Shown here: positions 1-63,717 of the stretch, piece after piece | Numbering within the stretch: position 1 is the stretch's first letter | Layout: each line of letters begins with the position of its first letter | DNA from: Candidatus Thorarchaeota archaeon | GTDB taxonomy: Archaea > Asgardarchaeota > Thorarchaeia > Thorarchaeales > Thorarchaeaceae | Assembly: GCA_048884965.1 (NCBI GenBank) | Contig: JBHLQH010000020.1 | Span: 1-63,717, forward strand | Direction: 5' to 3' | Length of the DNA: 63,717 bases | Notes under the pieces: generated by a model | Databases searched by the model: none | What the model was told of the DNA's origin: nothing | Seen by the model: the letters and a program-made list of their open reading frames with translations, nothing else | Made by a program: the position numbers and the translations under genes

Positions 1-5
1 GAATA

Positions 6-971
6 ATGGATATGGTCTACAAGGAAGTAGGCTACGACTTTGATGAGGACGGAACCATTGATTGGACTACATACATTGTCGATGCAGAGAATTCTGAGAA
101 GATCTATGACTACTACTCGGATGAAGCTACACTTGGTGAGGTCAATCTTCCAGCAGTCAATGCCAATGGACAGATAGAGTGGAGCGCAGAGGTAGTCAAC
201 GTGAAAGGTAGCTTCTGGGAGTATACTCCTTGGGAGATCTTTGGAGCTGAGGATGCAATGTACGTTGATGATGAGTACGTTGAACCCGAATCACTTCCTG
301 CAGAAGTTGAGTATCTTGAGATGGTCTATCGCTTCGAAGTGACAGAGGATGCAGCAGTCATTAAAATTGACCAGCTGATAGGTGACTTTTCCGACCCTGA
401 AACTGGAGCTCAGATTCCCGAGCTAGATGGATTGGGACTTACAATGAACTACTGGAGTTCCTTCTCCAGCTACGGTATCATCCCCGAAACCAGTGATGGG
501 ATCATTGACTACACGACAGTCTATGATGCTATGCCTGCACCAGGAGGGAGTGTGGAATTTGATCAGAATGATCAGAACACGACTGAAACAACTGAGTTCA
601 TGAGTATAAGCTTCGGTGGTACCTATGTCTGGGGATTTGATGGGGGCACCTATGAAGTAGGCACCGTGATTCTGCCGAACTACTACTACTGCTATCCATG
701 CCTTGAGGGAAGCTACGACTCGGCTAGTGTTTCAGCAGAAGATGCTAGCTGGGCCTATAGCACATTCTACTATAGCTCTTGCTACTCAAATTGGGATGGC
801 TATGCGATTGTTCATGATCCTGTGTACTCCGTCTATCCGATGATTGCACCTGGCCAAGTGTCCGGAGTGATGACCACAATAGTGACCGCATCTTGGATGG
901 TCGGTATCGTTGGCATTGTTGCCATAGTAGCAGTATGCGTAAGGAACAACAAGCTTCGAAAGATGCAATAG
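6..971 (+). CDS. C-terminal part of an acidic membrane-anchored surface protein (probably 5'-truncated by the window)
   Basis: Frame is open to the window edge; acidic Tyr/Asp/Glu-rich ectodomain, then C-terminal TM helix (MVGIVGIVAIVAVCV) and basic tail RNNKLRK. Confidence 0.7.
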   Translation: MDMVYKEVGYDFDEDGTIDWTTYIVDAENSEKIYDYYSDEATLGEVNLPAVNANGQIEWSAEVVNVKGSFWEYTPWEIFGAEDAMYVDDEYVEPESLPAEVEYLEMVYRFEVTEDAAVIKIDQLIGDFSDPETGAQIPELDGLGLTMNYWSSFSSYGIIPETSDGIIDYTTVYDAMPAPGGSVEFDQNDQNTTETTEFMSISFGGTYVWGFDGGTYEVGTVILPNYYYCYPCLEGSYDSASVSAEDASWAYSTFYYSSCYSNWDGYAIVHDPVYSVYPMIAPGQVSGVMTTIVTASWMVGIVGIVAIVAVCVRNNKLRKMQ

Positions 972-1003
972 GGAAGAGATGCTCTTCCCCTCTCTCTTTT
1001 TTC
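971..1003 (+). terminator. Hairpin plus U-tract terminator
   Basis: GGGAAGAG-atg-CTCTTCCC then ctctctctttttt at the stop codon. Confidence 0.7.
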
Positions 1004-1044
1004 GCACAATCAATCCACCAGATATGAGCAAGTAGTCTTTCTTG

Positions 1045-1809
1045 TCAGATTGGAACAGCTCTTTCCCAATCATGGAGGAATAGATCCCTACACCAGCCAA
1101 TCCCAATTTCATCATCCACGATAAATCCTGTATAATCCATTTTTCCATCTAACGTGGGGAAAGAAATGACTCCTTTGTTCTCTGAAACAATAACGATACT
1201 ATTCACAGTATCCAGATGCCTGTTTAACATACTATTCTCTCTGAACCTGCTGAAATCAGGTATGACCTCTGGAGGGAGTAGTGGTGGTCCTAGACTCTTT
1301 GGAAGAATTGATCGAAACTCTATTCCCCTTTCTAAGGCATCCATCAACAGAGGTAATGTACTCGATAGCGCTTGGTCTGCAAGTATCCAGACAAACTCTT
1401 TCGACTCTACAATTAGCGTGTCTACCATCTGAAACAAGAGAATGGCATTGTCAATCAATCTACCCTCCACCAAATCCCCAATCCTGCTTGCGAAGCCTCT
1501 TGGTAGTCGTTGAAGAGAGTGATGAATGAAATACTCTCTTTTTGCAAGGAGCAATTTGAAACTTGGTAACAGATTGAGAATCTGAGTACAATACTCGGTA
1601 GGGAAGTAATCTCCATTCGCTCGCTTGTCGATCAATCTTGATTCGCTCAAGCGTGCCAGATGTCTGGATGTTTCTTGAGGCGTGAGAGCAAGTGATTTTG
1701 AAATCTGAGTGAGTTTCATATTCTCCTTTTGAAGGGCGAATAGGATTTCTAATCGATCGTAATTCGATAGTTCGAAAAGAAGCTCAGCCAATCGTTCCAT
1801 CTGATACAC
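1045..1809 (-). CDS. ArsR-type winged-helix regulator with C-terminal DUF1724-like domain
   Basis: N-terminal LSNYDRLEIL...LTQISKSL...ETSRHLARL HTH; C-terminal ...GKMDY...WCRDLFLHDW typical of archaeal HTH-DUF1724 regulators. Confidence 0.75.
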   Translation of the reverse strand: MYQMERLAELLFELSNYDRLEILFALQKENMKLTQISKSLALTPQETSRHLARLSESRLIDKRANGDYFPTEYCTQILNLLPSFKLLLAKREYFIHHSLQRLPRGFASRIGDLVEGRLIDNAILLFQMVDTLIVESKEFVWILADQALSSTLPLLMDALERGIEFRSILPKSLGPPLLPPEVIPDFSRFRENSMLNRHLDTVNSIVIVSENKGVISFPTLDGKMDYTGFIVDDEIGIGWCRDLFLHDWERAVPI

Positions 1810-1818
1810 CTGCTCCGA

Positions 1819-1840
1819 AAATCATACCGGAGTATGATTT
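1819..1840. promoter_or_regulatory. Palindromic operator candidate
   Basis: AAATCATAC-cgga-GTATGATTT perfect 9-4-9 inverted repeat in the divergent gap next to the regulator start. Confidence 0.6.
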
Positions 1841-1902
1841 CTCATCATCCATCCTTACAAGGGTATATGGTAGTTTCTGTATCTCTTTTTCATTGAATTA
1901 AC

Positions 1903-2157
1903 ATGAATGTCAAGAAGCGTGTACACTCATTCTCTATCGAATTGAAAGAAAGAGATGCATTACATCAACTGGAGATTTCAATTGATAGCTCAAGCTCAAT
2001 CTTTCTAGAAGGATATCTTGGAGAGATAGAACGAATAGCAATTCTGGATGGTCTTGTTCTTGAGATTCGAGGCGCTCAAGGGATTTTACGCTTGGACATT
2101 ACTGAAGCAAAAATAAAGGAGATCTTTCATTTTGACAACACAGACACAGGTAAATAA
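1903..2157 (+). CDS. Small hypothetical protein
   Basis: 84-aa ORF with ATG start, overlapping the start of the next gene; globular composition. Confidence 0.65.
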   Translation: MNVKKRVHSFSIELKERDALHQLEISIDSSSSIFLEGYLGEIERIAILDGLVLEIRGAQGILRLDITEAKIKEIFHFDNTDTGK

Positions 2158-3094
2158 CGAACGTACAGAAGAAGATTCAAAGTCAAAGCGACGTTTGATT
2201 CCTGCCTTCGCAATAGCTACTGTCTTTTGGGCAGTTGGATTCCTTTTGTGGGAGATATCAGGCTACTTCGAAGCGCTGCTAAACTTTGCATATCTTGGCA
2301 CCTCTGTTGGGCTAGGGTTGGGACTCTACGCTGTTCTACCACGTAAGAAAAAACCTCAAGGTAGGAAATTAGCTCAATTCCTTGTCGGTGGCTATATGCT
2401 CCTGTTTATGGGCGTTTTCATATCAAACAACGTACAGATTGAGGGCTTTTTCTTCAGCTTCCTCTCGGGTATCATGGGTGCCGCTATCACTCACTATCTT
2501 ATGGCAAAGGTCCTTGGTCCGCTACTCTTTGGTCGTCTTTGGTGTGGATGGGCGTGTTGGACTGCGATGGTTCTTGATCTATTACCATTCACTCGGAGTC
2601 CTGGCCGCGTTCCCGGGAAAATTGGATATTTACGGTATACGCATTTTGCGCTTAGTGGAATAATGGTGTTCTTTCTCTGGGTTCTCATAGGCCCATGGGT
2701 GGGGCAGGACAACAGCATTGTCGCTTTGCTTTGGGTTATCAGCGGCAATATATTCTATTATGCTGCAGCTATTGGATTGGCTTACAAATACAAAGATAAC
2801 CGTGCTTTCTGCAAGGTGCTTTGTCCTATTACAACCCTTTTGAAAATCACCTCAAGATTCTCACTCATAAAGGTCGAGGGACAAGCTGAGAGATGTACGG
2901 AGTGTGGCGCGTGTGAGAAAGTATGCCCCATGGATATCAAGATTCGTGAGTACCTCTCTAAGGGCAAGAGAGTAACATCAACTGAATGCATTCTCTGTCA
3001 GACTTGTATCAATTCATGTCCCAAAAAGGCATTAGGACTTTCTATCGGATTCGATATCGGTTGGAAGGAACTCCTCAGAGTAAGAGAAGAGTAA
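2132..3094 (+). CDS. Membrane 4Fe-4S binding protein (NapH/MauN-like)
   Basis: Several TM helices, GRLWCGWAC and RAFCKVLCP motifs, two CxxCxxCxxxCP ferredoxin motifs. Confidence 0.85.
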   Translation: MTTQTQVNNERTEEDSKSKRRLIPAFAIATVFWAVGFLLWEISGYFEALLNFAYLGTSVGLGLGLYAVLPRKKKPQGRKLAQFLVGGYMLLFMGVFISNNVQIEGFFFSFLSGIMGAAITHYLMAKVLGPLLFGRLWCGWACWTAMVLDLLPFTRSPGRVPGKIGYLRYTHFALSGIMVFFLWVLIGPWVGQDNSIVALLWVISGNIFYYAAAIGLAYKYKDNRAFCKVLCPITTLLKITSRFSLIKVEGQAERCTECGACEKVCPMDIKIREYLSKGKRVTSTECILCQTCINSCPKKALGLSIGFDIGWKELLRVREE

Positions 3095-3209
3095 CTCTTC
3101 TTCGGGGGAATCTTAGCGAATTTTCCCCCTTTCTATCGCTGGATGGAAACACGAAAACTTTTCTTGATGTTATTTCCCTCAAAGAAATAGCGCCTAAGGA
3201 GGATACGAG

Positions 3210-4385
3210 ATGAAGTACGCCAAAGATATTATTTTAGGAATAATTGTGCTGATGCTAGTTGGTTTTGCTAGTGGCACAATAAGGTCTCCAGAACCAGTCA
3301 TTCAGATAATCGAAGCTGATTGGTCTGGCGGACTAATAATAGATCATACCTGTATCGATCTTAATTCTATACCCGTGGAATGGATCGATGCAGTTCAAGC
3401 AGATATAAAGGTCCACTATGCTCACACGAGTCATGGGGGACAGATCACAACGGGTCTCTCAAGATTAGAATCTGCTAATGCTACCTACAGTCAAGCGACT
3501 ACATCTGGTTCATTGCCAACCGAGGAAGGAGCACTTTGCATCCTTGATGGGAATCCCCCTCATTCATACATAACTCCTGATCTCTACTGGGAGACCACTG
3601 AAGGTGTTGAGATAACCCAGAGCACTCTTGATAATAATCCAACAATCAACGTGTCCCTTTGGTCTTGGTGCACTCAAGTCGACTATTATAGCGCATCACA
3701 AGTACAAGCATATCTAGACACAATGACCGCTCTTGAAACTGCTAACCCTAACGTCACTTTCATCTACATGACTGGTAACGCTCAAGCAGGCGGTAGTGGT
3801 GGATACAATCGCTGGATCAACAACGAGATGATCCGGGACTATTGCACTGCGAATAACAAGGTCCTGTTCGATTTCGCAGACCTCGATGCTTGGAGCAATG
3901 GGGACCAGAATACCTACGAATACACATACGAGTCAACTACCTATACGATTCCCATTGAGCATGAGGATTTCAACGGGAATGAAGCTGGACATACAACCTA
4001 CACAAGCTGTGAGCAGAAAGGCAAGGCTTTCTGGTGGTTACTCGCATGTCTTGCAGGGTGGGATGTACAATCAACTACAAGTACCACGACCACCACTTCA
4101 ACGAGTACGACTACAGGAACTACAACCACTTCAACAAGCACATCCACGACCAGTACCACAACTTCAACCACCACCGGTACAACAAGCACAACCACAAGCA
4201 CAACTACAAGCACTCATACGAGTACCACAACTTCAACAGGAACGCAGTCCCTAACTGACACTGGAATTGATGGCAATCCTGTCATACCTGACTCTCCTGA
4301 CTATATGTTCATAGGAACTGCGCTTGGGTTTGCAGGATTTCTAGTGATCCTTACAATACTCTACAATAGACGTTTGAATCCCTAA
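3210..4385 (+). CDS. Secreted, C-terminally anchored SGNH-like hydrolase paralog 1 with long Thr/Ser stalk
   Basis: Signal peptide; YAHTSHGGQ, WSWC, LFDFAD and GHT motifs; Thr-rich linker; TM plus NRRLNP tail; GGAGG RBS. Confidence 0.7.
   Translation: MKYAKDIILGIIVLMLVGFASGTIRSPEPVIQIIEADWSGGLIIDHTCIDLNSIPVEWIDAVQADIKVHYAHTSHGGQITTGLSRLESANATYSQATTSGSLPTEEGALCILDGNPPHSYITPDLYWETTEGVEITQSTLDNNPTINVSLWSWCTQVDYYSASQVQAYLDTMTALETANPNVTFIYMTGNAQAGGSGGYNRWINNEMIRDYCTANNKVLFDFADLDAWSNGDQNTYEYTYESTTYTIPIEHEDFNGNEAGHTTYTSCEQKGKAFWWLLACLAGWDVQSTTSTTTTTSTSTTTGTTTTSTSTSTTSTTTSTTTGTTSTTTSTTTSTHTSTTTSTGTQSLTDTGIDGNPVIPDSPDYMFIGTALGFAGFLVILTILYNRRLNP
4071..4238 (+). repeat. Thr/Ser low-complexity coding tract
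   Basis: Encodes STTSTTTTTSTSTTTGTTTT... of about 55 aa. Confidence 0.85.
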
Positions 4386-4419
4386 AGCCAAGTATTATTG
4401 CACTATACAAGTTCTGGTT

Positions 4420-4472
4420 GGAGAGATAGTATTTCTCAAAAGAAAACACCACACTATCTCTCCCTTTCATTT
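4420..4472 (+). terminator. Nested inverted repeat, terminator candidate between the paralogs
   Basis: GGAGAGATAGT (4420-4430) pairs with ACTATCTCTCC (4453-4463); inner tttct/agaaa pair; T-rich tail follows. Confidence 0.6.
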
Positions 4473-4550
4473 TGTTCGATTCTGTCAGATGCGCAAAACC
4501 TTTTTCATTGAATTTTCCTCTCTGAAGTCGCGCCTAAAGGAGGATTCGAG

Positions 4551-5555
4551 ATGAAGCACGTCAAGAATTTCATATTGGGAACAGCCTTGCTGTTCATGCT
4601 AGTAACCACAGGTGGTATCCTTACCATTCCGATGAATGAGTCACAATTCATTGAGGCAGATTGGCCTGGAGGACTAATAATAGATCATACCTGTGTCGAT
4701 TTAACCTCAATACCATCAGAGTGGATCGATGCTGCACAAGCGAACGTCCGAATACATTATGCACACACAAGTCATGGAGGTCAGATAACAACAGGGCTCG
4801 ATAGACTCGAATCCGCTGATTCTGCCTACAGTCAAGCACAAGGGTATCTTGAGCTACCTACAGATGCCGGAGCGCTTTGCATACTAGATGGAAATCCACC
4901 CCACTCCTACATCACTCCAGACCTTTATTGGGAAACTACCGGTGGAGTTGAAATCACACAAGGAACCCTTGATGACAATCCAACAATCACCGTATCCTTA
5001 TGGTCGTGGTGCACTCAGCTCTACTATTACGATACAACTCAGGTGCAGGACTATCTGGATACGATGACTGCTCTAGAGAATGCCAATCCTGATGTCACAT
5101 TCGTCTATATGACATGCAATGCACAAGCAAGTGGCTCAGAAGGCTACAATCGTTGGGTGGACAACGAGATGATCCGGGACTATTGCACAACGAATAACAA
5201 GGTCCTGTTCGATTTCGCAGACCTCGACGCTTGGAGCAATGGGGACCAGAATACCTACGAATACACATACGAGTCAACTACTTACACCATTCCCGTTGAG
5301 CATGAGGATTTCAATGGTGACCAAGCAGGTCATACTACCTATTCAAGTTGTGAGCAGAAGGGAAGAGCTTTCTGGTGGCTTGTGGCAAGTCTTGCAGGTT
5401 GGAATGCGCCTACTACTACGACCTCGACTGGTACAACAACCGGTACCACTGCTCCTACAGGGTCTCCGGACTATGTTCTCATCGGAACTGGTTTAGGCCT
5501 TGTTGGAATCTTGGTAATAGCCACCTTTCTATACAACAGACGACTAAATCCGTAG
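4551..5555 (+). CDS. Secreted, C-terminally anchored SGNH-like hydrolase paralog 2 (short stalk)
   Basis: Clear paralog of 3210..4385 with the same motifs, same LYNRRLNP end and similar upstream RBS region. Confidence 0.7.
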   Translation: MKHVKNFILGTALLFMLVTTGGILTIPMNESQFIEADWPGGLIIDHTCVDLTSIPSEWIDAAQANVRIHYAHTSHGGQITTGLDRLESADSAYSQAQGYLELPTDAGALCILDGNPPHSYITPDLYWETTGGVEITQGTLDDNPTITVSLWSWCTQLYYYDTTQVQDYLDTMTALENANPDVTFVYMTCNAQASGSEGYNRWVDNEMIRDYCTTNNKVLFDFADLDAWSNGDQNTYEYTYESTTYTIPVEHEDFNGDQAGHTTYSSCEQKGRAFWWLVASLAGWNAPTTTTSTGTTTGTTAPTGSPDYVLIGTGLGLVGILVIATFLYNRRLNP

Positions 5556-5608
5556 AAATCTCAATAAGCTTTCACTAATGTAAACCAATTCAGATAGAGG
5601 TAATTATT

Positions 5609-6307
5609 GTGAGAAAGTCCAAGGAAACGAATGATGAAGCATGGCCTCTCCTAATCCCAATCGGTGTACTGATCATTGTAATGTTGGGCACAGGTGTTAT
5701 CTGGATTTTGATCCCCATTTTCGTTCTGGTCTGTGTCTTCTTTGGGAATCTGAGCGAACAGCGAAAGATTTCAGAACGCCGAGCTGAATACGTTCCTATC
5801 AGAACTTATGATGAGTCCTCAGGAGATGATGCTAGCTTCAAATCTGAGAAGCCCCTCTATGATAGAGAGAAACAGAAGGATGAAGGGATTGCCTTTGGCA
5901 CACTCATTCCTGTTCTCATTCTATTCTGGCTATTTGTTCAATCTCTTTCTTGGATCTTCCTTATCCCGGTTTTCTTTCTCCTTTGGTCCTTCTTCGAGAG
6001 TGTCATAAAGAACATCAGAGGAAAGCCTGAAGTCCGTGAGGAAATTGAACGAGGTGACGCTCGATCTATACAAGAGATTGCTGATAGGACTGGTCTTCCT
6101 GAAGGGCAGGTTCGGAGACAGATTGTACGCGAGAAACGAAGTGGGAGTACTGATATCTGGTTTGACCCATCAACAGGCGAACGCGCTCCTGCATCACAAC
6201 ATAACTATCCACATGAAGGATCCAAGGTTGGATGCGTTTATTGTGGTTTCTCTCTCCGGAGCGAGGATCGATTCTGTCCTTATTGTGGCGCACCAATCAA
6301 AGTATAG
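5609..6307 (+). CDS. Membrane protein with two TM hairpins, HTH-like segment and C-terminal zinc ribbon
   Basis: Two similar hydrophobic hairpins (LIP...W.LIP.F); SIQEIADRTGLPEGQVRR; CVYCG...FCPYCG. Confidence 0.75.
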   Translation: MRKSKETNDEAWPLLIPIGVLIIVMLGTGVIWILIPIFVLVCVFFGNLSEQRKISERRAEYVPIRTYDESSGDDASFKSEKPLYDREKQKDEGIAFGTLIPVLILFWLFVQSLSWIFLIPVFFLLWSFFESVIKNIRGKPEVREEIERGDARSIQEIADRTGLPEGQVRRQIVREKRSGSTDIWFDPSTGERAPASQHNYPHEGSKVGCVYCGFSLRSEDRFCPYCGAPIKV

Positions 6308-6374
6308 CGCCACTCACTCCTATTTTTCGTATCCTCACAAAAATATTTAAGCAAGAATTAACAATTGTGAAACT

Positions 6375-7172
6375 ATGAATTCTAAATTTTTACAGATCAT
6401 GAATGTCATAGCAGTCATAGCAGCGATTGTATTCAATGCGCTAGTGAATATCATTCCCGTTAACAACATCACGACGGGTGCGGTGTCTGATGCCTTTCCA
6501 AACTTGTTCACACCTCCTGGATACGTCTTTGCAATTTGGGCTGTCATCTACACCTTGGCTATCATATTCATGGTATATCAAGTCAGATCAAACCAGCGAG
6601 CTGAATCATATCTAGGGCAAATCGGAATTCTGTATCTTGTAGGGTCTATAATCAACATTGTATGGTTGGTTGTCTTTCACTTTTCTTATGGAAATGAGGT
6701 ACTATTTCCAATTACGACTCTTCTCATCCTTGGATTCCTTGTCACTCTTCTACTCATCTACACCCGTCTTGGAATTGGGCTTAGTGAGGTTTCTGTAGGG
6801 CAGAAGCTCGGAGTGCATCTACACATCAGTGTATACCTTGGATGGATTTCTCTTGCGTCAATAGCGAATATAGCATCCATGATAAACGTCATTGTACCAG
6901 GTATAGCCCTTGAAACTCAAGTGCTCTGGACTACTTTGATTCTAATTGTGGCGCTTGTCTTGACAATGTTGATGCTGTTCCTGAGAAGGGACTTTGCCTA
7001 TGGTTTAGTAGTAATTTGGGCATCAGTTGGCATTGCCACAAAGCAGGCTGTACACCCTCTCATCTACTTCACTGCTCTAGGTACTGCAATCATTGTCCTC
7101 GCAGTAATTCTTCTCTTGCCATTCTTGAAAGGTAAGAAGAATCCGATAGACTTCTATCTGCACCGAGAATAG
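6375..7172 (+). CDS. TspO/MBR-related tryptophan-rich membrane protein
   Basis: FTPPGYVFAIWAVIY, NIVWL, SVYLGWISLASIAN motifs; about 8 TM helices. Confidence 0.75.
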   Translation: MNSKFLQIMNVIAVIAAIVFNALVNIIPVNNITTGAVSDAFPNLFTPPGYVFAIWAVIYTLAIIFMVYQVRSNQRAESYLGQIGILYLVGSIINIVWLVVFHFSYGNEVLFPITTLLILGFLVTLLLIYTRLGIGLSEVSVGQKLGVHLHISVYLGWISLASIANIASMINVIVPGIALETQVLWTTLILIVALVLTMLMLFLRRDFAYGLVVIWASVGIATKQAVHPLIYFTALGTAIIVLAVILLLPFLKGKKNPIDFYLHRE

Positions 7173-7176
7173 ACGT

Positions 7177-7210
7177 TGAAAGGGGTTTCCCCTTTCACTT
7201 TTTCTTTTTC
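7177..7210 (+). terminator. Hairpin plus U-tract terminator between convergent genes
   Basis: TGAAAGGGG-ttt-CCCCTTTCA followed by cttttttcttttt. Confidence 0.75.
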
Positions 7211-7219
7211 ATGCGTTTT

Positions 7220-8005
7220 CTAGTTGATGCGGTATATAGCAAATGGCTCTTCGTTGTGGAGTTCCCATCTACCTTTGATTCCTGCTTTGTGAGCACCTAG
7301 CTCAAGGTGTAGCATCGCAATTCCGCAGTCTAGCCTCGGGGAGATACTCTTTGATTTACCATTCATAGTGAATATCTCTATTGAATCATCTGTAATCCTG
7401 AAACGCCACGGCTGCCGATTCACAGCAGATGGAGCTCTTCTAGCAGCTTCTAGTGCCCGTAGCATCCATCCCTTTGGCTGTTCTGATGTCAATCGTAACA
7501 AGCTTCCAAGTTCTTTTCGTCTCTCCGACCCAATAAGACCAGACATCATCCTCTCAATATTGCTCTTGTTCTCAAAAGCATACCCCATTGCTATTACTCC
7601 GAGCACCTGTTCGTCTTTCATGATTTCCAGACTCTGCCCGAGAACCTCTCTTCTCAAGAAGCCCCCGATCCAACATGTGTCTACCTTGTTCGCTGTTGCC
7701 TCAAGAACAAGACCCTCTCCATGATAGCCGGCCGATTCCTGTACATGAGGTTTCGTCATATCCCCTATCAATACTATGCAATGAGGTGCATCGGTAACCG
7801 CACCATACGAACCCACTATACCTTTGAACAAGTCCTTAGGTGTTTCACGAAGTAGAACAGAACGAGCTCCTGGGATTGGGTGGAGTGATTTTGAAATCTC
7901 CTCTAATTTTGAGAGAATGTCATCTGGTACTCTCTCTCCCGTGTATTTCCTTCGAGAATGTCTAATGGTGATGGCATCATACCACATATCTACAGGTAGC
8001 ATCAT
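7220..8005 (-). CDS. Nitroreductase family protein
   Basis: AITIRHSRRKY, TCWIGG, APSAVNRQPWRF, LDCGIAMLH. Confidence 0.9.
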   Translation of the reverse strand: MMLPVDMWYDAITIRHSRRKYTGERVPDDILSKLEEISKSLHPIPGARSVLLRETPKDLFKGIVGSYGAVTDAPHCIVLIGDMTKPHVQESAGYHGEGLVLEATANKVDTCWIGGFLRREVLGQSLEIMKDEQVLGVIAMGYAFENKSNIERMMSGLIGSERRKELGSLLRLTSEQPKGWMLRALEAARRAPSAVNRQPWRFRITDDSIEIFTMNGKSKSISPRLDCGIAMLHLELGAHKAGIKGRWELHNEEPFAIYRIN

Positions 8006-8124
8006 TATTTGATATCTCTAACCATTCCATAATGAAGCTTGAAAAGGATTAGGTTATAGCGGCGTTAGTTCCAACACAAGAGATAACAACCGGTCTTCAT
8101 AGAAGAACTATTGAGTGAACAAGA

Positions 8125-8382
8125 ATGACGACACTGGAGGACTTTCTCGTTCGAAACATGGCTATCTTCTCAGGATTAGGTCTTGCACTCAGATTCCTCA
8201 TGTATGGACTGCCCTTGCTACAGCTGGTCTGGCTGTATGTTGTCCTGTCTTTTCTCGTAGGTATGGGAGGGGCGGCTCTAGCTGTGGGGCGGGAATATAG
8301 TAGAAGGAACTACAGCATAATTGGCATCGTTCTCGTCATCATTGGATTGCTTCCATTTCAGAACCTTTTTCCCGTAATCTAG
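8125..8382 (+). CDS. Small three-TM membrane protein
   Basis: Hydrophobic 85-aa ORF; 3' end overlaps the convergent gene. Confidence 0.55.
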   Translation: MTTLEDFLVRNMAIFSGLGLALRFLMYGLPLLQLVWLYVVLSFLVGMGGAALAVGREYSRRNYSIIGIVLVIIGLLPFQNLFPVI

Positions 8383-8977
8383 GAAGAAGCATAGGAACCT
8401 GTTTTCTGTATTCTTCATATTCCGTGCCGAACTCTCTTACTAGCTCTCGTTCTTCTTTTCTGCACGCCACGAAATCTCTTAGCATGATGATCGGAGTAAC
8501 AATTAGAGCGAATAGTTGTGAAAGGAGCATCGTTATTCCAATATGTGCAAGCATGGCTCCAAGATACTGAGGGTGTCTTACTCTCGAATAGACTCCAGAT
8601 TTGATAACTTTCTCAGCACGATGAGTTTCTGAGACTTCCAGACCGAGGTCTGTTACGCCTTTTATTCCAAACCACATTCCTGGAAGGATGAAGAGCATCC
8701 CGAGAAGTAGATCTATCCCTGAGATGGAAAACCAGTCCCCGATAAGGAGAATCTCTTGATCAAAAACTGGTAGATTAAACTTCTCTTGAGGTGCCAGCCA
8801 GATACCGAAGAGGAATATGAAGTATCCCCATCCCGAAATGATTCCTAGGACACTACCCACTCTCTTTCCCTTGTCCTTACCATATCGAGCATCAAGCTTT
8901 GTATGTTCGACTGAAAGGAAATGCAGTGGAAGAAGAAGAAGGACGCCAATGAGGGAGAATACGAATAGTAACACCAT
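8339..8977 (-). CDS. Isoprenylcysteine carboxyl methyltransferase/PEMT family membrane methyltransferase
   Basis: GVYSRVRHPQY and EERELVREFGTEYEEYRKQVP signature motifs. Confidence 0.88.
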   Translation of the reverse strand: MVLLFVFSLIGVLLLLPLHFLSVEHTKLDARYGKDKGKRVGSVLGIISGWGYFIFLFGIWLAPQEKFNLPVFDQEILLIGDWFSISGIDLLLGMLFILPGMWFGIKGVTDLGLEVSETHRAEKVIKSGVYSRVRHPQYLGAMLAHIGITMLLSQLFALIVTPIIMLRDFVACRKEERELVREFGTEYEEYRKQVPMLLPRLREKGSEMEAIQ

Positions 8978-9054
8978 CTATGCTGGCCTCTGTTTCTTGA
9001 CAGGATTTCTCTATAGTCACCACGTTTAAGTTCTCGCATATCTAGCCACTCAGA

Positions 9055-9360
9055 GTGATGTATATGTACAAGGTTATCGCAAAGGTTGACGAGCTTCGTA
9101 CGGAACCAGGACATAGTCCTTGTCCCCTGTTCCAACTGAATCAGGAATTCGATCTTTCTGTTCCTGAGGAACGTGCCAAGATATGCAAATGGGCTGTCAA
9201 CTCGTTCTTCCCTGGGGAGATAGCGCTTGAATTCGGTGCCCGAATTCCTTTTGGGGACAATCCTGATAGGATAAAGATAGCATGCCCCGATTCCAATCGA
9301 ATTGTCGTCTTCGAACTTCGGCGTGCAGAAAAAATACCAGCACGGGAGTCTGGAGATTGA
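9055..9360 (+). CDS. TIGR04076-like small Cys-containing protein
   Basis: CP...ICKWA...IACPD...VVFELRR pattern. Confidence 0.7.
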   Translation: MMYMYKVIAKVDELRTEPGHSPCPLFQLNQEFDLSVPEERAKICKWAVNSFFPGEIALEFGARIPFGDNPDRIKIACPDSNRIVVFELRRAEKIPARESGD

Positions 9361-10533
9361 TCAGGAGATAGGTATCAACCGCTTGTTGATGAATTCACTG
9401 AGCTCTATGCATCTCTCCTCAATTCTCTCTTGATTGTCACCTGAAGCTTTGGCCAGTATTCCATGTTTGATGGTAGCTTGTTCCTCCTCAATTTCAACTT
9501 CCCATCTTCCCACGATTTTCCCATCGATCCAAATGGATGGCCTGATCTCTCCAGATGCATTCATACCCTTAGGAGGTCCCGGCGGAGGTGGTTTCATTCC
9601 GGGTGGCCAAAAGTGTTCTCTGTTCCTTGGAAAGAGCACTTTTTCATCTTCTTGTGTAATATACCACGCTCGGTCCTTGAAGGCTTTGGGGAAGTGGTCC
9701 TCATACGGAAGCAGATTGACTCTCAACTCACTTGATTCCTCAATTGCCATTGCATGTTCTAGATCGCCAGGAACCATCAGATGTTCCTTTCCATCGACCA
9801 TGACTTTGACGATAGACTCGCCTAGCTCTGCACTATACTCCTTTACCTCACCAACCTTTAGAGGTACCCACCAGGCAAGGTCGCTGAGTGTTACAGGACC
9901 GAAATGAGCGATGTACCTGTGGATTATCTCTCGCAAACCTTCCCTTTCGTCTATCTCTGGAACCTCATAGTCCTCCAACCAGTCACTTGCAAGTTCGTAG
10001 TCCAGTCTTGTACTGCGAGCATGGCTACCGCTCGTACGTACAATCTGTCCTCTTCCATCAGCGATTAGAATGAGCCATCTCATCTGTTCACCAATGTGTG
10101 GGAGTTTCTTCTTCAAATCGTTCATACTGTGGGGTCCATCTTCTAGGGTTCGTGTGATCTCGCTGATACGTTCTTCAACTTCGGACTCTGAAAGATGCTT
10201 TATAGGAGGAGCTTGTCGCATTGCCCTTTCCAGTTGAGGACCTAGACTCCTTAGAATTAGACCGTAGTTATCTATGTGCACAACATGAAGCGTGTTTCTG
10301 AAGGCGCGTCTTCTAATGATCTTCTTTCCAGAATTCAATGCCTCGAAGACCTTCTGGGCATCATAGTCGCCCAATCTTGCCCATGCAGAGAGGTAAGGTG
10401 TCCAATAGTCGGTAGAATGAAGACCTAGAGCAGAAAAGGCCACTTCATAGAAATCCTTGAAGATTCTTTCTCTGAAACCTTGCTTGTATAGCTGGAACTC
10501 CCTAAGTTGAGCTGACGTGATATCTGTCATCAC
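9361..10533 (-). CDS. AlkZ/YcaQ (HTH_42) family DNA glycosylase-like protein
   Basis: GLHSTD..PYLSAWAR, RNTLH, RYIAHFGPVTLSDLAWW, LLPYED, DGKIVGRW. Confidence 0.85.
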   Translation of the reverse strand: MMTDITSAQLREFQLYKQGFRERIFKDFYEVAFSALGLHSTDYWTPYLSAWARLGDYDAQKVFEALNSGKKIIRRRAFRNTLHVVHIDNYGLILRSLGPQLERAMRQAPPIKHLSESEVEERISEITRTLEDGPHSMNDLKKKLPHIGEQMRWLILIADGRGQIVRTSGSHARSTRLDYELASDWLEDYEVPEIDEREGLREIIHRYIAHFGPVTLSDLAWWVPLKVGEVKEYSAELGESIVKVMVDGKEHLMVPGDLEHAMAIEESSELRVNLLPYEDHFPKAFKDRAWYITQEDEKVLFPRNREHFWPPGMKPPPPGPPKGMNASGEIRPSIWIDGKIVGRWEVEIEEEQATIKHGILAKASGDNQERIEERCIELSEFINKRLIPIS

Positions 10534-10588
10534 ATATCACTCAACTCACTCACTCAGCTCGTATCAATCTATTGCCTGTAGCAACATT

Positions 10589-11140
10589 CTATCCTGCTTT
10601 CCGAAGATGTTTCTCTATCTGTTTCACAAGGAACTTGGCAATCTCTTCAGTTTTGAAAGGCCAAGCATAGACTATCTCAATGTCGGCATGCTTGTGTCTA
10701 GCACGGGCAATTGCATCAGGTATGTCAACTTCTGAATGTTCGCCCCCTGCTGTCATCATAGGTGTGACTACGATAATCCTCTTTGGGCTTTGGAGTATTG
10801 CCTCTTCCATCGCATCATCAATCGAAGGTGCACAGAACTCATTGAATCCAACGATCACCTTCCAGTTGGTTAGTGATTCAATGGTCTTTCCCAGAATATA
10901 GGAAGCACCCCAGTATGGGTCGTTGCTCTCATTTCGTGGCCAGTTCCGAATCTTTACATCGAGTTCATCATGGCGCTGTTGAAGGTATGGGTCTGCATGC
11001 GGAGGTATATGCTGGAGCTGTCCATGTAATCTGAAAAGCTCGGTCAACTCTCCGGTTGGAAAATCATTCGGAGGCACACCATGCATTGCTAGGACAACAA
11101 TCGTTGTTATTCGGATCACCTCATTCCGGTAGTCATTCAA
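10589..11140 (-). CDS. cbiX: CbiX/SirB-type sirohydrochlorin chelatase
   Basis: VLAMHG, GFNEFCAPS, PMMTAGGEHSEVDIP, YAWP. Confidence 0.8.
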   Translation of the reverse strand: MNDYRNEVIRITTIVVLAMHGVPPNDFPTGELTELFRLHGQLQHIPPHADPYLQQRHDELDVKIRNWPRNESNDPYWGASYILGKTIESLTNWKVIVGFNEFCAPSIDDAMEEAILQSPKRIIVVTPMMTAGGEHSEVDIPDAIARARHKHADIEIVYAWPFKTEEIAKFLVKQIEKHLRKAG

Positions 11141-11606
11141 AGCCTGCGATAGTGATGTTCTCTACTGAGCTCATTTGCTTCACTTCGACTATCCTCGCGC
11201 CAAATCCCCCCAGAATTCCAGCATAGAACCATATCTGATAGAGGAATGAAGAAAACATTGGGAGACTTAGTGCATTCCATCCAACGTACGACTGTAGCAC
11301 ACTCCATACTACTGGATCAAGTGCTAGAGCAACAAAGAAGTATATCATCCCTACTAATGCTCCCTTGACGAGCGCACAAACTTGATACTTTAGGCTGCAA
11401 CCTCCACCTACTAGGTGTCGGTAGGTAATTGGAATCACTAAGACGAGAACTACTGCCATTGCCGCTATCCAGTAGAGTTCAGGTGATAGGAACACTCCGA
11501 TTGCTATCCCCGCTGCCAGCGTGGTTCCATAGATAATTACCCAATAGAAAGGAACCCAAAGCCAACTCTTGATATCGTTGATGAAACTCATTTCACTCAT
11601 CATCAA
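11133..11606 (-). CDS. Four-TM membrane protein
   Basis: Hydrophobic segments; overlaps the cbiX start, suggesting an operon. Confidence 0.7.
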   Translation of the reverse strand: MMMSEMSFINDIKSWLWVPFYWVIIYGTTLAAGIAIGVFLSPELYWIAAMAVVLVLVIPITYRHLVGGGCSLKYQVCALVKGALVGMIYFFVALALDPVVWSVLQSYVGWNALSLPMFSSFLYQIWFYAGILGGFGARIVEVKQMSSVENITIAGFE

Positions 11607-11649
11607 ATAGCCTGAATATTGATTATTTACTTCTTGGGTGTGGATGTCA

Positions 11650-12456
11650 TCACGATTCCATGTCGGTCATGGAATTCCGTTTCCTATATCTTGCAAGTAG
11701 TCCACTATAGAACGCCCATTTCACCCAGCATGGCATCATGAGCGTAATGATCCAGATCCCGATTAACACAACAGGAAATGACCATGCTAGCATCGTTTCA
11801 GCAAAGCTTAGTGCAGCAGTGATTAGAACGAGTTGAAATCCCAGATCTCTATACAGACGGAAACCAATTGCTGCGATGATGTTGATACCTCCCATTAACA
11901 ATGCGAGTTGGACCTGCGAGAAACCAAACCAGAGTTGAGATCCATGCAAGAGCTCGTATGTATAGATGCTATATGCCCCAAGTAGAATGAGCGCGCCTTT
12001 GATTAGCTGCGCCAGAAATACAAGATTGAACATGGTTCTTTGAATTGTAGAGGGCTCAAAGGATTCCATAGGTTCCATCCTTGCTAGTATATCGAAGCTG
12101 TAGTACCCTTTGGTCCTAACAAATAAGAGGAGAACTAACTCGATCTCAATGACAACCAGTATCATTCCGAATCCAATTTGAGATATTACTAATGTGAGAG
12201 GATACAAAATATGGAAGATGCTAAAGCCCACCGCAACTCCCCAGGCTTCAATTCTAAGTGTCCAGAGCCAACCGGCAATAAAGAGTTCAATCATAGCGAA
12301 TCCTAATAACATGGGAAATGAAACCATCGAGCTCGCTCCCAGAACAATCAAGATTATCCCCTTCACAATTTGAAGACCCACGATTACTTTGAACTCCAAT
12401 GTCCTTGGTCTGGTTTCTGCACTTGCAAAATTCACATAGCATCCCATTGCTTCCAC
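11650..12456 (-). CDS. Polytopic membrane protein with two similar halves
   Basis: LQIVKGIILIVLGA and AQLIKGALILLGA start two homologous TM blocks; start codon uncertain. Confidence 0.7.
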   Translation of the reverse strand: MEAMGCYVNFASAETRPRTLEFKVIVGLQIVKGIILIVLGASSMVSFPMLLGFAMIELFIAGWLWTLRIEAWGVAVGFSIFHILYPLTLVISQIGFGMILVVIEIELVLLLFVRTKGYYSFDILARMEPMESFEPSTIQRTMFNLVFLAQLIKGALILLGAYSIYTYELLHGSQLWFGFSQVQLALLMGGINIIAAIGFRLYRDLGFQLVLITAALSFAETMLAWSFPVVLIGIWIITLMMPCWVKWAFYSGLLARYRKRNSMTDMES

Positions 12457-12534
12457 TTGTGCACTGTGAGGTATTTCTTCTATTAATAACCAAACGACTT
12501 ACGCATTTGATGCAGATTTTTGAAAGGAGTCAAT

Positions 12535-13233
12535 CTAGAGATGGTATTCTCGGCCTGAGCTTGCGATGTAGAGCATGCTCGATCCGTTATTCATGACTAT
12601 ACCAAGACCACCAAGATACGGCTCCCTATCTGACCACTCGACAGGTCTTTCGAGGAATATGCGTTTTGCAGCCATCAATGCAAGATCATGAGTTACGTGG
12701 ATGTGCAATGCACTTGCCTTATCATCTTTCAATCTCTCAATGAGGTCCCTCTTCAATCTGACCTCATACTCCTCTATCGGTTCTATCTTCTCGCCAAACT
12801 CGCTCTCTGCCCAACGATTCACAAAGTCTGTGATGTTCTTCCCATCAGGTTGAAGCTCGTTCCATACACTTTGGTCCCGAATTTCTGGTGTGGCAAGTAT
12901 CGCAAGTGTGTCGAATTCCTCTATTTTGGCATTGTTGCTTCTCAAACCCTTAGAGATTTCCTCTGCTGTCTGAAAACAGCGAGAAACGAAGCTGAAGAAA
13001 AGACGTGTTATTCTATCTGAAGGAATTCTCCTACCGAATTCTGTTGACATCTGACATCCTAGAGAAGTAAGCTCGGTACTCAGTTGAGCTGTATGGTCCT
13101 CGATAGTTTCTCTATGTGAGTGACGAACCAGTAATAATACCCGGCTATCAGATGGAGTCAAAGATGCCCATTTAGCTAGTTTCCTCGCACTCTCTAACCA
13201 TTCTTCCCTCAGCCATACTTGGTCATCATTCAT
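12535..13233 (-). CDS. Histidine phosphatase superfamily protein
   Basis: LLVRHS, LTSLG, SRCFQTA, VTHD motifs. Confidence 0.85.
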   Translation of the reverse strand: MNDDQVWLREEWLESARKLAKWASLTPSDSRVLLLVRHSHRETIEDHTAQLSTELTSLGCQMSTEFGRRIPSDRITRLFFSFVSRCFQTAEEISKGLRSNNAKIEEFDTLAILATPEIRDQSVWNELQPDGKNITDFVNRWAESEFGEKIEPIEEYEVRLKRDLIERLKDDKASALHIHVTHDLALMAAKRIFLERPVEWSDREPYLGGLGIVMNNGSSMLYIASSGREYHL

Positions 13234-13310
13234 TCTTGCTATTGACTCCTAATTGAAGACTAAGAGTCCGAAATGGATTTCTGATAAAAGGGCATCCCTA
13301 TAGGATTTTG

Positions 13311-16300
13311 TTACTCCTCGAAATCCTCAGTATCTTCTTCGGACTTATCATCCTCTTCTGCCTTCAAGATGGCTTCTACATCATCGATGAATCTATCCTC
13401 TTCGGACAACTCGCTATCCATCGAGCCCGGTTCGTCGTCCATATCTTCAATGCTATGTGCGATGATTTCAGCAGTGATGTCAGATTTTGGTTCACTCGTT
13501 TCATCATCTTCTATAGGTATCATCTGCTTGTTCCTTATCGCATCAAGGATTAGCTTGTAGGCTCTGGCTTCTTCGATGCCACAGGCTGCCATCCTATCTG
13601 CCATGGCATCCAGCTCGAATCCATCCAACGACTTGAATTCGGAGATAGTCTGATTGAGGCATTTCGGTCCTTTAGGAAGCCCCTTGATATCGATGATCTT
13701 GTGCTTCTGGTGAAGATTCATGTCCAAGAGTTCGTCGAAGAGCTCATCGAATCTGTCCTCAGTAACATCATCGATAGTTAGTATTGGAGCTTCCTCGAAG
13801 TTGCTATCAAAGACAAATCCCACTGACTTCGCGAACTGTATCATCCTTTCCTGCTGGGTTGGTGTTGGGGTGCCCATCGTGATGAAGGCACATACTAGGT
13901 TCTGCGTCTTGACTGCCATGATGATATCAGAAATTGGCGTAATCTGCCATTCTTTCTCTGTCACATCAAATTCCGATCTGAATTGTGATATTGCAGTGAT
14001 GAATGCAGAGATCAATGAATCATCAAAGCCAGCACGTAGCATCCGAGAGTAGACAGGGATTCCACTCTCACGATGAAGCACCACCACTCCGACCATATTC
14101 TTGACATCATCAAATCGTCTCTTCACAGCAAGAGCCTCAAGGTTCTGACGTCGTTCTCTCCTGTTGAGATATCTTCGAGTTTGATATCCGATTCCAAGCA
14201 TTGCTGCCAGAATTATGAGGGGTGAGAAGGTGACGAAGGTCCGGGTCAATGATGTTAGTTCACTGATAGTAGGCGTGATGCTCGATTCCAAATATGCCAG
14301 ATCTTGTGCCATTTCATGATTTTCCTTATCAACATAGATGCGAATCTTGACATCCAATCCAGAGTCAGGCATAATGAAGGATGATGTGTACCTGCCTAGC
14401 TCGGCTTCTGACATTACGGTGGATGTACCTGCAACTCCATCCACTACCAGTTGGAAGGCCACCATCGCTCCTGTTATCGGTGATCCCGAATCCGTTTCAA
14501 TGACTCGAAGACTGAGAGTTGTTAGTAGTCCCTCTAAACCTGTCAGTCCCTCTATATCAACAATAGAGATACTGACACGATTAACGGTGAAAGATAATGT
14601 CGAGGTCCTTGTGATGAAACCATTTCGACTGAATTCAAAGGTAATCTCAAAACTACCAACATCTTCTGGTCTAAGCGTAACAGAATAGAGTCCTGATGAT
14701 TGCTCCTCGATAACAATCCAATCACTACCAGACCCTGAGGTTCCATAGCTAGCGCCGGTTATTCTCGTACCATTTTCCATTCTATACTCAAAGGTAAAAT
14801 CATACGCGTGCTCGAAGATCAGGGCTTCTAGTAGTGTAATCTCATTCAGACTAGTATCGATTTCATTGATTTCTAGCTCCAGTAGTAGGATGTCCGTTTC
14901 ATATCCTGTCCTGTTCGCTCGCAAAGAAATCTGCCAACTTCCTGTCATGTTGGAACGGAAGATCAGATGATAGACCTCTCCTACCTGTTCAATAGTTGGC
15001 TCTATTCCTGTCGTGGGTGTGATGAATGCTCCCAAGGTAGCTTCAGTGATATTCTCATTAGTATCGGTTCTTACAAACGCTACCCATAGCTCGTACTCCT
15101 CAGTGAAGAGGATGCTCTCGGAATCGGTTCCACTGATAATCACGATTTCCGTCGGAATCTCTTGCACAAGCAACGAGAATGCTGTCGTTGAGCTTTGGAA
15201 GTATGCTAGACTTGCTCTGAATGATATCTGGAACGAAGTTCTTTCGTAAACAGATGGTGTCAATGTTACATTGTAGACTCCGAGACCCACCTCGATGACT
15301 ACGTATGATAGACCTACTGGCAATTGAACGATCTCAATGTGGGCGCCTTCAATCGGATTGGAGAACTCGTCTTCAAAGGTTAGTTGAAGAACGAAGTTCT
15401 TGTCCAAGGATATTGTAGCACCACTGACATGTGGTATGAGAACCGTTTCGACAGGTAGCACCGTAAGAGAGAACGTGATGAACTGAGTCACATGATTTGA
15501 CATATTTGCTCTGATGACTATAGTATATGATGCAGGTGATGTGGGGGTGAACTGTATTGAATAGACGCCGTTTCCTTCCTCAACTGTTAGACCAACACCT
15601 AATCCGGTTGATGGTGTTATCTCAGAAGCCACTACCGTCGCAGATAATATCCCATTTCCCGTACTGTTGGAGTACGACAAAACCAGTTTGTACACAATGT
15701 TGAGTTCCGTTAACCCTGCAGTGCCATTCAAGCATTCCAGGGTAGTATCGATTGGTGTTGCTTCCAGTTCGATTTGAATCAACGAGGTCACGAAATTAGT
15801 TTTATTGGCACTGATTGTTATCTGCCAGATACCAACCCTTGATGCTGTGAATGTGATTAGATATGCGCCTCCAACAGGTACTATCTGAGATGAAATACCA
15901 GTAAGAGGTGAGGTAGTGATTGACATATCCGCCGATGTAATATTTTGATCTGTGTCTGTTCGTATGTACGCAACAGTCAGATTGTACGAATCAATCACAA
16001 CTATCTCAGCAGATGTCGAGCCATGAAGAATCTCCAAGATAGTCGGTATTCTTTGCACGAACAAAGAGAATGCTGTGCTTGCACTTTGATAGTTCTCCAA
16101 GCTTGCTCTGAAAGATAGCTGGAATGAGGTCGATTCGGACACTAGCGGATCCAAGCTTACATTGTAAACTCCGCTACCAACTTCTTGGATTGAATAGGAT
16201 AGTCCTGCTGGAGCATTCAGAAGAACGATGGTCGCACCAAGGATTGGATTCGATGCCTCGTCCTCATAGGTCAATAGTAGGGTATGGTTCTGGTCAATCG

Positions 16301-19300
16301 ATATCGTGGCTCCTACAGAGTCGGGGATCAGCACGGTTGCCACATCAGTTACCATCAGTGTAAAGGTCAGATATTGGGTCACAAAATTGGTCATGTTAGC
16401 TCGTAGGCTTATGGTGAAAGTGCTAGATACTGTTGGAGTCAAGACTATTGTATACCCTCCATTTCCCATATCTAAAGTCACGTCCACAGTTAGTCCAGAA
16501 GATGGAGTCACAGAGATCACCTGAACTGTCGCTCCAACTAATCCATAGCCCGTGCCATTACTATAGTCCAGATACAGTGTGTAATCCAACCCGAATCCTA
16601 CTGCATCTGCAGTTCCATTCAAGGAGGTGAATGTGGTCGAGATTGCCAGTACTTCTAGTTCCAATTGAAGAACTGCTTGAACGAAGCTTGTCTTATTGGC
16701 TGTCACAGTGATATACCAAGTGCCAACTGTATTGGCTGAGAAGTCTAGATAATACAAATCACCAACTTCTTGCACAAATGAAAACAGTCCTGTGCTGGGT
16801 GATGTTTCAATGGTAATATCAGCGCCTGTGATATTCATATTTTGATCAGTTCGTATGAACGAGAGCGTAAAGGTGTAGTCTTGAAAGACTATAATCGATT
16901 CTGAGGAAATGCCATCAAATGCAATGAGATTTGTTCCTACTAATTGCACTGAGAATGTGAACGAGGTGCTCGATGTTTCGTAGTTTGTCAGCGTAGCTCT
17001 AAACGAGAGCTGGAATGAAATGGCATCCGTGACACTAGGCGTAAGAGTAACATTATACACTCCTCCTCCTATGTCCTCAACAGAGTATGAAATTCCTGCT
17101 GGTGCATCGAGAAGCGTTATCGTTGCGCCTGAAATCCCTGTGGATGTTTCATCCTCATAGAGAAGCTGAAGCACATACGATTGGTTGATGAGTACCGTTG
17201 CACTTGGTGCATATGGTGTAAGTGTCGTCTGAACGTCTGTCACAATGACAGTGAATGTAGTATATTGTGTGACATGATTCGTGATGTTTGCCCTCAGGAC
17301 TATCGTAAAGGTGCCTGACACTGTGGGTGTAAGAACAACTGAATAGTACCCGTTTCCTTCGTCTACTATTGGCAAACCAACTGCTGGATTCGCTGTCAAT
17401 CCTGTGCTTGGACTTACCTGCGTTATCAGTACGTCCGCTCCAACAAGTCCATCTCCTGTGCTATTGGTGTAGTTCAATACGAGACGATAGCTAAGCCCAA
17501 AACCAACAAGATCCGCACTTCCATTTAGACTCTCAAAATAAGTTCCGGTTTCACCAACAATCAAAGTGAATGTGATAGATTGCTCTTCGTGATAGTTCTT
17601 GGATGCTATTACAGTGACCTGATACTCCCTTGATAGAACTCCTGTTATTGCAACCGTGTAATCACCATTTCCAAGATCTGTAGGAGTTCCTTCACTAATC
17701 CCAAAGGCCGGACCATTATGTATGACCGTGATATTTGCACCTATGATGCCCGGGCCCGAAATACGTTTGTAATTAATTTCAATGATATATACTTCATTCA
17801 ATCCAACTTCAATGGGGCTAGTACCAATTGATGGTAAGTCAAGCTCCGTAGTATAAACAGAGATGACCGTGAATTGTGCTGAAATGTTATCGTAGTAGGG
17901 TCTGGATATGTTGACGAATACTGAGAACTGACCCGCCCCGATAAGTGATGTATCAAAGTCTGCTTCCCACCAGTTCTTAGCGAAGTTAGGAGTAAAGTAC
18001 ACTTCTCCCCCTGACCAGTTCGCGACAATTGTCACACTATCATCAAGTAGGAAGTCTCCATTATCTGAGTCCTGATATGTGATAAGATTGGATATTGTCA
18101 AACCAAAATCCGTTTCCAGAGATGGATAGGTCACTATAGCAGAGGCTGAGTGATACATGTCAAATGCTGTGGTTCCATATGCGATTTCAGTACCATTAGA
18201 CCATATGAACAGAAACTCCCATTCTCCTGCTGTTGTATTCGTTCCTCCGAGAGTTCTTTGGCTTGTATTCACGATACCATTGATTCCTGAAGTAAGAACT
18301 TCTTCTGACCAGATGGAGCTATCTGGTCCAATCCATGAAACATTGACATTGTGAGTGATTTCTGGTGTGGTCCCAGACGTTCCTATCTCAAGTTGTGATC
18401 GAGTGATATTTCCACTTCTGAGAAGTGTAGCATTAGACCATTCTCCTACCTGATCATCATATACTTGCGTGGTGACTCCTTTCGCATAGTTATAAGCTTG
18501 AAAATCAAGTTCCCACCAACCTAATCTATCTAGCAAGGTGATTGGTATCTTGACTAATCCTGTTTCTATGGCACAGCTACCTGTCACATCGTTAGAGAAA
18601 GGATCGTATATTGTGGCGTTCTCCCAATCGGTTGGCAAATAGACAAAAACAGTAAAATTCTCATATGTGTCTGTCAAGTCGCTTCCGATGTATGTAAACG
18701 ACGTAAGATCCGCACTTTGGCCGATATCGATAGAATAGGCAACCCCTTTCTTTGTGGGATGAGGACTCCATGAAGAGTTTGTGAAGTAATGTGAGAGAAG
18801 CTTCACCTCGTAATCAAAAGAAACACTGACATTGGAAGAAATACCTACATCCAGTGTCGATGTATCCCAGTAGTAGTTCTCAATCTGAGCTGTATCGTTA
18901 CCTACATTTCCTATTATCGAAGTATTGTACTGCCCTGCATGAAATCTCAAATCCACCTCTTCAGGACTTGGAGGTGTTACACTGGTAAGAGACACATCGT
19001 CAATTTGCACTTTGAACACTCGAGCATTATCACCATCGATTGCTCCATCTCCATCATAGTCCCCACCAGGGTTTATCTCGAATGAGTCATAATCTGAAGC
19101 TACTACAAAGAGTCCAATACTAAAAACGAACTCGGATGGTGCATCTGTGATGTTATAGTATACAATATCGTTCCATGTATTCCTCGATGTAGTATCTCTC
19201 ATAAGATTAAGAATAGCATACCCTTGGGAATATGTATCATTTTCAATGAAGACTGCAAGATATACTGCCCCAGCGATACTCAAAGGTCCTACGTCAATGA

Positions 19301-19988
19301 TACCGCTGACATAGTTATAGCTGAATGATAGGGTCATATTGTCTGAATATGGCGTGTTCACGATTGTCTGATTCCAGAGATTCCATGTACCATGGTAATG
19401 CCAATAGGTCAATGTCGGGACTGAATCCTCCTCTCCCTGATTCTCTATGGTCACATAATCTGTAGTATTGTCATAGTATGTTATCAGGTTCTGAAGCCCT
19501 CCACTAGAATCATACATATCCACGTCCCAACCATATGGATATGCAGAAACCGCATCTGGATAGGTAGTATTACCTGGAACGCCATCATCAAATGTCCCAT
19601 TCTCGGCATACTCTCTATTGAGATTCCAAAGCTCCACTCCCGCATTGCTGGCAACCCAGTTGCTTTCGTTATTGATCGGCAGACTTGTGAATGCATTCTC
19701 TCCGGTATCTGTTCGTCCTGAAATAGATCCAGATGGATAGTATCCCGATTGTTCAACTTCAATTGGGTTCATGGTGCCTGTCTTTGTGTCTTGAGAAAGC
19801 ACGAACGAATCGGTGCCGCGAATACTCCCTCTAGCATTGTTTGTTTGAGATGCATTTCCTAGATCTTCTCCATTACCACTTGGATTGATAGTATTTGCAA
19901 TCGGGAATCCTGATGAAACAAGGAGTCCCAGTATCAAGGGTAGGATGATTAGACTAAGAGCTAGCTTTCTTCTGAACATTTGCCGCAC
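13311..19988 (-). CDS. Giant single-pass surface protein: signal peptide, Ig-like repeats, TM, cytoplasmic longin-like domain and acidic tail
   Basis: 2225 aa; N-terminal signal; about 100-aa beta-sandwich repeats (GA.I/V...G.G.Y); many N-x-S/T sequons; TM FSPLIILAAMLGIGY; VVVLHRESGIPVYS...LISAFITAISQF. Confidence 0.8.
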   Translation of the reverse strand: MRQMFRRKLALSLIILPLILGLLVSSGFPIANTINPSGNGEDLGNASQTNNARGSIRGTDSFVLSQDTKTGTMNPIEVEQSGYYPSGSISGRTDTGENAFTSLPINNESNWVASNAGVELWNLNREYAENGTFDDGVPGNTTYPDAVSAYPYGWDVDMYDSSGGLQNLITYYDNTTDYVTIENQGEEDSVPTLTYWHYHGTWNLWNQTIVNTPYSDNMTLSFSYNYVSGIIDVGPLSIAGAVYLAVFIENDTYSQGYAILNLMRDTTSRNTWNDIVYYNITDAPSEFVFSIGLFVVASDYDSFEINPGGDYDGDGAIDGDNARVFKVQIDDVSLTSVTPPSPEEVDLRFHAGQYNTSIIGNVGNDTAQIENYYWDTSTLDVGISSNVSVSFDYEVKLLSHYFTNSSWSPHPTKKGVAYSIDIGQSADLTSFTYIGSDLTDTYENFTVFVYLPTDWENATIYDPFSNDVTGSCAIETGLVKIPITLLDRLGWWELDFQAYNYAKGVTTQVYDDQVGEWSNATLLRSGNITRSQLEIGTSGTTPEITHNVNVSWIGPDSSIWSEEVLTSGINGIVNTSQRTLGGTNTTAGEWEFLFIWSNGTEIAYGTTAFDMYHSASAIVTYPSLETDFGLTISNLITYQDSDNGDFLLDDSVTIVANWSGGEVYFTPNFAKNWWEADFDTSLIGAGQFSVFVNISRPYYDNISAQFTVISVYTTELDLPSIGTSPIEVGLNEVYIIEINYKRISGPGIIGANITVIHNGPAFGISEGTPTDLGNGDYTVAITGVLSREYQVTVIASKNYHEEQSITFTLIVGETGTYFESLNGSADLVGFGLSYRLVLNYTNSTGDGLVGADVLITQVSPSTGLTANPAVGLPIVDEGNGYYSVVLTPTVSGTFTIVLRANITNHVTQYTTFTVIVTDVQTTLTPYAPSATVLINQSYVLQLLYEDETSTGISGATITLLDAPAGISYSVEDIGGGVYNVTLTPSVTDAISFQLSFRATLTNYETSSTSFTFSVQLVGTNLIAFDGISSESIIVFQDYTFTLSFIRTDQNMNITGADITIETSPSTGLFSFVQEVGDLYYLDFSANTVGTWYITVTANKTSFVQAVLQLELEVLAISTTFTSLNGTADAVGFGLDYTLYLDYSNGTGYGLVGATVQVISVTPSSGLTVDVTLDMGNGGYTIVLTPTVSSTFTISLRANMTNFVTQYLTFTLMVTDVATVLIPDSVGATISIDQNHTLLLTYEDEASNPILGATIVLLNAPAGLSYSIQEVGSGVYNVSLDPLVSESTSFQLSFRASLENYQSASTAFSLFVQRIPTILEILHGSTSAEIVVIDSYNLTVAYIRTDTDQNITSADMSITTSPLTGISSQIVPVGGAYLITFTASRVGIWQITISANKTNFVTSLIQIELEATPIDTTLECLNGTAGLTELNIVYKLVLSYSNSTGNGILSATVVASEITPSTGLGVGLTVEEGNGVYSIQFTPTSPASYTIVIRANMSNHVTQFITFSLTVLPVETVLIPHVSGATISLDKNFVLQLTFEDEFSNPIEGAHIEIVQLPVGLSYVVIEVGLGVYNVTLTPSVYERTSFQISFRASLAYFQSSTTAFSLLVQEIPTEIVIISGTDSESILFTEEYELWVAFVRTDTNENITEATLGAFITPTTGIEPTIEQVGEVYHLIFRSNMTGSWQISLRANRTGYETDILLLELEINEIDTSLNEITLLEALIFEHAYDFTFEYRMENGTRITGASYGTSGSGSDWIVIEEQSSGLYSVTLRPEDVGSFEITFEFSRNGFITRTSTLSFTVNRVSISIVDIEGLTGLEGLLTTLSLRVIETDSGSPITGAMVAFQLVVDGVAGTSTVMSEAELGRYTSSFIMPDSGLDVKIRIYVDKENHEMAQDLAYLESSITPTISELTSLTRTFVTFSPLIILAAMLGIGYQTRRYLNRRERRQNLEALAVKRRFDDVKNMVGVVVLHRESGIPVYSRMLRAGFDDSLISAFITAISQFRSEFDVTEKEWQITPISDIIMAVKTQNLVCAFITMGTPTPTQQERMIQFAKSVGFVFDSNFEEAPILTIDDVTEDRFDELFDELLDMNLHQKHKIIDIKGLPKGPKCLNQTISEFKSLDGFELDAMADRMAACGIEEARAYKLILDAIRNKQMIPIEDDETSEPKSDITAEIIAHSIEDMDDEPGSMDSELSEEDRFIDDVEAILKAEEDDKSEEDTEDFEE
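14855..17555 (-). repeat. Three tandem about 300-aa (ABC) super-repeats of Ig-like domains
   Basis: LNG[ST]A, T.L.P...AT, and IRTD/VRTD..NIT motifs each recur with a period of about 900 nt; boundaries approximate. Confidence 0.8.
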
Positions 19989-20262
19989 CTCTACAAAGAT
20001 TGATGCCTACTGTAGTAGTCAATTCGCTTCTAGCATCTGGAAATATCTAGACGGGGGAACCTCTAGGAATAATAAATCTCGAACGTTCTGTTATTACTCT
20101 TATTTGTGTGAGTCTTGTCTGAAAAATGGACAATTTGCACATATTTCTACATGCGAATGGCCATTGATACTCTGATCCCATGGCACTATACGAGATATCT
20201 GTCGAATCTGGAGTCATGGAAAGATGAATTTCATACCATGACTGAAGGTTCATTGCGTAGAA

Positions 20263-20937
20263 ATGCTCAAGTATCAATCCGAACGGATGTGCTACATAAT
20301 GAGTGCTGACAAGGTAGGATATGTTATCTATCTACGAAATGGACCGATAATCATCTCAAAGGTAAGATATTCGGATTGGCATGCGATTCAGGAGGACTTC
20401 GACCACTACATGACCTCTCTCGGGCCATGGACAGGAGATGAAATTGTTTCATACTTTGAGGCCGAGTATCCGGAGAAAGCTTCTTGGGTATTCTCCAGAC
20501 AACAGATTTTGGATTTCATGGATTCAAATCATCATGTTCTCATCGAAGAGAATGTGGGCCTTCTAGACCTAAAAGGAAAGAGTACAACAGCTCTTCAGTT
20601 CAATGCCTACATCAATAATCACGATCTCAAGGGTCTTTCCTTGCTTCTGACAGATGACCATACATTCATTGACTCATCGAATGAGGTGCACCAGGGCAAG
20701 GAAGTGATGGTTGAGAGCTGGCGCGACTTCTTCTCGTCCTATCCTGATTACCAGAATATCTTCGACCACGTGACAATTCATAATGGTTTGACAGTCATGA
20801 TAGGGCAATCACGCTGCACCTATGCTCCCCTCAATGGACCTGCTATTTGGACCGCAAAGATTCGAGAAGGACTTCTCTCAGAATGGCGGGTCTATCTGGA
20901 TACCTCTGAGAATCGATTGAAGTTGGGTATTGGATAG
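20263..20937 (+). CDS. Unknown N-terminal domain fused to SnoaL/NTF2-like domain
   Basis: C-half FNAYINNHDLKGL...DDHTFIDS...W..FF...PDY...AIWTAKIREG...EWRVY; alternative ATG at 20299. Confidence 0.75.
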   Translation: MLKYQSERMCYIMSADKVGYVIYLRNGPIIISKVRYSDWHAIQEDFDHYMTSLGPWTGDEIVSYFEAEYPEKASWVFSRQQILDFMDSNHHVLIEENVGLLDLKGKSTTALQFNAYINNHDLKGLSLLLTDDHTFIDSSNEVHQGKEVMVESWRDFFSSYPDYQNIFDHVTIHNGLTVMIGQSRCTYAPLNGPAIWTAKIREGLLSEWRVYLDTSENRLKLGIG

Positions 20938-21034
20938 AATCGATTTGATGCAACTCTATGTACCATATTGTGCATAGCCTTGCGGTTGGCCCTTATTATA
21001 TAGCCCTTCAAGGTCTAGTTTGTCATGAGATAGA

Positions 21035-22681
21035 ATGGTATCTGTATGGCATGCGATTGCAAAAGCTGAGTTCTTGGTCTGGTCCTCCAGATTTCGACGA
21101 TTCCGATTTGTTGTTCTACCCATCATCTACATGGCTGTATTTGGATGGGCACTGTTCATTGCTCCGATTGTCATGAACTTCATTGTGACGAGCTTCCTTG
21201 GTGAGGCGGAAATGCTTCTCAGCATAGTCTATCCCGGTCTGCTTCGGTCAGCTATGTTATTTCTCTTCATGCTTGTGATGATTGGACCAATATCCAATTC
21301 TCTTGAAGAGATAAAGATCGGACAATGGGAGATATTACTGAGCAATAATGTGAGAACACGTGACATCTTGCTTGGCACCTATCTAGCAAAGATTCCCGTA
21401 TTTGGTCTACTCGTGTTCATTCTCGCTCCGGTAATCATAAGTCCTTTCGCCATTATCTATGAGGTTTCGATTATTGGGCAGTTCATGATGTATCTGATAG
21501 TTCTCGCTTTTGCTCTTGTCACATTATGGATATCCAATATCCTTGGTACGATGATACAGGCAAAACTGGGCGACTCACCACGCGGAAATGACATTGCCAA
21601 AGGGTTTAGTTGGCTGATGATCATCTTCATTGCCATTCCGGGAATGGCATTACTGTACTTCATGGATTCATTTGCCGCTACCATGAGTATCGAGCTCGCC
21701 CTCTTTCTACCCTCCACCTGGGGTGCGGATCTTTTGACTTGGGCTTCGCTCCTTTGCAGCGAAGCATATATTCCCGCTTCAACATTACTCAATTTTGAGA
21801 GTATCTTGTGTTTCTCTCCTCTAGTGACTCTTGGCATATTCGTAGTCTTTTCACTCAGTGTTGTGTATCTTGGTTTACAGGCAGGTGACAGGCTTTTCGT
21901 AATTGGCGCCGGTGCAAGGACAGAGCGAGTAGTAACAATAAAGAAAGAGAACATCATCTATAGGGGTCTACGAAGAATCCTACCTCGGAGTTTTGGTATC
22001 ATCGTTTTGACCTCATTAAAGGACTTCACACGAAAGATGCAGAATGTGTCCAAGCTCATCTATGCGATGTTTCTAACTATTGTGATTCCAATTCTTATGT
22101 CGTCTGGTGTTATCGGTCCTGAAATCAATGACCCGAATTTCATCCCCATCTTGTCAATCGTAACATCATCTCTTATGCTTGGGATTTTTTCCGGAATCAC
22201 TTTTGGAGGAGTAGGCTTTATGGATTCGCAGGACCAACTCTGGATTCTAAAGGGCACACCAAATGGCGATCTTCGTTTCATCGCTGGCAGGGTCTTCTCC
22301 TATATCCTCTTTGCATTGCCAATAGCCTTTATCCCATCGACTACGTCATGGCTTATCCTTGGTCATGATACACAGGTCTACCTTCTCATGTTCCTGAACA
22401 TCTTTCTCGTCATTGTCGCCTCAGTCTTTGTTGGCATCGGTGTGACCGCTTTCAACCCCAGCTATGATGATACCAAGAGTGGAGCATTCACTATCAATAC
22501 TATAGTCACCATCTTGATACTACTCATTACAATGATGGTCAGTTTGATTATTGGCATGCGAACCATCTTTGCTGAGGTGAATCTCATCGTTGCTATTGTC
22601 CTTTGCAGTATTCCTGTGCCAATCATTGGAGTAATCATCTTGGCAATTGGATCCATTAGGATGTACCTTCGGGATGGGTGA
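21035..22681 (+). CDS. ABC-2-type exporter permease (double-length)
   Basis: About 12 TM; EEIKIGQWEILLSN motif; paralog of the permease that follows the ABC ATPase at 46757. Confidence 0.75.
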   Translation: MVSVWHAIAKAEFLVWSSRFRRFRFVVLPIIYMAVFGWALFIAPIVMNFIVTSFLGEAEMLLSIVYPGLLRSAMLFLFMLVMIGPISNSLEEIKIGQWEILLSNNVRTRDILLGTYLAKIPVFGLLVFILAPVIISPFAIIYEVSIIGQFMMYLIVLAFALVTLWISNILGTMIQAKLGDSPRGNDIAKGFSWLMIIFIAIPGMALLYFMDSFAATMSIELALFLPSTWGADLLTWASLLCSEAYIPASTLLNFESILCFSPLVTLGIFVVFSLSVVYLGLQAGDRLFVIGAGARTERVVTIKKENIIYRGLRRILPRSFGIIVLTSLKDFTRKMQNVSKLIYAMFLTIVIPILMSSGVIGPEINDPNFIPILSIVTSSLMLGIFSGITFGGVGFMDSQDQLWILKGTPNGDLRFIAGRVFSYILFALPIAFIPSTTSWLILGHDTQVYLLMFLNIFLVIVASVFVGIGVTAFNPSYDDTKSGAFTINTIVTILILLITMMVSLIIGMRTIFAEVNLIVAIVLCSIPVPIIGVIILAIGSIRMYLRDG

Positions 22682-22732
22682 GAAGAAAGATTCAAAGGAG
22701 TCGGTTTGAATAGGTGATGAAAGAGGTCGACT

Positions 22733-22948
22733 GTGATGACCTGCTATTTCCGTCATTTGAAAGAACTATTCGAGAAAGCTGGGGTAGTAGTCACAAAGGA
22801 GAACAAGAGCGAAATTGACCGTATTATCCATGAGATGGTCGGTTTCGCCTACAAGGATTGTTCAAGCACTTGGAGGGCTGTTAAAGCACGACTAGCTGAG
22901 GACGAAGAGTCATTCATTCAAGATTTGAAGAAGAGCATGAGTACATAG
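22733..22948 (+). CDS. Small hypothetical protein
   Basis: 71-aa helical ORF (TCYFRHLKELF...CSSTWRAVK) with GAGG upstream. Confidence 0.65.
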   Translation: MMTCYFRHLKELFEKAGVVVTKENKSEIDRIIHEMVGFAYKDCSSTWRAVKARLAEDEESFIQDLKKSMST

Positions 22949-23014
22949 CTACATCTCATCAACAAACTTGCGGAGTTAAGTCTGCTTATTAGCGGTGCAG
23001 ATAGCCCCTCCGAT

Positions 23015-23593
23015 ATGTCAATCCGAAAGCTTGTTGGTGAAAGATGCTACCTTGCTCCAATCAGTAGCCTATCAGTCGAAGCGTATGCCAAATGGGACAA
23101 TGACTTGGAAGTTGCCATTCCCCTTGGCGATGAGGCTTACCTTTCCACAACTGTAGAGAGCTTGCGAAATGACCTTCAGGGAGTCTTTAGCAAGAAATCG
23201 CACATCTATGATATTGTGACGCTAGAGGATGACCTGATCATCGGCAGATGTATGTTCTTCAACATCAATCCCACTGACAGAACTGCCTACATAGGAATCG
23301 TCATTGGTGAGAAGGACTACTGGAATAAGGGCTACGGAGCAGAGGCATTGCAGTTGCTACTCGAGTACGGTTTTAACCTACTCAACTTCCATAATGTGAC
23401 ATTGGGCGTATTCTCCTACAATAAGCGCGCCATCAGATGTTATGAGAAGGTGGGGTTCAAGACTATAGGTCGCAAGCGAGAGGTTCGCATCATTGGCGAG
23501 AGGAAGTATGATCTTATCTACATGGACATGCTCGCGCATGAACTTGAAGTCAAATATCTGAAGAGCCTTCTGGATGAGTTGGATTCGGAGTGA
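23015..23593 (+). CDS. RimJ/RimL-type GNAT acetyltransferase
   Basis: IGEKDYWNKGYG, N.RAIRCYEKVGF. Confidence 0.9.
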   Translation: MSIRKLVGERCYLAPISSLSVEAYAKWDNDLEVAIPLGDEAYLSTTVESLRNDLQGVFSKKSHIYDIVTLEDDLIIGRCMFFNINPTDRTAYIGIVIGEKDYWNKGYGAEALQLLLEYGFNLLNFHNVTLGVFSYNKRAIRCYEKVGFKTIGRKREVRIIGERKYDLIYMDMLAHELEVKYLKSLLDELDSE

Positions 23594-23600
23594 CGAATCA

Positions 23601-24428
23601 TTAATACACTCTATTCTTTTCAAACCAAGTGATTGCGAAAGGAATCATCTCTCTCATGGAGAACAAACGTGTTTCAGCTTGACCAACAATGACAGGCGAA
23701 TAGCTGATTTTCTTCTCGTATGATGCACCTAAAAGATGAAAGTCATCTGAGTCATAGTCAATCTCTTCCCACGTCTTCCAAATCCTCTTCCCGTTCACCA
23801 TCATTGCTGTCCCTTGGCTTTTTTTCGGGAAATTAGGAATATTCGCACTGAATTCCGCAAAGTGAAGGGCTGTATTATTCGAGTGACCTACCCCTACCAG
23901 AAGCACTTTGGCGTCCAGATGATACATCTTCTCTAAGGGACTTCCCTTTCCAAAAGGAAGTTCAAGATAATGTTCTTCGACGATATCTGCTGCATGCTTT
24001 CCCCATGCAGCGAATGGAGTCTGTGGATGAGGGCTTCGTAGCACTCCCGGGTAGGAACGAAAGAGTTCTGGGATTCGTCCGAGTCTGGTTGTGGGAGTTT
24101 TGAGAGGGTCATATATTGGAGCCTCATCGCGGATTGTTTGCCACCATGATTCTGGTACTGGCGGATAATTCCAGTTAGCCGGATCTCCAGGAATGGGCGT
24201 CTGAGAGGGCATAACCAATGTTCCCTCCTCTGTAAGGACTTCCATCAAAGCTTCTATGACTGACATCTCTCTTCCCACAATCCATCCGATTTTGCTCATT
24301 GCGAAATGGGAGATGACTGTGTTCCCTGGCCCAAGTCCTATTTTCTTGAAATCATCAACGAGTCTGGTCTTGGTGATCGGCTCCTTTGTGCGATCCACTA
24401 CTAGCTTTTCCTTTTCCCAAGTTTCCAT
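23601..24428 (-). CDS. AAC(3)/YokD family N-acetyltransferase
   Basis: GTLVMP, GRIPELFR, RSPHP, NTALHFAE. Confidence 0.9.
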   Translation of the reverse strand: METWEKEKLVVDRTKEPITKTRLVDDFKKIGLGPGNTVISHFAMSKIGWIVGREMSVIEALMEVLTEEGTLVMPSQTPIPGDPANWNYPPVPESWWQTIRDEAPIYDPLKTPTTRLGRIPELFRSYPGVLRSPHPQTPFAAWGKHAADIVEEHYLELPFGKGSPLEKMYHLDAKVLLVGVGHSNNTALHFAEFSANIPNFPKKSQGTAMMVNGKRIWKTWEEIDYDSDDFHLLGASYEKKISYSPVIVGQAETRLFSMREMIPFAITWFEKNRVY

Positions 24429-24504
24429 TAGTACAGCACCCTAGTATCACATCAAATGTGGATGCGGGAGTTTGTTCTCTTGATAAGTGCTATCAAGGAC
24501 GCTA

Positions 24505-24536
24505 GAAAAATAGTGAAGGAGGGGGCTACCCCCCTC
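24505..24536 (-). terminator. Hairpin plus U-tract terminator of the oxidoreductase gene
   Basis: GAGGGGG/CCCCCTC stem (24519-24536); the minus strand continues cttcactattttt. Confidence 0.7.
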
Positions 24537-24555
24537 TAGACTAGCAGCATCTCAA

Positions 24556-25668
24556 TTACATGAGATCTGTTACAATTTTGTCCGACCACTTTTGAGCAGC
24601 AATCGCATCTCTGTAATCGAATCCTGCTTTCTCCTTCCCAAGACAAGCATGTACGAAGTGTTGGATGAGTTGCTGATGACCCCAGATCTTTGGACCTTTG
24701 CCTTCTACTTGCCAGTTCTCTTTGTCGTCACCCTTGCCAAATAGAGTAACATCAAAGACCTCGCGGTTTGTCTTTGGAATCCAGTCAACAAGGATTGTCT
24801 TACCATTGTTCCCATATATCTCGAATCTGCTAAGATCCAGACCCTTTGCAACAGTTGACCCGACCATTGATGTACCGACAACACCATTGGCAAACCTTAT
24901 GATCCCTACAGTCTGATATCCCTTGAAGTCATTGATTCCCTCAATGGGCATGTAGTTTGCAGTCCAACGCATTTCCTCGATCTCAGTGTTGAAGAACCAT
25001 CTGAACATGTCCAATGACCATACTGACAATGTATAGTCTGGATACCCACCTGCCTTTTCAATGTCCCAAGCCCATCCGCTTAATGGCCATTGGTCTGCCA
25101 AGTCTTCCGCGGCAATGAATTCCCTGAAGGTGATTGCTATTGGTTTTCCAATCGCTCCACTATCAACAAGCTCCTTTGCCTTCACATAGCCTGGACAGTG
25201 TCTGAAGTTCAAAATGGGCATGAGCACCACACCCTTCTTCTCCGCGATTTTGCCTAGCTCCTCCGCATCCTTGAGTTTCGGTGCAATGGGCATCTCGAGA
25301 TATACGTTCTTCCCATGCTCAAGCGCTTCCTTGGCCATTGGATAATGGAATGGCGTTGGTGTAGCAACACAAACCGCATCGACATCAGGATCCTTACAGA
25401 CATCACTCCAATCATAGTAAATCTTGAATGGAAGTTTGTATTTGGTATCGAATTTCTCCTTGAGTTCCAGCGCATATTTCTCGCTTTCTCTACCTTTTCG
25501 TGCTAAGACTCCCCATAACTGGGAGTTATCCACTTTTCTGAAGGATGGAACATGTGCAGCCCCTCCAACAAAGCCAACTCCTGCGCAAACTGTTTTGAGT
25601 TCCTCAGTCATTTCTTGCTCTCTCCTGTATTTCAAGTAAAATCGGATTGCTTCACAATTCCTGAACAC
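24556..25668 (-). CDS. Gfo/Idh/MocA family NAD(P)-dependent oxidoreductase
   Basis: GVGFVG..H, DAVCVATPTPFH, GKNVYLEMP; likely true start at MTEELK. Confidence 0.88.
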   Translation of the reverse strand: MFRNCEAIRFYLKYRREQEMTEELKTVCAGVGFVGGAAHVPSFRKVDNSQLWGVLARKGRESEKYALELKEKFDTKYKLPFKIYYDWSDVCKDPDVDAVCVATPTPFHYPMAKEALEHGKNVYLEMPIAPKLKDAEELGKIAEKKGVVLMPILNFRHCPGYVKAKELVDSGAIGKPIAITFREFIAAEDLADQWPLSGWAWDIEKAGGYPDYTLSVWSLDMFRWFFNTEIEEMRWTANYMPIEGINDFKGYQTVGIIRFANGVVGTSMVGSTVAKGLDLSRFEIYGNNGKTILVDWIPKTNREVFDVTLFGKGDDKENWQVEGKGPKIWGHQQLIQHFVHACLGKEKAGFDYRDAIAAQKWSDKIVTDLM

Positions 25669-25758
25669 ACACAGTGACGCTCAAAACTGCTCACACAATC
25701 TCTGATTTTTTGATTACTGTATGTGCGGTTACCACCTTTTAAGGGCTAGGGCTATTTT

Positions 25759-25771
25759 GGAAACGTACAAA
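25759..25771. promoter_or_regulatory. Conserved intergenic motif GGAAACGTACAAA (copy 1)
   Basis: An identical 13-mer occurs at 34439-34451 upstream of cdhA. Confidence 0.45.
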
Positions 25772-25857
25772 TCATTAGAGAATAGTATCAAAAACGCACA
25801 CGCTCTTTTCGATAGATTTTCTCTCTTTTCTTCTCATATGCACATTAATCTACGGTA

Positions 25858-26517
25858 CTACAATGAAGCTTTCAATGCTCTGCTCGCAAGAAACCAGCTA
25901 ATGTCACCTAGCATCTCATGCGGCAGATAGAATATCGAGTTCTTATCAAATAACATCCGAACGCTTGCAGGGAACTCTTCGTCCGCCTCCTCGAAGACTA
26001 CTAGCACTCTGACCATGGGGAGAAATGCAACTTCAAACGCAGCATCTCCGTAATCTGCTCTCTTTGCTCCAAGCTGTTCGAAGGCAGCGAATAGCTTCTC
26101 TCGTTTCTCCATGAATGCTGAGAGAAGTGCGTTTAGGTTCTCTTCATCAAATGAATATCTGCATGCCCAGGAGCCTCTAAGCGTATTGAATTTCACCCAC
26201 TCATTTCCTATCCCTTCATCCTTTGCTTTGCTATAGTAGAATAGGTGTGGGACGATTCGGCTTGGAGCTGTCTTTGTATTCGAGATGGTATCGATGGTTT
26301 CCCCTGTGCTAAGATCCATCTGTATTCCAAAGATATCGATATGATCATTGCCTACTCCTAATCTATTCCTGAGACTTTGGATATCCTCTTGAAAATTCTG
26401 CCAACTCCACATCTCTGAGCTAGTATCAAACTGCTCTATGTTGTATTTGTGAGCCAGCTCTCGAGCAAGGCTCATCCAATATTCTAGAATATCATCCGGC
26501 ATTGCAAATCGGTACAA
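25858..26517 (-). CDS. DUF3786 domain protein
   Basis: EWVKFNTL.G, GDAAF...LP.V...EADEEFPASVRMLFD. Confidence 0.8.
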   Translation of the reverse strand: MYRFAMPDDILEYWMSLARELAHKYNIEQFDTSSEMWSWQNFQEDIQSLRNRLGVGNDHIDIFGIQMDLSTGETIDTISNTKTAPSRIVPHLFYYSKAKDEGIGNEWVKFNTLRGSWACRYSFDEENLNALLSAFMEKREKLFAAFEQLGAKRADYGDAAFEVAFLPMVRVLVVFEEADEEFPASVRMLFDKNSIFYLPHEMLGDISWFLASRALKASL

Positions 26518-26557
26518 ACTCTCTCTTGATGCCTAAAGGTCTTTGCAAATGGTACAA

Positions 26558-27352
26558 CTAATCGTTCTTTTCTGGAGCGGATCTACAATCCTCAATGCCA
26601 GTCGCTTCGCAAACTGCATATCGTGCTTGATACCCTGCAATGTGCAGCAGTGCATCGCCCACCTCTCTGTCCTTTGCCATTGATGCCGTACAGGGGTAGG
26701 TGTGGTGAGCTTTTGAAATCAACTCGAATAGCTCATCAGTGTCCGAAATAGACTTCCCGCGAATTCTTTGACTCACATACCACGTACAGCCACATGGTGC
26801 AGAACGCTTTGGTCCTATCTCCGAGATCACATCTTTATTCATATCCACATAGTGGATTGGTCGTCCCACCTTGTACTTTGTTATGAACTCATCAATTAGC
26901 TTACCTTCTCCTAGTTCCAAGGTACAGAAGGGTTTTGGAAATGCCGATTCAATGCCAATATTATCTAGGGTTTCCTTGACTTGAGCCCGTAGCCCTGGGG
27001 GAATCCATGTAGGGTCTTCAATGGGAGCTAAGACCGCCTTTGCACCTGTTTCTTTAACAATTAGATCGATTGATGCCAGAATGTCATGATGGATGGCTAC
27101 GACCAGCAACAGGTCACATTCCATGAGTCCAATCTCTTTGATGTACTTCTCAGGGTCCTCAATCATCGTTGGCGCAGGAGGGTCCACTGGATGGATTCCG
27201 ACGATATCTCCTACGTAGGAGCCATATCCTGCTCTGCATTCTGAACAACTTGGCTCGCATCCCTGACAGAAAGTGCGGAAGTTGATCAGGTTTCCAATCA
27301 CACGTTCTGCGAAGACATCTCCGTATATCGTTGCAATCCTCATCTTTGACAC
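26558..27352 (-). CDS. DUF166 family protein
   Basis: FPKPFCTL, RSAPCGCTW, HHTYPCTASM, LHIAG. Confidence 0.75.
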   Translation of the reverse strand: MSKMRIATIYGDVFAERVIGNLINFRTFCQGCEPSCSECRAGYGSYVGDIVGIHPVDPPAPTMIEDPEKYIKEIGLMECDLLLVVAIHHDILASIDLIVKETGAKAVLAPIEDPTWIPPGLRAQVKETLDNIGIESAFPKPFCTLELGEGKLIDEFITKYKVGRPIHYVDMNKDVISEIGPKRSAPCGCTWYVSQRIRGKSISDTDELFELISKAHHTYPCTASMAKDREVGDALLHIAGYQARYAVCEATGIEDCRSAPEKND

Positions 27353-27473
27353 CTATGAAGTATCAACCATCCTCTTTCTTGATACAAAAGTATGATGTTT
27401 GCGGCTCGATTCAGGGACGTAACGGAAATGTAATAACCAATACAATGGATTGCCTTGATTTGAGAGATGCATA

Positions 27474-27872
27474 ATGGCACTAGGTGATCTCCTCTTTCCG
27501 AACATAGAGATGAAGCTCGTGATATCCCATGCCTTCCATGCGGATGTGGAATCTGTCAAGGACAAGTTGTCGGAAGAGTACAAAGATGCAGCTGCACAGG
27601 TCCAACTCAGCAAAGCTGACATGCAAAAATTAGGTCTTAAGCCAGATTCGACTGTAAGCATCCAATCGAAAACTGGCAATGTTGTTGTCCATGCCATTTT
27701 AAGCGAGAAAGGCAAGAATGGAATAGCAGTTATGACTCGTGGTCCATGGGCATTAGCGCTTGTAGCTACACCTCGCGATGGGAATCCGCCACAATATCAT
27801 GGAATCCCTGTGACGATCACGCGTAGTTCTGAGAAAGTCACTCCTCTTCTTGATCTTCTTCAGGATTCTTGA
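27474..27872 (+). CDS. fwdD: FwdD/FmdD-like molybdopterin-dinucleotide-binding subunit (degenerate)
   Basis: EEY.DAAA....S..DM..LGL....V...S..G.VVV...GPWA...G.P.Y.GIPV; lacks the N-terminal TGR motif. Confidence 0.75.
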   Translation: MALGDLLFPNIEMKLVISHAFHADVESVKDKLSEEYKDAAAQVQLSKADMQKLGLKPDSTVSIQSKTGNVVVHAILSEKGKNGIAVMTRGPWALALVATPRDGNPPQYHGIPVTITRSSEKVTPLLDLLQDS

Positions 27873-29199
27873 TTGCTTTGATAACCCGATCGACTCTCCC
27901 CCGCTCGATCTGTAGATGATATTTAGGCTTCTTTTTGAGGAGTTCTCTTAGGTTCTGTGCCGCCTTCATTGCAGCTTCTCTTTCTCCATCTATGGAATCC
28001 CATGCAATATCCTGTTTGATTCTCACAGGCTCTTTCATTGTCATATCAATGACGATATCCCGTTCGAATAACCCGCTAGGTGGTGGTGTTTTCCCTACCA
28101 CGGCATCAAAGATCTGTGTTCGTTTCTTCTCCCATTTCCTAGCTCGCTCTAGTTCTTCGACATTATACCCTTCTCTCTTTACTTCCAATACATCATATGG
28201 ACAAGAGATCTCACAAGCACCGCAGTAGATACAATGGTCGAGAATCTCTATCTTTTCAGCAGTTCCTGTGGGGTAGATTGCTTTCACAGGGCAGATATTG
28301 AAGCAATTGTTGCATCCGGTCGGATCACACTTGTCTAGTTGCTTGATGATGACCTCGCCTGAGAAGGGCTTGCTTACTTCAAGGGCATCGTAGGGACAAA
28401 CTTGCGCACATAACCCGCACTTGACGCAGAGGTAGTCATCACGCTTGAGCTTCCCTGATATCTGAGGTTGTTTTATCGTCCGAGGTCCTGATTCCATGCA
28501 ATGCACAGTTATTGCCTCATCAGGGCAAATATCTCCACACAAACCGCAGTAGTCACAGTGATCCTCATTCACTCTGATTCCTACGGCTGGGCGAAAGTTT
28601 GGTGGTTCTGCAGATTCGGACCAATAGATGGTGATTGCTTCAGGACATAGGAGTTCACAGAGACCACAGTAGGAGCATTTCTCTTCATCAATCTGAATCG
28701 TCCCTTTTGCGTACTCTTCACCCTGATAGATGACTAAGGTTTCCTTTCTATCAACATTGACCTCGACCTCAAGGGCATTGGTCGGGCATACCTTGGCACA
28801 AAGCACACAGGGTGCGCACTTCATCTCATCGATGTAGTGAGTACCTTCAATCCGCTGATACTTGTTGATGGCTCCTTCGCCTTCGTATGTTGCTTCAAAG
28901 GCTCTGAACACACAAGCAGAATCACACAAACCACAGAAGGTGCAGAGATCAGGGTCCACATTCACAAGAGGTGCCCCTTCGATTAGCCCGGAAGCGGTTT
29001 CCTTCACCGGTCCCATAGTGATAGCATCCCATGGGCATACCTGACAGATACCACAACCAACGCATTTAGCTATTTCATGATCGAGAGTCTTCTTGAGTAG
29101 AGAAGTACTCCAAGTGAACCTTATCTTTCCCTCTTCAACATCCATCGAGATAACCGGCTTCTCTCCTACCGAGACTCGGTATTTATCCGCCCTATCCAC
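27838..29199 (-). CDS. fwdF: Polyferredoxin FwdF (8 x 4Fe-4S motifs)
   Basis: Eight CxxCxxC-type ferredoxin motifs, including the FwdF-typical CDPTGCNNC and KPFSGE; fwd gene context. Confidence 0.8.
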   Translation of the reverse strand: MDRADKYRVSVGEKPVISMDVEEGKIRFTWSTSLLKKTLDHEIAKCVGCGICQVCPWDAITMGPVKETASGLIEGAPLVNVDPDLCTFCGLCDSACVFRAFEATYEGEGAINKYQRIEGTHYIDEMKCAPCVLCAKVCPTNALEVEVNVDRKETLVIYQGEEYAKGTIQIDEEKCSYCGLCELLCPEAITIYWSESAEPPNFRPAVGIRVNEDHCDYCGLCGDICPDEAITVHCMESGPRTIKQPQISGKLKRDDYLCVKCGLCAQVCPYDALEVSKPFSGEVIIKQLDKCDPTGCNNCFNICPVKAIYPTGTAEKIEILDHCIYCGACEISCPYDVLEVKREGYNVEELERARKWEKKRTQIFDAVVGKTPPPSGLFERDIVIDMTMKEPVRIKQDIAWDSIDGEREAAMKAAQNLRELLKKKPKYHLQIERGRVDRVIKAIKNPEEDQEEE

Positions 29200-31642
29200 C
29201 GCCTGCTACCTCTTCTTCTTGTTGTGGACGAGCGGACTTGCTGCGTTTCGTGGACTCACTTCCAAGAGGGCCAATATCTGTGATGGTATTCACGAATTCT
29301 GTTATTTGGTTCGCAAAGTGATCTGCCTCTGACGCAGATGCGCTACCAAAGTAGAGCCTTCTCCCATCGATACCTGCTGCTTCAAGCGCTTCACGCAGAT
29401 GGTCCGTCCTATCCTTTGCATATCTCGCTCCTGACCGATAATGACAGTCCTGAACATAACAGCCCATTACTGCTACGCCATCCGCACCTTCAGCGAACGC
29501 AGTGAGTAAAGTGTCAATATTGAGACGACCCGTACAGGGAACCTGTATGTTGATCACATTTGGTGGATATTTCAGACGTGATGTTCCTGCTCTATCAGCA
29601 GCACTATAGGCACACCAGCGGCACAAGTAACCCACAATAGCTGGCCGCATGGGATTGAAGTGAACTGCAGCCTGGGTGGCACTTTCCAACTGCTCGTTGT
29701 TCAAACATGGTAAGTCAAGTGCTCCAGATGGACATGCTGCAGCACATGCGCCACAACCACGACATGCAGCCACATCGATTGTTGGAGTCTTTCCCTCATT
29801 GAACTTTATGGCATTAGGCGAGCATACTTGCTCACAAATCTTACAGCCCATGCAAAGATCGATATTGAATGATGGCACACAAGCCTCTGAGATGATATGC
29901 CCAACGGAAAGTAGTGTCTTGACCTTGGAGGCTGCAAGACCTGCGTGTGCGACCGTATCAGCAATATCCTTAGGGCCTTGAGACACCCCTGCTAGAAACA
30001 CTCCTTTCGAATGAGTGCTACTCGGACCTAGCTTCGGATGCTGTTCCAAAAAGAATCCATTCTCATCAAGTGGAGTCTTAAGTAGTTTTGAGAGTCTGAT
30101 ATTGCTTGGGTCCGGATCCATTCCAACCATAAGCACCACGATGTCTACTTCCATCTCAATCATCCGATGAAGTAGAGTATCTTCGGATCGTAGAATAGTC
30201 GTATTGGTTATTGGATCTCGGATAACCTCTCCAACGGCTCCTCGCACAAATATGGCCTTGAACTCCTTACCAGCCCTAATGTACAGCTCTTCTTGTCCTT
30301 TCCCAAAGGTACGCATATCTGTATAGAACATATAGGCTTCAATGTCTGGTAACTGCTGTTTGAGCTGAATAATTTCCTTGACGGCTTCCGAACAACAGAC
30401 CCTGCTACAATACGGTCTATCGAAACGAATTGACCGGCTTCCTACGCAAGTCACGAATGCCACTCGTTTCGGTGGCTTTCCATCAGATGGCTTGACGACC
30501 CTTCCATTTGTTGGTCCTGCAGGATTGATCAGTCTCTCAAACTCGATTGATGTCATGACGTCGGGATTCTCACCGTAGCCAAACTCCTGCACTATCGTTG
30601 GATTAAATGGTCTGTATCCCGTAGCCACGACGATTGCTCCGACATTGATAATCTCTGTTCTATCTACATCTTCGTATCGTAATGACTTGGGCTCACAAAC
30701 TCCAGCACAGGATTGACAACCAATACAACTGTCTATGTCAATATATGGCGCGATTGGCACAGTATCAATTGAGGGTCGCACCATCGCCCTTCTTTTGCCC
30801 AGGCCCTCGTTGTATTCATCTGCTACATCTACAGGGCAAACCTCTAGACATCTATTACATCCAGTGCATGTTTCAATGTCTACATATCTTGCTCTCTGCT
30901 TAACCGTGACCTTGTATTGTCCGACAGTACCCCTTACCTCCTTTACTTCGGCAAGTGTCATTATAGTGATATTGTCATGTCGCGAAGCGCGAGCCATCAT
31001 TGGTCCAAGTATGCATATGCTACAGTCAAATGTGGGGAAGAGCTTGTCCCACTTTGCCATATGACCACCAAGGAAGCCCTCTCGCTCTACTATGACAGTT
31101 TCTATTCCCGAATCTGCCAATTCCAATGCTGCAGATAATCCTGCTACACCACCGCCAATGACCAAAGCCCGTTGAGAGATGGGAACTCTATGCGTTGGAA
31201 TTGGTTCGGAACCTTGGACCTTTGCGATTCCTGTATCGATAATAGCTGCAGCTTTCTTTGTTGCCGTTTCAGGATCATCATAATGCACCCAACTGCAGTG
31301 TTCGCGAATATTCGCCATATGTAAATGACCTGGGTCCAGTCCTGCTTCCTTGATCGCATCTGAGAACAACTCATTATGAAGCAAGGGGGAGCATCCTGCA
31401 ATGACTACCTTCTCGATATCGCTTTTCTTGATTTTCTCAATGAGATCGTAGACTCCCTGCTCTGAACAAAGATGGTCATCGACTTCAACAAGAGGTATTC
31501 CATCTTTCTCATACTTCTCCCTGAGGGATTCGACGTCTATGACGTCCGCGATGTTCGTTCCGCATCGACACAGAAAGACACCTATGTTGTCTCTTTGCTT
31601 GTCCTTGTCGTTTGAGGTTTTTTTTGGGCTCAGGGGGACCAC
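29192..31642 (-). CDS. hdrA: Heterodisulfide reductase subunit A fused to C-terminal MvhD
   Basis: GVFLCRCGTNI, AGCSP, ANIREHCSW, VIGGGVAG FAD motif, CVGSR, CSRVCC, GPKDI; C-terminal CRWCAYSAAD, VPCTGR, DCHY (MvhD). Confidence 0.95.
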   Translation of the reverse strand: MVPLSPKKTSNDKDKQRDNIGVFLCRCGTNIADVIDVESLREKYEKDGIPLVEVDDHLCSEQGVYDLIEKIKKSDIEKVVIAGCSPLLHNELFSDAIKEAGLDPGHLHMANIREHCSWVHYDDPETATKKAAAIIDTGIAKVQGSEPIPTHRVPISQRALVIGGGVAGLSAALELADSGIETVIVEREGFLGGHMAKWDKLFPTFDCSICILGPMMARASRHDNITIMTLAEVKEVRGTVGQYKVTVKQRARYVDIETCTGCNRCLEVCPVDVADEYNEGLGKRRAMVRPSIDTVPIAPYIDIDSCIGCQSCAGVCEPKSLRYEDVDRTEIINVGAIVVATGYRPFNPTIVQEFGYGENPDVMTSIEFERLINPAGPTNGRVVKPSDGKPPKRVAFVTCVGSRSIRFDRPYCSRVCCSEAVKEIIQLKQQLPDIEAYMFYTDMRTFGKGQEELYIRAGKEFKAIFVRGAVGEVIRDPITNTTILRSEDTLLHRMIEMEVDIVVLMVGMDPDPSNIRLSKLLKTPLDENGFFLEQHPKLGPSSTHSKGVFLAGVSQGPKDIADTVAHAGLAASKVKTLLSVGHIISEACVPSFNIDLCMGCKICEQVCSPNAIKFNEGKTPTIDVAACRGCGACAAACPSGALDLPCLNNEQLESATQAAVHFNPMRPAIVGYLCRWCAYSAADRAGTSRLKYPPNVINIQVPCTGRLNIDTLLTAFAEGADGVAVMGCYVQDCHYRSGARYAKDRTDHLREALEAAGIDGRRLYFGSASASEADHFANQITEFVNTITDIGPLGSESTKRSKSARPQQEEEVAGGG

Positions 31643-31823
31643 CTTGTCATGATGAATTGACTATTTTGAACCTGTGACCATTTCATTTATCGAGTATAAA
31701 CATAAGCATTAGGGATTCACGGATACATTATGCAACTACCGCATGATTCATGTATAATCTTTTGATACCAAACGACAGCTTTCCCAAAGCATCCCAGATA
31801 GCCGAAATAATGGAGTCGAATAC

Positions 31824-32282
31824 GTGAAACTCAATCCAATGGAGCTGTACAACCTCCTTCCAAAGACGAACTGCAGGCTATGTGAACCAAAGACATGCAT
31901 GGCATTTGCCACAAAGATGGCGTTAGGGGATTTCCTACCAGACGACTGTCCCCCTCTTCTTGAAGCAGGCTTTGAGTCAAATCTCAAGAAGCTAAGGGAA
32001 CTTGTAGCTCCAATGCAATCTGCCGCTGAAACTGGGATAAAACTTGATGAATCCAAATGTACTGGATGTAGTAATTGCGTTGTCGTTTGCCCTGTCGACG
32101 TTGCAGCCGAACCTCCTACAGCTGAGGGGAAGGCTGCACAAAAGGGCACCACAGTTTTCTGGGTTGAGAATGGAATCTCGAAGATCATCAACTTGGAGAA
32201 GTGCAGACGATTCCCTCCAGACCGATTGAATTGCAGAGTCTGTGAGCAATACTGTTGTACTGATGCAATAGAGATTTGGTAG
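31824..32282 (+). CDS. fwdG: FwdG-like Fe-S protein (N-terminal FeS domain plus 2 x 4Fe-4S)
   Basis: LPKTNCRLC..TCMAFA..CPPL followed by CTGCSNCVVVCP and CRVCEQYC; directly upstream of fwdB. Confidence 0.75.
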   Translation: MKLNPMELYNLLPKTNCRLCEPKTCMAFATKMALGDFLPDDCPPLLEAGFESNLKKLRELVAPMQSAAETGIKLDESKCTGCSNCVVVCPVDVAAEPPTAEGKAAQKGTTVFWVENGISKIINLEKCRRFPPDRLNCRVCEQYCCTDAIEIW

Positions 32283-32287
32283 GTGGT

Positions 32288-33583
32288 ATGATGAAGGATA
32301 TCGTCTGTTCTGGATGTTCTCTCTTGTGCGATGATGTCGCAGCTGAGAATAATGATGGATTGATTAGGTCTCTTGGATTATGTAGATTGGGACATGCACA
32401 TCTGGAATCAGCACTAGCCCATCTCGATGGACAATCAATAGTACGAGAGGGAGGTACTGAAAGAGCTGTTACTCTTGATGAAGCACTTGGTTTGGCCGCT
32501 GATATTCTTTTAGAAGACGGGACTCCTCTTCTCTACGGATGGTCCCATACCTCCAACGAGGTCATCCGCGAAGGATTAGCTTTGGCAATGGATGTCAATG
32601 GCTATTTCGACTCGATTGCGAATTTGGGAGCGGCACAGGCACTCCGTCATGGCATCCATTCTTTGAAACTAGATACTGATTTGGAATATATCAGGAATCA
32701 TGGGGAACTCATCATATATTGGGGCTCTGATCCTAGCGAGAGCCTTCATCGGCATCCAAGTAGATTTGCTGTTCTTCCCCGGGGTGAGAAGATTCCTGAA
32801 GGTATTGAAAGTAGAACAATTGCTGTTGTCGATGTCCGTCAAACAGAAACCATGAAGATGGCCAACCATCGTCTCATAATTCCGATTGGCAGCGATGCCA
32901 AGCTATTGGAGGCAATCACGGCAGAGATTAGCGGTGAATCATCTATTAGTGGTGACATTCTGGGTATTCCTGCGGCAGAGGTGATAGGCTTTTCTCGCGG
33001 TTTCCAAAAATCCGACTGCTCTGTGATCTTCTATGGGAGTGGTCTTCTCCATTCCGGGAAATATCAGGAGAATCTTGATGCACTAAGCAAACTCATCCAT
33101 GCCATACGATCGACCGGCAAGGAAGCTTATGCGCTACCTATGTTCCCAGAAACTAATACCATGGGCGTCATTGAGGACGTCGTCGCATCAACATCTGCGC
33201 CATGCTCAGTAGATTACTCATCTGGTACTGGCGTGCACAAGTCTGATGAAACTGCGCTCGTGAAGCTAGCTCGAGGTGATTTCTCCAGTTCCCTCATCGT
33301 TGCTGATGACGTTCTGACCATGATACCTGGGCCTGCGGCAAAAGCACTTGCAGGGACAAAGATGGTATATATTGGTCCCTCTGGAACGATCAGTGACAAG
33401 ATGGCATCCTTGTCAATACATACCGCAGAGCAGGTGTTAGAAGAAGGCTTGGAGATGTCAAGAATCGATGGTGTCCATGTAACGCTAAGTGGTCTCAGCA
33501 TACCTGAAGAGGATCGTCAAGGTATTCTTCAAATCATTTCCAAACTACGTAAAATCATACAAGAACGAGGTACAGGCAAATGA
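32288..33583 (+). CDS. fwdB: FwdB/FmdB-like subunit lacking the canonical metal-ligating Cys (FhcB-like)
   Basis: CSGCSLLCDD...CRLG cluster, PLLYGWS, IIYWGSDP...HRH.SRF, VVDVR.TET, YGSGL; no CHG motif. Confidence 0.8.
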   Translation: MMKDIVCSGCSLLCDDVAAENNDGLIRSLGLCRLGHAHLESALAHLDGQSIVREGGTERAVTLDEALGLAADILLEDGTPLLYGWSHTSNEVIREGLALAMDVNGYFDSIANLGAAQALRHGIHSLKLDTDLEYIRNHGELIIYWGSDPSESLHRHPSRFAVLPRGEKIPEGIESRTIAVVDVRQTETMKMANHRLIIPIGSDAKLLEAITAEISGESSISGDILGIPAAEVIGFSRGFQKSDCSVIFYGSGLLHSGKYQENLDALSKLIHAIRSTGKEAYALPMFPETNTMGVIEDVVASTSAPCSVDYSSGTGVHKSDETALVKLARGDFSSSLIVADDVLTMIPGPAAKALAGTKMVYIGPSGTISDKMASLSIHTAEQVLEEGLEMSRIDGVHVTLSGLSIPEEDRQGILQIISKLRKIIQERGTGK

Positions 33584-34377
33584 AAGTCGCAGTGGCAGGA
33601 AAAGGAGGAGTGGGGAAGACTACAGTCGCTGGAACCCTTGCAAGATTTCTTGGTCGGGATGGTCTCAAAATCCTTGCAGTGGATGCAGACCCAAGCTATA
33701 CTCTCTGGTCAGCTATCGGAATTCCTCGTGATATAGCTGATACTATCGTCCCGCTGACAGAGAATGAGGAGCTGGTTGAGGAACGATTGCAGATAAAGGA
33801 AGTTGGACCGACATCCACTGGAGTTTTCAAGCTCAATCCCCGTGTTGATGATCTTGCAGCAAAGTTCGCTATCTCTGGACCGGATAATGTACATCTCCTA
33901 GTCGCAGGGACTGTTGATTTGGGAGGATCTGGATGTATGTGTCCTTCTGCAACACTGCTAAAGTCCTTGATGCGCCACCTAGTGATTGGAACAGATGAGG
34001 CTTTTGTGATGGATATGGATGCTGGGGTCGAGAACCTTGGACGTGGGACCACTCGTGGCATGGACGCCCTCATAGTCGTCGCAGAACCTGGCAGGAGGTC
34101 TCTCGATATCATGAAGAAGATCAAGCAGCTTGCAGCTGACATCGGTGTCGGATTGGTGTTTGCTGTAGGGAACAAGGTCGCGACTCCTGAGGATGAAGAG
34201 ATGATTCGTGAGAGTGTTGCTGCCGTCGGTATACCGCTTCTCGGAATCGTCCCACTCGACGACTTTATCCGGGAGGCCGATAGGAAAGGTGTGGCACCAA
34301 TCGACTTGAATGACAAGTCCCCAGGAATGCTTGCAATCAAGGACATCAAGGACCAACTAGTTGAGAAGACCTCTTGA
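33580..34377 (+). CDS. cooC: CooC/AcsF-type nickel-insertion ATPase
   Basis: GKGGVGKTT, DADP, GCMCP, DMDAGVENLGRG. Confidence 0.9.
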   Translation: MKVAVAGKGGVGKTTVAGTLARFLGRDGLKILAVDADPSYTLWSAIGIPRDIADTIVPLTENEELVEERLQIKEVGPTSTGVFKLNPRVDDLAAKFAISGPDNVHLLVAGTVDLGGSGCMCPSATLLKSLMRHLVIGTDEAFVMDMDAGVENLGRGTTRGMDALIVVAEPGRRSLDIMKKIKQLAADIGVGLVFAVGNKVATPEDEEMIRESVAAVGIPLLGIVPLDDFIREADRKGVAPIDLNDKSPGMLAIKDIKDQLVEKTS

Positions 34378-34438
34378 TGTGCTCATCGATTTGGCTTAGT
34401 TTCATACCAAAAGCATACCAGAAGCTAAAACCGTTTTC

Positions 34439-34451
34439 GGAAACGTACAAA
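34439..34451. promoter_or_regulatory. Conserved intergenic motif GGAAACGTACAAA (copy 2), next to an AT-rich TATA-like box upstream of cdhA
   Basis: Identical to 25759-25771; followed by aatatat. Confidence 0.45.
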
Positions 34452-34526
34452 AATATATCGGTTAACGATTGAAATCGAACATGTATTTTTGGTTCCGCGT
34501 CGGATTCATAACCTTGATATGCTCGA

Positions 34527-36914
34527 ATGGTGCAAGGCAAAAGCACTACGAACACAGGAACTGAGCGAGCTATGAAGAAGAAAGCTTACATCAAAGCCGA
34601 TGAAGCCAAAACCGGAATGGGCGTCTTCAAAGGGCTTGAGGTTCGCATTGGACAGATTGTTGATGATGAATGGGATGAACCCATGGGTCCAACACCGATG
34701 CCGGGTCCTACAACCCTACGCTCCTGGGATCACAAGCTTCTGACGAAATACCAACCATCATACATGCCCTATTGTCAGGTATGTTGCCTTTGCACAATGG
34801 GGAAGTGTGACCTCTCTGGAGATAAGAGAGGTGCCTGTGGGCTTGATCTGAAAGGTCAACAAGGACGTATCGTCCTAGCGGCAGCCAATATTGGCTGTGC
34901 AGCGCACCTTGCCCACTCAAGGCATATGGTTGATCACCTTATTGAGGAGTACGGACCTCGTACCAAACTTATCCAAGGTCCAGGAACCGAGATACATGCA
35001 CCTGTTTCGCGTTTGGTAACAGGGATGCGCCCTCGCACTTTGGAGGACGCAAGCATCATTCTCGATTACTGCGAGTCCCAACTCACGCATACCCTATCTG
35101 CCACAGCTACAGGCCAAGAAGGAAATTGGATGGACTTTGAAAGCAAGGTCTTCCATACTGGAATGATTGATCAGCTCTCCATGGAGATAGCTGATTTGGC
35201 ACAGATTTCCACTCTTGACCTGCCACAGGCTGACCCCGATGCCCCACTTGTCGAATCAGGTATTGGTATGATGGACATGAACAAGGCTATCATTCTGACT
35301 ATCGGACACAACATCGTACCAGCGGCCTCAATTACAGATTATATCACTGAAAAGCGATTGAATGATCAGGTTGAGGTAGGGGGAATGTGTTGTACCGCAT
35401 GGGATATCACTCGGAGAGATCCAAAGGCAAAGGTCATTGGCCCAATCTCTTGGCAACTCCGGTACATCCGTAGTGGAAAGGCCGATGTGGTTGTTGTGGA
35501 TGAACAGTGTGTCAATACCAATGTCGTGAATGAAGCACGGAAAGTTGGAGCCCCAGTCATCTCTACTAGCGATAAAGCTGTGATGGGATTGCCAGATAGA
35601 TCTGACGATCCTGTTGACCGTATCGCAGAAGAATTGATCTCAGGGAAGATTCCTGGTGTCTACTTTCCAGATCATCGCAGAGTCGGTGAGTTAGCTACCA
35701 AAGTAGCTCTTGCAGTAAAACCTGCTCGAAGGAAGAAGAAGTACTTCCCGAGCAAGAAGCAGATACAGAAGATGGCTGAGGAATGTAAGAAATGCATGGA
35801 ATGTGTCCGTGCATGCCCGAATGACCAGAACGTGCAAGAAGCAGTATTGGCAGCTCAGACAGGTAATCTTGAGCCTCTTCGTGAGATATATCACAACTGC
35901 ATTGGCTGTGCTCGATGTGAATCCGCTTGTCCGAATGACTATGATCTCCATAGCTGGATGGTCGTAGCGGCTGAGAAGGATTGCGAAAATGAAACTCACA
36001 TCGTTCGAACTGGCCGAGGTGCGATTCAGGATACTGAAATTCGAAGGGTTGGGCAACCAATCGTCTTTGGTGAGATTCCTGGAGTCATAGCACATGTTGG
36101 TTGTGCCAACTACCCGGGTGGAGGTCAGGATGTTCACGATATGGCTGAGGAATTTGCCAAACGCAGGTTCATTATAGTCACATCCGGTTGCGCAGCTATC
36201 TCGGCAGGGACCGTCAAAGATGAGAACGGTCAATCGATCTATGAACGAAGAAGTGGTGAGTTCGATGCAGGATGCGTGGTCAATGTTGGGTCATGTGTAT
36301 CAAACTCTCACATTGCGGGTGCTGCTATTAAGATCGCAGCTATCTTTGCAAAGAGGAATCTTCGAGGAAATTACGCAGAAATTGCAGACTATATCCATCA
36401 CCGTGTAGGTGCGGTTGGAATCTCGTGGGGAGCAATGTCCCAGAAGGCAGCGTCCATCGCTGCAGGTTTCTGGAGACTCGGTGTTCCTGTGATTGTAGGT
36501 CCACATGGTTCCAAGTACCGCAGAATGCTGCTCGGAAGAGCAGACCATGAACGGGACTGGGAGGTCTACGATGCACGAACTGGAGAGCGTATGATAACAG
36601 CTCCCGGGCCGGAGCATCTGTTCTATGCGGCAGAAACTGTTGCTGAGGCGAATGTCCTTACAGCAAAGCTCTGTATACGACCAAACGATACTGGAAAGGG
36701 ACGGTCAATCAAGTTGAGTCACTATGTCGACATCCATGAGAAGCACTATGGTTTCTTCCCAGAGGATGTCTGGAGGTATATCAGACGTGATACCGACATC
36801 CCTATCACGCTCAAAGACAAGATACTCGCTCAGATGAAGGAGAACAAGTGGAAGGAACGACCGATTCCTGATCCCACCCTGCTCAAGGAGCAGATCATCG
36901 GAGGTGGTGACTAA
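34527..36914 (+). CDS. cdhA: CO dehydrogenase/acetyl-CoA synthase subunit alpha
   Basis: MGPTPMP, CCLCTMGKC, GMCCT, DEQC, two extra ferredoxin motifs, GSCVSN, GAMSQKA. Confidence 0.97.
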   Translation: MVQGKSTTNTGTERAMKKKAYIKADEAKTGMGVFKGLEVRIGQIVDDEWDEPMGPTPMPGPTTLRSWDHKLLTKYQPSYMPYCQVCCLCTMGKCDLSGDKRGACGLDLKGQQGRIVLAAANIGCAAHLAHSRHMVDHLIEEYGPRTKLIQGPGTEIHAPVSRLVTGMRPRTLEDASIILDYCESQLTHTLSATATGQEGNWMDFESKVFHTGMIDQLSMEIADLAQISTLDLPQADPDAPLVESGIGMMDMNKAIILTIGHNIVPAASITDYITEKRLNDQVEVGGMCCTAWDITRRDPKAKVIGPISWQLRYIRSGKADVVVVDEQCVNTNVVNEARKVGAPVISTSDKAVMGLPDRSDDPVDRIAEELISGKIPGVYFPDHRRVGELATKVALAVKPARRKKKYFPSKKQIQKMAEECKKCMECVRACPNDQNVQEAVLAAQTGNLEPLREIYHNCIGCARCESACPNDYDLHSWMVVAAEKDCENETHIVRTGRGAIQDTEIRRVGQPIVFGEIPGVIAHVGCANYPGGGQDVHDMAEEFAKRRFIIVTSGCAAISAGTVKDENGQSIYERRSGEFDAGCVVNVGSCVSNSHIAGAAIKIAAIFAKRNLRGNYAEIADYIHHRVGAVGISWGAMSQKAASIAAGFWRLGVPVIVGPHGSKYRRMLLGRADHERDWEVYDARTGERMITAPGPEHLFYAAETVAEANVLTAKLCIRPNDTGKGRSIKLSHYVDIHEKHYGFFPEDVWRYIRRDTDIPITLKDKILAQMKENKWKERPIPDPTLLKEQIIGGGD

Positions 36915-36916
36915 CC

Positions 36917-37462
36917 ATGATGCGTGCAGTACCATGGCAGACTGGTGAGATATGCGGTCCAGATGCCGCAAAGACACTCAACAAAGCTGAACAATTGAAA
37001 CGTGATTGGACTAAAGCTAAGAAGCCCCTCATGATTGTTGGATCCGATGCTGTGAAAGTCAAGTATGGAAAGGGTGACCTGATCGATTATTCTATCGAGC
37101 TATCAAATGCTGGGAAGATTCCCGTCGTCGCAACTGGTGGAGCAATCAAGCACTTCATCGAGCGCGGCTTTGAAGGTGCAAAATCCATGGGCGCTATGGA
37201 GATTGTAGGTTATCTACAAGATCCCGATTGGAAAGGCCCCCATGGAAAAGGGCCGCATGACTTGATTTTCACTCATAGCATGCCATACTATATGGAATGG
37301 ACCCTGCTATCAGGAGTCATGAACTTTGCTAGGCATATCACTCCTATCGCACTGGGTAGGTACTACCAACCCCATGCGACCTGGAGCATGCCCAACTTGA
37401 AAGAGAAAAACTACCAAGAATTGCTCAAAGAGATTCTTGAATTCATAGGAGGAGGTAAGTAA
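36917..37462 (+). CDS. cdhB: CODH/ACS subunit epsilon
   Basis: PWQT, AKKPLMIVG, LQDPDWKG, YYQPHATWS; lies between cdhA and cdhC. Confidence 0.92.
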   Translation: MMRAVPWQTGEICGPDAAKTLNKAEQLKRDWTKAKKPLMIVGSDAVKVKYGKGDLIDYSIELSNAGKIPVVATGGAIKHFIERGFEGAKSMGAMEIVGYLQDPDWKGPHGKGPHDLIFTHSMPYYMEWTLLSGVMNFARHITPIALGRYYQPHATWSMPNLKEKNYQELLKEILEFIGGGK

Positions 37463-37463
37463 A

Positions 37464-38870
37464 ATGTCGTTTGAAGATATTCCCGTCGACATCGGCGTTA
37501 TCTACGAAGGCGAGCGCGTTCGCGGTAAGGATATGTTTGTCGAGCTCGGCGGTCCAAAGATGGAAAAGAAGTTCGAGCTCGCCATCGCCCGTGATATGGG
37601 CGATGTAGAAGATGAAAAGATAACTGTGATCGGTCCAGACCTCAAGGACATGGAACCAGAGAGCTATCATCCTTTGGCTATAGTAATTGAAGTGGCAGGG
37701 AAGGATATAGAGCCTGATCTAGAAGGAGTCATTGAGAGAAGAATCCATGAATACATCAACTTTGTTGAAGGGATGATGCACCTCAACCAACGATACGATA
37801 TCTGGTTGAGGCTTAGCAAGAAATCTTTCGATAAGGGCTTTAACTCATTGGAATATCTGGGTAAGGTATTGATACGACTCTTCAAGAGCGAGATGAATAT
37901 CATCGAGAAGATTCAGGTGACCTTTATCACTGATCCGAAGGTCGTTGAAGAGCGCTATGATGATGCCATAAACAGATACAACGCACGAGATGAGCGCGCA
38001 AGAGGACTGGAAGATACTGAGGTAGATACCTTCTATGGATGCTCCCTGTGTCAGTCCTTTGCACCGACTCATGTCTGTACCATCACTCCTCAGAGATATG
38101 CGAACTGTGGAGCTATCAGTTGGTTCGATGGGCGAGCTGCGGCACGAGTAGACCCCAAAGGTCCTCTCTATGCAATTCCAAAAGGCGATACCATCGATGA
38201 CTTCAAGGGAGAGTATACTGGTGTTAACCAAGCATATACAGAGAAGTCCCTTGGAAAGGTCAACTCTGTAGCACTCTATAGCGCGTTCGAAAAGCCCCAC
38301 ACGAGCTGTGGTTGCTTTGAGGCGATCGCATTCGTCATCCCTGAGGTGGACGGACTTGGTATTGTGCATCGTGACTTTAAGGGTGAGACTGTGAATGGTC
38401 TTCCTTTCTCAAGTATGGCTGACTCGACTGCTGGAGGTCGACAAGTACCTGGATTCCATGGGATATCCATTGAGTATATGCGTTCTCCAAAGTTCCTTCA
38501 GGTCGATGGAGGTTGGGACCGAGTAGTATGGCTACCCGAGTCCATCAAGGAACGTGTGGTTGAGTTCATTCCTGAGGAAGTTCGCGACAAGATTCCCACA
38601 GAAACTAATGCCATGTCGATACCTGACCTCAAGAACTTCTTGAAGTCTAAGAATCATCCAGTGGTTGATAGGTGGGTTGAGCTTGAGGAAGAAGATGACA
38701 TGTCAGTTCCAATGGAACGAGATGCGGATGGAGCCGTCACCGTGCCTGGTGACATGACAGCTTTCGTAGGAGGTGTGGGTGGTGGTCTTGAGATCATCTT
38801 CAAGAATGCCAAGATCTACGCTGAGAAAGTTATCATCCGCCGAACAGGGACGGGTGAAAAGAAGAAATGA
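37464..38870 (+). CDS. cdhC: Acetyl-CoA synthase subunit beta
   Basis: YEGERVR, ELGGPK, CSLCQSFAP, PHTSCGCFE, GGWDRVVW. Confidence 0.97.
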   Translation: MSFEDIPVDIGVIYEGERVRGKDMFVELGGPKMEKKFELAIARDMGDVEDEKITVIGPDLKDMEPESYHPLAIVIEVAGKDIEPDLEGVIERRIHEYINFVEGMMHLNQRYDIWLRLSKKSFDKGFNSLEYLGKVLIRLFKSEMNIIEKIQVTFITDPKVVEERYDDAINRYNARDERARGLEDTEVDTFYGCSLCQSFAPTHVCTITPQRYANCGAISWFDGRAAARVDPKGPLYAIPKGDTIDDFKGEYTGVNQAYTEKSLGKVNSVALYSAFEKPHTSCGCFEAIAFVIPEVDGLGIVHRDFKGETVNGLPFSSMADSTAGGRQVPGFHGISIEYMRSPKFLQVDGGWDRVVWLPESIKERVVEFIPEEVRDKIPTETNAMSIPDLKNFLKSKNHPVVDRWVELEEEDDMSVPMERDADGAVTVPGDMTAFVGGVGGGLEIIFKNAKIYAEKVIIRRTGTGEKKK

Positions 38871-40060
38871 CCGAGCATGACAAAGAGAAACGCTCTTCCT
38901 TGGATGACCTGTTTGGTGACTTCGCTGAGCTCGTATTAGAGAACGTTACCATTGAGCTCGATGAGCTACGATTGAATCTTCGACCTATGATTGCGCAGGC
39001 AGCAGCGCAGGTCGCAAAACCTGCTCTCTCCCTGCCCAAGTCCTTGATTCCAGCCCAGTTCGCACCACCTCTGGGCGAGTACACATCTACAATCCATGAG
39101 ATAACGATTGGAGCTACAAAAGGAGATGGAGGCACAAGAAGTAAATCTGTTACAATTGGAGGCCATAAGGCTCCCGCTTGGGATCTATTCCAATCAGCTC
39201 CAAAGAATCCTCCTGTTGTTGCCGCAGACGTTTTTGACATGAAAATCTCATTGGCAAAGGCTGTCAAGTCCGCATACAAGGAAGTGTTGGAGGACCCTGC
39301 TGAATGGGCGAAGCTCTGTGTGAACAAGTATGGCGCAGATGTCATTACGCTTCATCTGATCAGCACAGATAGGCAGCTTGGAGACACCTCTCCAAATGAT
39401 GCCGCGAAGACGATCGAAGAGGTCCTGCAAGCAGTTAAGGTGCCTATCCTGATTGGCTCGGCTGGAGATCCTGAGAAGGACGGTCCTGTCCTAGCGAAGG
39501 CTGCAGAGGTCTGTGAAGGTGAGAAGACATTGCTATGCTCAGCTACCGTAGATGTCTACGAACCGATTGCAGAAGCAGCAAAGAAACACGACCAAGTCGT
39601 GCTATCTTGGACATCGCTTGACATCAATCAGCAGAAAGAATTGAATCGTCGACTTGTCGACTGGCTACGACCTGATCAAATAGTCATCGATCCCACGACA
39701 GCTGCACTGGGCTATGGTTTGGAATATGCGTTCACTATGATGCAACGTATGCGACTTGCTGGCTTGTTGGGTGATAGCGAACTACAATATCCAATCAGCT
39801 CAGGCACGACCAATGCTTGGGCAGCTCGAGAAGCATGGTTGAATGATGATGCGCTTGGACCGCGAGAGCTCAGAGGCCCCATATGGGAGAGCGTAACTGC
39901 CTTAGCACTTCTCTTGGCTGGGAATGACCTCTTCATGATGATGCATCCTGCAGCTATCAAGACGGTACATGATTTGGTCGATTGGTTGAAAGAACGACAA
40001 TCTGTTAAGAGGGATGATTATCCTGATTGGACCTCAATGTCCATACCGGAGGGAGTCTAA
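38867..40060 (+). CDS. cdhD: Corrinoid Fe-S protein small subunit (delta)
   Basis: IGAT..DGGTR, DPTTAALGYGLEY, NAWAAREAW, MMMHP. Confidence 0.95.
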   Translation: MTEHDKEKRSSLDDLFGDFAELVLENVTIELDELRLNLRPMIAQAAAQVAKPALSLPKSLIPAQFAPPLGEYTSTIHEITIGATKGDGGTRSKSVTIGGHKAPAWDLFQSAPKNPPVVAADVFDMKISLAKAVKSAYKEVLEDPAEWAKLCVNKYGADVITLHLISTDRQLGDTSPNDAAKTIEEVLQAVKVPILIGSAGDPEKDGPVLAKAAEVCEGEKTLLCSATVDVYEPIAEAAKKHDQVVLSWTSLDINQQKELNRRLVDWLRPDQIVIDPTTAALGYGLEYAFTMMQRMRLAGLLGDSELQYPISSGTTNAWAAREAWLNDDALGPRELRGPIWESVTALALLLAGNDLFMMMHPAAIKTVHDLVDWLKERQSVKRDDYPDWTSMSIPEGV

Positions 40061-41475
40061 TGGCAAAACTCGCAGGACCATTAGAAATCTACCCACTTCT
40101 GCCTGGTACGAATTGCAAGGAGTGTGGTGAAGCGAACTGTATGGCCTTTGCCACTAAGATGGCAGAGCACACAGTCAAGCTCAAGGATTGCAACCCTCTC
40201 TACGCTGAACAGAAGTATGCCAAGAAGCGAGTCAAGCTAGAGGAACTTATCAGACCTCCAGTGCGAGAAGTAACAATTGGAATTGGCGAGAAGGCTGTAG
40301 AGGTAGGTGGGAAATTAGTCCTCTACCGACACGATCTGAGATATACTAACCCGACAGCGTTCTTTATCGATGTGCCTGACAATCTTGATGCTGATACCTT
40401 TGCCAAACGCGTGAAGGCTATCGAAGAATGGACTTACATCTATATTGGGCAAAATCTCCGTTTGGATGGAATAGCTCTTCGTGGAGTTTCAAAGGACCCC
40501 CAGACATTCGTGAAAGCAGCAAAGACACTTGCTGGCTTGACCGACTGGCCAATCATGCTCTGTTCTCTAGATCCCAAGATGTTAGGGCCAGCAGCTAATG
40601 CGATAGCCGCAGAGCATCCTTTGCTCTATGCAGCCACTATGGATACATGGGCTGAAGTGGGTGAAATCGCTGCGAAGCATAATCTGCCAGTTGTGGCATA
40701 CGCTCCTGGGAATCTCGAGGACCTTACATCACTAGCTAATACCTTGCAGGCAATGGGTATTCAAGACATCATATTGGATCCAGGTACGGTCTCACGCGCT
40801 GCCCTCGGTACGACTATTGATAACTTCACTCAGCTAAGAAGAGCTGCAACGGTGAAAGACAACGACCTCGTTGGTTATCCCCTGATGTCAACTCCTATCT
40901 CAGTATGGGCTGACTATCGCGACGGCGAGAACCCCGCCTTAACTCAATGGGATGAGGTTCTAGTATCAGCGGCAACCATAGTCAGATACTCTGACATAGT
41001 GGTTATGCACAGTCTGGACATGTGGACGAATCTCCCCTTGACATTCTTGCGAAGCAACATCTACACTGACCCAGTGAAGCCTGTTGCTGTAGAGCCTGGA
41101 TTAATGAAGTTTGGAGATGCTGGACCTGACTCTCCTGCCATGTACACGACCAACTTTGCGCTAACCTATTTCACTGTAGAGAGCGATATCAAGCAAGGCA
41201 ATGTCGATGCTTGGCTGCTCGTTGTTGATACAGAGGGAATGAGCGTTCAGTCAGCTGTAGCTGGCAGGAAGCTTACCGCAGAGAAGGTTGCAGAAGCCAT
41301 TCAGGAGTATGGGCTTGAGGAGAAGGTGAATCATCGAATTCTCATCAGTCCCGGCATGGCAGCTCGTATCAGTGGGGAAACTGAGGAAGCCACAGGCTGG
41401 ACCATAAAGGTCGGCACTCAGGATTCAAGTGGCATTCCCAAGTATCTCCAAGAAGGTAAGTGGAGAGAGGAGTAG
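40060..41475 (+). CDS. cdhE: Corrinoid Fe-S protein large subunit (gamma)
   Basis: LPGTNCKECGEANCMAFA, VLYRHD, IYTDP, TNFALTYFTVESD; ATG overlaps the cdhD stop (TAATG). Confidence 0.96.
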   Translation: MAKLAGPLEIYPLLPGTNCKECGEANCMAFATKMAEHTVKLKDCNPLYAEQKYAKKRVKLEELIRPPVREVTIGIGEKAVEVGGKLVLYRHDLRYTNPTAFFIDVPDNLDADTFAKRVKAIEEWTYIYIGQNLRLDGIALRGVSKDPQTFVKAAKTLAGLTDWPIMLCSLDPKMLGPAANAIAAEHPLLYAATMDTWAEVGEIAAKHNLPVVAYAPGNLEDLTSLANTLQAMGIQDIILDPGTVSRAALGTTIDNFTQLRRAATVKDNDLVGYPLMSTPISVWADYRDGENPALTQWDEVLVSAATIVRYSDIVVMHSLDMWTNLPLTFLRSNIYTDPVKPVAVEPGLMKFGDAGPDSPAMYTTNFALTYFTVESDIKQGNVDAWLLVVDTEGMSVQSAVAGRKLTAEKVAEAIQEYGLEEKVNHRILISPGMAARISGETEEATGWTIKVGTQDSSGIPKYLQEGKWREE

Positions 41476-41494
41476 TTCTCAATTCGCAATGAAG

Positions 41495-41537
41495 AGTTCT
41501 TGGGATGGATATCTCAAGAACTTGTCACTATTTTTTC
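41495..41537 (+). terminator. cdh operon terminator
   Basis: AGTTCTTGGGAT-ggat-ATCTCAAGAACT stem (one G-U) followed by tgtcactatttttt. Confidence 0.7.
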
Positions 41538-41539
41538 AG

Positions 41540-42004
41540 TTACACAATCCATGTTCTATGATCCCGTGTCTTCTTTCTACTACCTGATGGCATTGATTTC
41601 ATGATACCTGCTTCCTCTGCTGCCCAATTGATGAATTCCAATGCAGAAATCACGAACACAAATAGTGCCAAGGGGTAGATCACATCCCCTAGGAACGTTA
41701 CACCTTGACCTGTTCTAAAGTAGGTGAGCGCAGTATTGAACGAAATAATCATTGCAATTATGGATATTGTAGGAAGGATGTTCCAAAACCTACGCTCGTT
41801 CGAGACGCACAGGATGAGAAGAAGAAAATCCATGATGGCCAATACCGATGGAACAAGGAAATTCAGTATATTGTATGGCATCCCTTCGTTGAAGAAGTCC
41901 TGCAGATATGCTAGAGTGACAAGAGTGTACACTACTATTCTTGCAATATTGACACTGACAGCGAATGAAACATTTCGCTCCTTTTGCTCGTATTCGTGAT
42001 ACAC
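41540..42004 (-). CDS. Four-TM membrane protein
   Basis: Hydrophobic helices, basic C-terminal tail, GGAGAGG RBS upstream. Confidence 0.7.
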   Translation of the reverse strand: MYHEYEQKERNVSFAVSVNIARIVVYTLVTLAYLQDFFNEGMPYNILNFLVPSVLAIMDFLLLILCVSNERRFWNILPTISIIAMIISFNTALTYFRTGQGVTFLGDVIYPLALFVFVISALEFINWAAEEAGIMKSMPSGSRKKTRDHRTWIV

Positions 42005-42134
42005 CTCTCCACACCAAGGTAAGTATGGTAATCTCGCAGATATAAACTATCATTTCACAAAACTATCGACATATCGATGAGTCTAAATGTCTTAAATCGA
42101 GAGAACCCTAATATCGAATTAACAATAAAAAAGA

Positions 42135-42950
42135 GTGAGTCCAATGCGTGAACGTCTAGTCCTTTCAGTATCCGGCAAGGGCGGTGTAGGTAAGACCACG
42201 ACATCCGCGCTTCTATCAAGAGTCATCGCCGAGAAGACAAAGCGGTCCCTTCTACTGGTAGATGCGGATCCTGTGATGAACTTACCACGAGCACTTGGAG
42301 TAGAGGTTCCTGCATCTGTGGGAGAGATTGCCACAAGAATGCGGAAGAACATTGACGAAGGAATACTGCCTGCTTCGGCAGCCAAACAAGACATACTTGA
42401 AGGTGAGATTTTCGAGTCATTGATCGAAGGTGATAGGTACGACTTTCTGGCAATGGGCCGCACAGAGGGAGAAGGATGCTACTGCTATGTCAATAGATTG
42501 CTCACTCAGATACTTGACCGATTGACTATGAACTATGAGATCACTCTGCTTGACATGAGTGCTGGTCTTGAGCATTTCAGCAGGCGCACAAACAGGAATG
42601 TCGATGTGCTGATCATCGTCATCGATTCCTCACGTGCTGCCTTTGAAGCTGCTCTGCGCATTCGTGATTTGGCAAAGGAGGTCCACATCGATTTCAAGAA
42701 GCTCGTCGTTATTGGAAACAGGATTCCTGACTCTCTTGTGGATGCTGTATCTAAAGGACTTGAGGAGAATGGACTCTCACTTATGGGTATGATACCAAAT
42801 GATGATGAGGTCGCGAAGTTGAATTACCTCGGAAGGCCAGTCTTCGAGCTTTCCAGTAGTTCGCCTGCATTGCAAGCTGTCGAATCCATCGCAGAGAAAC
42901 TTGGACTACTTAGCGAGGTCACACTCCTCAAGCTCTTGGGGCAATCATAG
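42135..42950 (+). CDS. cooC: Second CooC/AcsF-type nickel-insertion ATPase
   Basis: GKGGVGKTT, DADP, EGEGCYCYVN, AGLEHFSR. Confidence 0.9.
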   Translation: MSPMRERLVLSVSGKGGVGKTTTSALLSRVIAEKTKRSLLLVDADPVMNLPRALGVEVPASVGEIATRMRKNIDEGILPASAAKQDILEGEIFESLIEGDRYDFLAMGRTEGEGCYCYVNRLLTQILDRLTMNYEITLLDMSAGLEHFSRRTNRNVDVLIIVIDSSRAAFEAALRIRDLAKEVHIDFKKLVVIGNRIPDSLVDAVSKGLEENGLSLMGMIPNDDEVAKLNYLGRPVFELSSSSPALQAVESIAEKLGLLSEVTLLKLLGQS

Positions 42951-43109
42951 CTACATTCTGTCATTCATTGTTTCCAAATGTGACTGAAAGGAATCATCTC
43001 CTTTCCAAATATGAGCAAAAACGTAAACAAACTATTCCCCAAATGTCGCATTACGAAACGTCTTTATGCTCATTTAGCAAAGACAATCTTTGACTAGAGG
43101 TAGCAACGA

Positions 43110-44996
43110 ATGGTTACTTCACTTTGGACTGACAAATACAAAGGCAAGATTGTCACTGCTACCGAAGCCATCAGGAAGATCAGAAGAGGGACTCGCATCC
43201 TACTTGGCACGGGCTGTGGGGTTCCATACCATCTGTTTCAGGAGCTCGCAAAGAATGCCCATCGGATGGCTGACAATGAGATAGTTCACATGCTAACACT
43301 TGGAAACACTCCTTCCGCAGATCCAAAGTTCCAGAACCAGTTCAGGCACAACACCTTCTTCGTTTCGGACAATATCCGGGATGCCGTATCCGAAGGTCGA
43401 GCAGATTACACTCCTGCTCCATTATCTGACATACCCTTCTTCTTCAAATCACGAAGGATTCCTCTGGATGTTGCATTGATACAAGTCAGTCCCCCGGACG
43501 ATTTTGGCTATTGCTCACTTGGGATATCTGTTGACATCACTAAGACCGGCGCACTCTCTGCTGATCTGGTCATCGCACAAGTCAATGAGAAGATGCCTGT
43601 CACACATGGGGATTCGTATCTTCACCTTCGTGAGATCGACTATCTGGTACCCTATACCGAGCCCCTTCTTGAGTTCGAGTCTCCCGCAGTGAGTGAGCGA
43701 ACACGACTTATTGGTGAATACTCTGCCAAGTTAATCGAAAATGAATCTACCATTGAGATGGGAATCGGCACTATTGCAAACGCTGTCACTGAGAACCTGT
43801 TGAAGTACGGTGTTCGGGACCTTGGAGTTCACACAGAGATGTTCAGCGACTGTATCATCGAGCTGATAGAAACAGGTGTAGTGACGAACAAGAAGAAGAG
43901 CATCAACAAGGATAAAGTGATTGCCAGTTTTGCAATGGGTTCTCACGATCTATATGATTATGTGAACAATAATCCCACTTTCGAGTTCAGAGAGACCTCC
44001 TACGTAAATGATCCGTCTATCATTAGTCAGAATCATAAAATGGTGGCCTTCAATGGTGCATTGGAAGTCGACCTCACCGGTCAAGTATGCTCTGACTCAA
44101 TCGGTCATCAGTTCTACAGCGGGATTGGCGGTCAGGTAGACTTCATTCGAGGTGCCGCTAGATCTGAAGGTGGAAAAGCTATCATTTGTCTGAAATCAAC
44201 TGCATTAGATGGTGCGGTTTCTAGGATCGTGCCGCGGCTAAGTGAAGGCGCTGGTGTAGTGACCACTCGTGGAGATGTCGATGTCATTGTCACAGAATAT
44301 GGATATGCGACCCTACGAGGCAGGACGATTCGAGAACGAGTACTATCACTCATTGCGATAGCCCATCCCAAGTTCAGAGACCAGCTTCTTGAGGATGCCA
44401 AGAATATGCGTTATGTATTCGAGGACCAAGTTCCGTTCTTGGCACGTGGTACGTACTTTCCGATCGAGTATGAGGCACAGAGGGAATTCGATGGTCCCGA
44501 AGGATCAATCAATGTGGAGGTCCGACTCATCCGTCCTGATGATGCTGGTAAGATAAAGAGCCTCTTTTATGGACTGAGTGAGGAGTCCATATTCTTCAGA
44601 TTCCTGACTCCATTGAAGAGCCTCAGAAGGCAGACACTACATGAGTTCTACTATGTCGATCAAGAAGCAGATATCTCACTTGTTGCAGTGATAGATGAGA
44701 ATGGAAATAGTGATTGCGAGAAGATCATTGCTGCTGGAAGGTATCTATTGAATCGCAATACGAACCAAGCCGAGTTTGCCCTCTTGGTGCAAGATGAGTT
44801 TCAAAACAAAGGGATTGGGACCTTTCTTCTGAATCAAATGATGCGTATTGCGAAAAGCAAAGGTGTTGATGCTTTCATTGCCTATGTCCACCCAAAGAAC
44901 GTTCCAATGATTGATTTCATTCACAAGACTCGCAAAGTGATAGAGAGCAGGCTCAGCATTGAGGATGACCAATATACATTCATACTTCGTCTTTAG
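43110..44996 (+). CDS. Acetyl-CoA hydrolase/transferase fused to C-terminal GNAT domain
   Basis: GVHTEMF, EVDLTGQV, SGIGGQVDF.RGA, VTEYG; C-terminal AEFALLVQDEFQNKGIG...N.PM. Confidence 0.92.
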   Translation: MVTSLWTDKYKGKIVTATEAIRKIRRGTRILLGTGCGVPYHLFQELAKNAHRMADNEIVHMLTLGNTPSADPKFQNQFRHNTFFVSDNIRDAVSEGRADYTPAPLSDIPFFFKSRRIPLDVALIQVSPPDDFGYCSLGISVDITKTGALSADLVIAQVNEKMPVTHGDSYLHLREIDYLVPYTEPLLEFESPAVSERTRLIGEYSAKLIENESTIEMGIGTIANAVTENLLKYGVRDLGVHTEMFSDCIIELIETGVVTNKKKSINKDKVIASFAMGSHDLYDYVNNNPTFEFRETSYVNDPSIISQNHKMVAFNGALEVDLTGQVCSDSIGHQFYSGIGGQVDFIRGAARSEGGKAIICLKSTALDGAVSRIVPRLSEGAGVVTTRGDVDVIVTEYGYATLRGRTIRERVLSLIAIAHPKFRDQLLEDAKNMRYVFEDQVPFLARGTYFPIEYEAQREFDGPEGSINVEVRLIRPDDAGKIKSLFYGLSEESIFFRFLTPLKSLRRQTLHEFYYVDQEADISLVAVIDENGNSDCEKIIAAGRYLLNRNTNQAEFALLVQDEFQNKGIGTFLLNQMMRIAKSKGVDAFIAYVHPKNVPMIDFIHKTRKVIESRLSIEDDQYTFILRL

Positions 44997-45072
44997 CATC
45001 TCTTGAAAGCATTACTCAAATTACCAATCTAAAACCACATTCCTTTTCATGAGCAATTGACTATGTAGGAAT

Positions 45073-45363
45073 GTGGTTATTATGAGGATCATCATCACTG
45101 AAGGAACCCAATTTGATGCATCATATCAAGAACTTTCCAGACAGGAGATAGATGTAAGTTCTGATATGTCAATAGGCGACTTACTCGAGATTGCCAAGAC
45201 GCTACCATTTCAGATGCTCAACGCTCCCTACTCAAAGAACATCATTAACCATCTATACCTCATGCATCCAGAGTCAAGAGACCGGCTAGAGGAGTCAAAA
45301 ACCATTAAGGAGTATGGATTTGAAGATGGCTCAATAGTACGGCTGATGAGTGGAGTTCGGTAG
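45073..45363 (+). CDS. Ubiquitin-like (beta-grasp) protein lacking C-terminal di-Gly
   Basis: IDVSSDMSIGDL and LEESKTIKEYGFEDGSIVRL align by eye with ubiquitin LEVEPSDTIENV and [20 protein letters not shown]. Confidence 0.65.
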   Translation: MVIMRIIITEGTQFDASYQELSRQEIDVSSDMSIGDLLEIAKTLPFQMLNAPYSKNIINHLYLMHPESRDRLEESKTIKEYGFEDGSIVRLMSGVR

Positions 45364-45380
45364 ACCACTTCTCTAATGAT

Positions 45381-46124
45381 GTGATTGAGATGAATGATGA
45401 AACTTCGATCAACACTCGTCTTGTCGAGGGACAGAAGAAGATTCTACCCTTGATAAATCGAAGTCATCGTCTTCTCACTCTTTTCATCTACTATAGCGTA
45501 TCTATTCTCTATCTCTGGATGGGATGGGTGGTCTTCTTCATCCTCTGGATGGAGCTACCTCCAACACTTGGGCTCGTCGCAGCGATCGTGATTGCTATTC
45601 CTCTTCTTGTAACCCCTCTCATGTACAAGCAGATGAAGCAAAGGTATGGGTATATCCTAGATGCGAAGAACTTGCTCGATACAATCCAAGAATCGATTGA
45701 CTCTGAACAGGTCGCATCAGGTATACTCAGCTACATCTCGCTGCTATTGAATATCATCAATCCAGATGAGTCCAAAGAAGAAACGGTTCCGTCACAAGTC
45801 CGATTACGAGACCTCAGAATTCGGTCGATTTCCCAGCTCATATTCCAGATGTTCATGATGTACCTCATCTTCCAGAACTTCTTCATACCCGAAATCATTC
45901 TTCTCATCGAGGCAGGAGGCATCATAGCTGTTCTTCTCAATCCTGTGATGGTACTACTGAGTGCAATCCTAGCAATCACTCTTACTGGACTTCTGGTCCT
46001 CATCCTGTTGGAGATAACTGTTCGACGCTGGTTGAAAATCTATCAAGGATTCATAGAGTGGGGTGAAGAGCTTGAACGTATGGTCTTCTCAAAGGATTAC
46101 GAAGCAGGAGGTTCAGAACCCTGA
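45381..46124 (+). CDS. Membrane protein
   Basis: Two pairs of TM helices separated by a soluble region. Confidence 0.7.
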   Translation: MIEMNDETSINTRLVEGQKKILPLINRSHRLLTLFIYYSVSILYLWMGWVVFFILWMELPPTLGLVAAIVIAIPLLVTPLMYKQMKQRYGYILDAKNLLDTIQESIDSEQVASGILSYISLLLNIINPDESKEETVPSQVRLRDLRIRSISQLIFQMFMMYLIFQNFFIPEIILLIEAGGIIAVLLNPVMVLLSAILAITLTGLLVLILLEITVRRWLKIYQGFIEWGEELERMVFSKDYEAGGSEP

Positions 46125-46159
46125 ACAAACCTGCTCCTCGGCGTCCTGAATCATGGCCC

Positions 46160-46423
46160 ATGACCTCTAGAAGGACCAAGTACGAAAGATGGGCAGAAAT
46201 TCTTGAGTCCTGCATATGGGAGTCTAAGACTCAGAGCTGGTTGATGCGCGAGCTCGGTCTCAAGACCCAGCTGATTAAGGAAGATGTGGCTTTTCTACTG
46301 GAAGCCGAGCTATTAGAACAAGTCGATGAGCCCGAAACAGGCATCTATGTCTTTCTTACTACTGAGAAGGGTAAGGAGGCACTCTCTAGGTTCTATCAAT
46401 TAGTATCGAAATACTTCACATAG
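46160..46423 (+). CDS. Small archaeal winged-helix DNA-binding protein
   Basis: RRTKYE.WAEIL...LMRELGL...LLEAELL...TTEKGKEAL. Confidence 0.8.
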   Translation: MTSRRTKYERWAEILESCIWESKTQSWLMRELGLKTQLIKEDVAFLLEAELLEQVDEPETGIYVFLTTEKGKEALSRFYQLVSKYFT

Positions 46424-46438
46424 AAGGTCTGTAGGTTC

Positions 46439-46672
46439 ATGAACGAAAGTGATGATTGGACGGAAGAGGAGCTTGGACAAAACATATCCTGTGTATTCTG
46501 TGCCGTTGTACCTATTCTCATGTTTGTGTCGTTGTATCTCATAGTCTTCTTCCATCTTTCTTGGTATGAGGGAGTCATTCTATTTCTTTCACCTCTCTTA
46601 TTCGGTCTCCTGGTGCTTTATTTTTACAATCGCAAGGCATTCTGGAGCGTTCTTGATTCTGTCACAAGATAG
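46439..46672 (+). CDS. Small two-TM protein
   Basis: 77-aa ORF with two hydrophobic helices, in an operon-like run. Confidence 0.55.
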   Translation: MNESDDWTEEELGQNISCVFCAVVPILMFVSLYLIVFFHLSWYEGVILFLSPLLFGLLVLYFYNRKAFWSVLDSVTR

Positions 46673-46756
46673 CCCACTTCCTGCAGTGCGGTCTATGGAC
46701 CTTTTTCCCACAGTTCATTATATACTAAATCTCATTCCCTATACCTGTGATTATCT

Positions 46757-47527
46757 ATGACTAAAGATAGTATTTGCATACAATCATCTTCATTGACAAA
46801 GAAGTTCGGTGAACTGAAAGCTGTGGACTCCCTCGACCTCAACGTAGGTATTGGGACACGTTTCGCTCTTCTAGGTCCCAATGGTGCAGGAAAGACCACA
46901 ACTGTCAGGATGCTTTCCGGATTGATGACTCCGTCAAGTGGAAACGCTTCCGTGTGTGGTTTTGACATCTCGAGAGACCGTGATGCTGTGAAAGCAGTCA
47001 CAGGACTTCTTCCTGAATCTCCTGGATTGTACTCGAAGCTCTCAGCTGTTGAATTCCTTGAATTCATAGGCGCATTGAATGGTTTGACCAGGACTCAGCT
47101 AGACCATCGCATAGGTCGACTTCTATCCATCATGGGACTCGAATCGCGACAAGATGACTTGCTAGAGGGATATTCATCTGGAATGAAGCAGAAGGTTCTC
47201 GTCGCTTCTACAGTCCTTCACGAACCGCAACTAGTCTTCCTAGATGAACCAACCTCTCGACTAGATCCTGCAGCTAGTGCTTTGGTTAAGGACCTCATCA
47301 AAGCACTTTCTGACGAAACTAATACTACTTTCTTCATCTGCACTCACATGACCTCATTCGCAGAGGAGCTGTGTGATGTTGTAGGCATCCTGAATGACGG
47401 ACGATTAGTAACTGTTGGCTCACCTCAGAACATAATGACAGATAGCAAAGCGGACAGTCTAGAGAACGCTTACTTGAAGATAGTTGGTGGAAAGATTGAC
47501 CGTGATTCTCTGTTGACATGGAGGTAG
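46757..47527 (+). CDS. ABC transporter ATP-binding protein
   Basis: GPNGAGKT, YSSGMKQK, FLDEP, CTH. Confidence 0.95.
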   Translation: MTKDSICIQSSSLTKKFGELKAVDSLDLNVGIGTRFALLGPNGAGKTTTVRMLSGLMTPSSGNASVCGFDISRDRDAVKAVTGLLPESPGLYSKLSAVEFLEFIGALNGLTRTQLDHRIGRLLSIMGLESRQDDLLEGYSSGMKQKVLVASTVLHEPQLVFLDEPTSRLDPAASALVKDLIKALSDETNTTFFICTHMTSFAEELCDVVGILNDGRLVTVGSPQNIMTDSKADSLENAYLKIVGGKIDRDSLLTWR

Positions 47528-47532
47528 AATCT

Positions 47533-49182
47533 ATGGTCCATCGATGGCTAGCAATAGCAAAGGCAGAATTCAATGTCCAAATGAGCGGTCGCAAGAGGAG
47601 AGTACCCGTCATGCTTATGACTCTGGTTCTTGGAGTCTTCTGGGCTTTGGCATTAGTGCCAATTCTTATGGAATTCATCCTCACCGAGATTATTGGGATT
47701 TCCTCCAGTATTCTAGTGTTATTGATGCCCCAAGTACTAAGGGCTGGACTGATGCTCATCTGGTTCATTCTTTTACTGTACCCTCTTACGAATGCACTCA
47801 AAGAAGTACGGATAGGACAATGGGAAATCCTCATTGCTAACAGCGCGTCAAGTCGAGATATCTTTCTAGGCACCTTTCTAGGGAAATTGCCTGTGAATGG
47901 TCTGATTGTTCTATATCTGGCTCCCGTTCTTATCTCTCCATTTGTCATTGCATTGGAGATAGCAGTGAGTGGTCAGATCTTGATATATGGCACCATAGCT
48001 ATTCTGACCTTAGGTGCGATCTGGCTCTCAGATTTCCTCGTGACTTTTGCCCAAGCTCGATTAGGTGGATCCGAACGCGGCAGGGGTATAGCTAGTGCTA
48101 TGGCAATCCTGCTAGGTATGGTTACGATCCTTCCTCTTGTAGGTTTCCAGCTCTTCGCATCACAAATGCTGGAGATATTCTCTCAGGATATCTTCCTTTG
48201 GTTTCCATTTACTTGGAGTGCAGACCTTATCACTGCCATAGCACATCAATTCATGGGCGTTGGAAGTGAATACATTCCCCCATTGACATCTGGGTATGCT
48301 CCATTCTTCAACCTCGTCTTTTTGCTAGGGTATACCTCATTATTGATCATTGGATCCCTTCTCTCTATCAATCGGCTGATCTTGCTTAACACTGAGTCGG
48401 GAAAGCAAAGCACTCGAAAGATAACGAGCGATTCCGCATTAGGTCGAGGCCTTCGAAAACTCACTCCAGGCACCTTTGGAAGTGTCATACTCTCGGTCAT
48501 GAAGGTATTCACCAGGACACCTCAGAATCTTGCAAGACTTGGACAGATGATAGGAATGTCACTTTTCCTTCCAATCTTGATAGGATTCGTTGTAGCAGGA
48601 AGTTCTGGTGAAGTCGAGTTCATGATGGTACTGATTATGGTGTCATTGGCATTCGCTCTCCTAAGTGGTCAGACATTTGGAGCTACTGGCTTTTTGGAAT
48701 CGCGCGACCAATTGTGGCTCTTACAGAGTATACCTCATGGAACAAGTATATTCATCAGGGCACGACTTGTGCAAACGACACTATTCTTAGTCCCCTGTGC
48801 AATGCTTTCTTCCCTTGTCCTTACGTTTGTGATGGGTCTAACGTTTCTCGAATCTGTCCTGTTATTCCTCATTCCTTTTGCCATGGGAATGGGCTCAGCC
48901 CTAGTAGCTATTGGAGTAACTGCGAGCAATCCAATCTATGATGAAACGAATAGCGCTACTTTGAAGGCCAATATAACCAAGTTCATGGTCATTACCCTAC
49001 TATCATTCATGCTCTACACAATACTCGATATGGTACTAGGAATTGTTTTTGGCCTAGGGGGTCTGACACAGATGGTATATGCGAACACATCTCTCTACAT
49101 GCTGGTATTTTTCGGACCATTACCGGTTATCGGCAGTGCCATCTTCATTCGAGGAACCCGGAACTTCAACAGATTGGAATAA
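47533..49182 (+). CDS. ABC-2-type exporter permease
   Basis: About 12 TM; follows the ATPase; EVRIGQWEILIAN; start MVHRW chosen from the GGAGG RBS and paralog alignment. Confidence 0.8.
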   Translation: MVHRWLAIAKAEFNVQMSGRKRRVPVMLMTLVLGVFWALALVPILMEFILTEIIGISSSILVLLMPQVLRAGLMLIWFILLLYPLTNALKEVRIGQWEILIANSASSRDIFLGTFLGKLPVNGLIVLYLAPVLISPFVIALEIAVSGQILIYGTIAILTLGAIWLSDFLVTFAQARLGGSERGRGIASAMAILLGMVTILPLVGFQLFASQMLEIFSQDIFLWFPFTWSADLITAIAHQFMGVGSEYIPPLTSGYAPFFNLVFLLGYTSLLIIGSLLSINRLILLNTESGKQSTRKITSDSALGRGLRKLTPGTFGSVILSVMKVFTRTPQNLARLGQMIGMSLFLPILIGFVVAGSSGEVEFMMVLIMVSLAFALLSGQTFGATGFLESRDQLWLLQSIPHGTSIFIRARLVQTTLFLVPCAMLSSLVLTFVMGLTFLESVLLFLIPFAMGMGSALVAIGVTASNPIYDETNSATLKANITKFMVITLLSFMLYTILDMVLGIVFGLGGLTQMVYANTSLYMLVFFGPLPVIGSAIFIRGTRNFNRLE

Positions 49183-49196
49183 TCGTACACTCGAAC

Positions 49197-49230
49197 GGGT
49201 CAGTAGAACTCGCTGACCCTCTCCCTTTCT
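49197..49230 (+). terminator. Hairpin terminator candidate
   Basis: GGGTCAG...CTGACCC followed by a pyrimidine tract. Confidence 0.5.
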
Positions 49231-49264
49231 AACTCCAACTACCTATTGATTCTCAAACTTCAGC

Positions 49265-49717
49265 CTATTTCGATCCGGACTTGGATAATGCACATAATCC
49301 GAGGATGATAGTCACTAAGCCACCAAACACAAACATCGTGGATATATTGTACATTGTAGTTTCAATTTCCGCTAGTCTGACTAAGATCTGCCCTGCGACG
49401 AAGAGAGCAATTCCGCCTCCGAGTATTGCTTTGGGAACTAATAGTGACGGAGCTGGAGGAAGCTCGAACTCCTCCTTGGGAGTTTCTGAAATCGTGGGCA
49501 TTTTGATATCTGTTCGATAGAACCTGATTTCATCCGGACTCATGTAGCCAGCGACCCTTCCTTCATCAACTGCTTCAAGAATAAGGGTGCGCACAAGAGA
49601 TTCATCGAGTTCTAGTTGTTCTGCTATTAGGGGAATAGCACTCACATTGCTTTCAATGAGTTGTATGATATCGTCCTTCAGCTTTGCATTGTCGTGAACA
49701 ACTACTTCATGAGTCAT
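49265..49717 (-). CDS. PCI-like winged-helix domain with C-terminal TM hairpin
   Basis: IPLIAEQLELDESLVRTLILEAVDEGRVAGYMS..E.RF, then two TM helices. Confidence 0.6.
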   Translation of the reverse strand: MTHEVVVHDNAKLKDDIIQLIESNVSAIPLIAEQLELDESLVRTLILEAVDEGRVAGYMSPDEIRFYRTDIKMPTISETPKEEFELPPAPSLLVPKAILGGGIALFVAGQILVRLAEIETTMYNISTMFVFGGLVTIILGLCALSKSGSK

Positions 49718-49853
49718 ATATTACACCTTCAGACTGCACCAAAAAAGTATGAATATGTGCTATTGGATGGGAGCATGTCATATTATGGCGATTTCGTATC
49801 TTAGTTGGGATAAAAACTACATCCCATGTAAAAATGTGGCAATTATGTCCCTA

Positions 49854-50753
49854 TTAGATGTTCTCAAGCATTTTATCAAGATGCATCTCACGCAAGCCAG
49901 GAGCTCGCTTTATTGTAAAGACAGCTCCCATTGATTCGAGCTTTAAGGCTTCGTTGACCGAGATCGACTCAACAATGGGAATGGTTTCATTCAGACTTGA
50001 TAGTATGATGAATGCGAACACTACTGATTCGTGGGCTGAGAAAGATAGGTTGTAGAGAGATTCAGAGAACTTGGACTCCATCCAATTCGTGATATCATCA
50101 AGATTCGCTTTCCGAGGGTCCCATTTCATACGCAGAACAACAATCGTATTCTTACTGGATTGCAGATTTACTTCTGTCGTAAGTGTGATCGCATTCGAAG
50201 TTATGATCTCATCTAGCAATCTTCGGACTCTTTTGAGGGATAGTCCAGTGGCCTTGGCGATTCCTTGATGGCTCATCCTTGGGTTCATTCGCAGTGCTTT
50301 GATAACGCACAATTGCTGTTCCGAGAATTCCTTTATGCTTCCTGGATTCACAGGAATGGTATGGATTAGGACTTTGTTGGTCCCACGTAAGCTTTCGAAA
50401 TAGGATCGCATTTCAAGAAGTCCTCTAGATCCGGAATACTCTGCTCGAATCACATATGACCCTGAGTTATCATACCCAACAGATAGTACTCCCGGGTGTG
50501 AGATGATATTTTCCATGATGGTATCATCAAAACGATACTCCTTGCTATCAATGAAAATCACAGCAAATTCTGCATTCACCATGGCAAAGCTTGGCAGGAT
50601 GACGAATTTCTCAATGACCCCGTTTTGCTCAAGCTTCTCAATCCTTCTTCTGACTGTGTTCGATGTAACATCTATTTTCTTTGCGATATCCTCGTAGCTC
50701 TCTCTACAGTTCTTTCCTAGAATTCGAAGAATCTTGATGTCTATTCCGTCCAA
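49854..50753 (-). CDS. Duplicated Lrp/AsnC family transcriptional regulator
   Basis: MD.ID.KIL..L..NCR.SY..IAK..D..SNTV.RRI.KL; second HTH NPRMS...IAK.TGLS.K.V.R.L. Confidence 0.88.
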   Translation of the reverse strand: MDGIDIKILRILGKNCRESYEDIAKKIDVTSNTVRRRIEKLEQNGVIEKFVILPSFAMVNAEFAVIFIDSKEYRFDDTIMENIISHPGVLSVGYDNSGSYVIRAEYSGSRGLLEMRSYFESLRGTNKVLIHTIPVNPGSIKEFSEQQLCVIKALRMNPRMSHQGIAKATGLSLKRVRRLLDEIITSNAITLTTEVNLQSSKNTIVVLRMKWDPRKANLDDITNWMESKFSESLYNLSFSAHESVVFAFIILSSLNETIPIVESISVNEALKLESMGAVFTIKRAPGLREMHLDKMLENI

Positions 50754-50882
50754 GGTATGTCTGATTCCATGCTAGTACTATCTTTGTCTTTTGGTCTCCG
50801 CTGTACGAAGTGCACAGAGCGAAAAGCTCACACTTAGCAAAGCTAATGACCTCCAAGAAAGGGCAAGGCAGTCACTCAAGGG

Positions 50883-51353
50883 ATGAATACAATGCAGAAA
50901 GAGTCAGTACAGGATCGTTGGCCCCAAGAAGCTACCTATTGTTGGGGTTGTGGCAGGAATAACACGCATGGTCTTCAGTTGAAGAGCTATTGGGAAGACG
51001 ATGAGACCATAGCAACTTGGACTCCAAAGGAATACCATCTTGCTTTCCCTGGTATCCTCAATGGAGGTGTTATCTCTACAATAATCGACTGTCATGGAAC
51101 TGGCACAGCAAATGCCTATCATCATAGACTGAACGAAAGTAAAGATCATCACATGCACGTAACAGCTAGTCTGAAGGTGAAGTTTCTGAAGCCAACCCCC
51201 TTGGATCAGCCTGTGACTCTACGCGCAAGGGTCCGGGAAACAGATGGGCGTAGAACCATCGTTGATTGTGACCTATATTCTGGAGATGAGAAGTGTGTCA
51301 CAGGAGAGGTCATAACTGCCCGTGTGGATTTCTCTAAATTCCTGAATGAATAG
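50883..51353 (+). CDS. PaaI/hotdog-fold thioesterase
   Basis: CWGCG..N..GL.L, GILNGG....IIDC, VTASL.VKFLKPTP. Confidence 0.88.
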   Translation: MNTMQKESVQDRWPQEATYCWGCGRNNTHGLQLKSYWEDDETIATWTPKEYHLAFPGILNGGVISTIIDCHGTGTANAYHHRLNESKDHHMHVTASLKVKFLKPTPLDQPVTLRARVRETDGRRTIVDCDLYSGDEKCVTGEVITARVDFSKFLNE

Positions 51354-51423
51354 GGTTCGATGATACATCCCCCGATGATTTTTCAGAGCGTCTGCACTTC
51401 AGTATCTTTCTGGAGGTATCTAA

Positions 51424-52272
51424 GTGACATCTCAAAAAGGAGCAATAAGCGTACTTGTATTTCTGGCATTGATTGGGTTTCTTCTCAGCGTGATTTTTTC
51501 AATGAGAGGTGACATGGCAGAACTCAATCCTTTACTGAATATACCCACTGCCTATCATTTCCTACTATTCGCTTTCCTGATTCCTATGTTCGCAAGTGTT
51601 CTCACTGTGTTGATTTTTCCTAGAATCATTGCACCGCTTTTTATGAGAACCAAGAAGGTGTTCATGAGGGGTCATAAGGACAGATACATCGTAATGCCTG
51701 AGCGTCAACTAAGTCTGCGGAAATGGTTCAGTCGAGCTTTTCTCACTGCCCTTCTCGTGCTAGGTATCTTATCCGTTGTGATTAATGTCATCGACCCTCA
51801 AATTATGATGTCTCCCAAAGAGATCACTGAATTCCCTCTTGATGGAATTAGTGAGGAATTCTTCAAATATACTCCCCCTGTCATTATCACTCTAACCGGA
51901 CTCATTGCTCCAATTGCTGTGGGTTTCTGGGCTGTATCGTGGATACTCGAGGATGCAGGATTAGTACATTATCAATTCTCGGACGATGACTCTCCCCTCT
52001 TTGAGGTAGAGCCTGTCTATCTACGGTTGAAGGGCTACTTGAAAGGATATGCAGGTCTCTCGTCAATCCTGTTCTTCATCTCTATGATTCTCATCTTCTA
52101 TTCAGTTCCCGCTGTACTGGAAACTGCTATTTTCACTACATTCATTCCAATGTTCTCTATTCTGCAAACAATCCCTGCCTATCTCGTTTACACGAGATTG
52201 GATCCAGGATACTTGAGAAATAACGTAAAAGAGATGAAGCAACTTACTGAAGCGAGCTTTGATGCAAACTAG
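51424..52272 (+). CDS. Polytopic membrane protein
   Basis: About 6 TM helices; GGAGG RBS. Confidence 0.7.
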   Translation: MTSQKGAISVLVFLALIGFLLSVIFSMRGDMAELNPLLNIPTAYHFLLFAFLIPMFASVLTVLIFPRIIAPLFMRTKKVFMRGHKDRYIVMPERQLSLRKWFSRAFLTALLVLGILSVVINVIDPQIMMSPKEITEFPLDGISEEFFKYTPPVIITLTGLIAPIAVGFWAVSWILEDAGLVHYQFSDDDSPLFEVEPVYLRLKGYLKGYAGLSSILFFISMILIFYSVPAVLETAIFTTFIPMFSILQTIPAYLVYTRLDPGYLRNNVKEMKQLTEASFDAN

Positions 52273-52290
52273 ATGGTCGATTGGAATAGA

Positions 52291-52310
52291 TGAGAGGGAA
52301 ACACCTCTCA
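52291..52310. terminator. Hairpin between convergent genes
   Basis: TGAGAGG-gaaaca-CCTCTCA. Confidence 0.45.
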
Positions 52311-53033
52311 TTTCATTTCTGTTCCTTTCAGGGCCTTCTCAACATTTCTTATATGATGGTCAATTGTTGCCTTGTCATACACATTCGATGTAGAGGCGAG
52401 AAGCTGCATCACTCCTGAAATTCTGTAATCCTTCCGCTTTAGAGCATCTATGAGCCTCCGATGAATAGATGGGCATAGAATGGTGAAGTGGATGATCTCC
52501 TCAAAAGATGACACATATCGCTTCCAGAGCTCACTGCCCTCTTGCATTGACTCGATTGCTTCCTGACGTTCTCGTGTCCACACCTTCCGAATCTCCTTGA
52601 AGGTCCTATCAAGGAATTGGTCAAGTTCTCTATTCTCCCTCAAAGTTGACCTGAGTGAGGTGATGATCGCCATAGGATAGAATGGCACTGTTTCTCCCTT
52701 TTTGTAATAGTCCCGAAGAGTTACAGCACTCCATGTGAATGGAAGAAGTGCAAGATGCCCTCTAACAACTCCTACGACTTTACTCGAATTCGTATCCTCT
52801 GCCCACAGTTGGAAGAGTCTGCTACCCTTTGCACGCACATCTGGCGTATTCTCTGACCAGTCGTAGAGATTTGTATAGTCTAGCGCCCATGGACCTAGCT
52901 CCTCCAGTATCTGGGATGCATCGATATCAGAGCGTGTATCATAGAGGGGCTCTAGGATACTCTGGACATCAAACTCTGTCATTCGGTCAACATCAATGGA
53001 TTCCTTCAACCCATCATGAAATTTGAGCTTCAA
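52308..53033 (-). CDS. Hypothetical protein (possibly divergent GNAT-like fold)
   Basis: 241-aa ORF downstream of the helicase; FQLWAE...KVVGVV strand pattern; no clear CoA-binding motif. Confidence 0.6.
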   Translation of the reverse strand: MKLKFHDGLKESIDVDRMTEFDVQSILEPLYDTRSDIDASQILEELGPWALDYTNLYDWSENTPDVRAKGSRLFQLWAEDTNSSKVVGVVRGHLALLPFTWSAVTLRDYYKKGETVPFYPMAIITSLRSTLRENRELDQFLDRTFKEIRKVWTRERQEAIESMQEGSELWKRYVSSFEEIIHFTILCPSIHRRLIDALKRKDYRISGVMQLLASTSNVYDKATIDHHIRNVEKALKGTEMK

Positions 53034-53081
53034 TCTGACCTTCTCCTCTCTATTTTAGTCAGAAACTGAAACATAATTAAC

Positions 53082-54857
53082 CTACTGCATCAAATCGCTT
53101 GTATCTGATAGAGCACCAAGTTTTCGTCCCAACAGTTCGAGAAACATCGTGTCTCTCTTTAAGGACTTCTCATTCTCTACTGTCTGATCATAGGCAATCG
53201 TATACAAAGTCTTGACATGACTAACGTTACTGCGAATTCTCCCAAGACTCTGCTCATACCGTTCAAGTGAAGCCGTGGTTCCATAGTAGAATCCCACATC
53301 CGCCTCCGGTAAGTCCGTGCCCTTCTCGATCAGCCGTTCAGATGCAAAGAGTACGGTTTCTGCTCCTTCCTTGAACGACTTTATGCGTGCATGCTGAGTC
53401 GATCCATCCAATCCACCATGGACATATGTAGCTGAGAAGCCCTTGGATTGCATGAGCTCTGCCAAGTACCTTGTGACTTCTACAAACCTGCACATGACTA
53501 GGACCTTTTTCACCTCTTTTGACATCTTCTCGATCCAGAAGAGCAGTCGCTTCTCCTTCTCCCCCAAGTATCCTTCACTTGCCATTACCTCTTCCATCTT
53601 CTTTGTAATCTCGTCTTTAATCTCAAGGAAATCATTGTTCGTAAGAAGGGTCCTGTTTGAGATATTGTTGATGAACTTGTGAAGTGACTTGAAGGTGCTC
53701 TCAAGTAACCGCTGTCTGGTCACTGTCATTAGAAGATACGCGCTTGCATGGGAAAGGTATTGATGCATCTGATCCTGGTTCCCTCCAAGTTTCTCGAGCA
53801 ACTTATTCTGAAGTGTCTTCTTTCCCAGTAGATCGGATACGAAAAGGAGAATCCTATCCTTCGGAATCTCTTTCCTTCCCGTGATCATCACATAGGCTTT
53901 GGCAAGCTTCGAGTAGGCTGCATTCCGAACTGTTGTGATCAAGGAGTCAATCCTTGACACCCATTCATCGAATACCCTGATTTGCTTCAGTTCGTATGCT
54001 GGTCTGTATGACTCGAAGTCATCACCTGCTGGATGGATTTCAACGACTCTCTCGCCGCCGAAATTTGTCTTGAATAGGTCGATTTTTGCCTCTTGGGATA
54101 TTGAGGCAGTTAGACCAATGATAATCTTCGGTGAATCTTGGGAAAGGAGTCCGAGGAAATTAAGGATCGGCTCAAATCTCTTGTTGAGTCGATAGTTCTT
54201 TGCTTCAAACTCTCGAATCAACGCATTGGCGATCCCCTCTTCACTAATCTCACTCCCCTCGAAGCCCTCCCGTTTCTGCATCTCCTCCTTTAGATCCTGA
54301 ACGATCTTCGTGAACTCGCGACCATTGCCAAATCGCCTCTCAATATACTCTATAGTTTCATCACGTGGTCGTTTTATTCCATAGGACTGCGCGAACATAT
54401 CGAAAATCTCATCGATAATGACTACCTTGACCTTATCCAGGGTCTCTCGGTCTATCCTGTTGAATCGACCCACAACTGAATTCATGAGTAGTACTGGTGT
54501 AGCGAAGAGGAATTTCGAGATATCTGCATGCTTTCTCGCCATCTGGGGCGGAATGCCCTTTTGCTCTTCCAAAAGATAGAGGTGACCATAGTTACCAAGA
54601 CCATACTGTTGAGCCATATCATGGAGCTGATACTTCAGTTTCCGATCTTGCACAAGGAAAAGGACCTTCTCATTATCAGCAACTATCTCTCTTTCAATGA
54701 GCATCTCAACAATCAATGATGCAATGAGAGTCTTCCCCATCCCTGTAGGCAAGAGTACTAGGAATGCAGTCTTCCCTTCCTCTTCTAGGTTATGAATGAC
54801 CTGGTCTCTTGCATTGATTTGATAGGAACGAGGTTCAAACTCCCTGTCAGCATCCAT
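53082..54857 (-). CDS. SF2 helicase, Hef/FANCM-like, no nuclease domain
   Basis: EPRSYQ Q-motif, LPTGMGKT, IIDEIF, GLTAS, EKGTDLP, EQSLGR. Confidence 0.8.
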   Translation of the reverse strand: MDADREFEPRSYQINARDQVIHNLEEEGKTAFLVLLPTGMGKTLIASLIVEMLIEREIVADNEKVLFLVQDRKLKYQLHDMAQQYGLGNYGHLYLLEEQKGIPPQMARKHADISKFLFATPVLLMNSVVGRFNRIDRETLDKVKVVIIDEIFDMFAQSYGIKRPRDETIEYIERRFGNGREFTKIVQDLKEEMQKREGFEGSEISEEGIANALIREFEAKNYRLNKRFEPILNFLGLLSQDSPKIIIGLTASISQEAKIDLFKTNFGGERVVEIHPAGDDFESYRPAYELKQIRVFDEWVSRIDSLITTVRNAAYSKLAKAYVMITGRKEIPKDRILLFVSDLLGKKTLQNKLLEKLGGNQDQMHQYLSHASAYLLMTVTRQRLLESTFKSLHKFINNISNRTLLTNNDFLEIKDEITKKMEEVMASEGYLGEKEKRLLFWIEKMSKEVKKVLVMCRFVEVTRYLAELMQSKGFSATYVHGGLDGSTQHARIKSFKEGAETVLFASERLIEKGTDLPEADVGFYYGTTASLERYEQSLGRIRSNVSHVKTLYTIAYDQTVENEKSLKRDTMFLELLGRKLGALSDTSDLMQ

Positions 54858-55122
54858 GTGCGTACGTGTAACTCATTCCCTTTATAAGATTTGAAGCATG
54901 ACCTTGCTCTGACTCTGGATTGTACTGAATGGAAACACTTGATAGTTAATCATGGCTTCATGAGTAACGGATTCATCTATCCACTCCAATTTTCCTATAG
55001 TTAACTTCGTAATGCGTCTTTGCCTGGAGCTTAAATCGCTTATAATGTAGGATAAAGAAAAAGAGAACCAACTCAGACGAAGCCGTCTAAGTTGGGGTGT
55101 GTGTTCATCTGATCCTATGCAA

Positions 55123-55344
55123 TTAGGTAACTGCACCGATGATCAGGAGTATGACTCCAATGCCAACCAAGGCAAGCATGACTTCGGTGAATAGATATCC
55201 ACCAAGATTAAGGGAGTAGATTCCTAGGTTAAAGTAACCTGTAATCATACTCAGATCCACAATCCCAACAAGAAATGTTGCGATGATTGGAAGAAGTCCG
55301 ACGATTAACAATATTATTCCAAGGAGGGCTGCACCTTTTCCCAT
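55123..55344 (-). CDS. Small two-TM membrane protein
   Basis: 73-aa hydrophobic ORF with GAGGATG upstream. Confidence 0.65.
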   Translation of the reverse strand: MGKGAALLGIILLIVGLLPIIATFLVGIVDLSMITGYFNLGIYSLNLGGYLFTEVMLALVGIGVILLIIGAVT

Positions 55345-55439
55345 TATTTCACATCCTCTTCTGTTACCAATAACAAATACCTATTTCAATCTCACTAATT
55401 TCTAATAATTTAGACTACGGTCGTAAGATTATTCCAGAA

Positions 55440-56129
55440 CTAGCTTTTTGCCTTTTTGAAACACTTACGAAGTTCGTCAATTATATCAGGTTCGTTAAGG
55501 AGCAGTCCAAAGAGACCTGAATATTGGATAGTCTGCTCTATCTCCCACCAGTCCCCTCCTGTGATGAGCGTGAGCTCCTTCTCATCTAGTCTTGGAAGGA
55601 CTCGCTCAAAGTGCTTCTCCTTGCCTCGTTCGAATCTAACGATGAAGTCACTAAGCATCTCTTCATCGGCCTCATACCCCTCAAAGACTCCCTTAATAGC
55701 TGTATACAGTCTACCATAGAATGTGCGACCTCTTTCTGATGTCCAATATGATGTGGGAAGTGCCATGTTCTGGAATACCTTGGCAGTTCGACAGTACAGG
55801 ATTTCAGTAGCATTCTTGTCATAATGTACTCGTCTTCCAGCTTGAGTAACGAGACCTACATCCTCAAGGGTTTTGACATATCGGTAAATCGTCGTTGATG
55901 CCTTGTCCTTGATCAAATTGTCTTTCTTCGCGGTTTCGTTGAACTCCTCAACGATTTCATTAAGGGTCATTGGTCCCTGCCGTAGGATTCGAACGATCGC
56001 GTTATAGTTTAGATCCCACAGGACTTGATTGGCATCTTCTTTGGTTAGAACTAGTATTGGTACTGGTTCGTACCGGATCATGTCCTCGTAGTCTTTCTTG
56101 TCCTTTTTCTTAGACACCAGCTGCACCAC
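55440..56129 (-). CDS. ArsR-like winged-helix regulator
   Basis: IVRILRQGPMTLNEI...TTIYRYVKTLEDVGLV...EILYCRTAK. Confidence 0.8.
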   Translation of the reverse strand: MVQLVSKKKDKKDYEDMIRYEPVPILVLTKEDANQVLWDLNYNAIVRILRQGPMTLNEIVEEFNETAKKDNLIKDKASTTIYRYVKTLEDVGLVTQAGRRVHYDKNATEILYCRTAKVFQNMALPTSYWTSERGRTFYGRLYTAIKGVFEGYEADEEMLSDFIVRFERGKEKHFERVLPRLDEKELTLITGGDWWEIEQTIQYSGLFGLLLNEPDIIDELRKCFKKAKS

Positions 56130-56348
56130 CTGAAATCACTGCTCTTTGCGATAAAATCGCTCCGATTACTGCTTGTTCTGTGCTCGCGAGGATGAGCTTG
56201 ACCTTTCGACATATATATCATCTGCATAGGGTGGATTATCAATTTCATTATTTGAAATCACGATTACTTAAAAATAAATCCTTATTTATCATTTTGCACA
56301 CGATGATGTGTAATAGACAGATGATATGGTCTATGGGAGAAAGAGAAA

Positions 56349-57344
56349 ATGGAACTACGCAAAGCAATGCGCCTCATGCTAGGAGCTTTCCTTCTTCTAT
56401 TGGTGATTTCAACACCATACCAGCAACAGACTGCTGCAGAATCCATTCCTGCTCAAGCAAGGACTGATCTAACAGGAATCAAAGTTGCAGTCTATGAAGG
56501 GACATCGTTAGCAAGTGTCATCGCGAGTAAGGATGCACTAGTGCACATGTACGAGTGGATGAATGCGACTGTTGATGTGCTCAATGTTACTCAGATCATT
56601 AATGAGGGGCTGAATGAGTATAGGATTCTCGCAATGCCGGGCGGTAATCCTATCACATTTACGAATAGGTTTGGCTCTGCTGGACGTGCTGTGATTCGAG
56701 AATGGGTGTCACGTGGAGGTTCCTATTTTGGTATCTGTGGCGGAGCAATGTTTGCTGCGCGTGTCACTGATTATGGAGATCCATCCTACTACCAGTTGAA
56801 TCTGTGGAATGGTACAGTCCAAGGCCCATTAGGGTCTGTGAATGACATGACGGAGATTGCTGTGAATACGACCTGTAGCGGTCCTGATCTTGGTGGAGTA
56901 CCAGCTTCTCTAAGCTCAAATTACCAGGGAGGTGGCTATTACGTCCCTGATGAAGGTCAATCGGCCTACACGTATACCCTTGCTACTTACGACTACAATT
57001 CGCAGCCAGCACTTATCGCATCGACCTACGGTACTGGCACCGTATGCTTGTCAGCAACACATGTGGAAATCGAAGAGGATGGAGATAGAGATGGTACAAC
57101 CTACTATGATGACACATGCGATGACTCAGATTCCGAATGGGACTTGATGCTCCAAATATCCCTTTGGCAAATCGAGTCCTCAACTTGGGTCGAACCGACG
57201 CCTACTTCCTCAACCACGACTACCACTACAGCAACCAATGAGACAATTCCAGATGCGACTCTTGATATGGTCCCGATCGCAATCGTTGCTTCTATTGCCA
57301 TAGTTGTTGTCGTCCTTACTGTCGTGATTTTCAAGAAGCGATAA
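56349..57344 (+). CDS. Secreted membrane-anchored BPL_N/class I glutamine amidotransferase-like protein
   Basis: Signal peptide; MPGG, GGSYFGICGGA nucleophile elbow, HVE; Thr linker; C-terminal TM plus KKR. Confidence 0.8.
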   Translation: MELRKAMRLMLGAFLLLLVISTPYQQQTAAESIPAQARTDLTGIKVAVYEGTSLASVIASKDALVHMYEWMNATVDVLNVTQIINEGLNEYRILAMPGGNPITFTNRFGSAGRAVIREWVSRGGSYFGICGGAMFAARVTDYGDPSYYQLNLWNGTVQGPLGSVNDMTEIAVNTTCSGPDLGGVPASLSSNYQGGGYYVPDEGQSAYTYTLATYDYNSQPALIASTYGTGTVCLSATHVEIEEDGDRDGTTYYDDTCDDSDSEWDLMLQISLWQIESSTWVEPTPTSSTTTTTTATNETIPDATLDMVPIAIVASIAIVVVVLTVVIFKKR

Positions 57345-57363
57345 TTTCTGCTGAGCTCCGAAC

Positions 57364-57400
57364 GGGATAGGAGTCTGACTCTTGTCCCACCCTTTTTTTC
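57364..57400 (+). terminator. Hairpin plus U-tract terminator
   Basis: GGGATAGGAGT/ACTCTTGTCCC stem (G-U pairs) followed by acccttttttt. Confidence 0.65.
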
Positions 57401-57420
57401 ACTAATCGATGGGTACAATC

Positions 57421-57453
57421 AAAAAAAGAAGGGGGAGGGGAAATTATCCCCTC
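57421..57453 (-). terminator. Hairpin plus U-tract terminator of the caspase gene
   Basis: GAGGGG-aaattat-CCCCTC; the minus strand continues ccccttcttttttt. Confidence 0.65.
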
Positions 57454-59824
57454 AAAGCTTGAAACCAACGGAAGAGTTACCGTCGTATTCCTGCGGAGTG
57501 TCTCCACCACTATACGGGTAGGCTGCTAGGGCATAGTCAAAGCAATCTTCCATCAACGTATTCGGATTGCTACCATAGTGGTTCTTCAATCCGTAGTCTA
57601 GGAAGTAGTAGGTCCATGCACCATTATTATGGGATGGATCGTCGTAGCCGTAGCCATCATCCGTACAAGTAGTAGTGATGTAGATATTGGCATGGTTGGA
57701 TAATGCTTGCATCTCGGGTATGAATCCACCAGAATAGCAGTGGTCTAGGAAGATGAAGATTCGGGAGGCAACACTTGCACCAATGTAGTTATCCAGCTCG
57801 GTATCGTACAAGTTACCATCTTCACCATTATCGCCACTATTGCTGTCCCACATACAGAGATAGGAGGAGCCAGTGCCAGTTCCTGCACCATGACCTGACG
57901 AGATGAATGCGATTACATCGTCCTCATCTGCACCATTGACCATCCATGTTAGAGATGCCTTCACGTTGTACTCGTTGGCATCCGCATAATAGACTGGGAA
58001 GTTGGAGGTGTGACCATCTCCCAACACTCGGATGTAGTCATAGTCCATGACGCCATTGAGGTAGTTGTACCAGTCAGTTGCGTCCTCGTCACAATATGAC
58101 AGGTCGCTTATTGCCTGATAGTCACTGATACCAACAATGACCGCCCACTTTCTTACAACACCATCTCCACCGCCTCCGCCTGAGTTATCTACAGTCACGG
58201 AGATTTGCGAGTACCCAGTATTGCCGCTAGGATCAGTTGCCTCACATCGAATAGTGTGAGATGAGCCATCTGCATAGCCGGTTGTTACCCAGTTGTAGGA
58301 TGATGATGTGGAAACCTGTGATCCGTCGACCAGTATCCGGCGGGAGCTGATACCATTCGCATCAGTTGCAGTGAAGCTGATCGTTGTCGTGCCACTGACA
58401 GTCGCACCATTTGATGGGCTATTGATAGTGACAGAAGGAGCGGTTGTGTCTGGACCACTATAGGTCAAGGTTACTGTAAGGGAGTATGAGCCAGAGCCGC
58501 TGTATGACCGGACCATGATGTACCATGTTCCTGCACCAGGATTGCTGTAGGTTACTTCCTCACCGCCACCCGTGTAGCCTCTCCAGTCGTATGTACTTGT
58601 TGTAGGAGCAGCGTTCAAACGACCATAGAGATCAAAGTCTGCTGAGCCGCAAGTCAAGACAGAATACATACTTGCACAGTTCGCTCCAACCTGAATGGTC
58701 CACATCTCTGTTTGACCAGTTGCTGAGAGTGAGCTTGTTGATGTAACTCCATCTTGTAGGACATTATCAGCTGTATTGCTCACAGTTACGGAGATTTGTG
58801 AGTAGCCAGTATTGCCACTTGGGTCGGTCGCTTCACATCTAATGGTGTGAGCTCCATTGGAGTATCCAGTTGTGTCCCAGCTATAGGAGGATGAAGTTGA
58901 TACTTGGGTACCATCAATCAAGATCCTTCGGGAGCTAATACCATTGGCATCTGATGCGGAAAAGCTGATTGTTGTCGTACCACTTACAGTCGCTCCATTT
59001 GAAGGACTAGTAATCGACACTGTTGGAGCGGTTGTATCACCTCCACCATATGTCAGAGTAACAGTCAGGCCGTAAGATCCTGATCCACTGTAGGACCTCA
59101 CCATAATGTACCAAGTACCAGCACCTGGATTATTGAAGGTCACTTCCTCTCCACCGCTTGTGTAGCCTCTCCAGTCGTAGGTACTTGTTGTAGGAGCGGC
59201 ACCTAGTCGACCGTAGAGGTCAAAGTCTGCACTTCCACAGGTCAGCACCGAGTACATGCTCTCGCAGTTTGCAGCAACCACCATGGTCCACATCTCTGTC
59301 GCACCAGTCGCAGATAGGGAGCTTGTTTCAGTAACACCGCTCTCGAGGACATTATCTCCACCACCGCCATCGTAGGTCAATGTCACGGTAAGTGTATAGG
59401 AGCTTGAGCCACTATAGTCTCTCACCATGATGTACCACGTACCAGCGCCTGGATTATTGAAGGTGACTTCCTCTCCGCCACTCGTGTAGCCTCTCCAATC
59501 GTAGGTACTGGTCGTAGGAGCAGCACCAAGACGACCATAGAGGTCAAAGTCTGCTGACCCGCATGTAAGGACTGAGTACATTTTCACACAGTTGGCACCA
59601 ACAGCAATATTCCATAGTTCCGTTTGCCCAACAGAGGACAGAGAACCCGTTACTGGAACACCATCATACATTACTCCACCTCGCATATCTGAGGTGATGG
59701 TGATGGTCTTAACGACCTCAGTTGGACGGTACTCTGCTGTTGGAATTGCAGCTGAAAATATTGGTGCCACTAGCAAGAACATTGATAGTATGACCATTAT
59801 TTGCAGCGAACTCTTTCTTCTCAT
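57452..59824 (-). CDS. Secreted caspase-family (peptidase C14) protein with 3 PPC and 2 Ig-like domains
   Basis: Signal peptide; three CGSADFDLYGR...EEV...PGAGTWYIMVR PPC repeats; two DTTAP.V.I.SP.NGATVSG Ig repeats; KWAVIVGISDY, SSGHG, LDHCYSGG. Confidence 0.88.
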   Translation of the reverse strand: MRRKSSLQIMVILSMFLLVAPIFSAAIPTAEYRPTEVVKTITITSDMRGGVMYDGVPVTGSLSSVGQTELWNIAVGANCVKMYSVLTCGSADFDLYGRLGAAPTTSTYDWRGYTSGGEEVTFNNPGAGTWYIMVRDYSGSSSYTLTVTLTYDGGGGDNVLESGVTETSSLSATGATEMWTMVVAANCESMYSVLTCGSADFDLYGRLGAAPTTSTYDWRGYTSGGEEVTFNNPGAGTWYIMVRSYSGSGSYGLTVTLTYGGGDTTAPTVSITSPSNGATVSGTTTISFSASDANGISSRRILIDGTQVSTSSSYSWDTTGYSNGAHTIRCEATDPSGNTGYSQISVTVSNTADNVLQDGVTSTSSLSATGQTEMWTIQVGANCASMYSVLTCGSADFDLYGRLNAAPTTSTYDWRGYTGGGEEVTYSNPGAGTWYIMVRSYSGSGSYSLTVTLTYSGPDTTAPSVTINSPSNGATVSGTTTISFTATDANGISSRRILVDGSQVSTSSSYNWVTTGYADGSSHTIRCEATDPSGNTGYSQISVTVDNSGGGGGDGVVRKWAVIVGISDYQAISDLSYCDEDATDWYNYLNGVMDYDYIRVLGDGHTSNFPVYYADANEYNVKASLTWMVNGADEDDVIAFISSGHGAGTGTGSSYLCMWDSNSGDNGEDGNLYDTELDNYIGASVASRIFIFLDHCYSGGFIPEMQALSNHANIYITTTCTDDGYGYDDPSHNNGAWTYYFLDYGLKNHYGSNPNTLMEDCFDYALAAYPYSGGDTPQEYDGNSSVGFKL

Positions 59825-59829
59825 TCTAT

Positions 59830-59918
59830 AAGCACCACGCGATTTGGCAGATAATCTGCCGAAATAGTGCTTGCAGAATTAACAATCTAGTATATATATG
59901 TTAGCAGCCAATTCTGCA
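59830..59918. promoter_or_regulatory. Structured divergent promoter/leader region
   Basis: GGCAGAT-a-ATCTGCC inside AAGCAC/GTGCTT arms; TGCAGAATT/AATTCTGCA flank a TATATATA box. Confidence 0.5.
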
Positions 59919-59992
59919 TTACTCCTTTGGCGTCAGCGCATCGATTTATTAGTACTACCTTTCAGAATCCATGAAAGAAAGGAGCTGAACCA

Positions 59993-60535
59993 TTGATTTT
60001 AGGCGAGATTGACGGGAAGACACTCAGGTTCGCTACCAAGAGTGATCTTCAGCATATCGACCAGATTACGATAATATGCTATCAGAAGATCCATGAGAGT
60101 TGGGTTGCACATCAGGGAGCTGATATTGCTGAAGGACTCAGGACCCCTGGTGTTTCGTGGGAGGAGCGAAAGACAAAGCAGAATCGTGATCTCTTTGCTG
60201 AGCATCCCGAATGGCTATGGGTGCTGGAAGATGATGGTGTTCCCATCGGGTTCATGTCATTCAAGCTACTTGAGGATCAGAAGCTAGGGATTATCGACAA
60301 CAATGGAATCCTACCACGTCATGCAGGGAAGGGATTTGGTAAGTTCATGTACCGTCATGCGCTTCAGTATATGAGAAGGAAGGGTATGCGATTCGTCTTT
60401 CTAGAAACAGGTATGGATGACCCCCACATCCCTGCTCGAAGAGCCTATGAGGCTGTAGGATTTGATAGGAAGTTCCACGGAGTCTACTACTGGCAGAATC
60501 TCGAAGAGAACAAACCCGAGTCCTTTCCAGACTAG
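59993..60535 (+). CDS. GNAT family acetyltransferase
   Basis: NGILPRHAGKGFG, ETG.D..H.PARRAYEAVGF. Confidence 0.88.
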   Translation: MILGEIDGKTLRFATKSDLQHIDQITIICYQKIHESWVAHQGADIAEGLRTPGVSWEERKTKQNRDLFAEHPEWLWVLEDDGVPIGFMSFKLLEDQKLGIIDNNGILPRHAGKGFGKFMYRHALQYMRRKGMRFVFLETGMDDPHIPARRAYEAVGFDRKFHGVYYWQNLEENKPESFPD

Positions 60536-60568
60536 GTTACTTGCGCAGATATTCATTCCTTTTAGAGA

Positions 60569-61426
60569 TTGCAGGAAATCAATCGTATGTCATTAAACTA
60601 CAGAATCTATGATAATTATGATCCGAATGCCTTGAATGAGATCAAACTAGGGGATTATATTTCCAAATCACTAGCACGATACGAAGCTATGCTCAAGTAC
60701 ATTCAAGAAACTCGTTCAGACCTTCATGATGGCTTTGTTAAGATGCTCATTGACAAACTACGTGTCAATTCCCCCTTTAATGAAATGCAGAATCTGCGTG
60801 AGTTCATCAATAAGACGGGAGAGTCATACCCTCATTTATCTGAAACAGGCTTACTCGAAGCATTAATACCCTACACGATAGAAACCCTTACTCTATCTGA
60901 AAAATTTCCAAGTTTTGATCAGAAGTATGTTGTCCTATTGGTCAATATCGAGAAAGGAGAGAACCTCCCCCACTATCATGCGATTCAAACCTTGGTTGAT
61001 TTGCTAGGTCGGGAAAATGGACTGTTCTTCTACAAGGAGTTCGTCAATCACATCAACAGCCCTCCTCCTCCCCGACAGGTTGAGAGCTTTCGGGCTTTCA
61101 GAAATGATGCTGTGGAAGACATGGCAAAGAGTGGAGGGTTCGAATTCATAGTATATGACTTTGATGAGAGTATGTGGATAGGACGATTCAACAAATGTGT
61201 GGTATATGACTCCCTGAAGGCTGAGGCGGATCGCGAGATTGGTTATCTAGCAACCTGCTACAATGGACTTATTGGCTGCAATAAACGGGATTGGTGTATA
61301 CGGTTGCGGAGGACACAGACTCTCTATTCAGCCGAATACTGTGACGAGCTCTATTGGGATAGGCACGTTCACGATGAACCCGAACAACCATCTCTCGAAT
61401 TCACTGAACGGATGATAATCGAGTAG
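60569..61426 (+). CDS. L-2-amino-thiazoline-4-carboxylate hydrolase-like (V4R-related) protein
   Basis: C-terminal KC...IGYLATC...LRRTQTL....YCD; likely start at MSLNY. Confidence 0.6.
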   Translation: MQEINRMSLNYRIYDNYDPNALNEIKLGDYISKSLARYEAMLKYIQETRSDLHDGFVKMLIDKLRVNSPFNEMQNLREFINKTGESYPHLSETGLLEALIPYTIETLTLSEKFPSFDQKYVVLLVNIEKGENLPHYHAIQTLVDLLGRENGLFFYKEFVNHINSPPPPRQVESFRAFRNDAVEDMAKSGGFEFIVYDFDESMWIGRFNKCVVYDSLKAEADREIGYLATCYNGLIGCNKRDWCIRLRRTQTLYSAEYCDELYWDRHVHDEPEQPSLEFTERMIIE

Positions 61427-61428
61427 AC

Positions 61429-62484
61429 TTAGCTCCTAGCAAAGAATCGAGTCAAAAACATATCTATCCACTTGTAGAAGTCAGCGAATAGGTCATGAAC
61501 CATTTCTAGATCAAGTCGTTCTCTAAGAATCATATCAACTACTGATTTTCTAAGGAAGGGATAGAAGTGAGGAAGTGGCAGAACATTCAATGGAAACTTC
61601 CTGTTCTCTGTCAAGAAGATATTGATCCTTTCTACCCATCGTGCATTCAGAACATCCTCTGAGTAGTTCTTCGGATCCTCCAGCATCAGAGAGTCAATCT
61701 CTGCAAGGATTGGCGAGAATATCTTTCGTTGCACTAGGTCGAAGGAGTATCCCTCATTATTCGTACGTTCGTCCATTGTGATTTTCTTGTATATGTCCGC
61801 AAGATCATCCGAGCCAGGTATAGTATAAATGCCTCTCCGTCGTCCCAGTGTTCTCATCATCTCTGATGATATGTTCCTTTCCTTCTCAAGCACTGAGAAG
61901 ACATGGATGAAGTTGGTCTTGTCCCAATCGGGTGCATCGAATAGATCCTTGAAGCTATTGATGGTCATCCGGTATTCCTTCGGCAGCCGCAATTCATGCG
62001 GACTTGTGATACTCCAGACGTTGAAGAAGATGAAGGGCTCAAGCACCGATTTGGTGTCCATTTCGACCCTAAAGTTCGGGAAGCAGTAGTTACTGTCGAC
62101 GACGATCAAGTCCGGGGCAAATGGAGCACGTTCATGCTCTTTGGCGTATTCGCTGGTTGATTCTGAGATGACCTCCATGACCTGCTCTGGGGTCAGAGGT
62201 TGGAAGTTTTGAGACCGGACCAAATGCAGTGTATCACTGAGTGGAAGATAGTACACAGTCCCGGTCTTCTTCAGACTGAATGAGGTTTCATATTGCTTTT
62301 CCTTCTGGAAGGTAAGATGCTGCATTGCTTGGAAAAGATCCTGATTAGTATGATTGATGTCGATGATTAGCACCTTTAGAGGTGGTTCCTGCGATAGGGC
62401 CCAAGCTACGATGTTGATAGAGATAGGAGTCTTCCCGCTACCTCCCTTGTTGCTCGTTACAATGATGGTCTTTGGTTTCTTCAT
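61429..62484 (-). CDS. ParA/MinD-like P-loop ATPase with long atypical C-terminal region
   Basis: SNKGGSGKT deviant Walker A, VLIIDIN, DLIVVD. Confidence 0.75.
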   Translation of the reverse strand: MKKPKTIIVTSNKGGSGKTPISINIVAWALSQEPPLKVLIIDINHTNQDLFQAMQHLTFQKEKQYETSFSLKKTGTVYYLPLSDTLHLVRSQNFQPLTPEQVMEVISESTSEYAKEHERAPFAPDLIVVDSNYCFPNFRVEMDTKSVLEPFIFFNVWSITSPHELRLPKEYRMTINSFKDLFDAPDWDKTNFIHVFSVLEKERNISSEMMRTLGRRRGIYTIPGSDDLADIYKKITMDERTNNEGYSFDLVQRKIFSPILAEIDSLMLEDPKNYSEDVLNARWVERINIFLTENRKFPLNVLPLPHFYPFLRKSVVDMILRERLDLEMVHDLFADFYKWIDMFLTRFFARS

Positions 62485-62491
62485 CTCAATC

Positions 62492-63430
62492 TCACCTCAA
62501 TCCCAAATATCCAAAGAATAGATCCAGTATAGTTCCCCATCCTACAAAGAAGATGATGTCTGTCGCTATCTGAATAAGAACGACCCCAATGAATGTGATA
62601 AGCACTTTCTGAATGATCACATTCGGGGAAGAGAGACGCTTCAGGTCATGAAAGGAACGTTCGACCAGATGCCGATTGGTGGTCATGTTCCGTGTGGCAT
62701 CCTCAAGTTTCGCTCTGACGTAACCATTTTCCTCACGTGTTAGCATTGCTTCCTTGAGAAGGATCATGTCATTGTCCATCCTTTCTAGATACTCTTCCAG
62801 AGCATCGGAAACCCGTTGCCTATTCTCCTCAACGAGTGTTTCATACCTCGCTGTTTCATAGACGACGACCTTGATCACCCCTGTCAGTACAATCAAGGTT
62901 CCGAGACTCAGAGCACTATTTAGGAAGAATCCCACATTCAATATTGGATTATCAGGGAAGAATTCTTGCACGATGATGAATCCTTGCATTCCAGCTATCT
63001 TGTATAGGGCTATGAAGAAGAGCAATCGGATTGATAGCCAGACCTTGGACAAGCTCATCCTCCACCATCGTATCGTAGGCGTTCCACCTGCACTGAACGA
63101 CTTGTGTATGAACACTGAGAAGACGATGCCACCCGTGTTCACTATGAAGAAGAATGACATGAGGATCAAGCCCAGTCCTATTCCAAGACGAACCCATCCT
63201 GTCACCCCAAGGATTCCCGCAGTTACTGCCTCGAAGGCTCTTTGGAGATCTGTGAACTCCCCCTGCATGATTGCTTGCTGGATAGCGTTCAGGTATGACT
63301 CGTGAGTCCATAGATAGCCAACATAGAAGACCCCGAATAGCAGGACAGCTACTATGGAGGCGACATTGGCAGCGAGGAAGAAGTCCTCTAATCGACTGCC
63401 TCTTCTAGTTGAGCGTGCAGGAGAATTCAT
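62492..63430 (-). CDS. Membrane protein with coiled-coil loop
   Basis: About 5 TM helices and a helical region (YETLVEENRQRV...LKRL); stop lies 7 nt before the ParA-like start. Confidence 0.7.
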   Translation of the reverse strand: MNSPARSTRRGSRLEDFFLAANVASIVAVLLFGVFYVGYLWTHESYLNAIQQAIMQGEFTDLQRAFEAVTAGILGVTGWVRLGIGLGLILMSFFFIVNTGGIVFSVFIHKSFSAGGTPTIRWWRMSLSKVWLSIRLLFFIALYKIAGMQGFIIVQEFFPDNPILNVGFFLNSALSLGTLIVLTGVIKVVVYETARYETLVEENRQRVSDALEEYLERMDNDMILLKEAMLTREENGYVRAKLEDATRNMTTNRHLVERSFHDLKRLSSPNVIIQKVLITFIGVVLIQIATDIIFFVGWGTILDLFFGYLGLR

Positions 63431-63546
63431 TGGCGTGCATCCCCAAAGCTTATGTCAAAGGCACTATCTATTGGCATCCTGTCCATTTATAGTTATTACT
63501 TGTTAGGACATAATAGGAAACTGACGCTGTTTTTGCGCATTCCAGC

Positions 63547-63717
63547 CTATATTGGTATTTGGAATGTTCCAGATGGAGTCAATTCGAGCATGCCATCTGA
63601 AATAAGTCCCTCAAGAATACGCTTCAGTTCTGACCTTTTACATGAACCTTCATTCAATGCGGTATGAATCTCATCCAGGCTCATCGACTTTGAGTCTGTA
63701 AGAAGCTGTACAACTCG
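63547..63717 (-). CDS. 3' end of a gene with C-terminal winged-helix (truncated by the window; not in the ORF track)
   Basis: Minus frame from the edge reads RVVQLLTDSKSMSLDEIHTALNEGSCKRSELKRILEGLISDGMLELTPSGTFQIPI*. Confidence 0.7.
   Translation of the reverse strand, partial: RVVQLLTDSKSMSLDEIHTALNEGSCKRSELKRILEGLISDGMLELTPSGTFQIPI

Follow-up and report, generated by a model that had tools for sequence, protein, structure and literature searches.

Introduction

In methanogens, the Hdr-Fmd/Fwd supercomplexes (M. hungatei 7BKB; M. marburgensis, PMC13580544) combine HdrA(-MvhD), an eight-cluster FmdF-type polyferredoxin, FwdG and FwdB/D with an N-terminal [4Fe-4S] cluster, and the wiring from HdrA through the polyferredoxin to FmdB is established (PMC13580544). 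A similar set is found in Methanosarcina, where hdrA2 (MA2868)-pfd (MA2867) and fwdG2B2D2 have been described (PMC5296606; PMC2838876). HdrA2B2C2 oxidises ferredoxin in acetate-grown cells (PMC5296606), and hdrA-pfd is upregulated three-fold on acetate (PMC2838876). The 'Fwd-Hdr' cluster of Ca. Methanonezhaarchaeia YNP3N, in which a second FwdBD with FwdF and FwdG lies beside Hdr and apart from canonical FwdABCD, has been proposed to oxidise formate (10.1101/2025.06.25.661132). Methylorubrum FhcB (6S6Y, PMC6926001) is a FwdB homolog with a scaffold role that is devoid of Cys118, His119 and Arg288, and the cofactor-less MopB folds of NuoG/Nqo3, StnABC and Nfn-ABC (7Z7R, 8OH5, 9BOV) are Fe-S-bearing structural parts of electron-transfer or bifurcating complexes.

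In the genome of an Asgard archaeon (Thorarchaeota), a flavin/iron-sulfur module is built into a CODH/ACS gene island at positions 27474-41475 of the window, the whole stretch of 63,717 nucleotides analysed. The region is the Thorarchaeota form of an ancient redox module with five genes, namely HdrA2, the polyferredoxin, a FeS/FwdG fusion, FwdB2 and FwdD2. A sequence-only reading had called it a new system, which is overstated, as it is a branch of the wider Hdr-linked FwdGBD family that includes Methanosarcina fwdG2B2D2 and the Methanonezhaarchaeia cluster; a literature search found no paper describing the Thorarchaeota module.

The predicted order of electron carriers is the same as in the methanogen supercomplexes. 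The Thorarchaeota module differs from them in having no FwdA or FwdC, in a FwdB without Cys118, His119 and Arg288, in the extra CdhE-type Fe-S domain of FwdG and the C-terminal tail of the polyferredoxin, and in its linkage to cdh instead of methanogenesis. With Methanosarcina it shares an orthologous HdrA-MvhD fusion, the tailed polyferredoxin, the FeS/FwdG fusion and a FwdB/FwdD pair without A or C subunits, and one Methanosarcina sp. (L063) has the same divergent arrangement; Methanosarcinales, however, keep the Cys ligand (with His replaced by Gln, Leu or Phe, and Arg by Val), and their module is not beside cdh. Unlike the Methanonezhaarchaeia cluster, the Thorarchaeota proteins, having lost the ligand and the catalytic residues, are predicted to be incapable of formate oxidation. 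FhcB differs in the loss of the [4Fe-4S] domain, the absence of a D subunit or Fe-S partners, and its association with FhcA, FhcC and FhcD, whereas the MopB folds of NuoG/Nqo3, StnABC and Nfn-ABC are domains within larger subunits and are distant (12-16% identity).

Results

Organization of the locus

Profile searches found every gene where the sequence-only reading had placed it (Table 1), and the coordinates confirm both the hdrA-mvhD/fwdF overlap and the divergent fwdG-fwdB-cooC run leading into cdhABCDE. The polyferredoxin gene overlaps hdrA2 by 8 nt and the FwdD-like gene, tail-to-tail, by 35 nt, and an ATGA overlap joins the FwdB-like stop codon to the CooC start. The cooC-cdhA gap of 149 bp holds a TATA-like element, so separate transcription of cdh is possible. 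The position of the DUF3786 gene is constant in most Thorarchaeota loci, and the acetyl-CoA hydrolase/transferase-GNAT protein shows 72-82% identity in seven loci. The DUF166 protein is likely a CODH/ACS accessory factor; in M. maripaludis, DUF166 shows co-fitness with CODH/ACS, and autotrophy is lost when it is deleted (preprint 10.1101/2024.03.05.583561).

Table 1. Features of the CODH/ACS island and its flanks (positions in the window)
Feature	Position	Strand	Evidence
DUF3786 protein, conserved left-hand neighbour in Thorarchaeota	25858..26517	-	PF12654, E 2e-26
DUF166 protein, 11 Cys, CxxCxxxCxxC motif	26558..27352	-	PF02593, E 5.7e-49
FwdD-like (MopB domain IV) paralog, cofactor-contact motifs degraded	27474..27872	+	PF01568, NF042908
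HdrA2-associated polyferredoxin (FwdF-like), 8 [4Fe-4S] motifs	27838..29199	-	NF042909
HdrA-MvhD fusion, HdrA2 type	29192..31642	-	NF040770, PF02662
Divergent intergenic region, 181 bp, two TATA-like elements (putative promoters)	31643..31823	.	sequence reading
Three-cluster Fe-S protein, CdhE/AcsC/RnfB-type domain + FwdG-like ferredoxin	31824..32282	+	PF04060, NF003195
FwdB-like paralog; likely start 32291	32276..33583	+	TIGR03129, structure model
CooC-type Ni-insertion ATPase, CxC motif (GCMCP)	33580..34377	+	PF01656, P-loop
CdhA, CODH alpha subunit	34527..36914	+	PF03063, E 2.9e-57
CdhB, epsilon subunit	36917..37462	+	PF02552
CdhC, ACS beta subunit	37464..38870	+	PF03598 + PF19436
CdhD, delta subunit	38867..40060	+	PF03599
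CdhE, gamma subunit, corrinoid Fe-S protein large subunit	40027..41475	+	PF03599 + PF04060
CooC2, second CooC paralog, GCYCY motif	42135..42950	+	conserved downstream in Thorarchaeota loci
Acetyl-CoA hydrolase/transferase-GNAT fusion, island's conserved right-hand end	43110..44996	+	PF13336, PF02550, PF00583

HdrA2 and the iron-sulfur partners

The HdrA-MvhD fusion matched the HdrA2 model NF040770 with 905.6 bits over positions 2-777 of 777, and carries a FAD site, four CxxCxxCxxxC motifs and an MvhD domain (PF02662, E 1e-42). The polyferredoxin (8 Cys motifs, 33 Cys) reached 226 bits against NF042909 (cut-off 375), and its Cys-free C-terminal tail of ~100 aa is conserved from Thorarchaeota to Methanosarcina. 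Its earlier designation as FwdF is thus right about the eight Fe-S motifs and wrong as a plain identity, since it is a tailed, HdrA2-associated polyferredoxin. The FwdG label likewise fits one part of its protein, residues 71-150, which match FwdG chains (9SFI_U, 5T5I_G) and hold two [4Fe-4S] clusters; this part is fused to an N-terminal CdhE/AcsC/RnfB-type [4Fe-4S] domain (PF04060, E 6e-10; NF003195, CdhE, over residues 1-71, E 3.7e-16). The whole protein is 79-90% identical among Thorarchaeota. Profile searches of the same contig gave no match to fwdA, fwdC, the CCG domain (HdrB-type) or the [NiFe] hydrogenase large subunit (PF00374, MvhA-type), in agreement with the reported absence of fwdA, fwdC, hdrB and mvhA from the window, and no Thorarchaeota have hdrBC genes beside hdrA2. 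Other parts of the genome code for ~20 HdrB-like CCG proteins and for several [NiFe] hydrogenases.

The FwdB-like and FwdD-like proteins

The FwdB-like protein scored 248.5 bits against TIGR03129 (cut-off 327.8). Its alignment to M. wolfeii FwdB (5T5I_B) revealed four retained [4Fe-4S] cysteines along with the substitutions Cys118 to Gly, His119 to Ala and Arg288 to Phe; position 118 is Gly or Ala in the Thorarchaeota copies. The FwdD-like protein passed the cut-off of Molydop_binding (PF01568, 40.3 bits), reached 52.5 bits against the FwdD model NF042908 (cut-off 175) and matched FwdD chains in the PDB at E 3e-12; in Thorarchaeota only, TGR is changed to SHA, Q to D, GPWAN to GPWAL and K to H. 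Both pterin-binding subunits are therefore degenerate, as had been suspected, and the alignments show paralogs lacking all residues predicted to serve CO2/formate chemistry at a W/Mo-pterin site. No alternative conserved metal ligand was found in the Thorarchaeota FwdB-like alignment, and the displaced ligand that would have contradicted the sequence-only reading was not seen. Cys248 was rejected as such a ligand: it is Thorarchaeota-specific, but its aligned counterpart is a core Phe, and one subclade has Phe in its place.

Of 91 conserved columns of canonical FwdB, 40 are kept in Thorarchaeota and 60-62 in the Cys-bearing FwdB2 groups; Thorarchaeota alone have also lost over 20 more of the canonical positions, and a loop of ~20 aa is absent from 70% of the copies. 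Retained are the motifs D186/R188, D207, G254/G256, N294/G297, D345 and R396/D398, and the CR(L)GH stretch that follows the fourth of the FeS cysteines. The AF2 model (pLDDT 85.9) preserves the FwdB fold, with TM 0.86 to 8RJA_B and 5T5I_B and 0.86-0.87 across FwdB structures, as against 0.66 to FhcB; structural matches include the MopB domains, devoid of cofactor, in complex I, Stn and Nfn-ABC. Residues 156-195 are the most conserved segment, yet are modelled with low confidence. Conservation reaches at least 90% in 122 columns, and 53 conserved columns are Thorarchaeota-specific, which indicates strong constraint on the protein. As the motifs have decayed in both proteins, pterin has probably been lost in Thorarchaeota, although the retained Rossmann-type motifs of the FwdB-like protein, the retained D subunit and its above-cut-off PF01568 score count against this. 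A search for Moco/Wco genes did not find MoaA, MoaC or MoeA in the Thorarchaeota genome, which is an equal problem for canonical FwdB.

Distribution and selection

Elsewhere, the same genome has fwdC and a canonical fwdDBA operon whose FwdB is intact, so the FwdB-like and FwdD-like proteins are paralogs. Gene order is identical in ~35 Thorarchaeota loci, and synteny is conserved throughout class Thorarchaeia and beyond. Across 87 class genomes, the module follows the complete cdh cluster rather than canonical fwdB, which occurs in 66 of them irrespective of the module. In Thorarchaeia the module is never found without full cdhABCDE, whereas canonical fwd and mch are; a second cdh copy consisting of cdhAB only is without it. 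Among genomes at least 90% complete, FwdB-like, polyferredoxin and ACS-type CdhA occur together in 19 and none of them in 22-23, but such co-inheritance is weak proof of dependence, because one deletion removes adjacent genes together.

The five-gene core is also present in Korarchaeia, Bathyarchaeia, Baldrarchaeia and Methanosarcinales (as fwdG2B2D2 beside hdrA2-pfd) with the Cys retained, so the Thorarchaeota loss is derived; Helarchaeota and one Bathyarchaeota lineage have each lost the Cys independently. The core adjoins cdh in Korarchaeia, Bathyarchaeia and Baldrarchaeia, and in the last a single operon reads FeSG-FwdB2-HdrA2-polyFd-HdrC-HdrB-CooC-CdhAB. Four phyla have the module beside cdh, in arrangements that differ (divergent, co-operonic, overlapping cooC), and it lies away from cdh in Methanosarcinales and in some loci of Bathyarchaeia (L054, L056).

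Purifying selection acts on the FwdB-like gene (dN/dS 0.04-0.15) and the FwdD-like gene (0.05-0.12), and not the relaxed selection that would have undermined the sequence-only reading; dN/dS of most neighbouring genes is 0.02-0.06, with CdhB up to ~0.1. No other genes of the island evolve as fast as these two (43-67% identity), which diverge ~1.6-2.2 times as much as canonical FwdB; between genomes, FwdB-like identity is 52-63%, versus 70-83% for canonical FwdB.

Discussion

The explanation we favour, with about even confidence, is that the module serves CODH/ACS as an electron relay or scaffold linked to bifurcation. HdrA2 would be a flavin-based bifurcating or confurcating enzyme, a role based on the characterised Methanosarcina homolog, which trades electrons with CODH/ACS-reduced ferredoxin. 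It may give or take low-potential electrons via the eight-cluster polyferredoxin and the three-cluster FeS/FwdG protein, while the dead FwdB/FwdD pair would provide a relay with one cluster and a core for docking, much like the MopB domain without cofactor in NuoG or in the bifurcating enzymes Stn and Nfn-ABC. The chain could serve the CO2/CO step at ~-520 mV or the re-reduction of corrinoid Co(II), the latter being suggested by the CdhE-type domain of the FeS/FwdG protein. Gene linkage and co-inheritance are the evidence that points to electron delivery to CdhA. The CODH/ACS of M. maripaludis has its own ferredoxin encoded in the operon. The dead FwdB/FwdD pair and the conserved synteny bear out part of the earlier interpretation, which had also offered a pairing with an Fhc-like FwdA/C.

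The module may instead be a general Hdr-type bifurcating unit that supplies the cell's ferredoxin pool or a different step of the Wood-Ljungdahl pathway; its place beside cdh would then reflect pathway co-regulation and no dedicated wire to CODH/ACS. The loci of Methanosarcinales and Bathyarchaeia (L054, L056) apart from cdh and the possible internal promoter before cdhA would fit this; we nevertheless consider it rather unlikely, given the recurrence of cdh adjacency in four phyla in varied arrangements and the restriction of the Thorarchaeia module, unlike canonical fwd and mch, to genomes with the full cdh cluster. It is also doubtful, and a little more so, that the FwdB-like/FwdD-like pair binds bis-pterin W/Mo without a protein ligand, in the style of arsenite oxidase, and forms the catalytic low-potential terminus of the HdrA2 chain, with a substrate that is neither CO2 nor formate. 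The retained Rossmann-type motifs, CR(L)GH stretch, [4Fe-4S] cluster and D subunit agree with such a role, as do the 53 Thorarchaeota-specific columns. Against it stand Gly/Ala at position 118 with no other conserved ligand, the more than 20 additional canonical positions gone in Thorarchaeota only, the loss of TGR, Q, N and K from FwdD, and the independent Cys losses in Helarchaeota and the Bathyarchaeota lineage, which point to catalysis being dispensable; the missing MoaA, MoaC and MoeA also count against it, though canonical FwdB is equally affected.

That the pair stands in for FwdB/FwdD alongside FwdA and FwdC from elsewhere, in an Fhc-like complex that releases or uses free formate, is very improbable. 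A dead FwdB acting as a scaffold has its precedent in FhcB (PMC6926001), and a FwdC-like gene adjoins the Cys-less copy in Helarchaeota L086, but fwdA belongs to the complete canonical operon with its intact FwdB, the dead paralog tracks cdh and not fwdA/fwdB, and FhcB has neither FeS domain nor D subunit, while Thorarchaeota keep both plus 12 further clusters. Functionless, decaying remnants would account for the fast divergence of the two genes and are scarcely credible: 122 highly conserved columns remain, reading frames are intact in ~40 genomes, and the dN/dS values refute a pseudogene reading.

Architecture of the CODH/ACS island

The genome belongs to a Thorarchaeota-type Asgard archaeon (4.09 Mb, 95.7% complete), and the island lies on its contig C20. 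Gene order, determined from an ORF listing and Pfam/NCBIfam scans, is given from left to right in the table. Three junctions overlap: hdrA2 and the polyferredoxin gene by 8 nt, the FwdB-like gene and cooC by an ATGA, and the FwdD-like and polyferredoxin genes by 35 nt, tail-to-tail. The forward-strand module genes continue directly into cooC-cdhABCDE, which encodes a complete archaeal CODH/ACS, with Pfam matches to CdhA-E; both CooC paralogs carry a CxC motif. The coordinates and gene list of the sequence-only reading are correct, since the ORF order, the polyferredoxin motifs and the Cys count of the FeS protein all agree with it.

Coordinates of the island genes and of the loci used for comparison
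Feature	Location	Strand	Remark
DUF3786	C20	-	left end
DUF166	C20: 26558-27352	-	CxxCxxxCxxC motif; adjoins island
FwdD-like	C20: 27474-27872	+	
Polyferredoxin	C20: 27838-29199	-	
Polyferredoxin C-terminal tail	C20: 27838-28150	-	residues 350-453
HdrA2 (HdrA-MvhD fusion)	C20: 29192-31642	-	
FeS/FwdG fusion	C20: 31824-32282	+	
FwdB-like	C20: 32276-33583	+	
CooC	C20: 33580-34377	+	
CdhA, B, C, D, E	C20: 34527-41475	+	
Small ORF	C20	-	
CooC2	C20	+	
Acetyl-CoA hydrolase/transferase-GNAT fusion	C20: 43110-44996	+	right end
Canonical fwdD-fwdB-fwdA	C2: 51270-54671		same genome
Second HdrA locus (L095)	G000:C16:14772-20731		same genome
Jordarchaeum fwdD-fwdA-FeS/FwdG-fwdB operon	L060: 7463-11299		
Helarchaeota Cys-less FwdB locus	L086: 7818-11164		
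Split hdrA2 of G058, two loci	L098 (C1:1572000-1591999); L100 (C1:1434000-1452000)		single-contig assembly

The HdrA-MvhD fusion aligns with NF040770 (HdrA2) over positions 2-777 of 777 (905.6 bits, cut-off 1100), and its MvhD domain is recognised with E 1e-42. An HdrA2B2C2 heterodisulfide reductase has cognate HdrB and HdrC partners and acts on CoM-S-S-CoB; no CCG-domain (HdrB-type) gene was found on the window contig, while about 20 occur elsewhere in the genome. Only in Baldrarchaeia (L057) is hdrCB adjacent to the module. Elsewhere the genome also encodes several [NiFe] hydrogenases and additional HdrA paralogs. One of these paralogs (L095), with a fused MvhD-like C-terminus and 38% identity over residues 8-783, lies next to another HdrA and to an HdrB-like gene with a CCG domain; HdrBC partners might come from this locus. 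Regarding F420H2 as a donor to HdrA2, CofH was not found in the genome and two FrhB-like genes were.

The polyferredoxin had been labelled FwdF. Its eight four-Cys [4Fe-4S] motifs bear this out, but the score against NF042909 (FwdF/FmdF) is 226 bits versus a cut-off of 375, and the simple identity had to be refined. The protein ends in a Cys-free, partly helical tail of about 100 amino acids, common to all HdrA2-linked polyferredoxins from Thorarchaeota to Methanosarcina (including the Methanosarcina pfd), which is a candidate docking element. The label FwdG likewise holds for one half of the next protein: residues 71-150 correspond to the 80-residue 2x[4Fe-4S] ferredoxin with an inserted hairpin and match 5T5I_G and 9SFI_U (E 1e-6 to 2e-7). 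The N-terminal half is a PF04060 [4Fe-4S] domain, closest to the CdhE/AcsC N-terminus (E 3.7e-16) and also related to RnfB. The fusion contains 13 Cys, sufficient for three clusters.

The FwdB-like and FwdD-like proteins

The FwdB-like protein, whose relatives come nearly all from Thorarchaeota MAGs, scores 248.5 bits against TIGR03129 (FwdB/FmdB), under the curated cut-off of 327.8; the canonical FwdB of the same genome reaches 541.6. TIGR03129 proteins are encoded and work with FwdA and FwdC, and neither gene is present on the window contig. The three-domain MopB/FwdB fold is present in a confident AlphaFold2 model (pLDDT 85.9), which superimposes on 8RJA_B, 5T5I_B and 7BKB_H (TM 0.86-0.87, rmsd 3.0-3.3 Å) and on FhcB with a TM of only 0.66. 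It also matches the cofactor-less MopB domains of complex I and of the Stn and Nfn-ABC bifurcating enzymes. The [4Fe-4S] cysteines C11, C14, C18 and C36 are invariant and align with those of 5T5I_B, the M. wolfeii FwdB. At the catalytic positions, Cys/Sec118-His119 is replaced by Gly-Ala and Arg288 by Phe; the canonical FwdB has SSVCHG and PMRGHYN there. Gly occupies position 118 in 91% of 35 Thorarchaeota orthologs, and 70% of the Thorarchaeota copies lack a segment of about 20 residues C-terminal to the former Arg motif. Of the 91 reference columns conserved at 85% or more in 21 canonical FwdB sequences, Thorarchaeota keep 40, versus 60-62 in the Cys-bearing paralog groups.

A metal ligand at a shifted position, which would have spoken against the loss of the site, was sought by alignment and appears not to exist in this sequence. 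The protein has six Cys in total, four of them in the FeS cluster. C310 falls in a variable insert; C248, though kept in Thorarchaeota, corresponds to a core Phe of 5T5I_B and in one subclade is itself Phe. Selenocysteine was also rejected, since the reading frame has no TGA where the ligand would be encoded.

The FwdD-like protein is recognised by PF01568 (40.3 bits, above the cut-off of 26.8) and scores 52.5 versus 175 for NF042908 (FwdD). Exclusively in Thorarchaeota, its TGR motif is lost, the following Gln is changed to Asp, the Asn of GPWAN to Leu and a Lys to His. As in the MopB family generally, these domain-IV residues (TGR, Gln, Asn, Lys) are taken to be cofactor contacts.

At the level of the sequence, the changes in the FwdB ligand and triad, the loss of canonical columns and the loss of the FwdD motif demonstrate that CO2/formate catalysis has been lost from both proteins. 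JGI annotates these genes as 'formylmethanofuran dehydrogenase subunit B' and NCBI as 'hypothetical'. Metabolic reconstructions that count such genes as Fwd are therefore wrong. The pterin, which the sequence-only reading also considered absent, has likely gone from both proteins, with signals for a bis-pterin W/Mo cofactor that conflict: the MopB Rossmann-type motifs D186/R188, D207, G254/G256, N294/G297, D345 and R396/D398 are invariant in the FwdB-like protein. Genes of Moco biosynthesis proved uninformative in this respect. Searches of the 95.7% complete genome gave no hit to MoaA_C, MoaC or MoeA_N, but 19 of the 32 class genomes with an intact canonical FwdB and a completeness of 90% or more lack MoaC as well.

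Decay under relaxed selection, the other outcome that would have spoken against a functional module, does not fit the data. Pairwise dN/dS was 0.04-0.15 for the FwdB-like and 0.05-0.12 for the FwdD-like gene, values for which dS was often saturated, the least saturated pair giving 0.14; most neighbouring genes gave 0.02-0.06, and CdhB up to about 0.1. In the same genome pairs canonical FwdB is 70-83% and the FwdB-like protein 52-63% identical, so the constraint is relaxed yet strong. Both genes are paralogs of a complete Fwd (its fwdC lies beside mch on C25), not pseudogenes.

Synteny, phylogeny and distribution

About 35 Thorarchaeota loci share one and the same gene order from DUF3786 through CdhE and onward to CooC2 and the hydrolase, and the five-gene core extends beyond the class. 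The core occurs in Korarchaeia/Thermoproteota and Bathyarchaeia (beside cdh in L050, L052 and L055) and in a Nitrososphaerota MAG. In Baldrarchaeia a single operon reads FeSG-FwdB2-HdrA2-polyFd-x-HdrC-HdrB-CooC-CdhAB, where FeSG is the FeS/FwdG fusion and FwdB2 the Hdr-linked FwdB paralog. Methanosarcinales and Methanothrix have an FeSG-FwdB-FwdD trio, fwdG2B2D2, which in L063 and L087 lies near hdrA2-pfd. In a maximum-likelihood tree one FwdB2 side (support 99) takes in all these groups. Thorarchaeota fall inside an HdrA2-linked clade (support 100), whose other members retain Cys-His, and the ligand loss is therefore derived. Independent Cys losses occurred in Helarchaeota (L086) and in a Bathyarchaeota cluster (P0129); P0125 is a further Cys-less FwdB cluster. 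The Helarchaeota copy follows a FwdC-like GXGXG gene, an arrangement that may be Fhc-like. In the Jordarchaeum operon (L060) FwdB keeps Cys-His, with Ala in place of Arg288. The enzyme may thus be able to do without this Arg, which weakens its loss as proof of inactivity in Cys-bearing relatives. The long FeS/FwdG fusion apparently also serves Fwd enzymes that look genuine, as at this locus.

Among 87 genomes of the class, the FwdB-like gene was found in 41 and partially in 2 (truncated in G058, a contig-end fragment in G068), the tailed polyferredoxin in 45, CdhA in 46 (44 of ACS type, a cdhAB-only copy in G065 and a distinct, 52%-identical fragment in G009) and canonical FwdB in 66, many of them without cdh. 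The FwdB-like protein, the tailed polyferredoxin and CdhA share the same five genera, and mismatches correspond to contig ends or incomplete bins. In genomes at least 90% complete, all three are present in 19 and none in 22-23. Since adjacent genes are easily co-deleted, this pattern indicates linkage and co-inheritance and is not proof of functional dependence. A second, cdhAB-only locus exists without the module: in L096 (G067:C94) and L097 (G065:C21) a cdhA-cdhB pair (CdhA 85% identical) has neither ACS subunits nor Fwd-like genes, and in L096 it sits among HdrA-like genes.

The idea that the module decays after cdh loss, suggested by G058, where cdh was not found, was withdrawn. Its hdrA2 is broken into two well-kept halves separated by 140 kb: FeSG and FwdB-like residues 1-188 accompany one half, and the polyferredoxin, the FwdD-like gene and DUF3786 accompany the other. 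Faulty scaffolding or a very recent rearrangement is the probable cause of the split.

Possible role of the module

Catalytic residues have been lost stepwise and repeatedly, and the FwdB cluster, the three Fe-S/flavin partners and the cdh link have remained invariant. This combination fits selection for electron transfer and assembly rather than for metal-site catalysis. Residues 156-195 of the FwdB-like protein are its most conserved stretch and hold 16 of the 53 Thorarchaeota-specific conserved columns; the low model confidence there is what would be expected of a segment that becomes ordered on a partner.

Structural work has established the wiring from HdrA through polyferredoxin to FmdB; FmdF groups 3-6, which lie outside Class I methanogens and Methanomicrobiales/Methanocellales, await characterisation (PMC13580544). 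A formate-oxidising input has been proposed for the 'Fwd-Hdr' cluster of Methanonezhaarchaeia (10.1101/2025.06.25.661132). A scaffold of the FhcB type, a dead FwdB that has also lost the FeS domain and the D subunit (PMC6926001) and works with FhcA/C/D, differs from the module, which keeps both; no A, C or Ftr genes were found near it. The bifurcating HdrA2B2C2 of M. acetivorans, dependent on ferredoxin and F420H2, is thought to oxidise CODH/ACS-reduced ferredoxin during acetate growth (PMC5296606); there hdrA-pfd is 3-fold up on acetate, and fwdG2B2D2 is constitutive and of unknown function (PMC2838876). We found no paper describing the ligand-less Thorarchaeota FwdB/FwdD paralogs.

The sequence-only reading had proposed that the module may wire HdrA to CdhA, or else pair with a formate-using Fhc-like FwdA/C encoded elsewhere. 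That it connects HdrA2 with CODH/ACS, as a relay or scaffold linked to bifurcation, has, in our judgement, an even chance of being right. A more specific and less probable proposal is that Thorarchaeota (and, with the Cys-bearing form, other acetyl-CoA-pathway archaea) might hard-wire HdrA2 bifurcation to CODH/ACS by a 12-cluster chain on a dead Fwd core. Such a chain would privately supply electrons of about -500 mV for CO2-to-CO and/or corrinoid Co(II)-to-Co(I) reduction, needing neither ATP (RACo/RamA-type activation) nor free ferredoxin. The way in which these two steps, the most reducing of the Wood-Ljungdahl pathway, are driven in Asgard and other non-methanogenic archaea shapes models of their syntrophic lifestyle, and an Hdr-linked Fe-S chain conserved within the cdh island is a concrete and testable candidate for the electron supply. 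The module would also represent a CO2-reducing enzyme turned into wiring, intermediate between active Hdr-Fmd supercomplexes and FhcB, which is fully dead.

Among the flanking genes, DUF166 is needed for CODH/ACS-dependent autotrophy in M. maripaludis (preprint 10.1101/2024.03.05.583561). The cdh operon of that species carries its own ferredoxin gene. PDB relatives of DUF166 and DUF3786 were sought and none were found. Several Thorarchaeota retain the acetyl-CoA hydrolase/transferase-GNAT fusion where the cdh island ends, and contig C29 encodes a paralog 72% identical to it.
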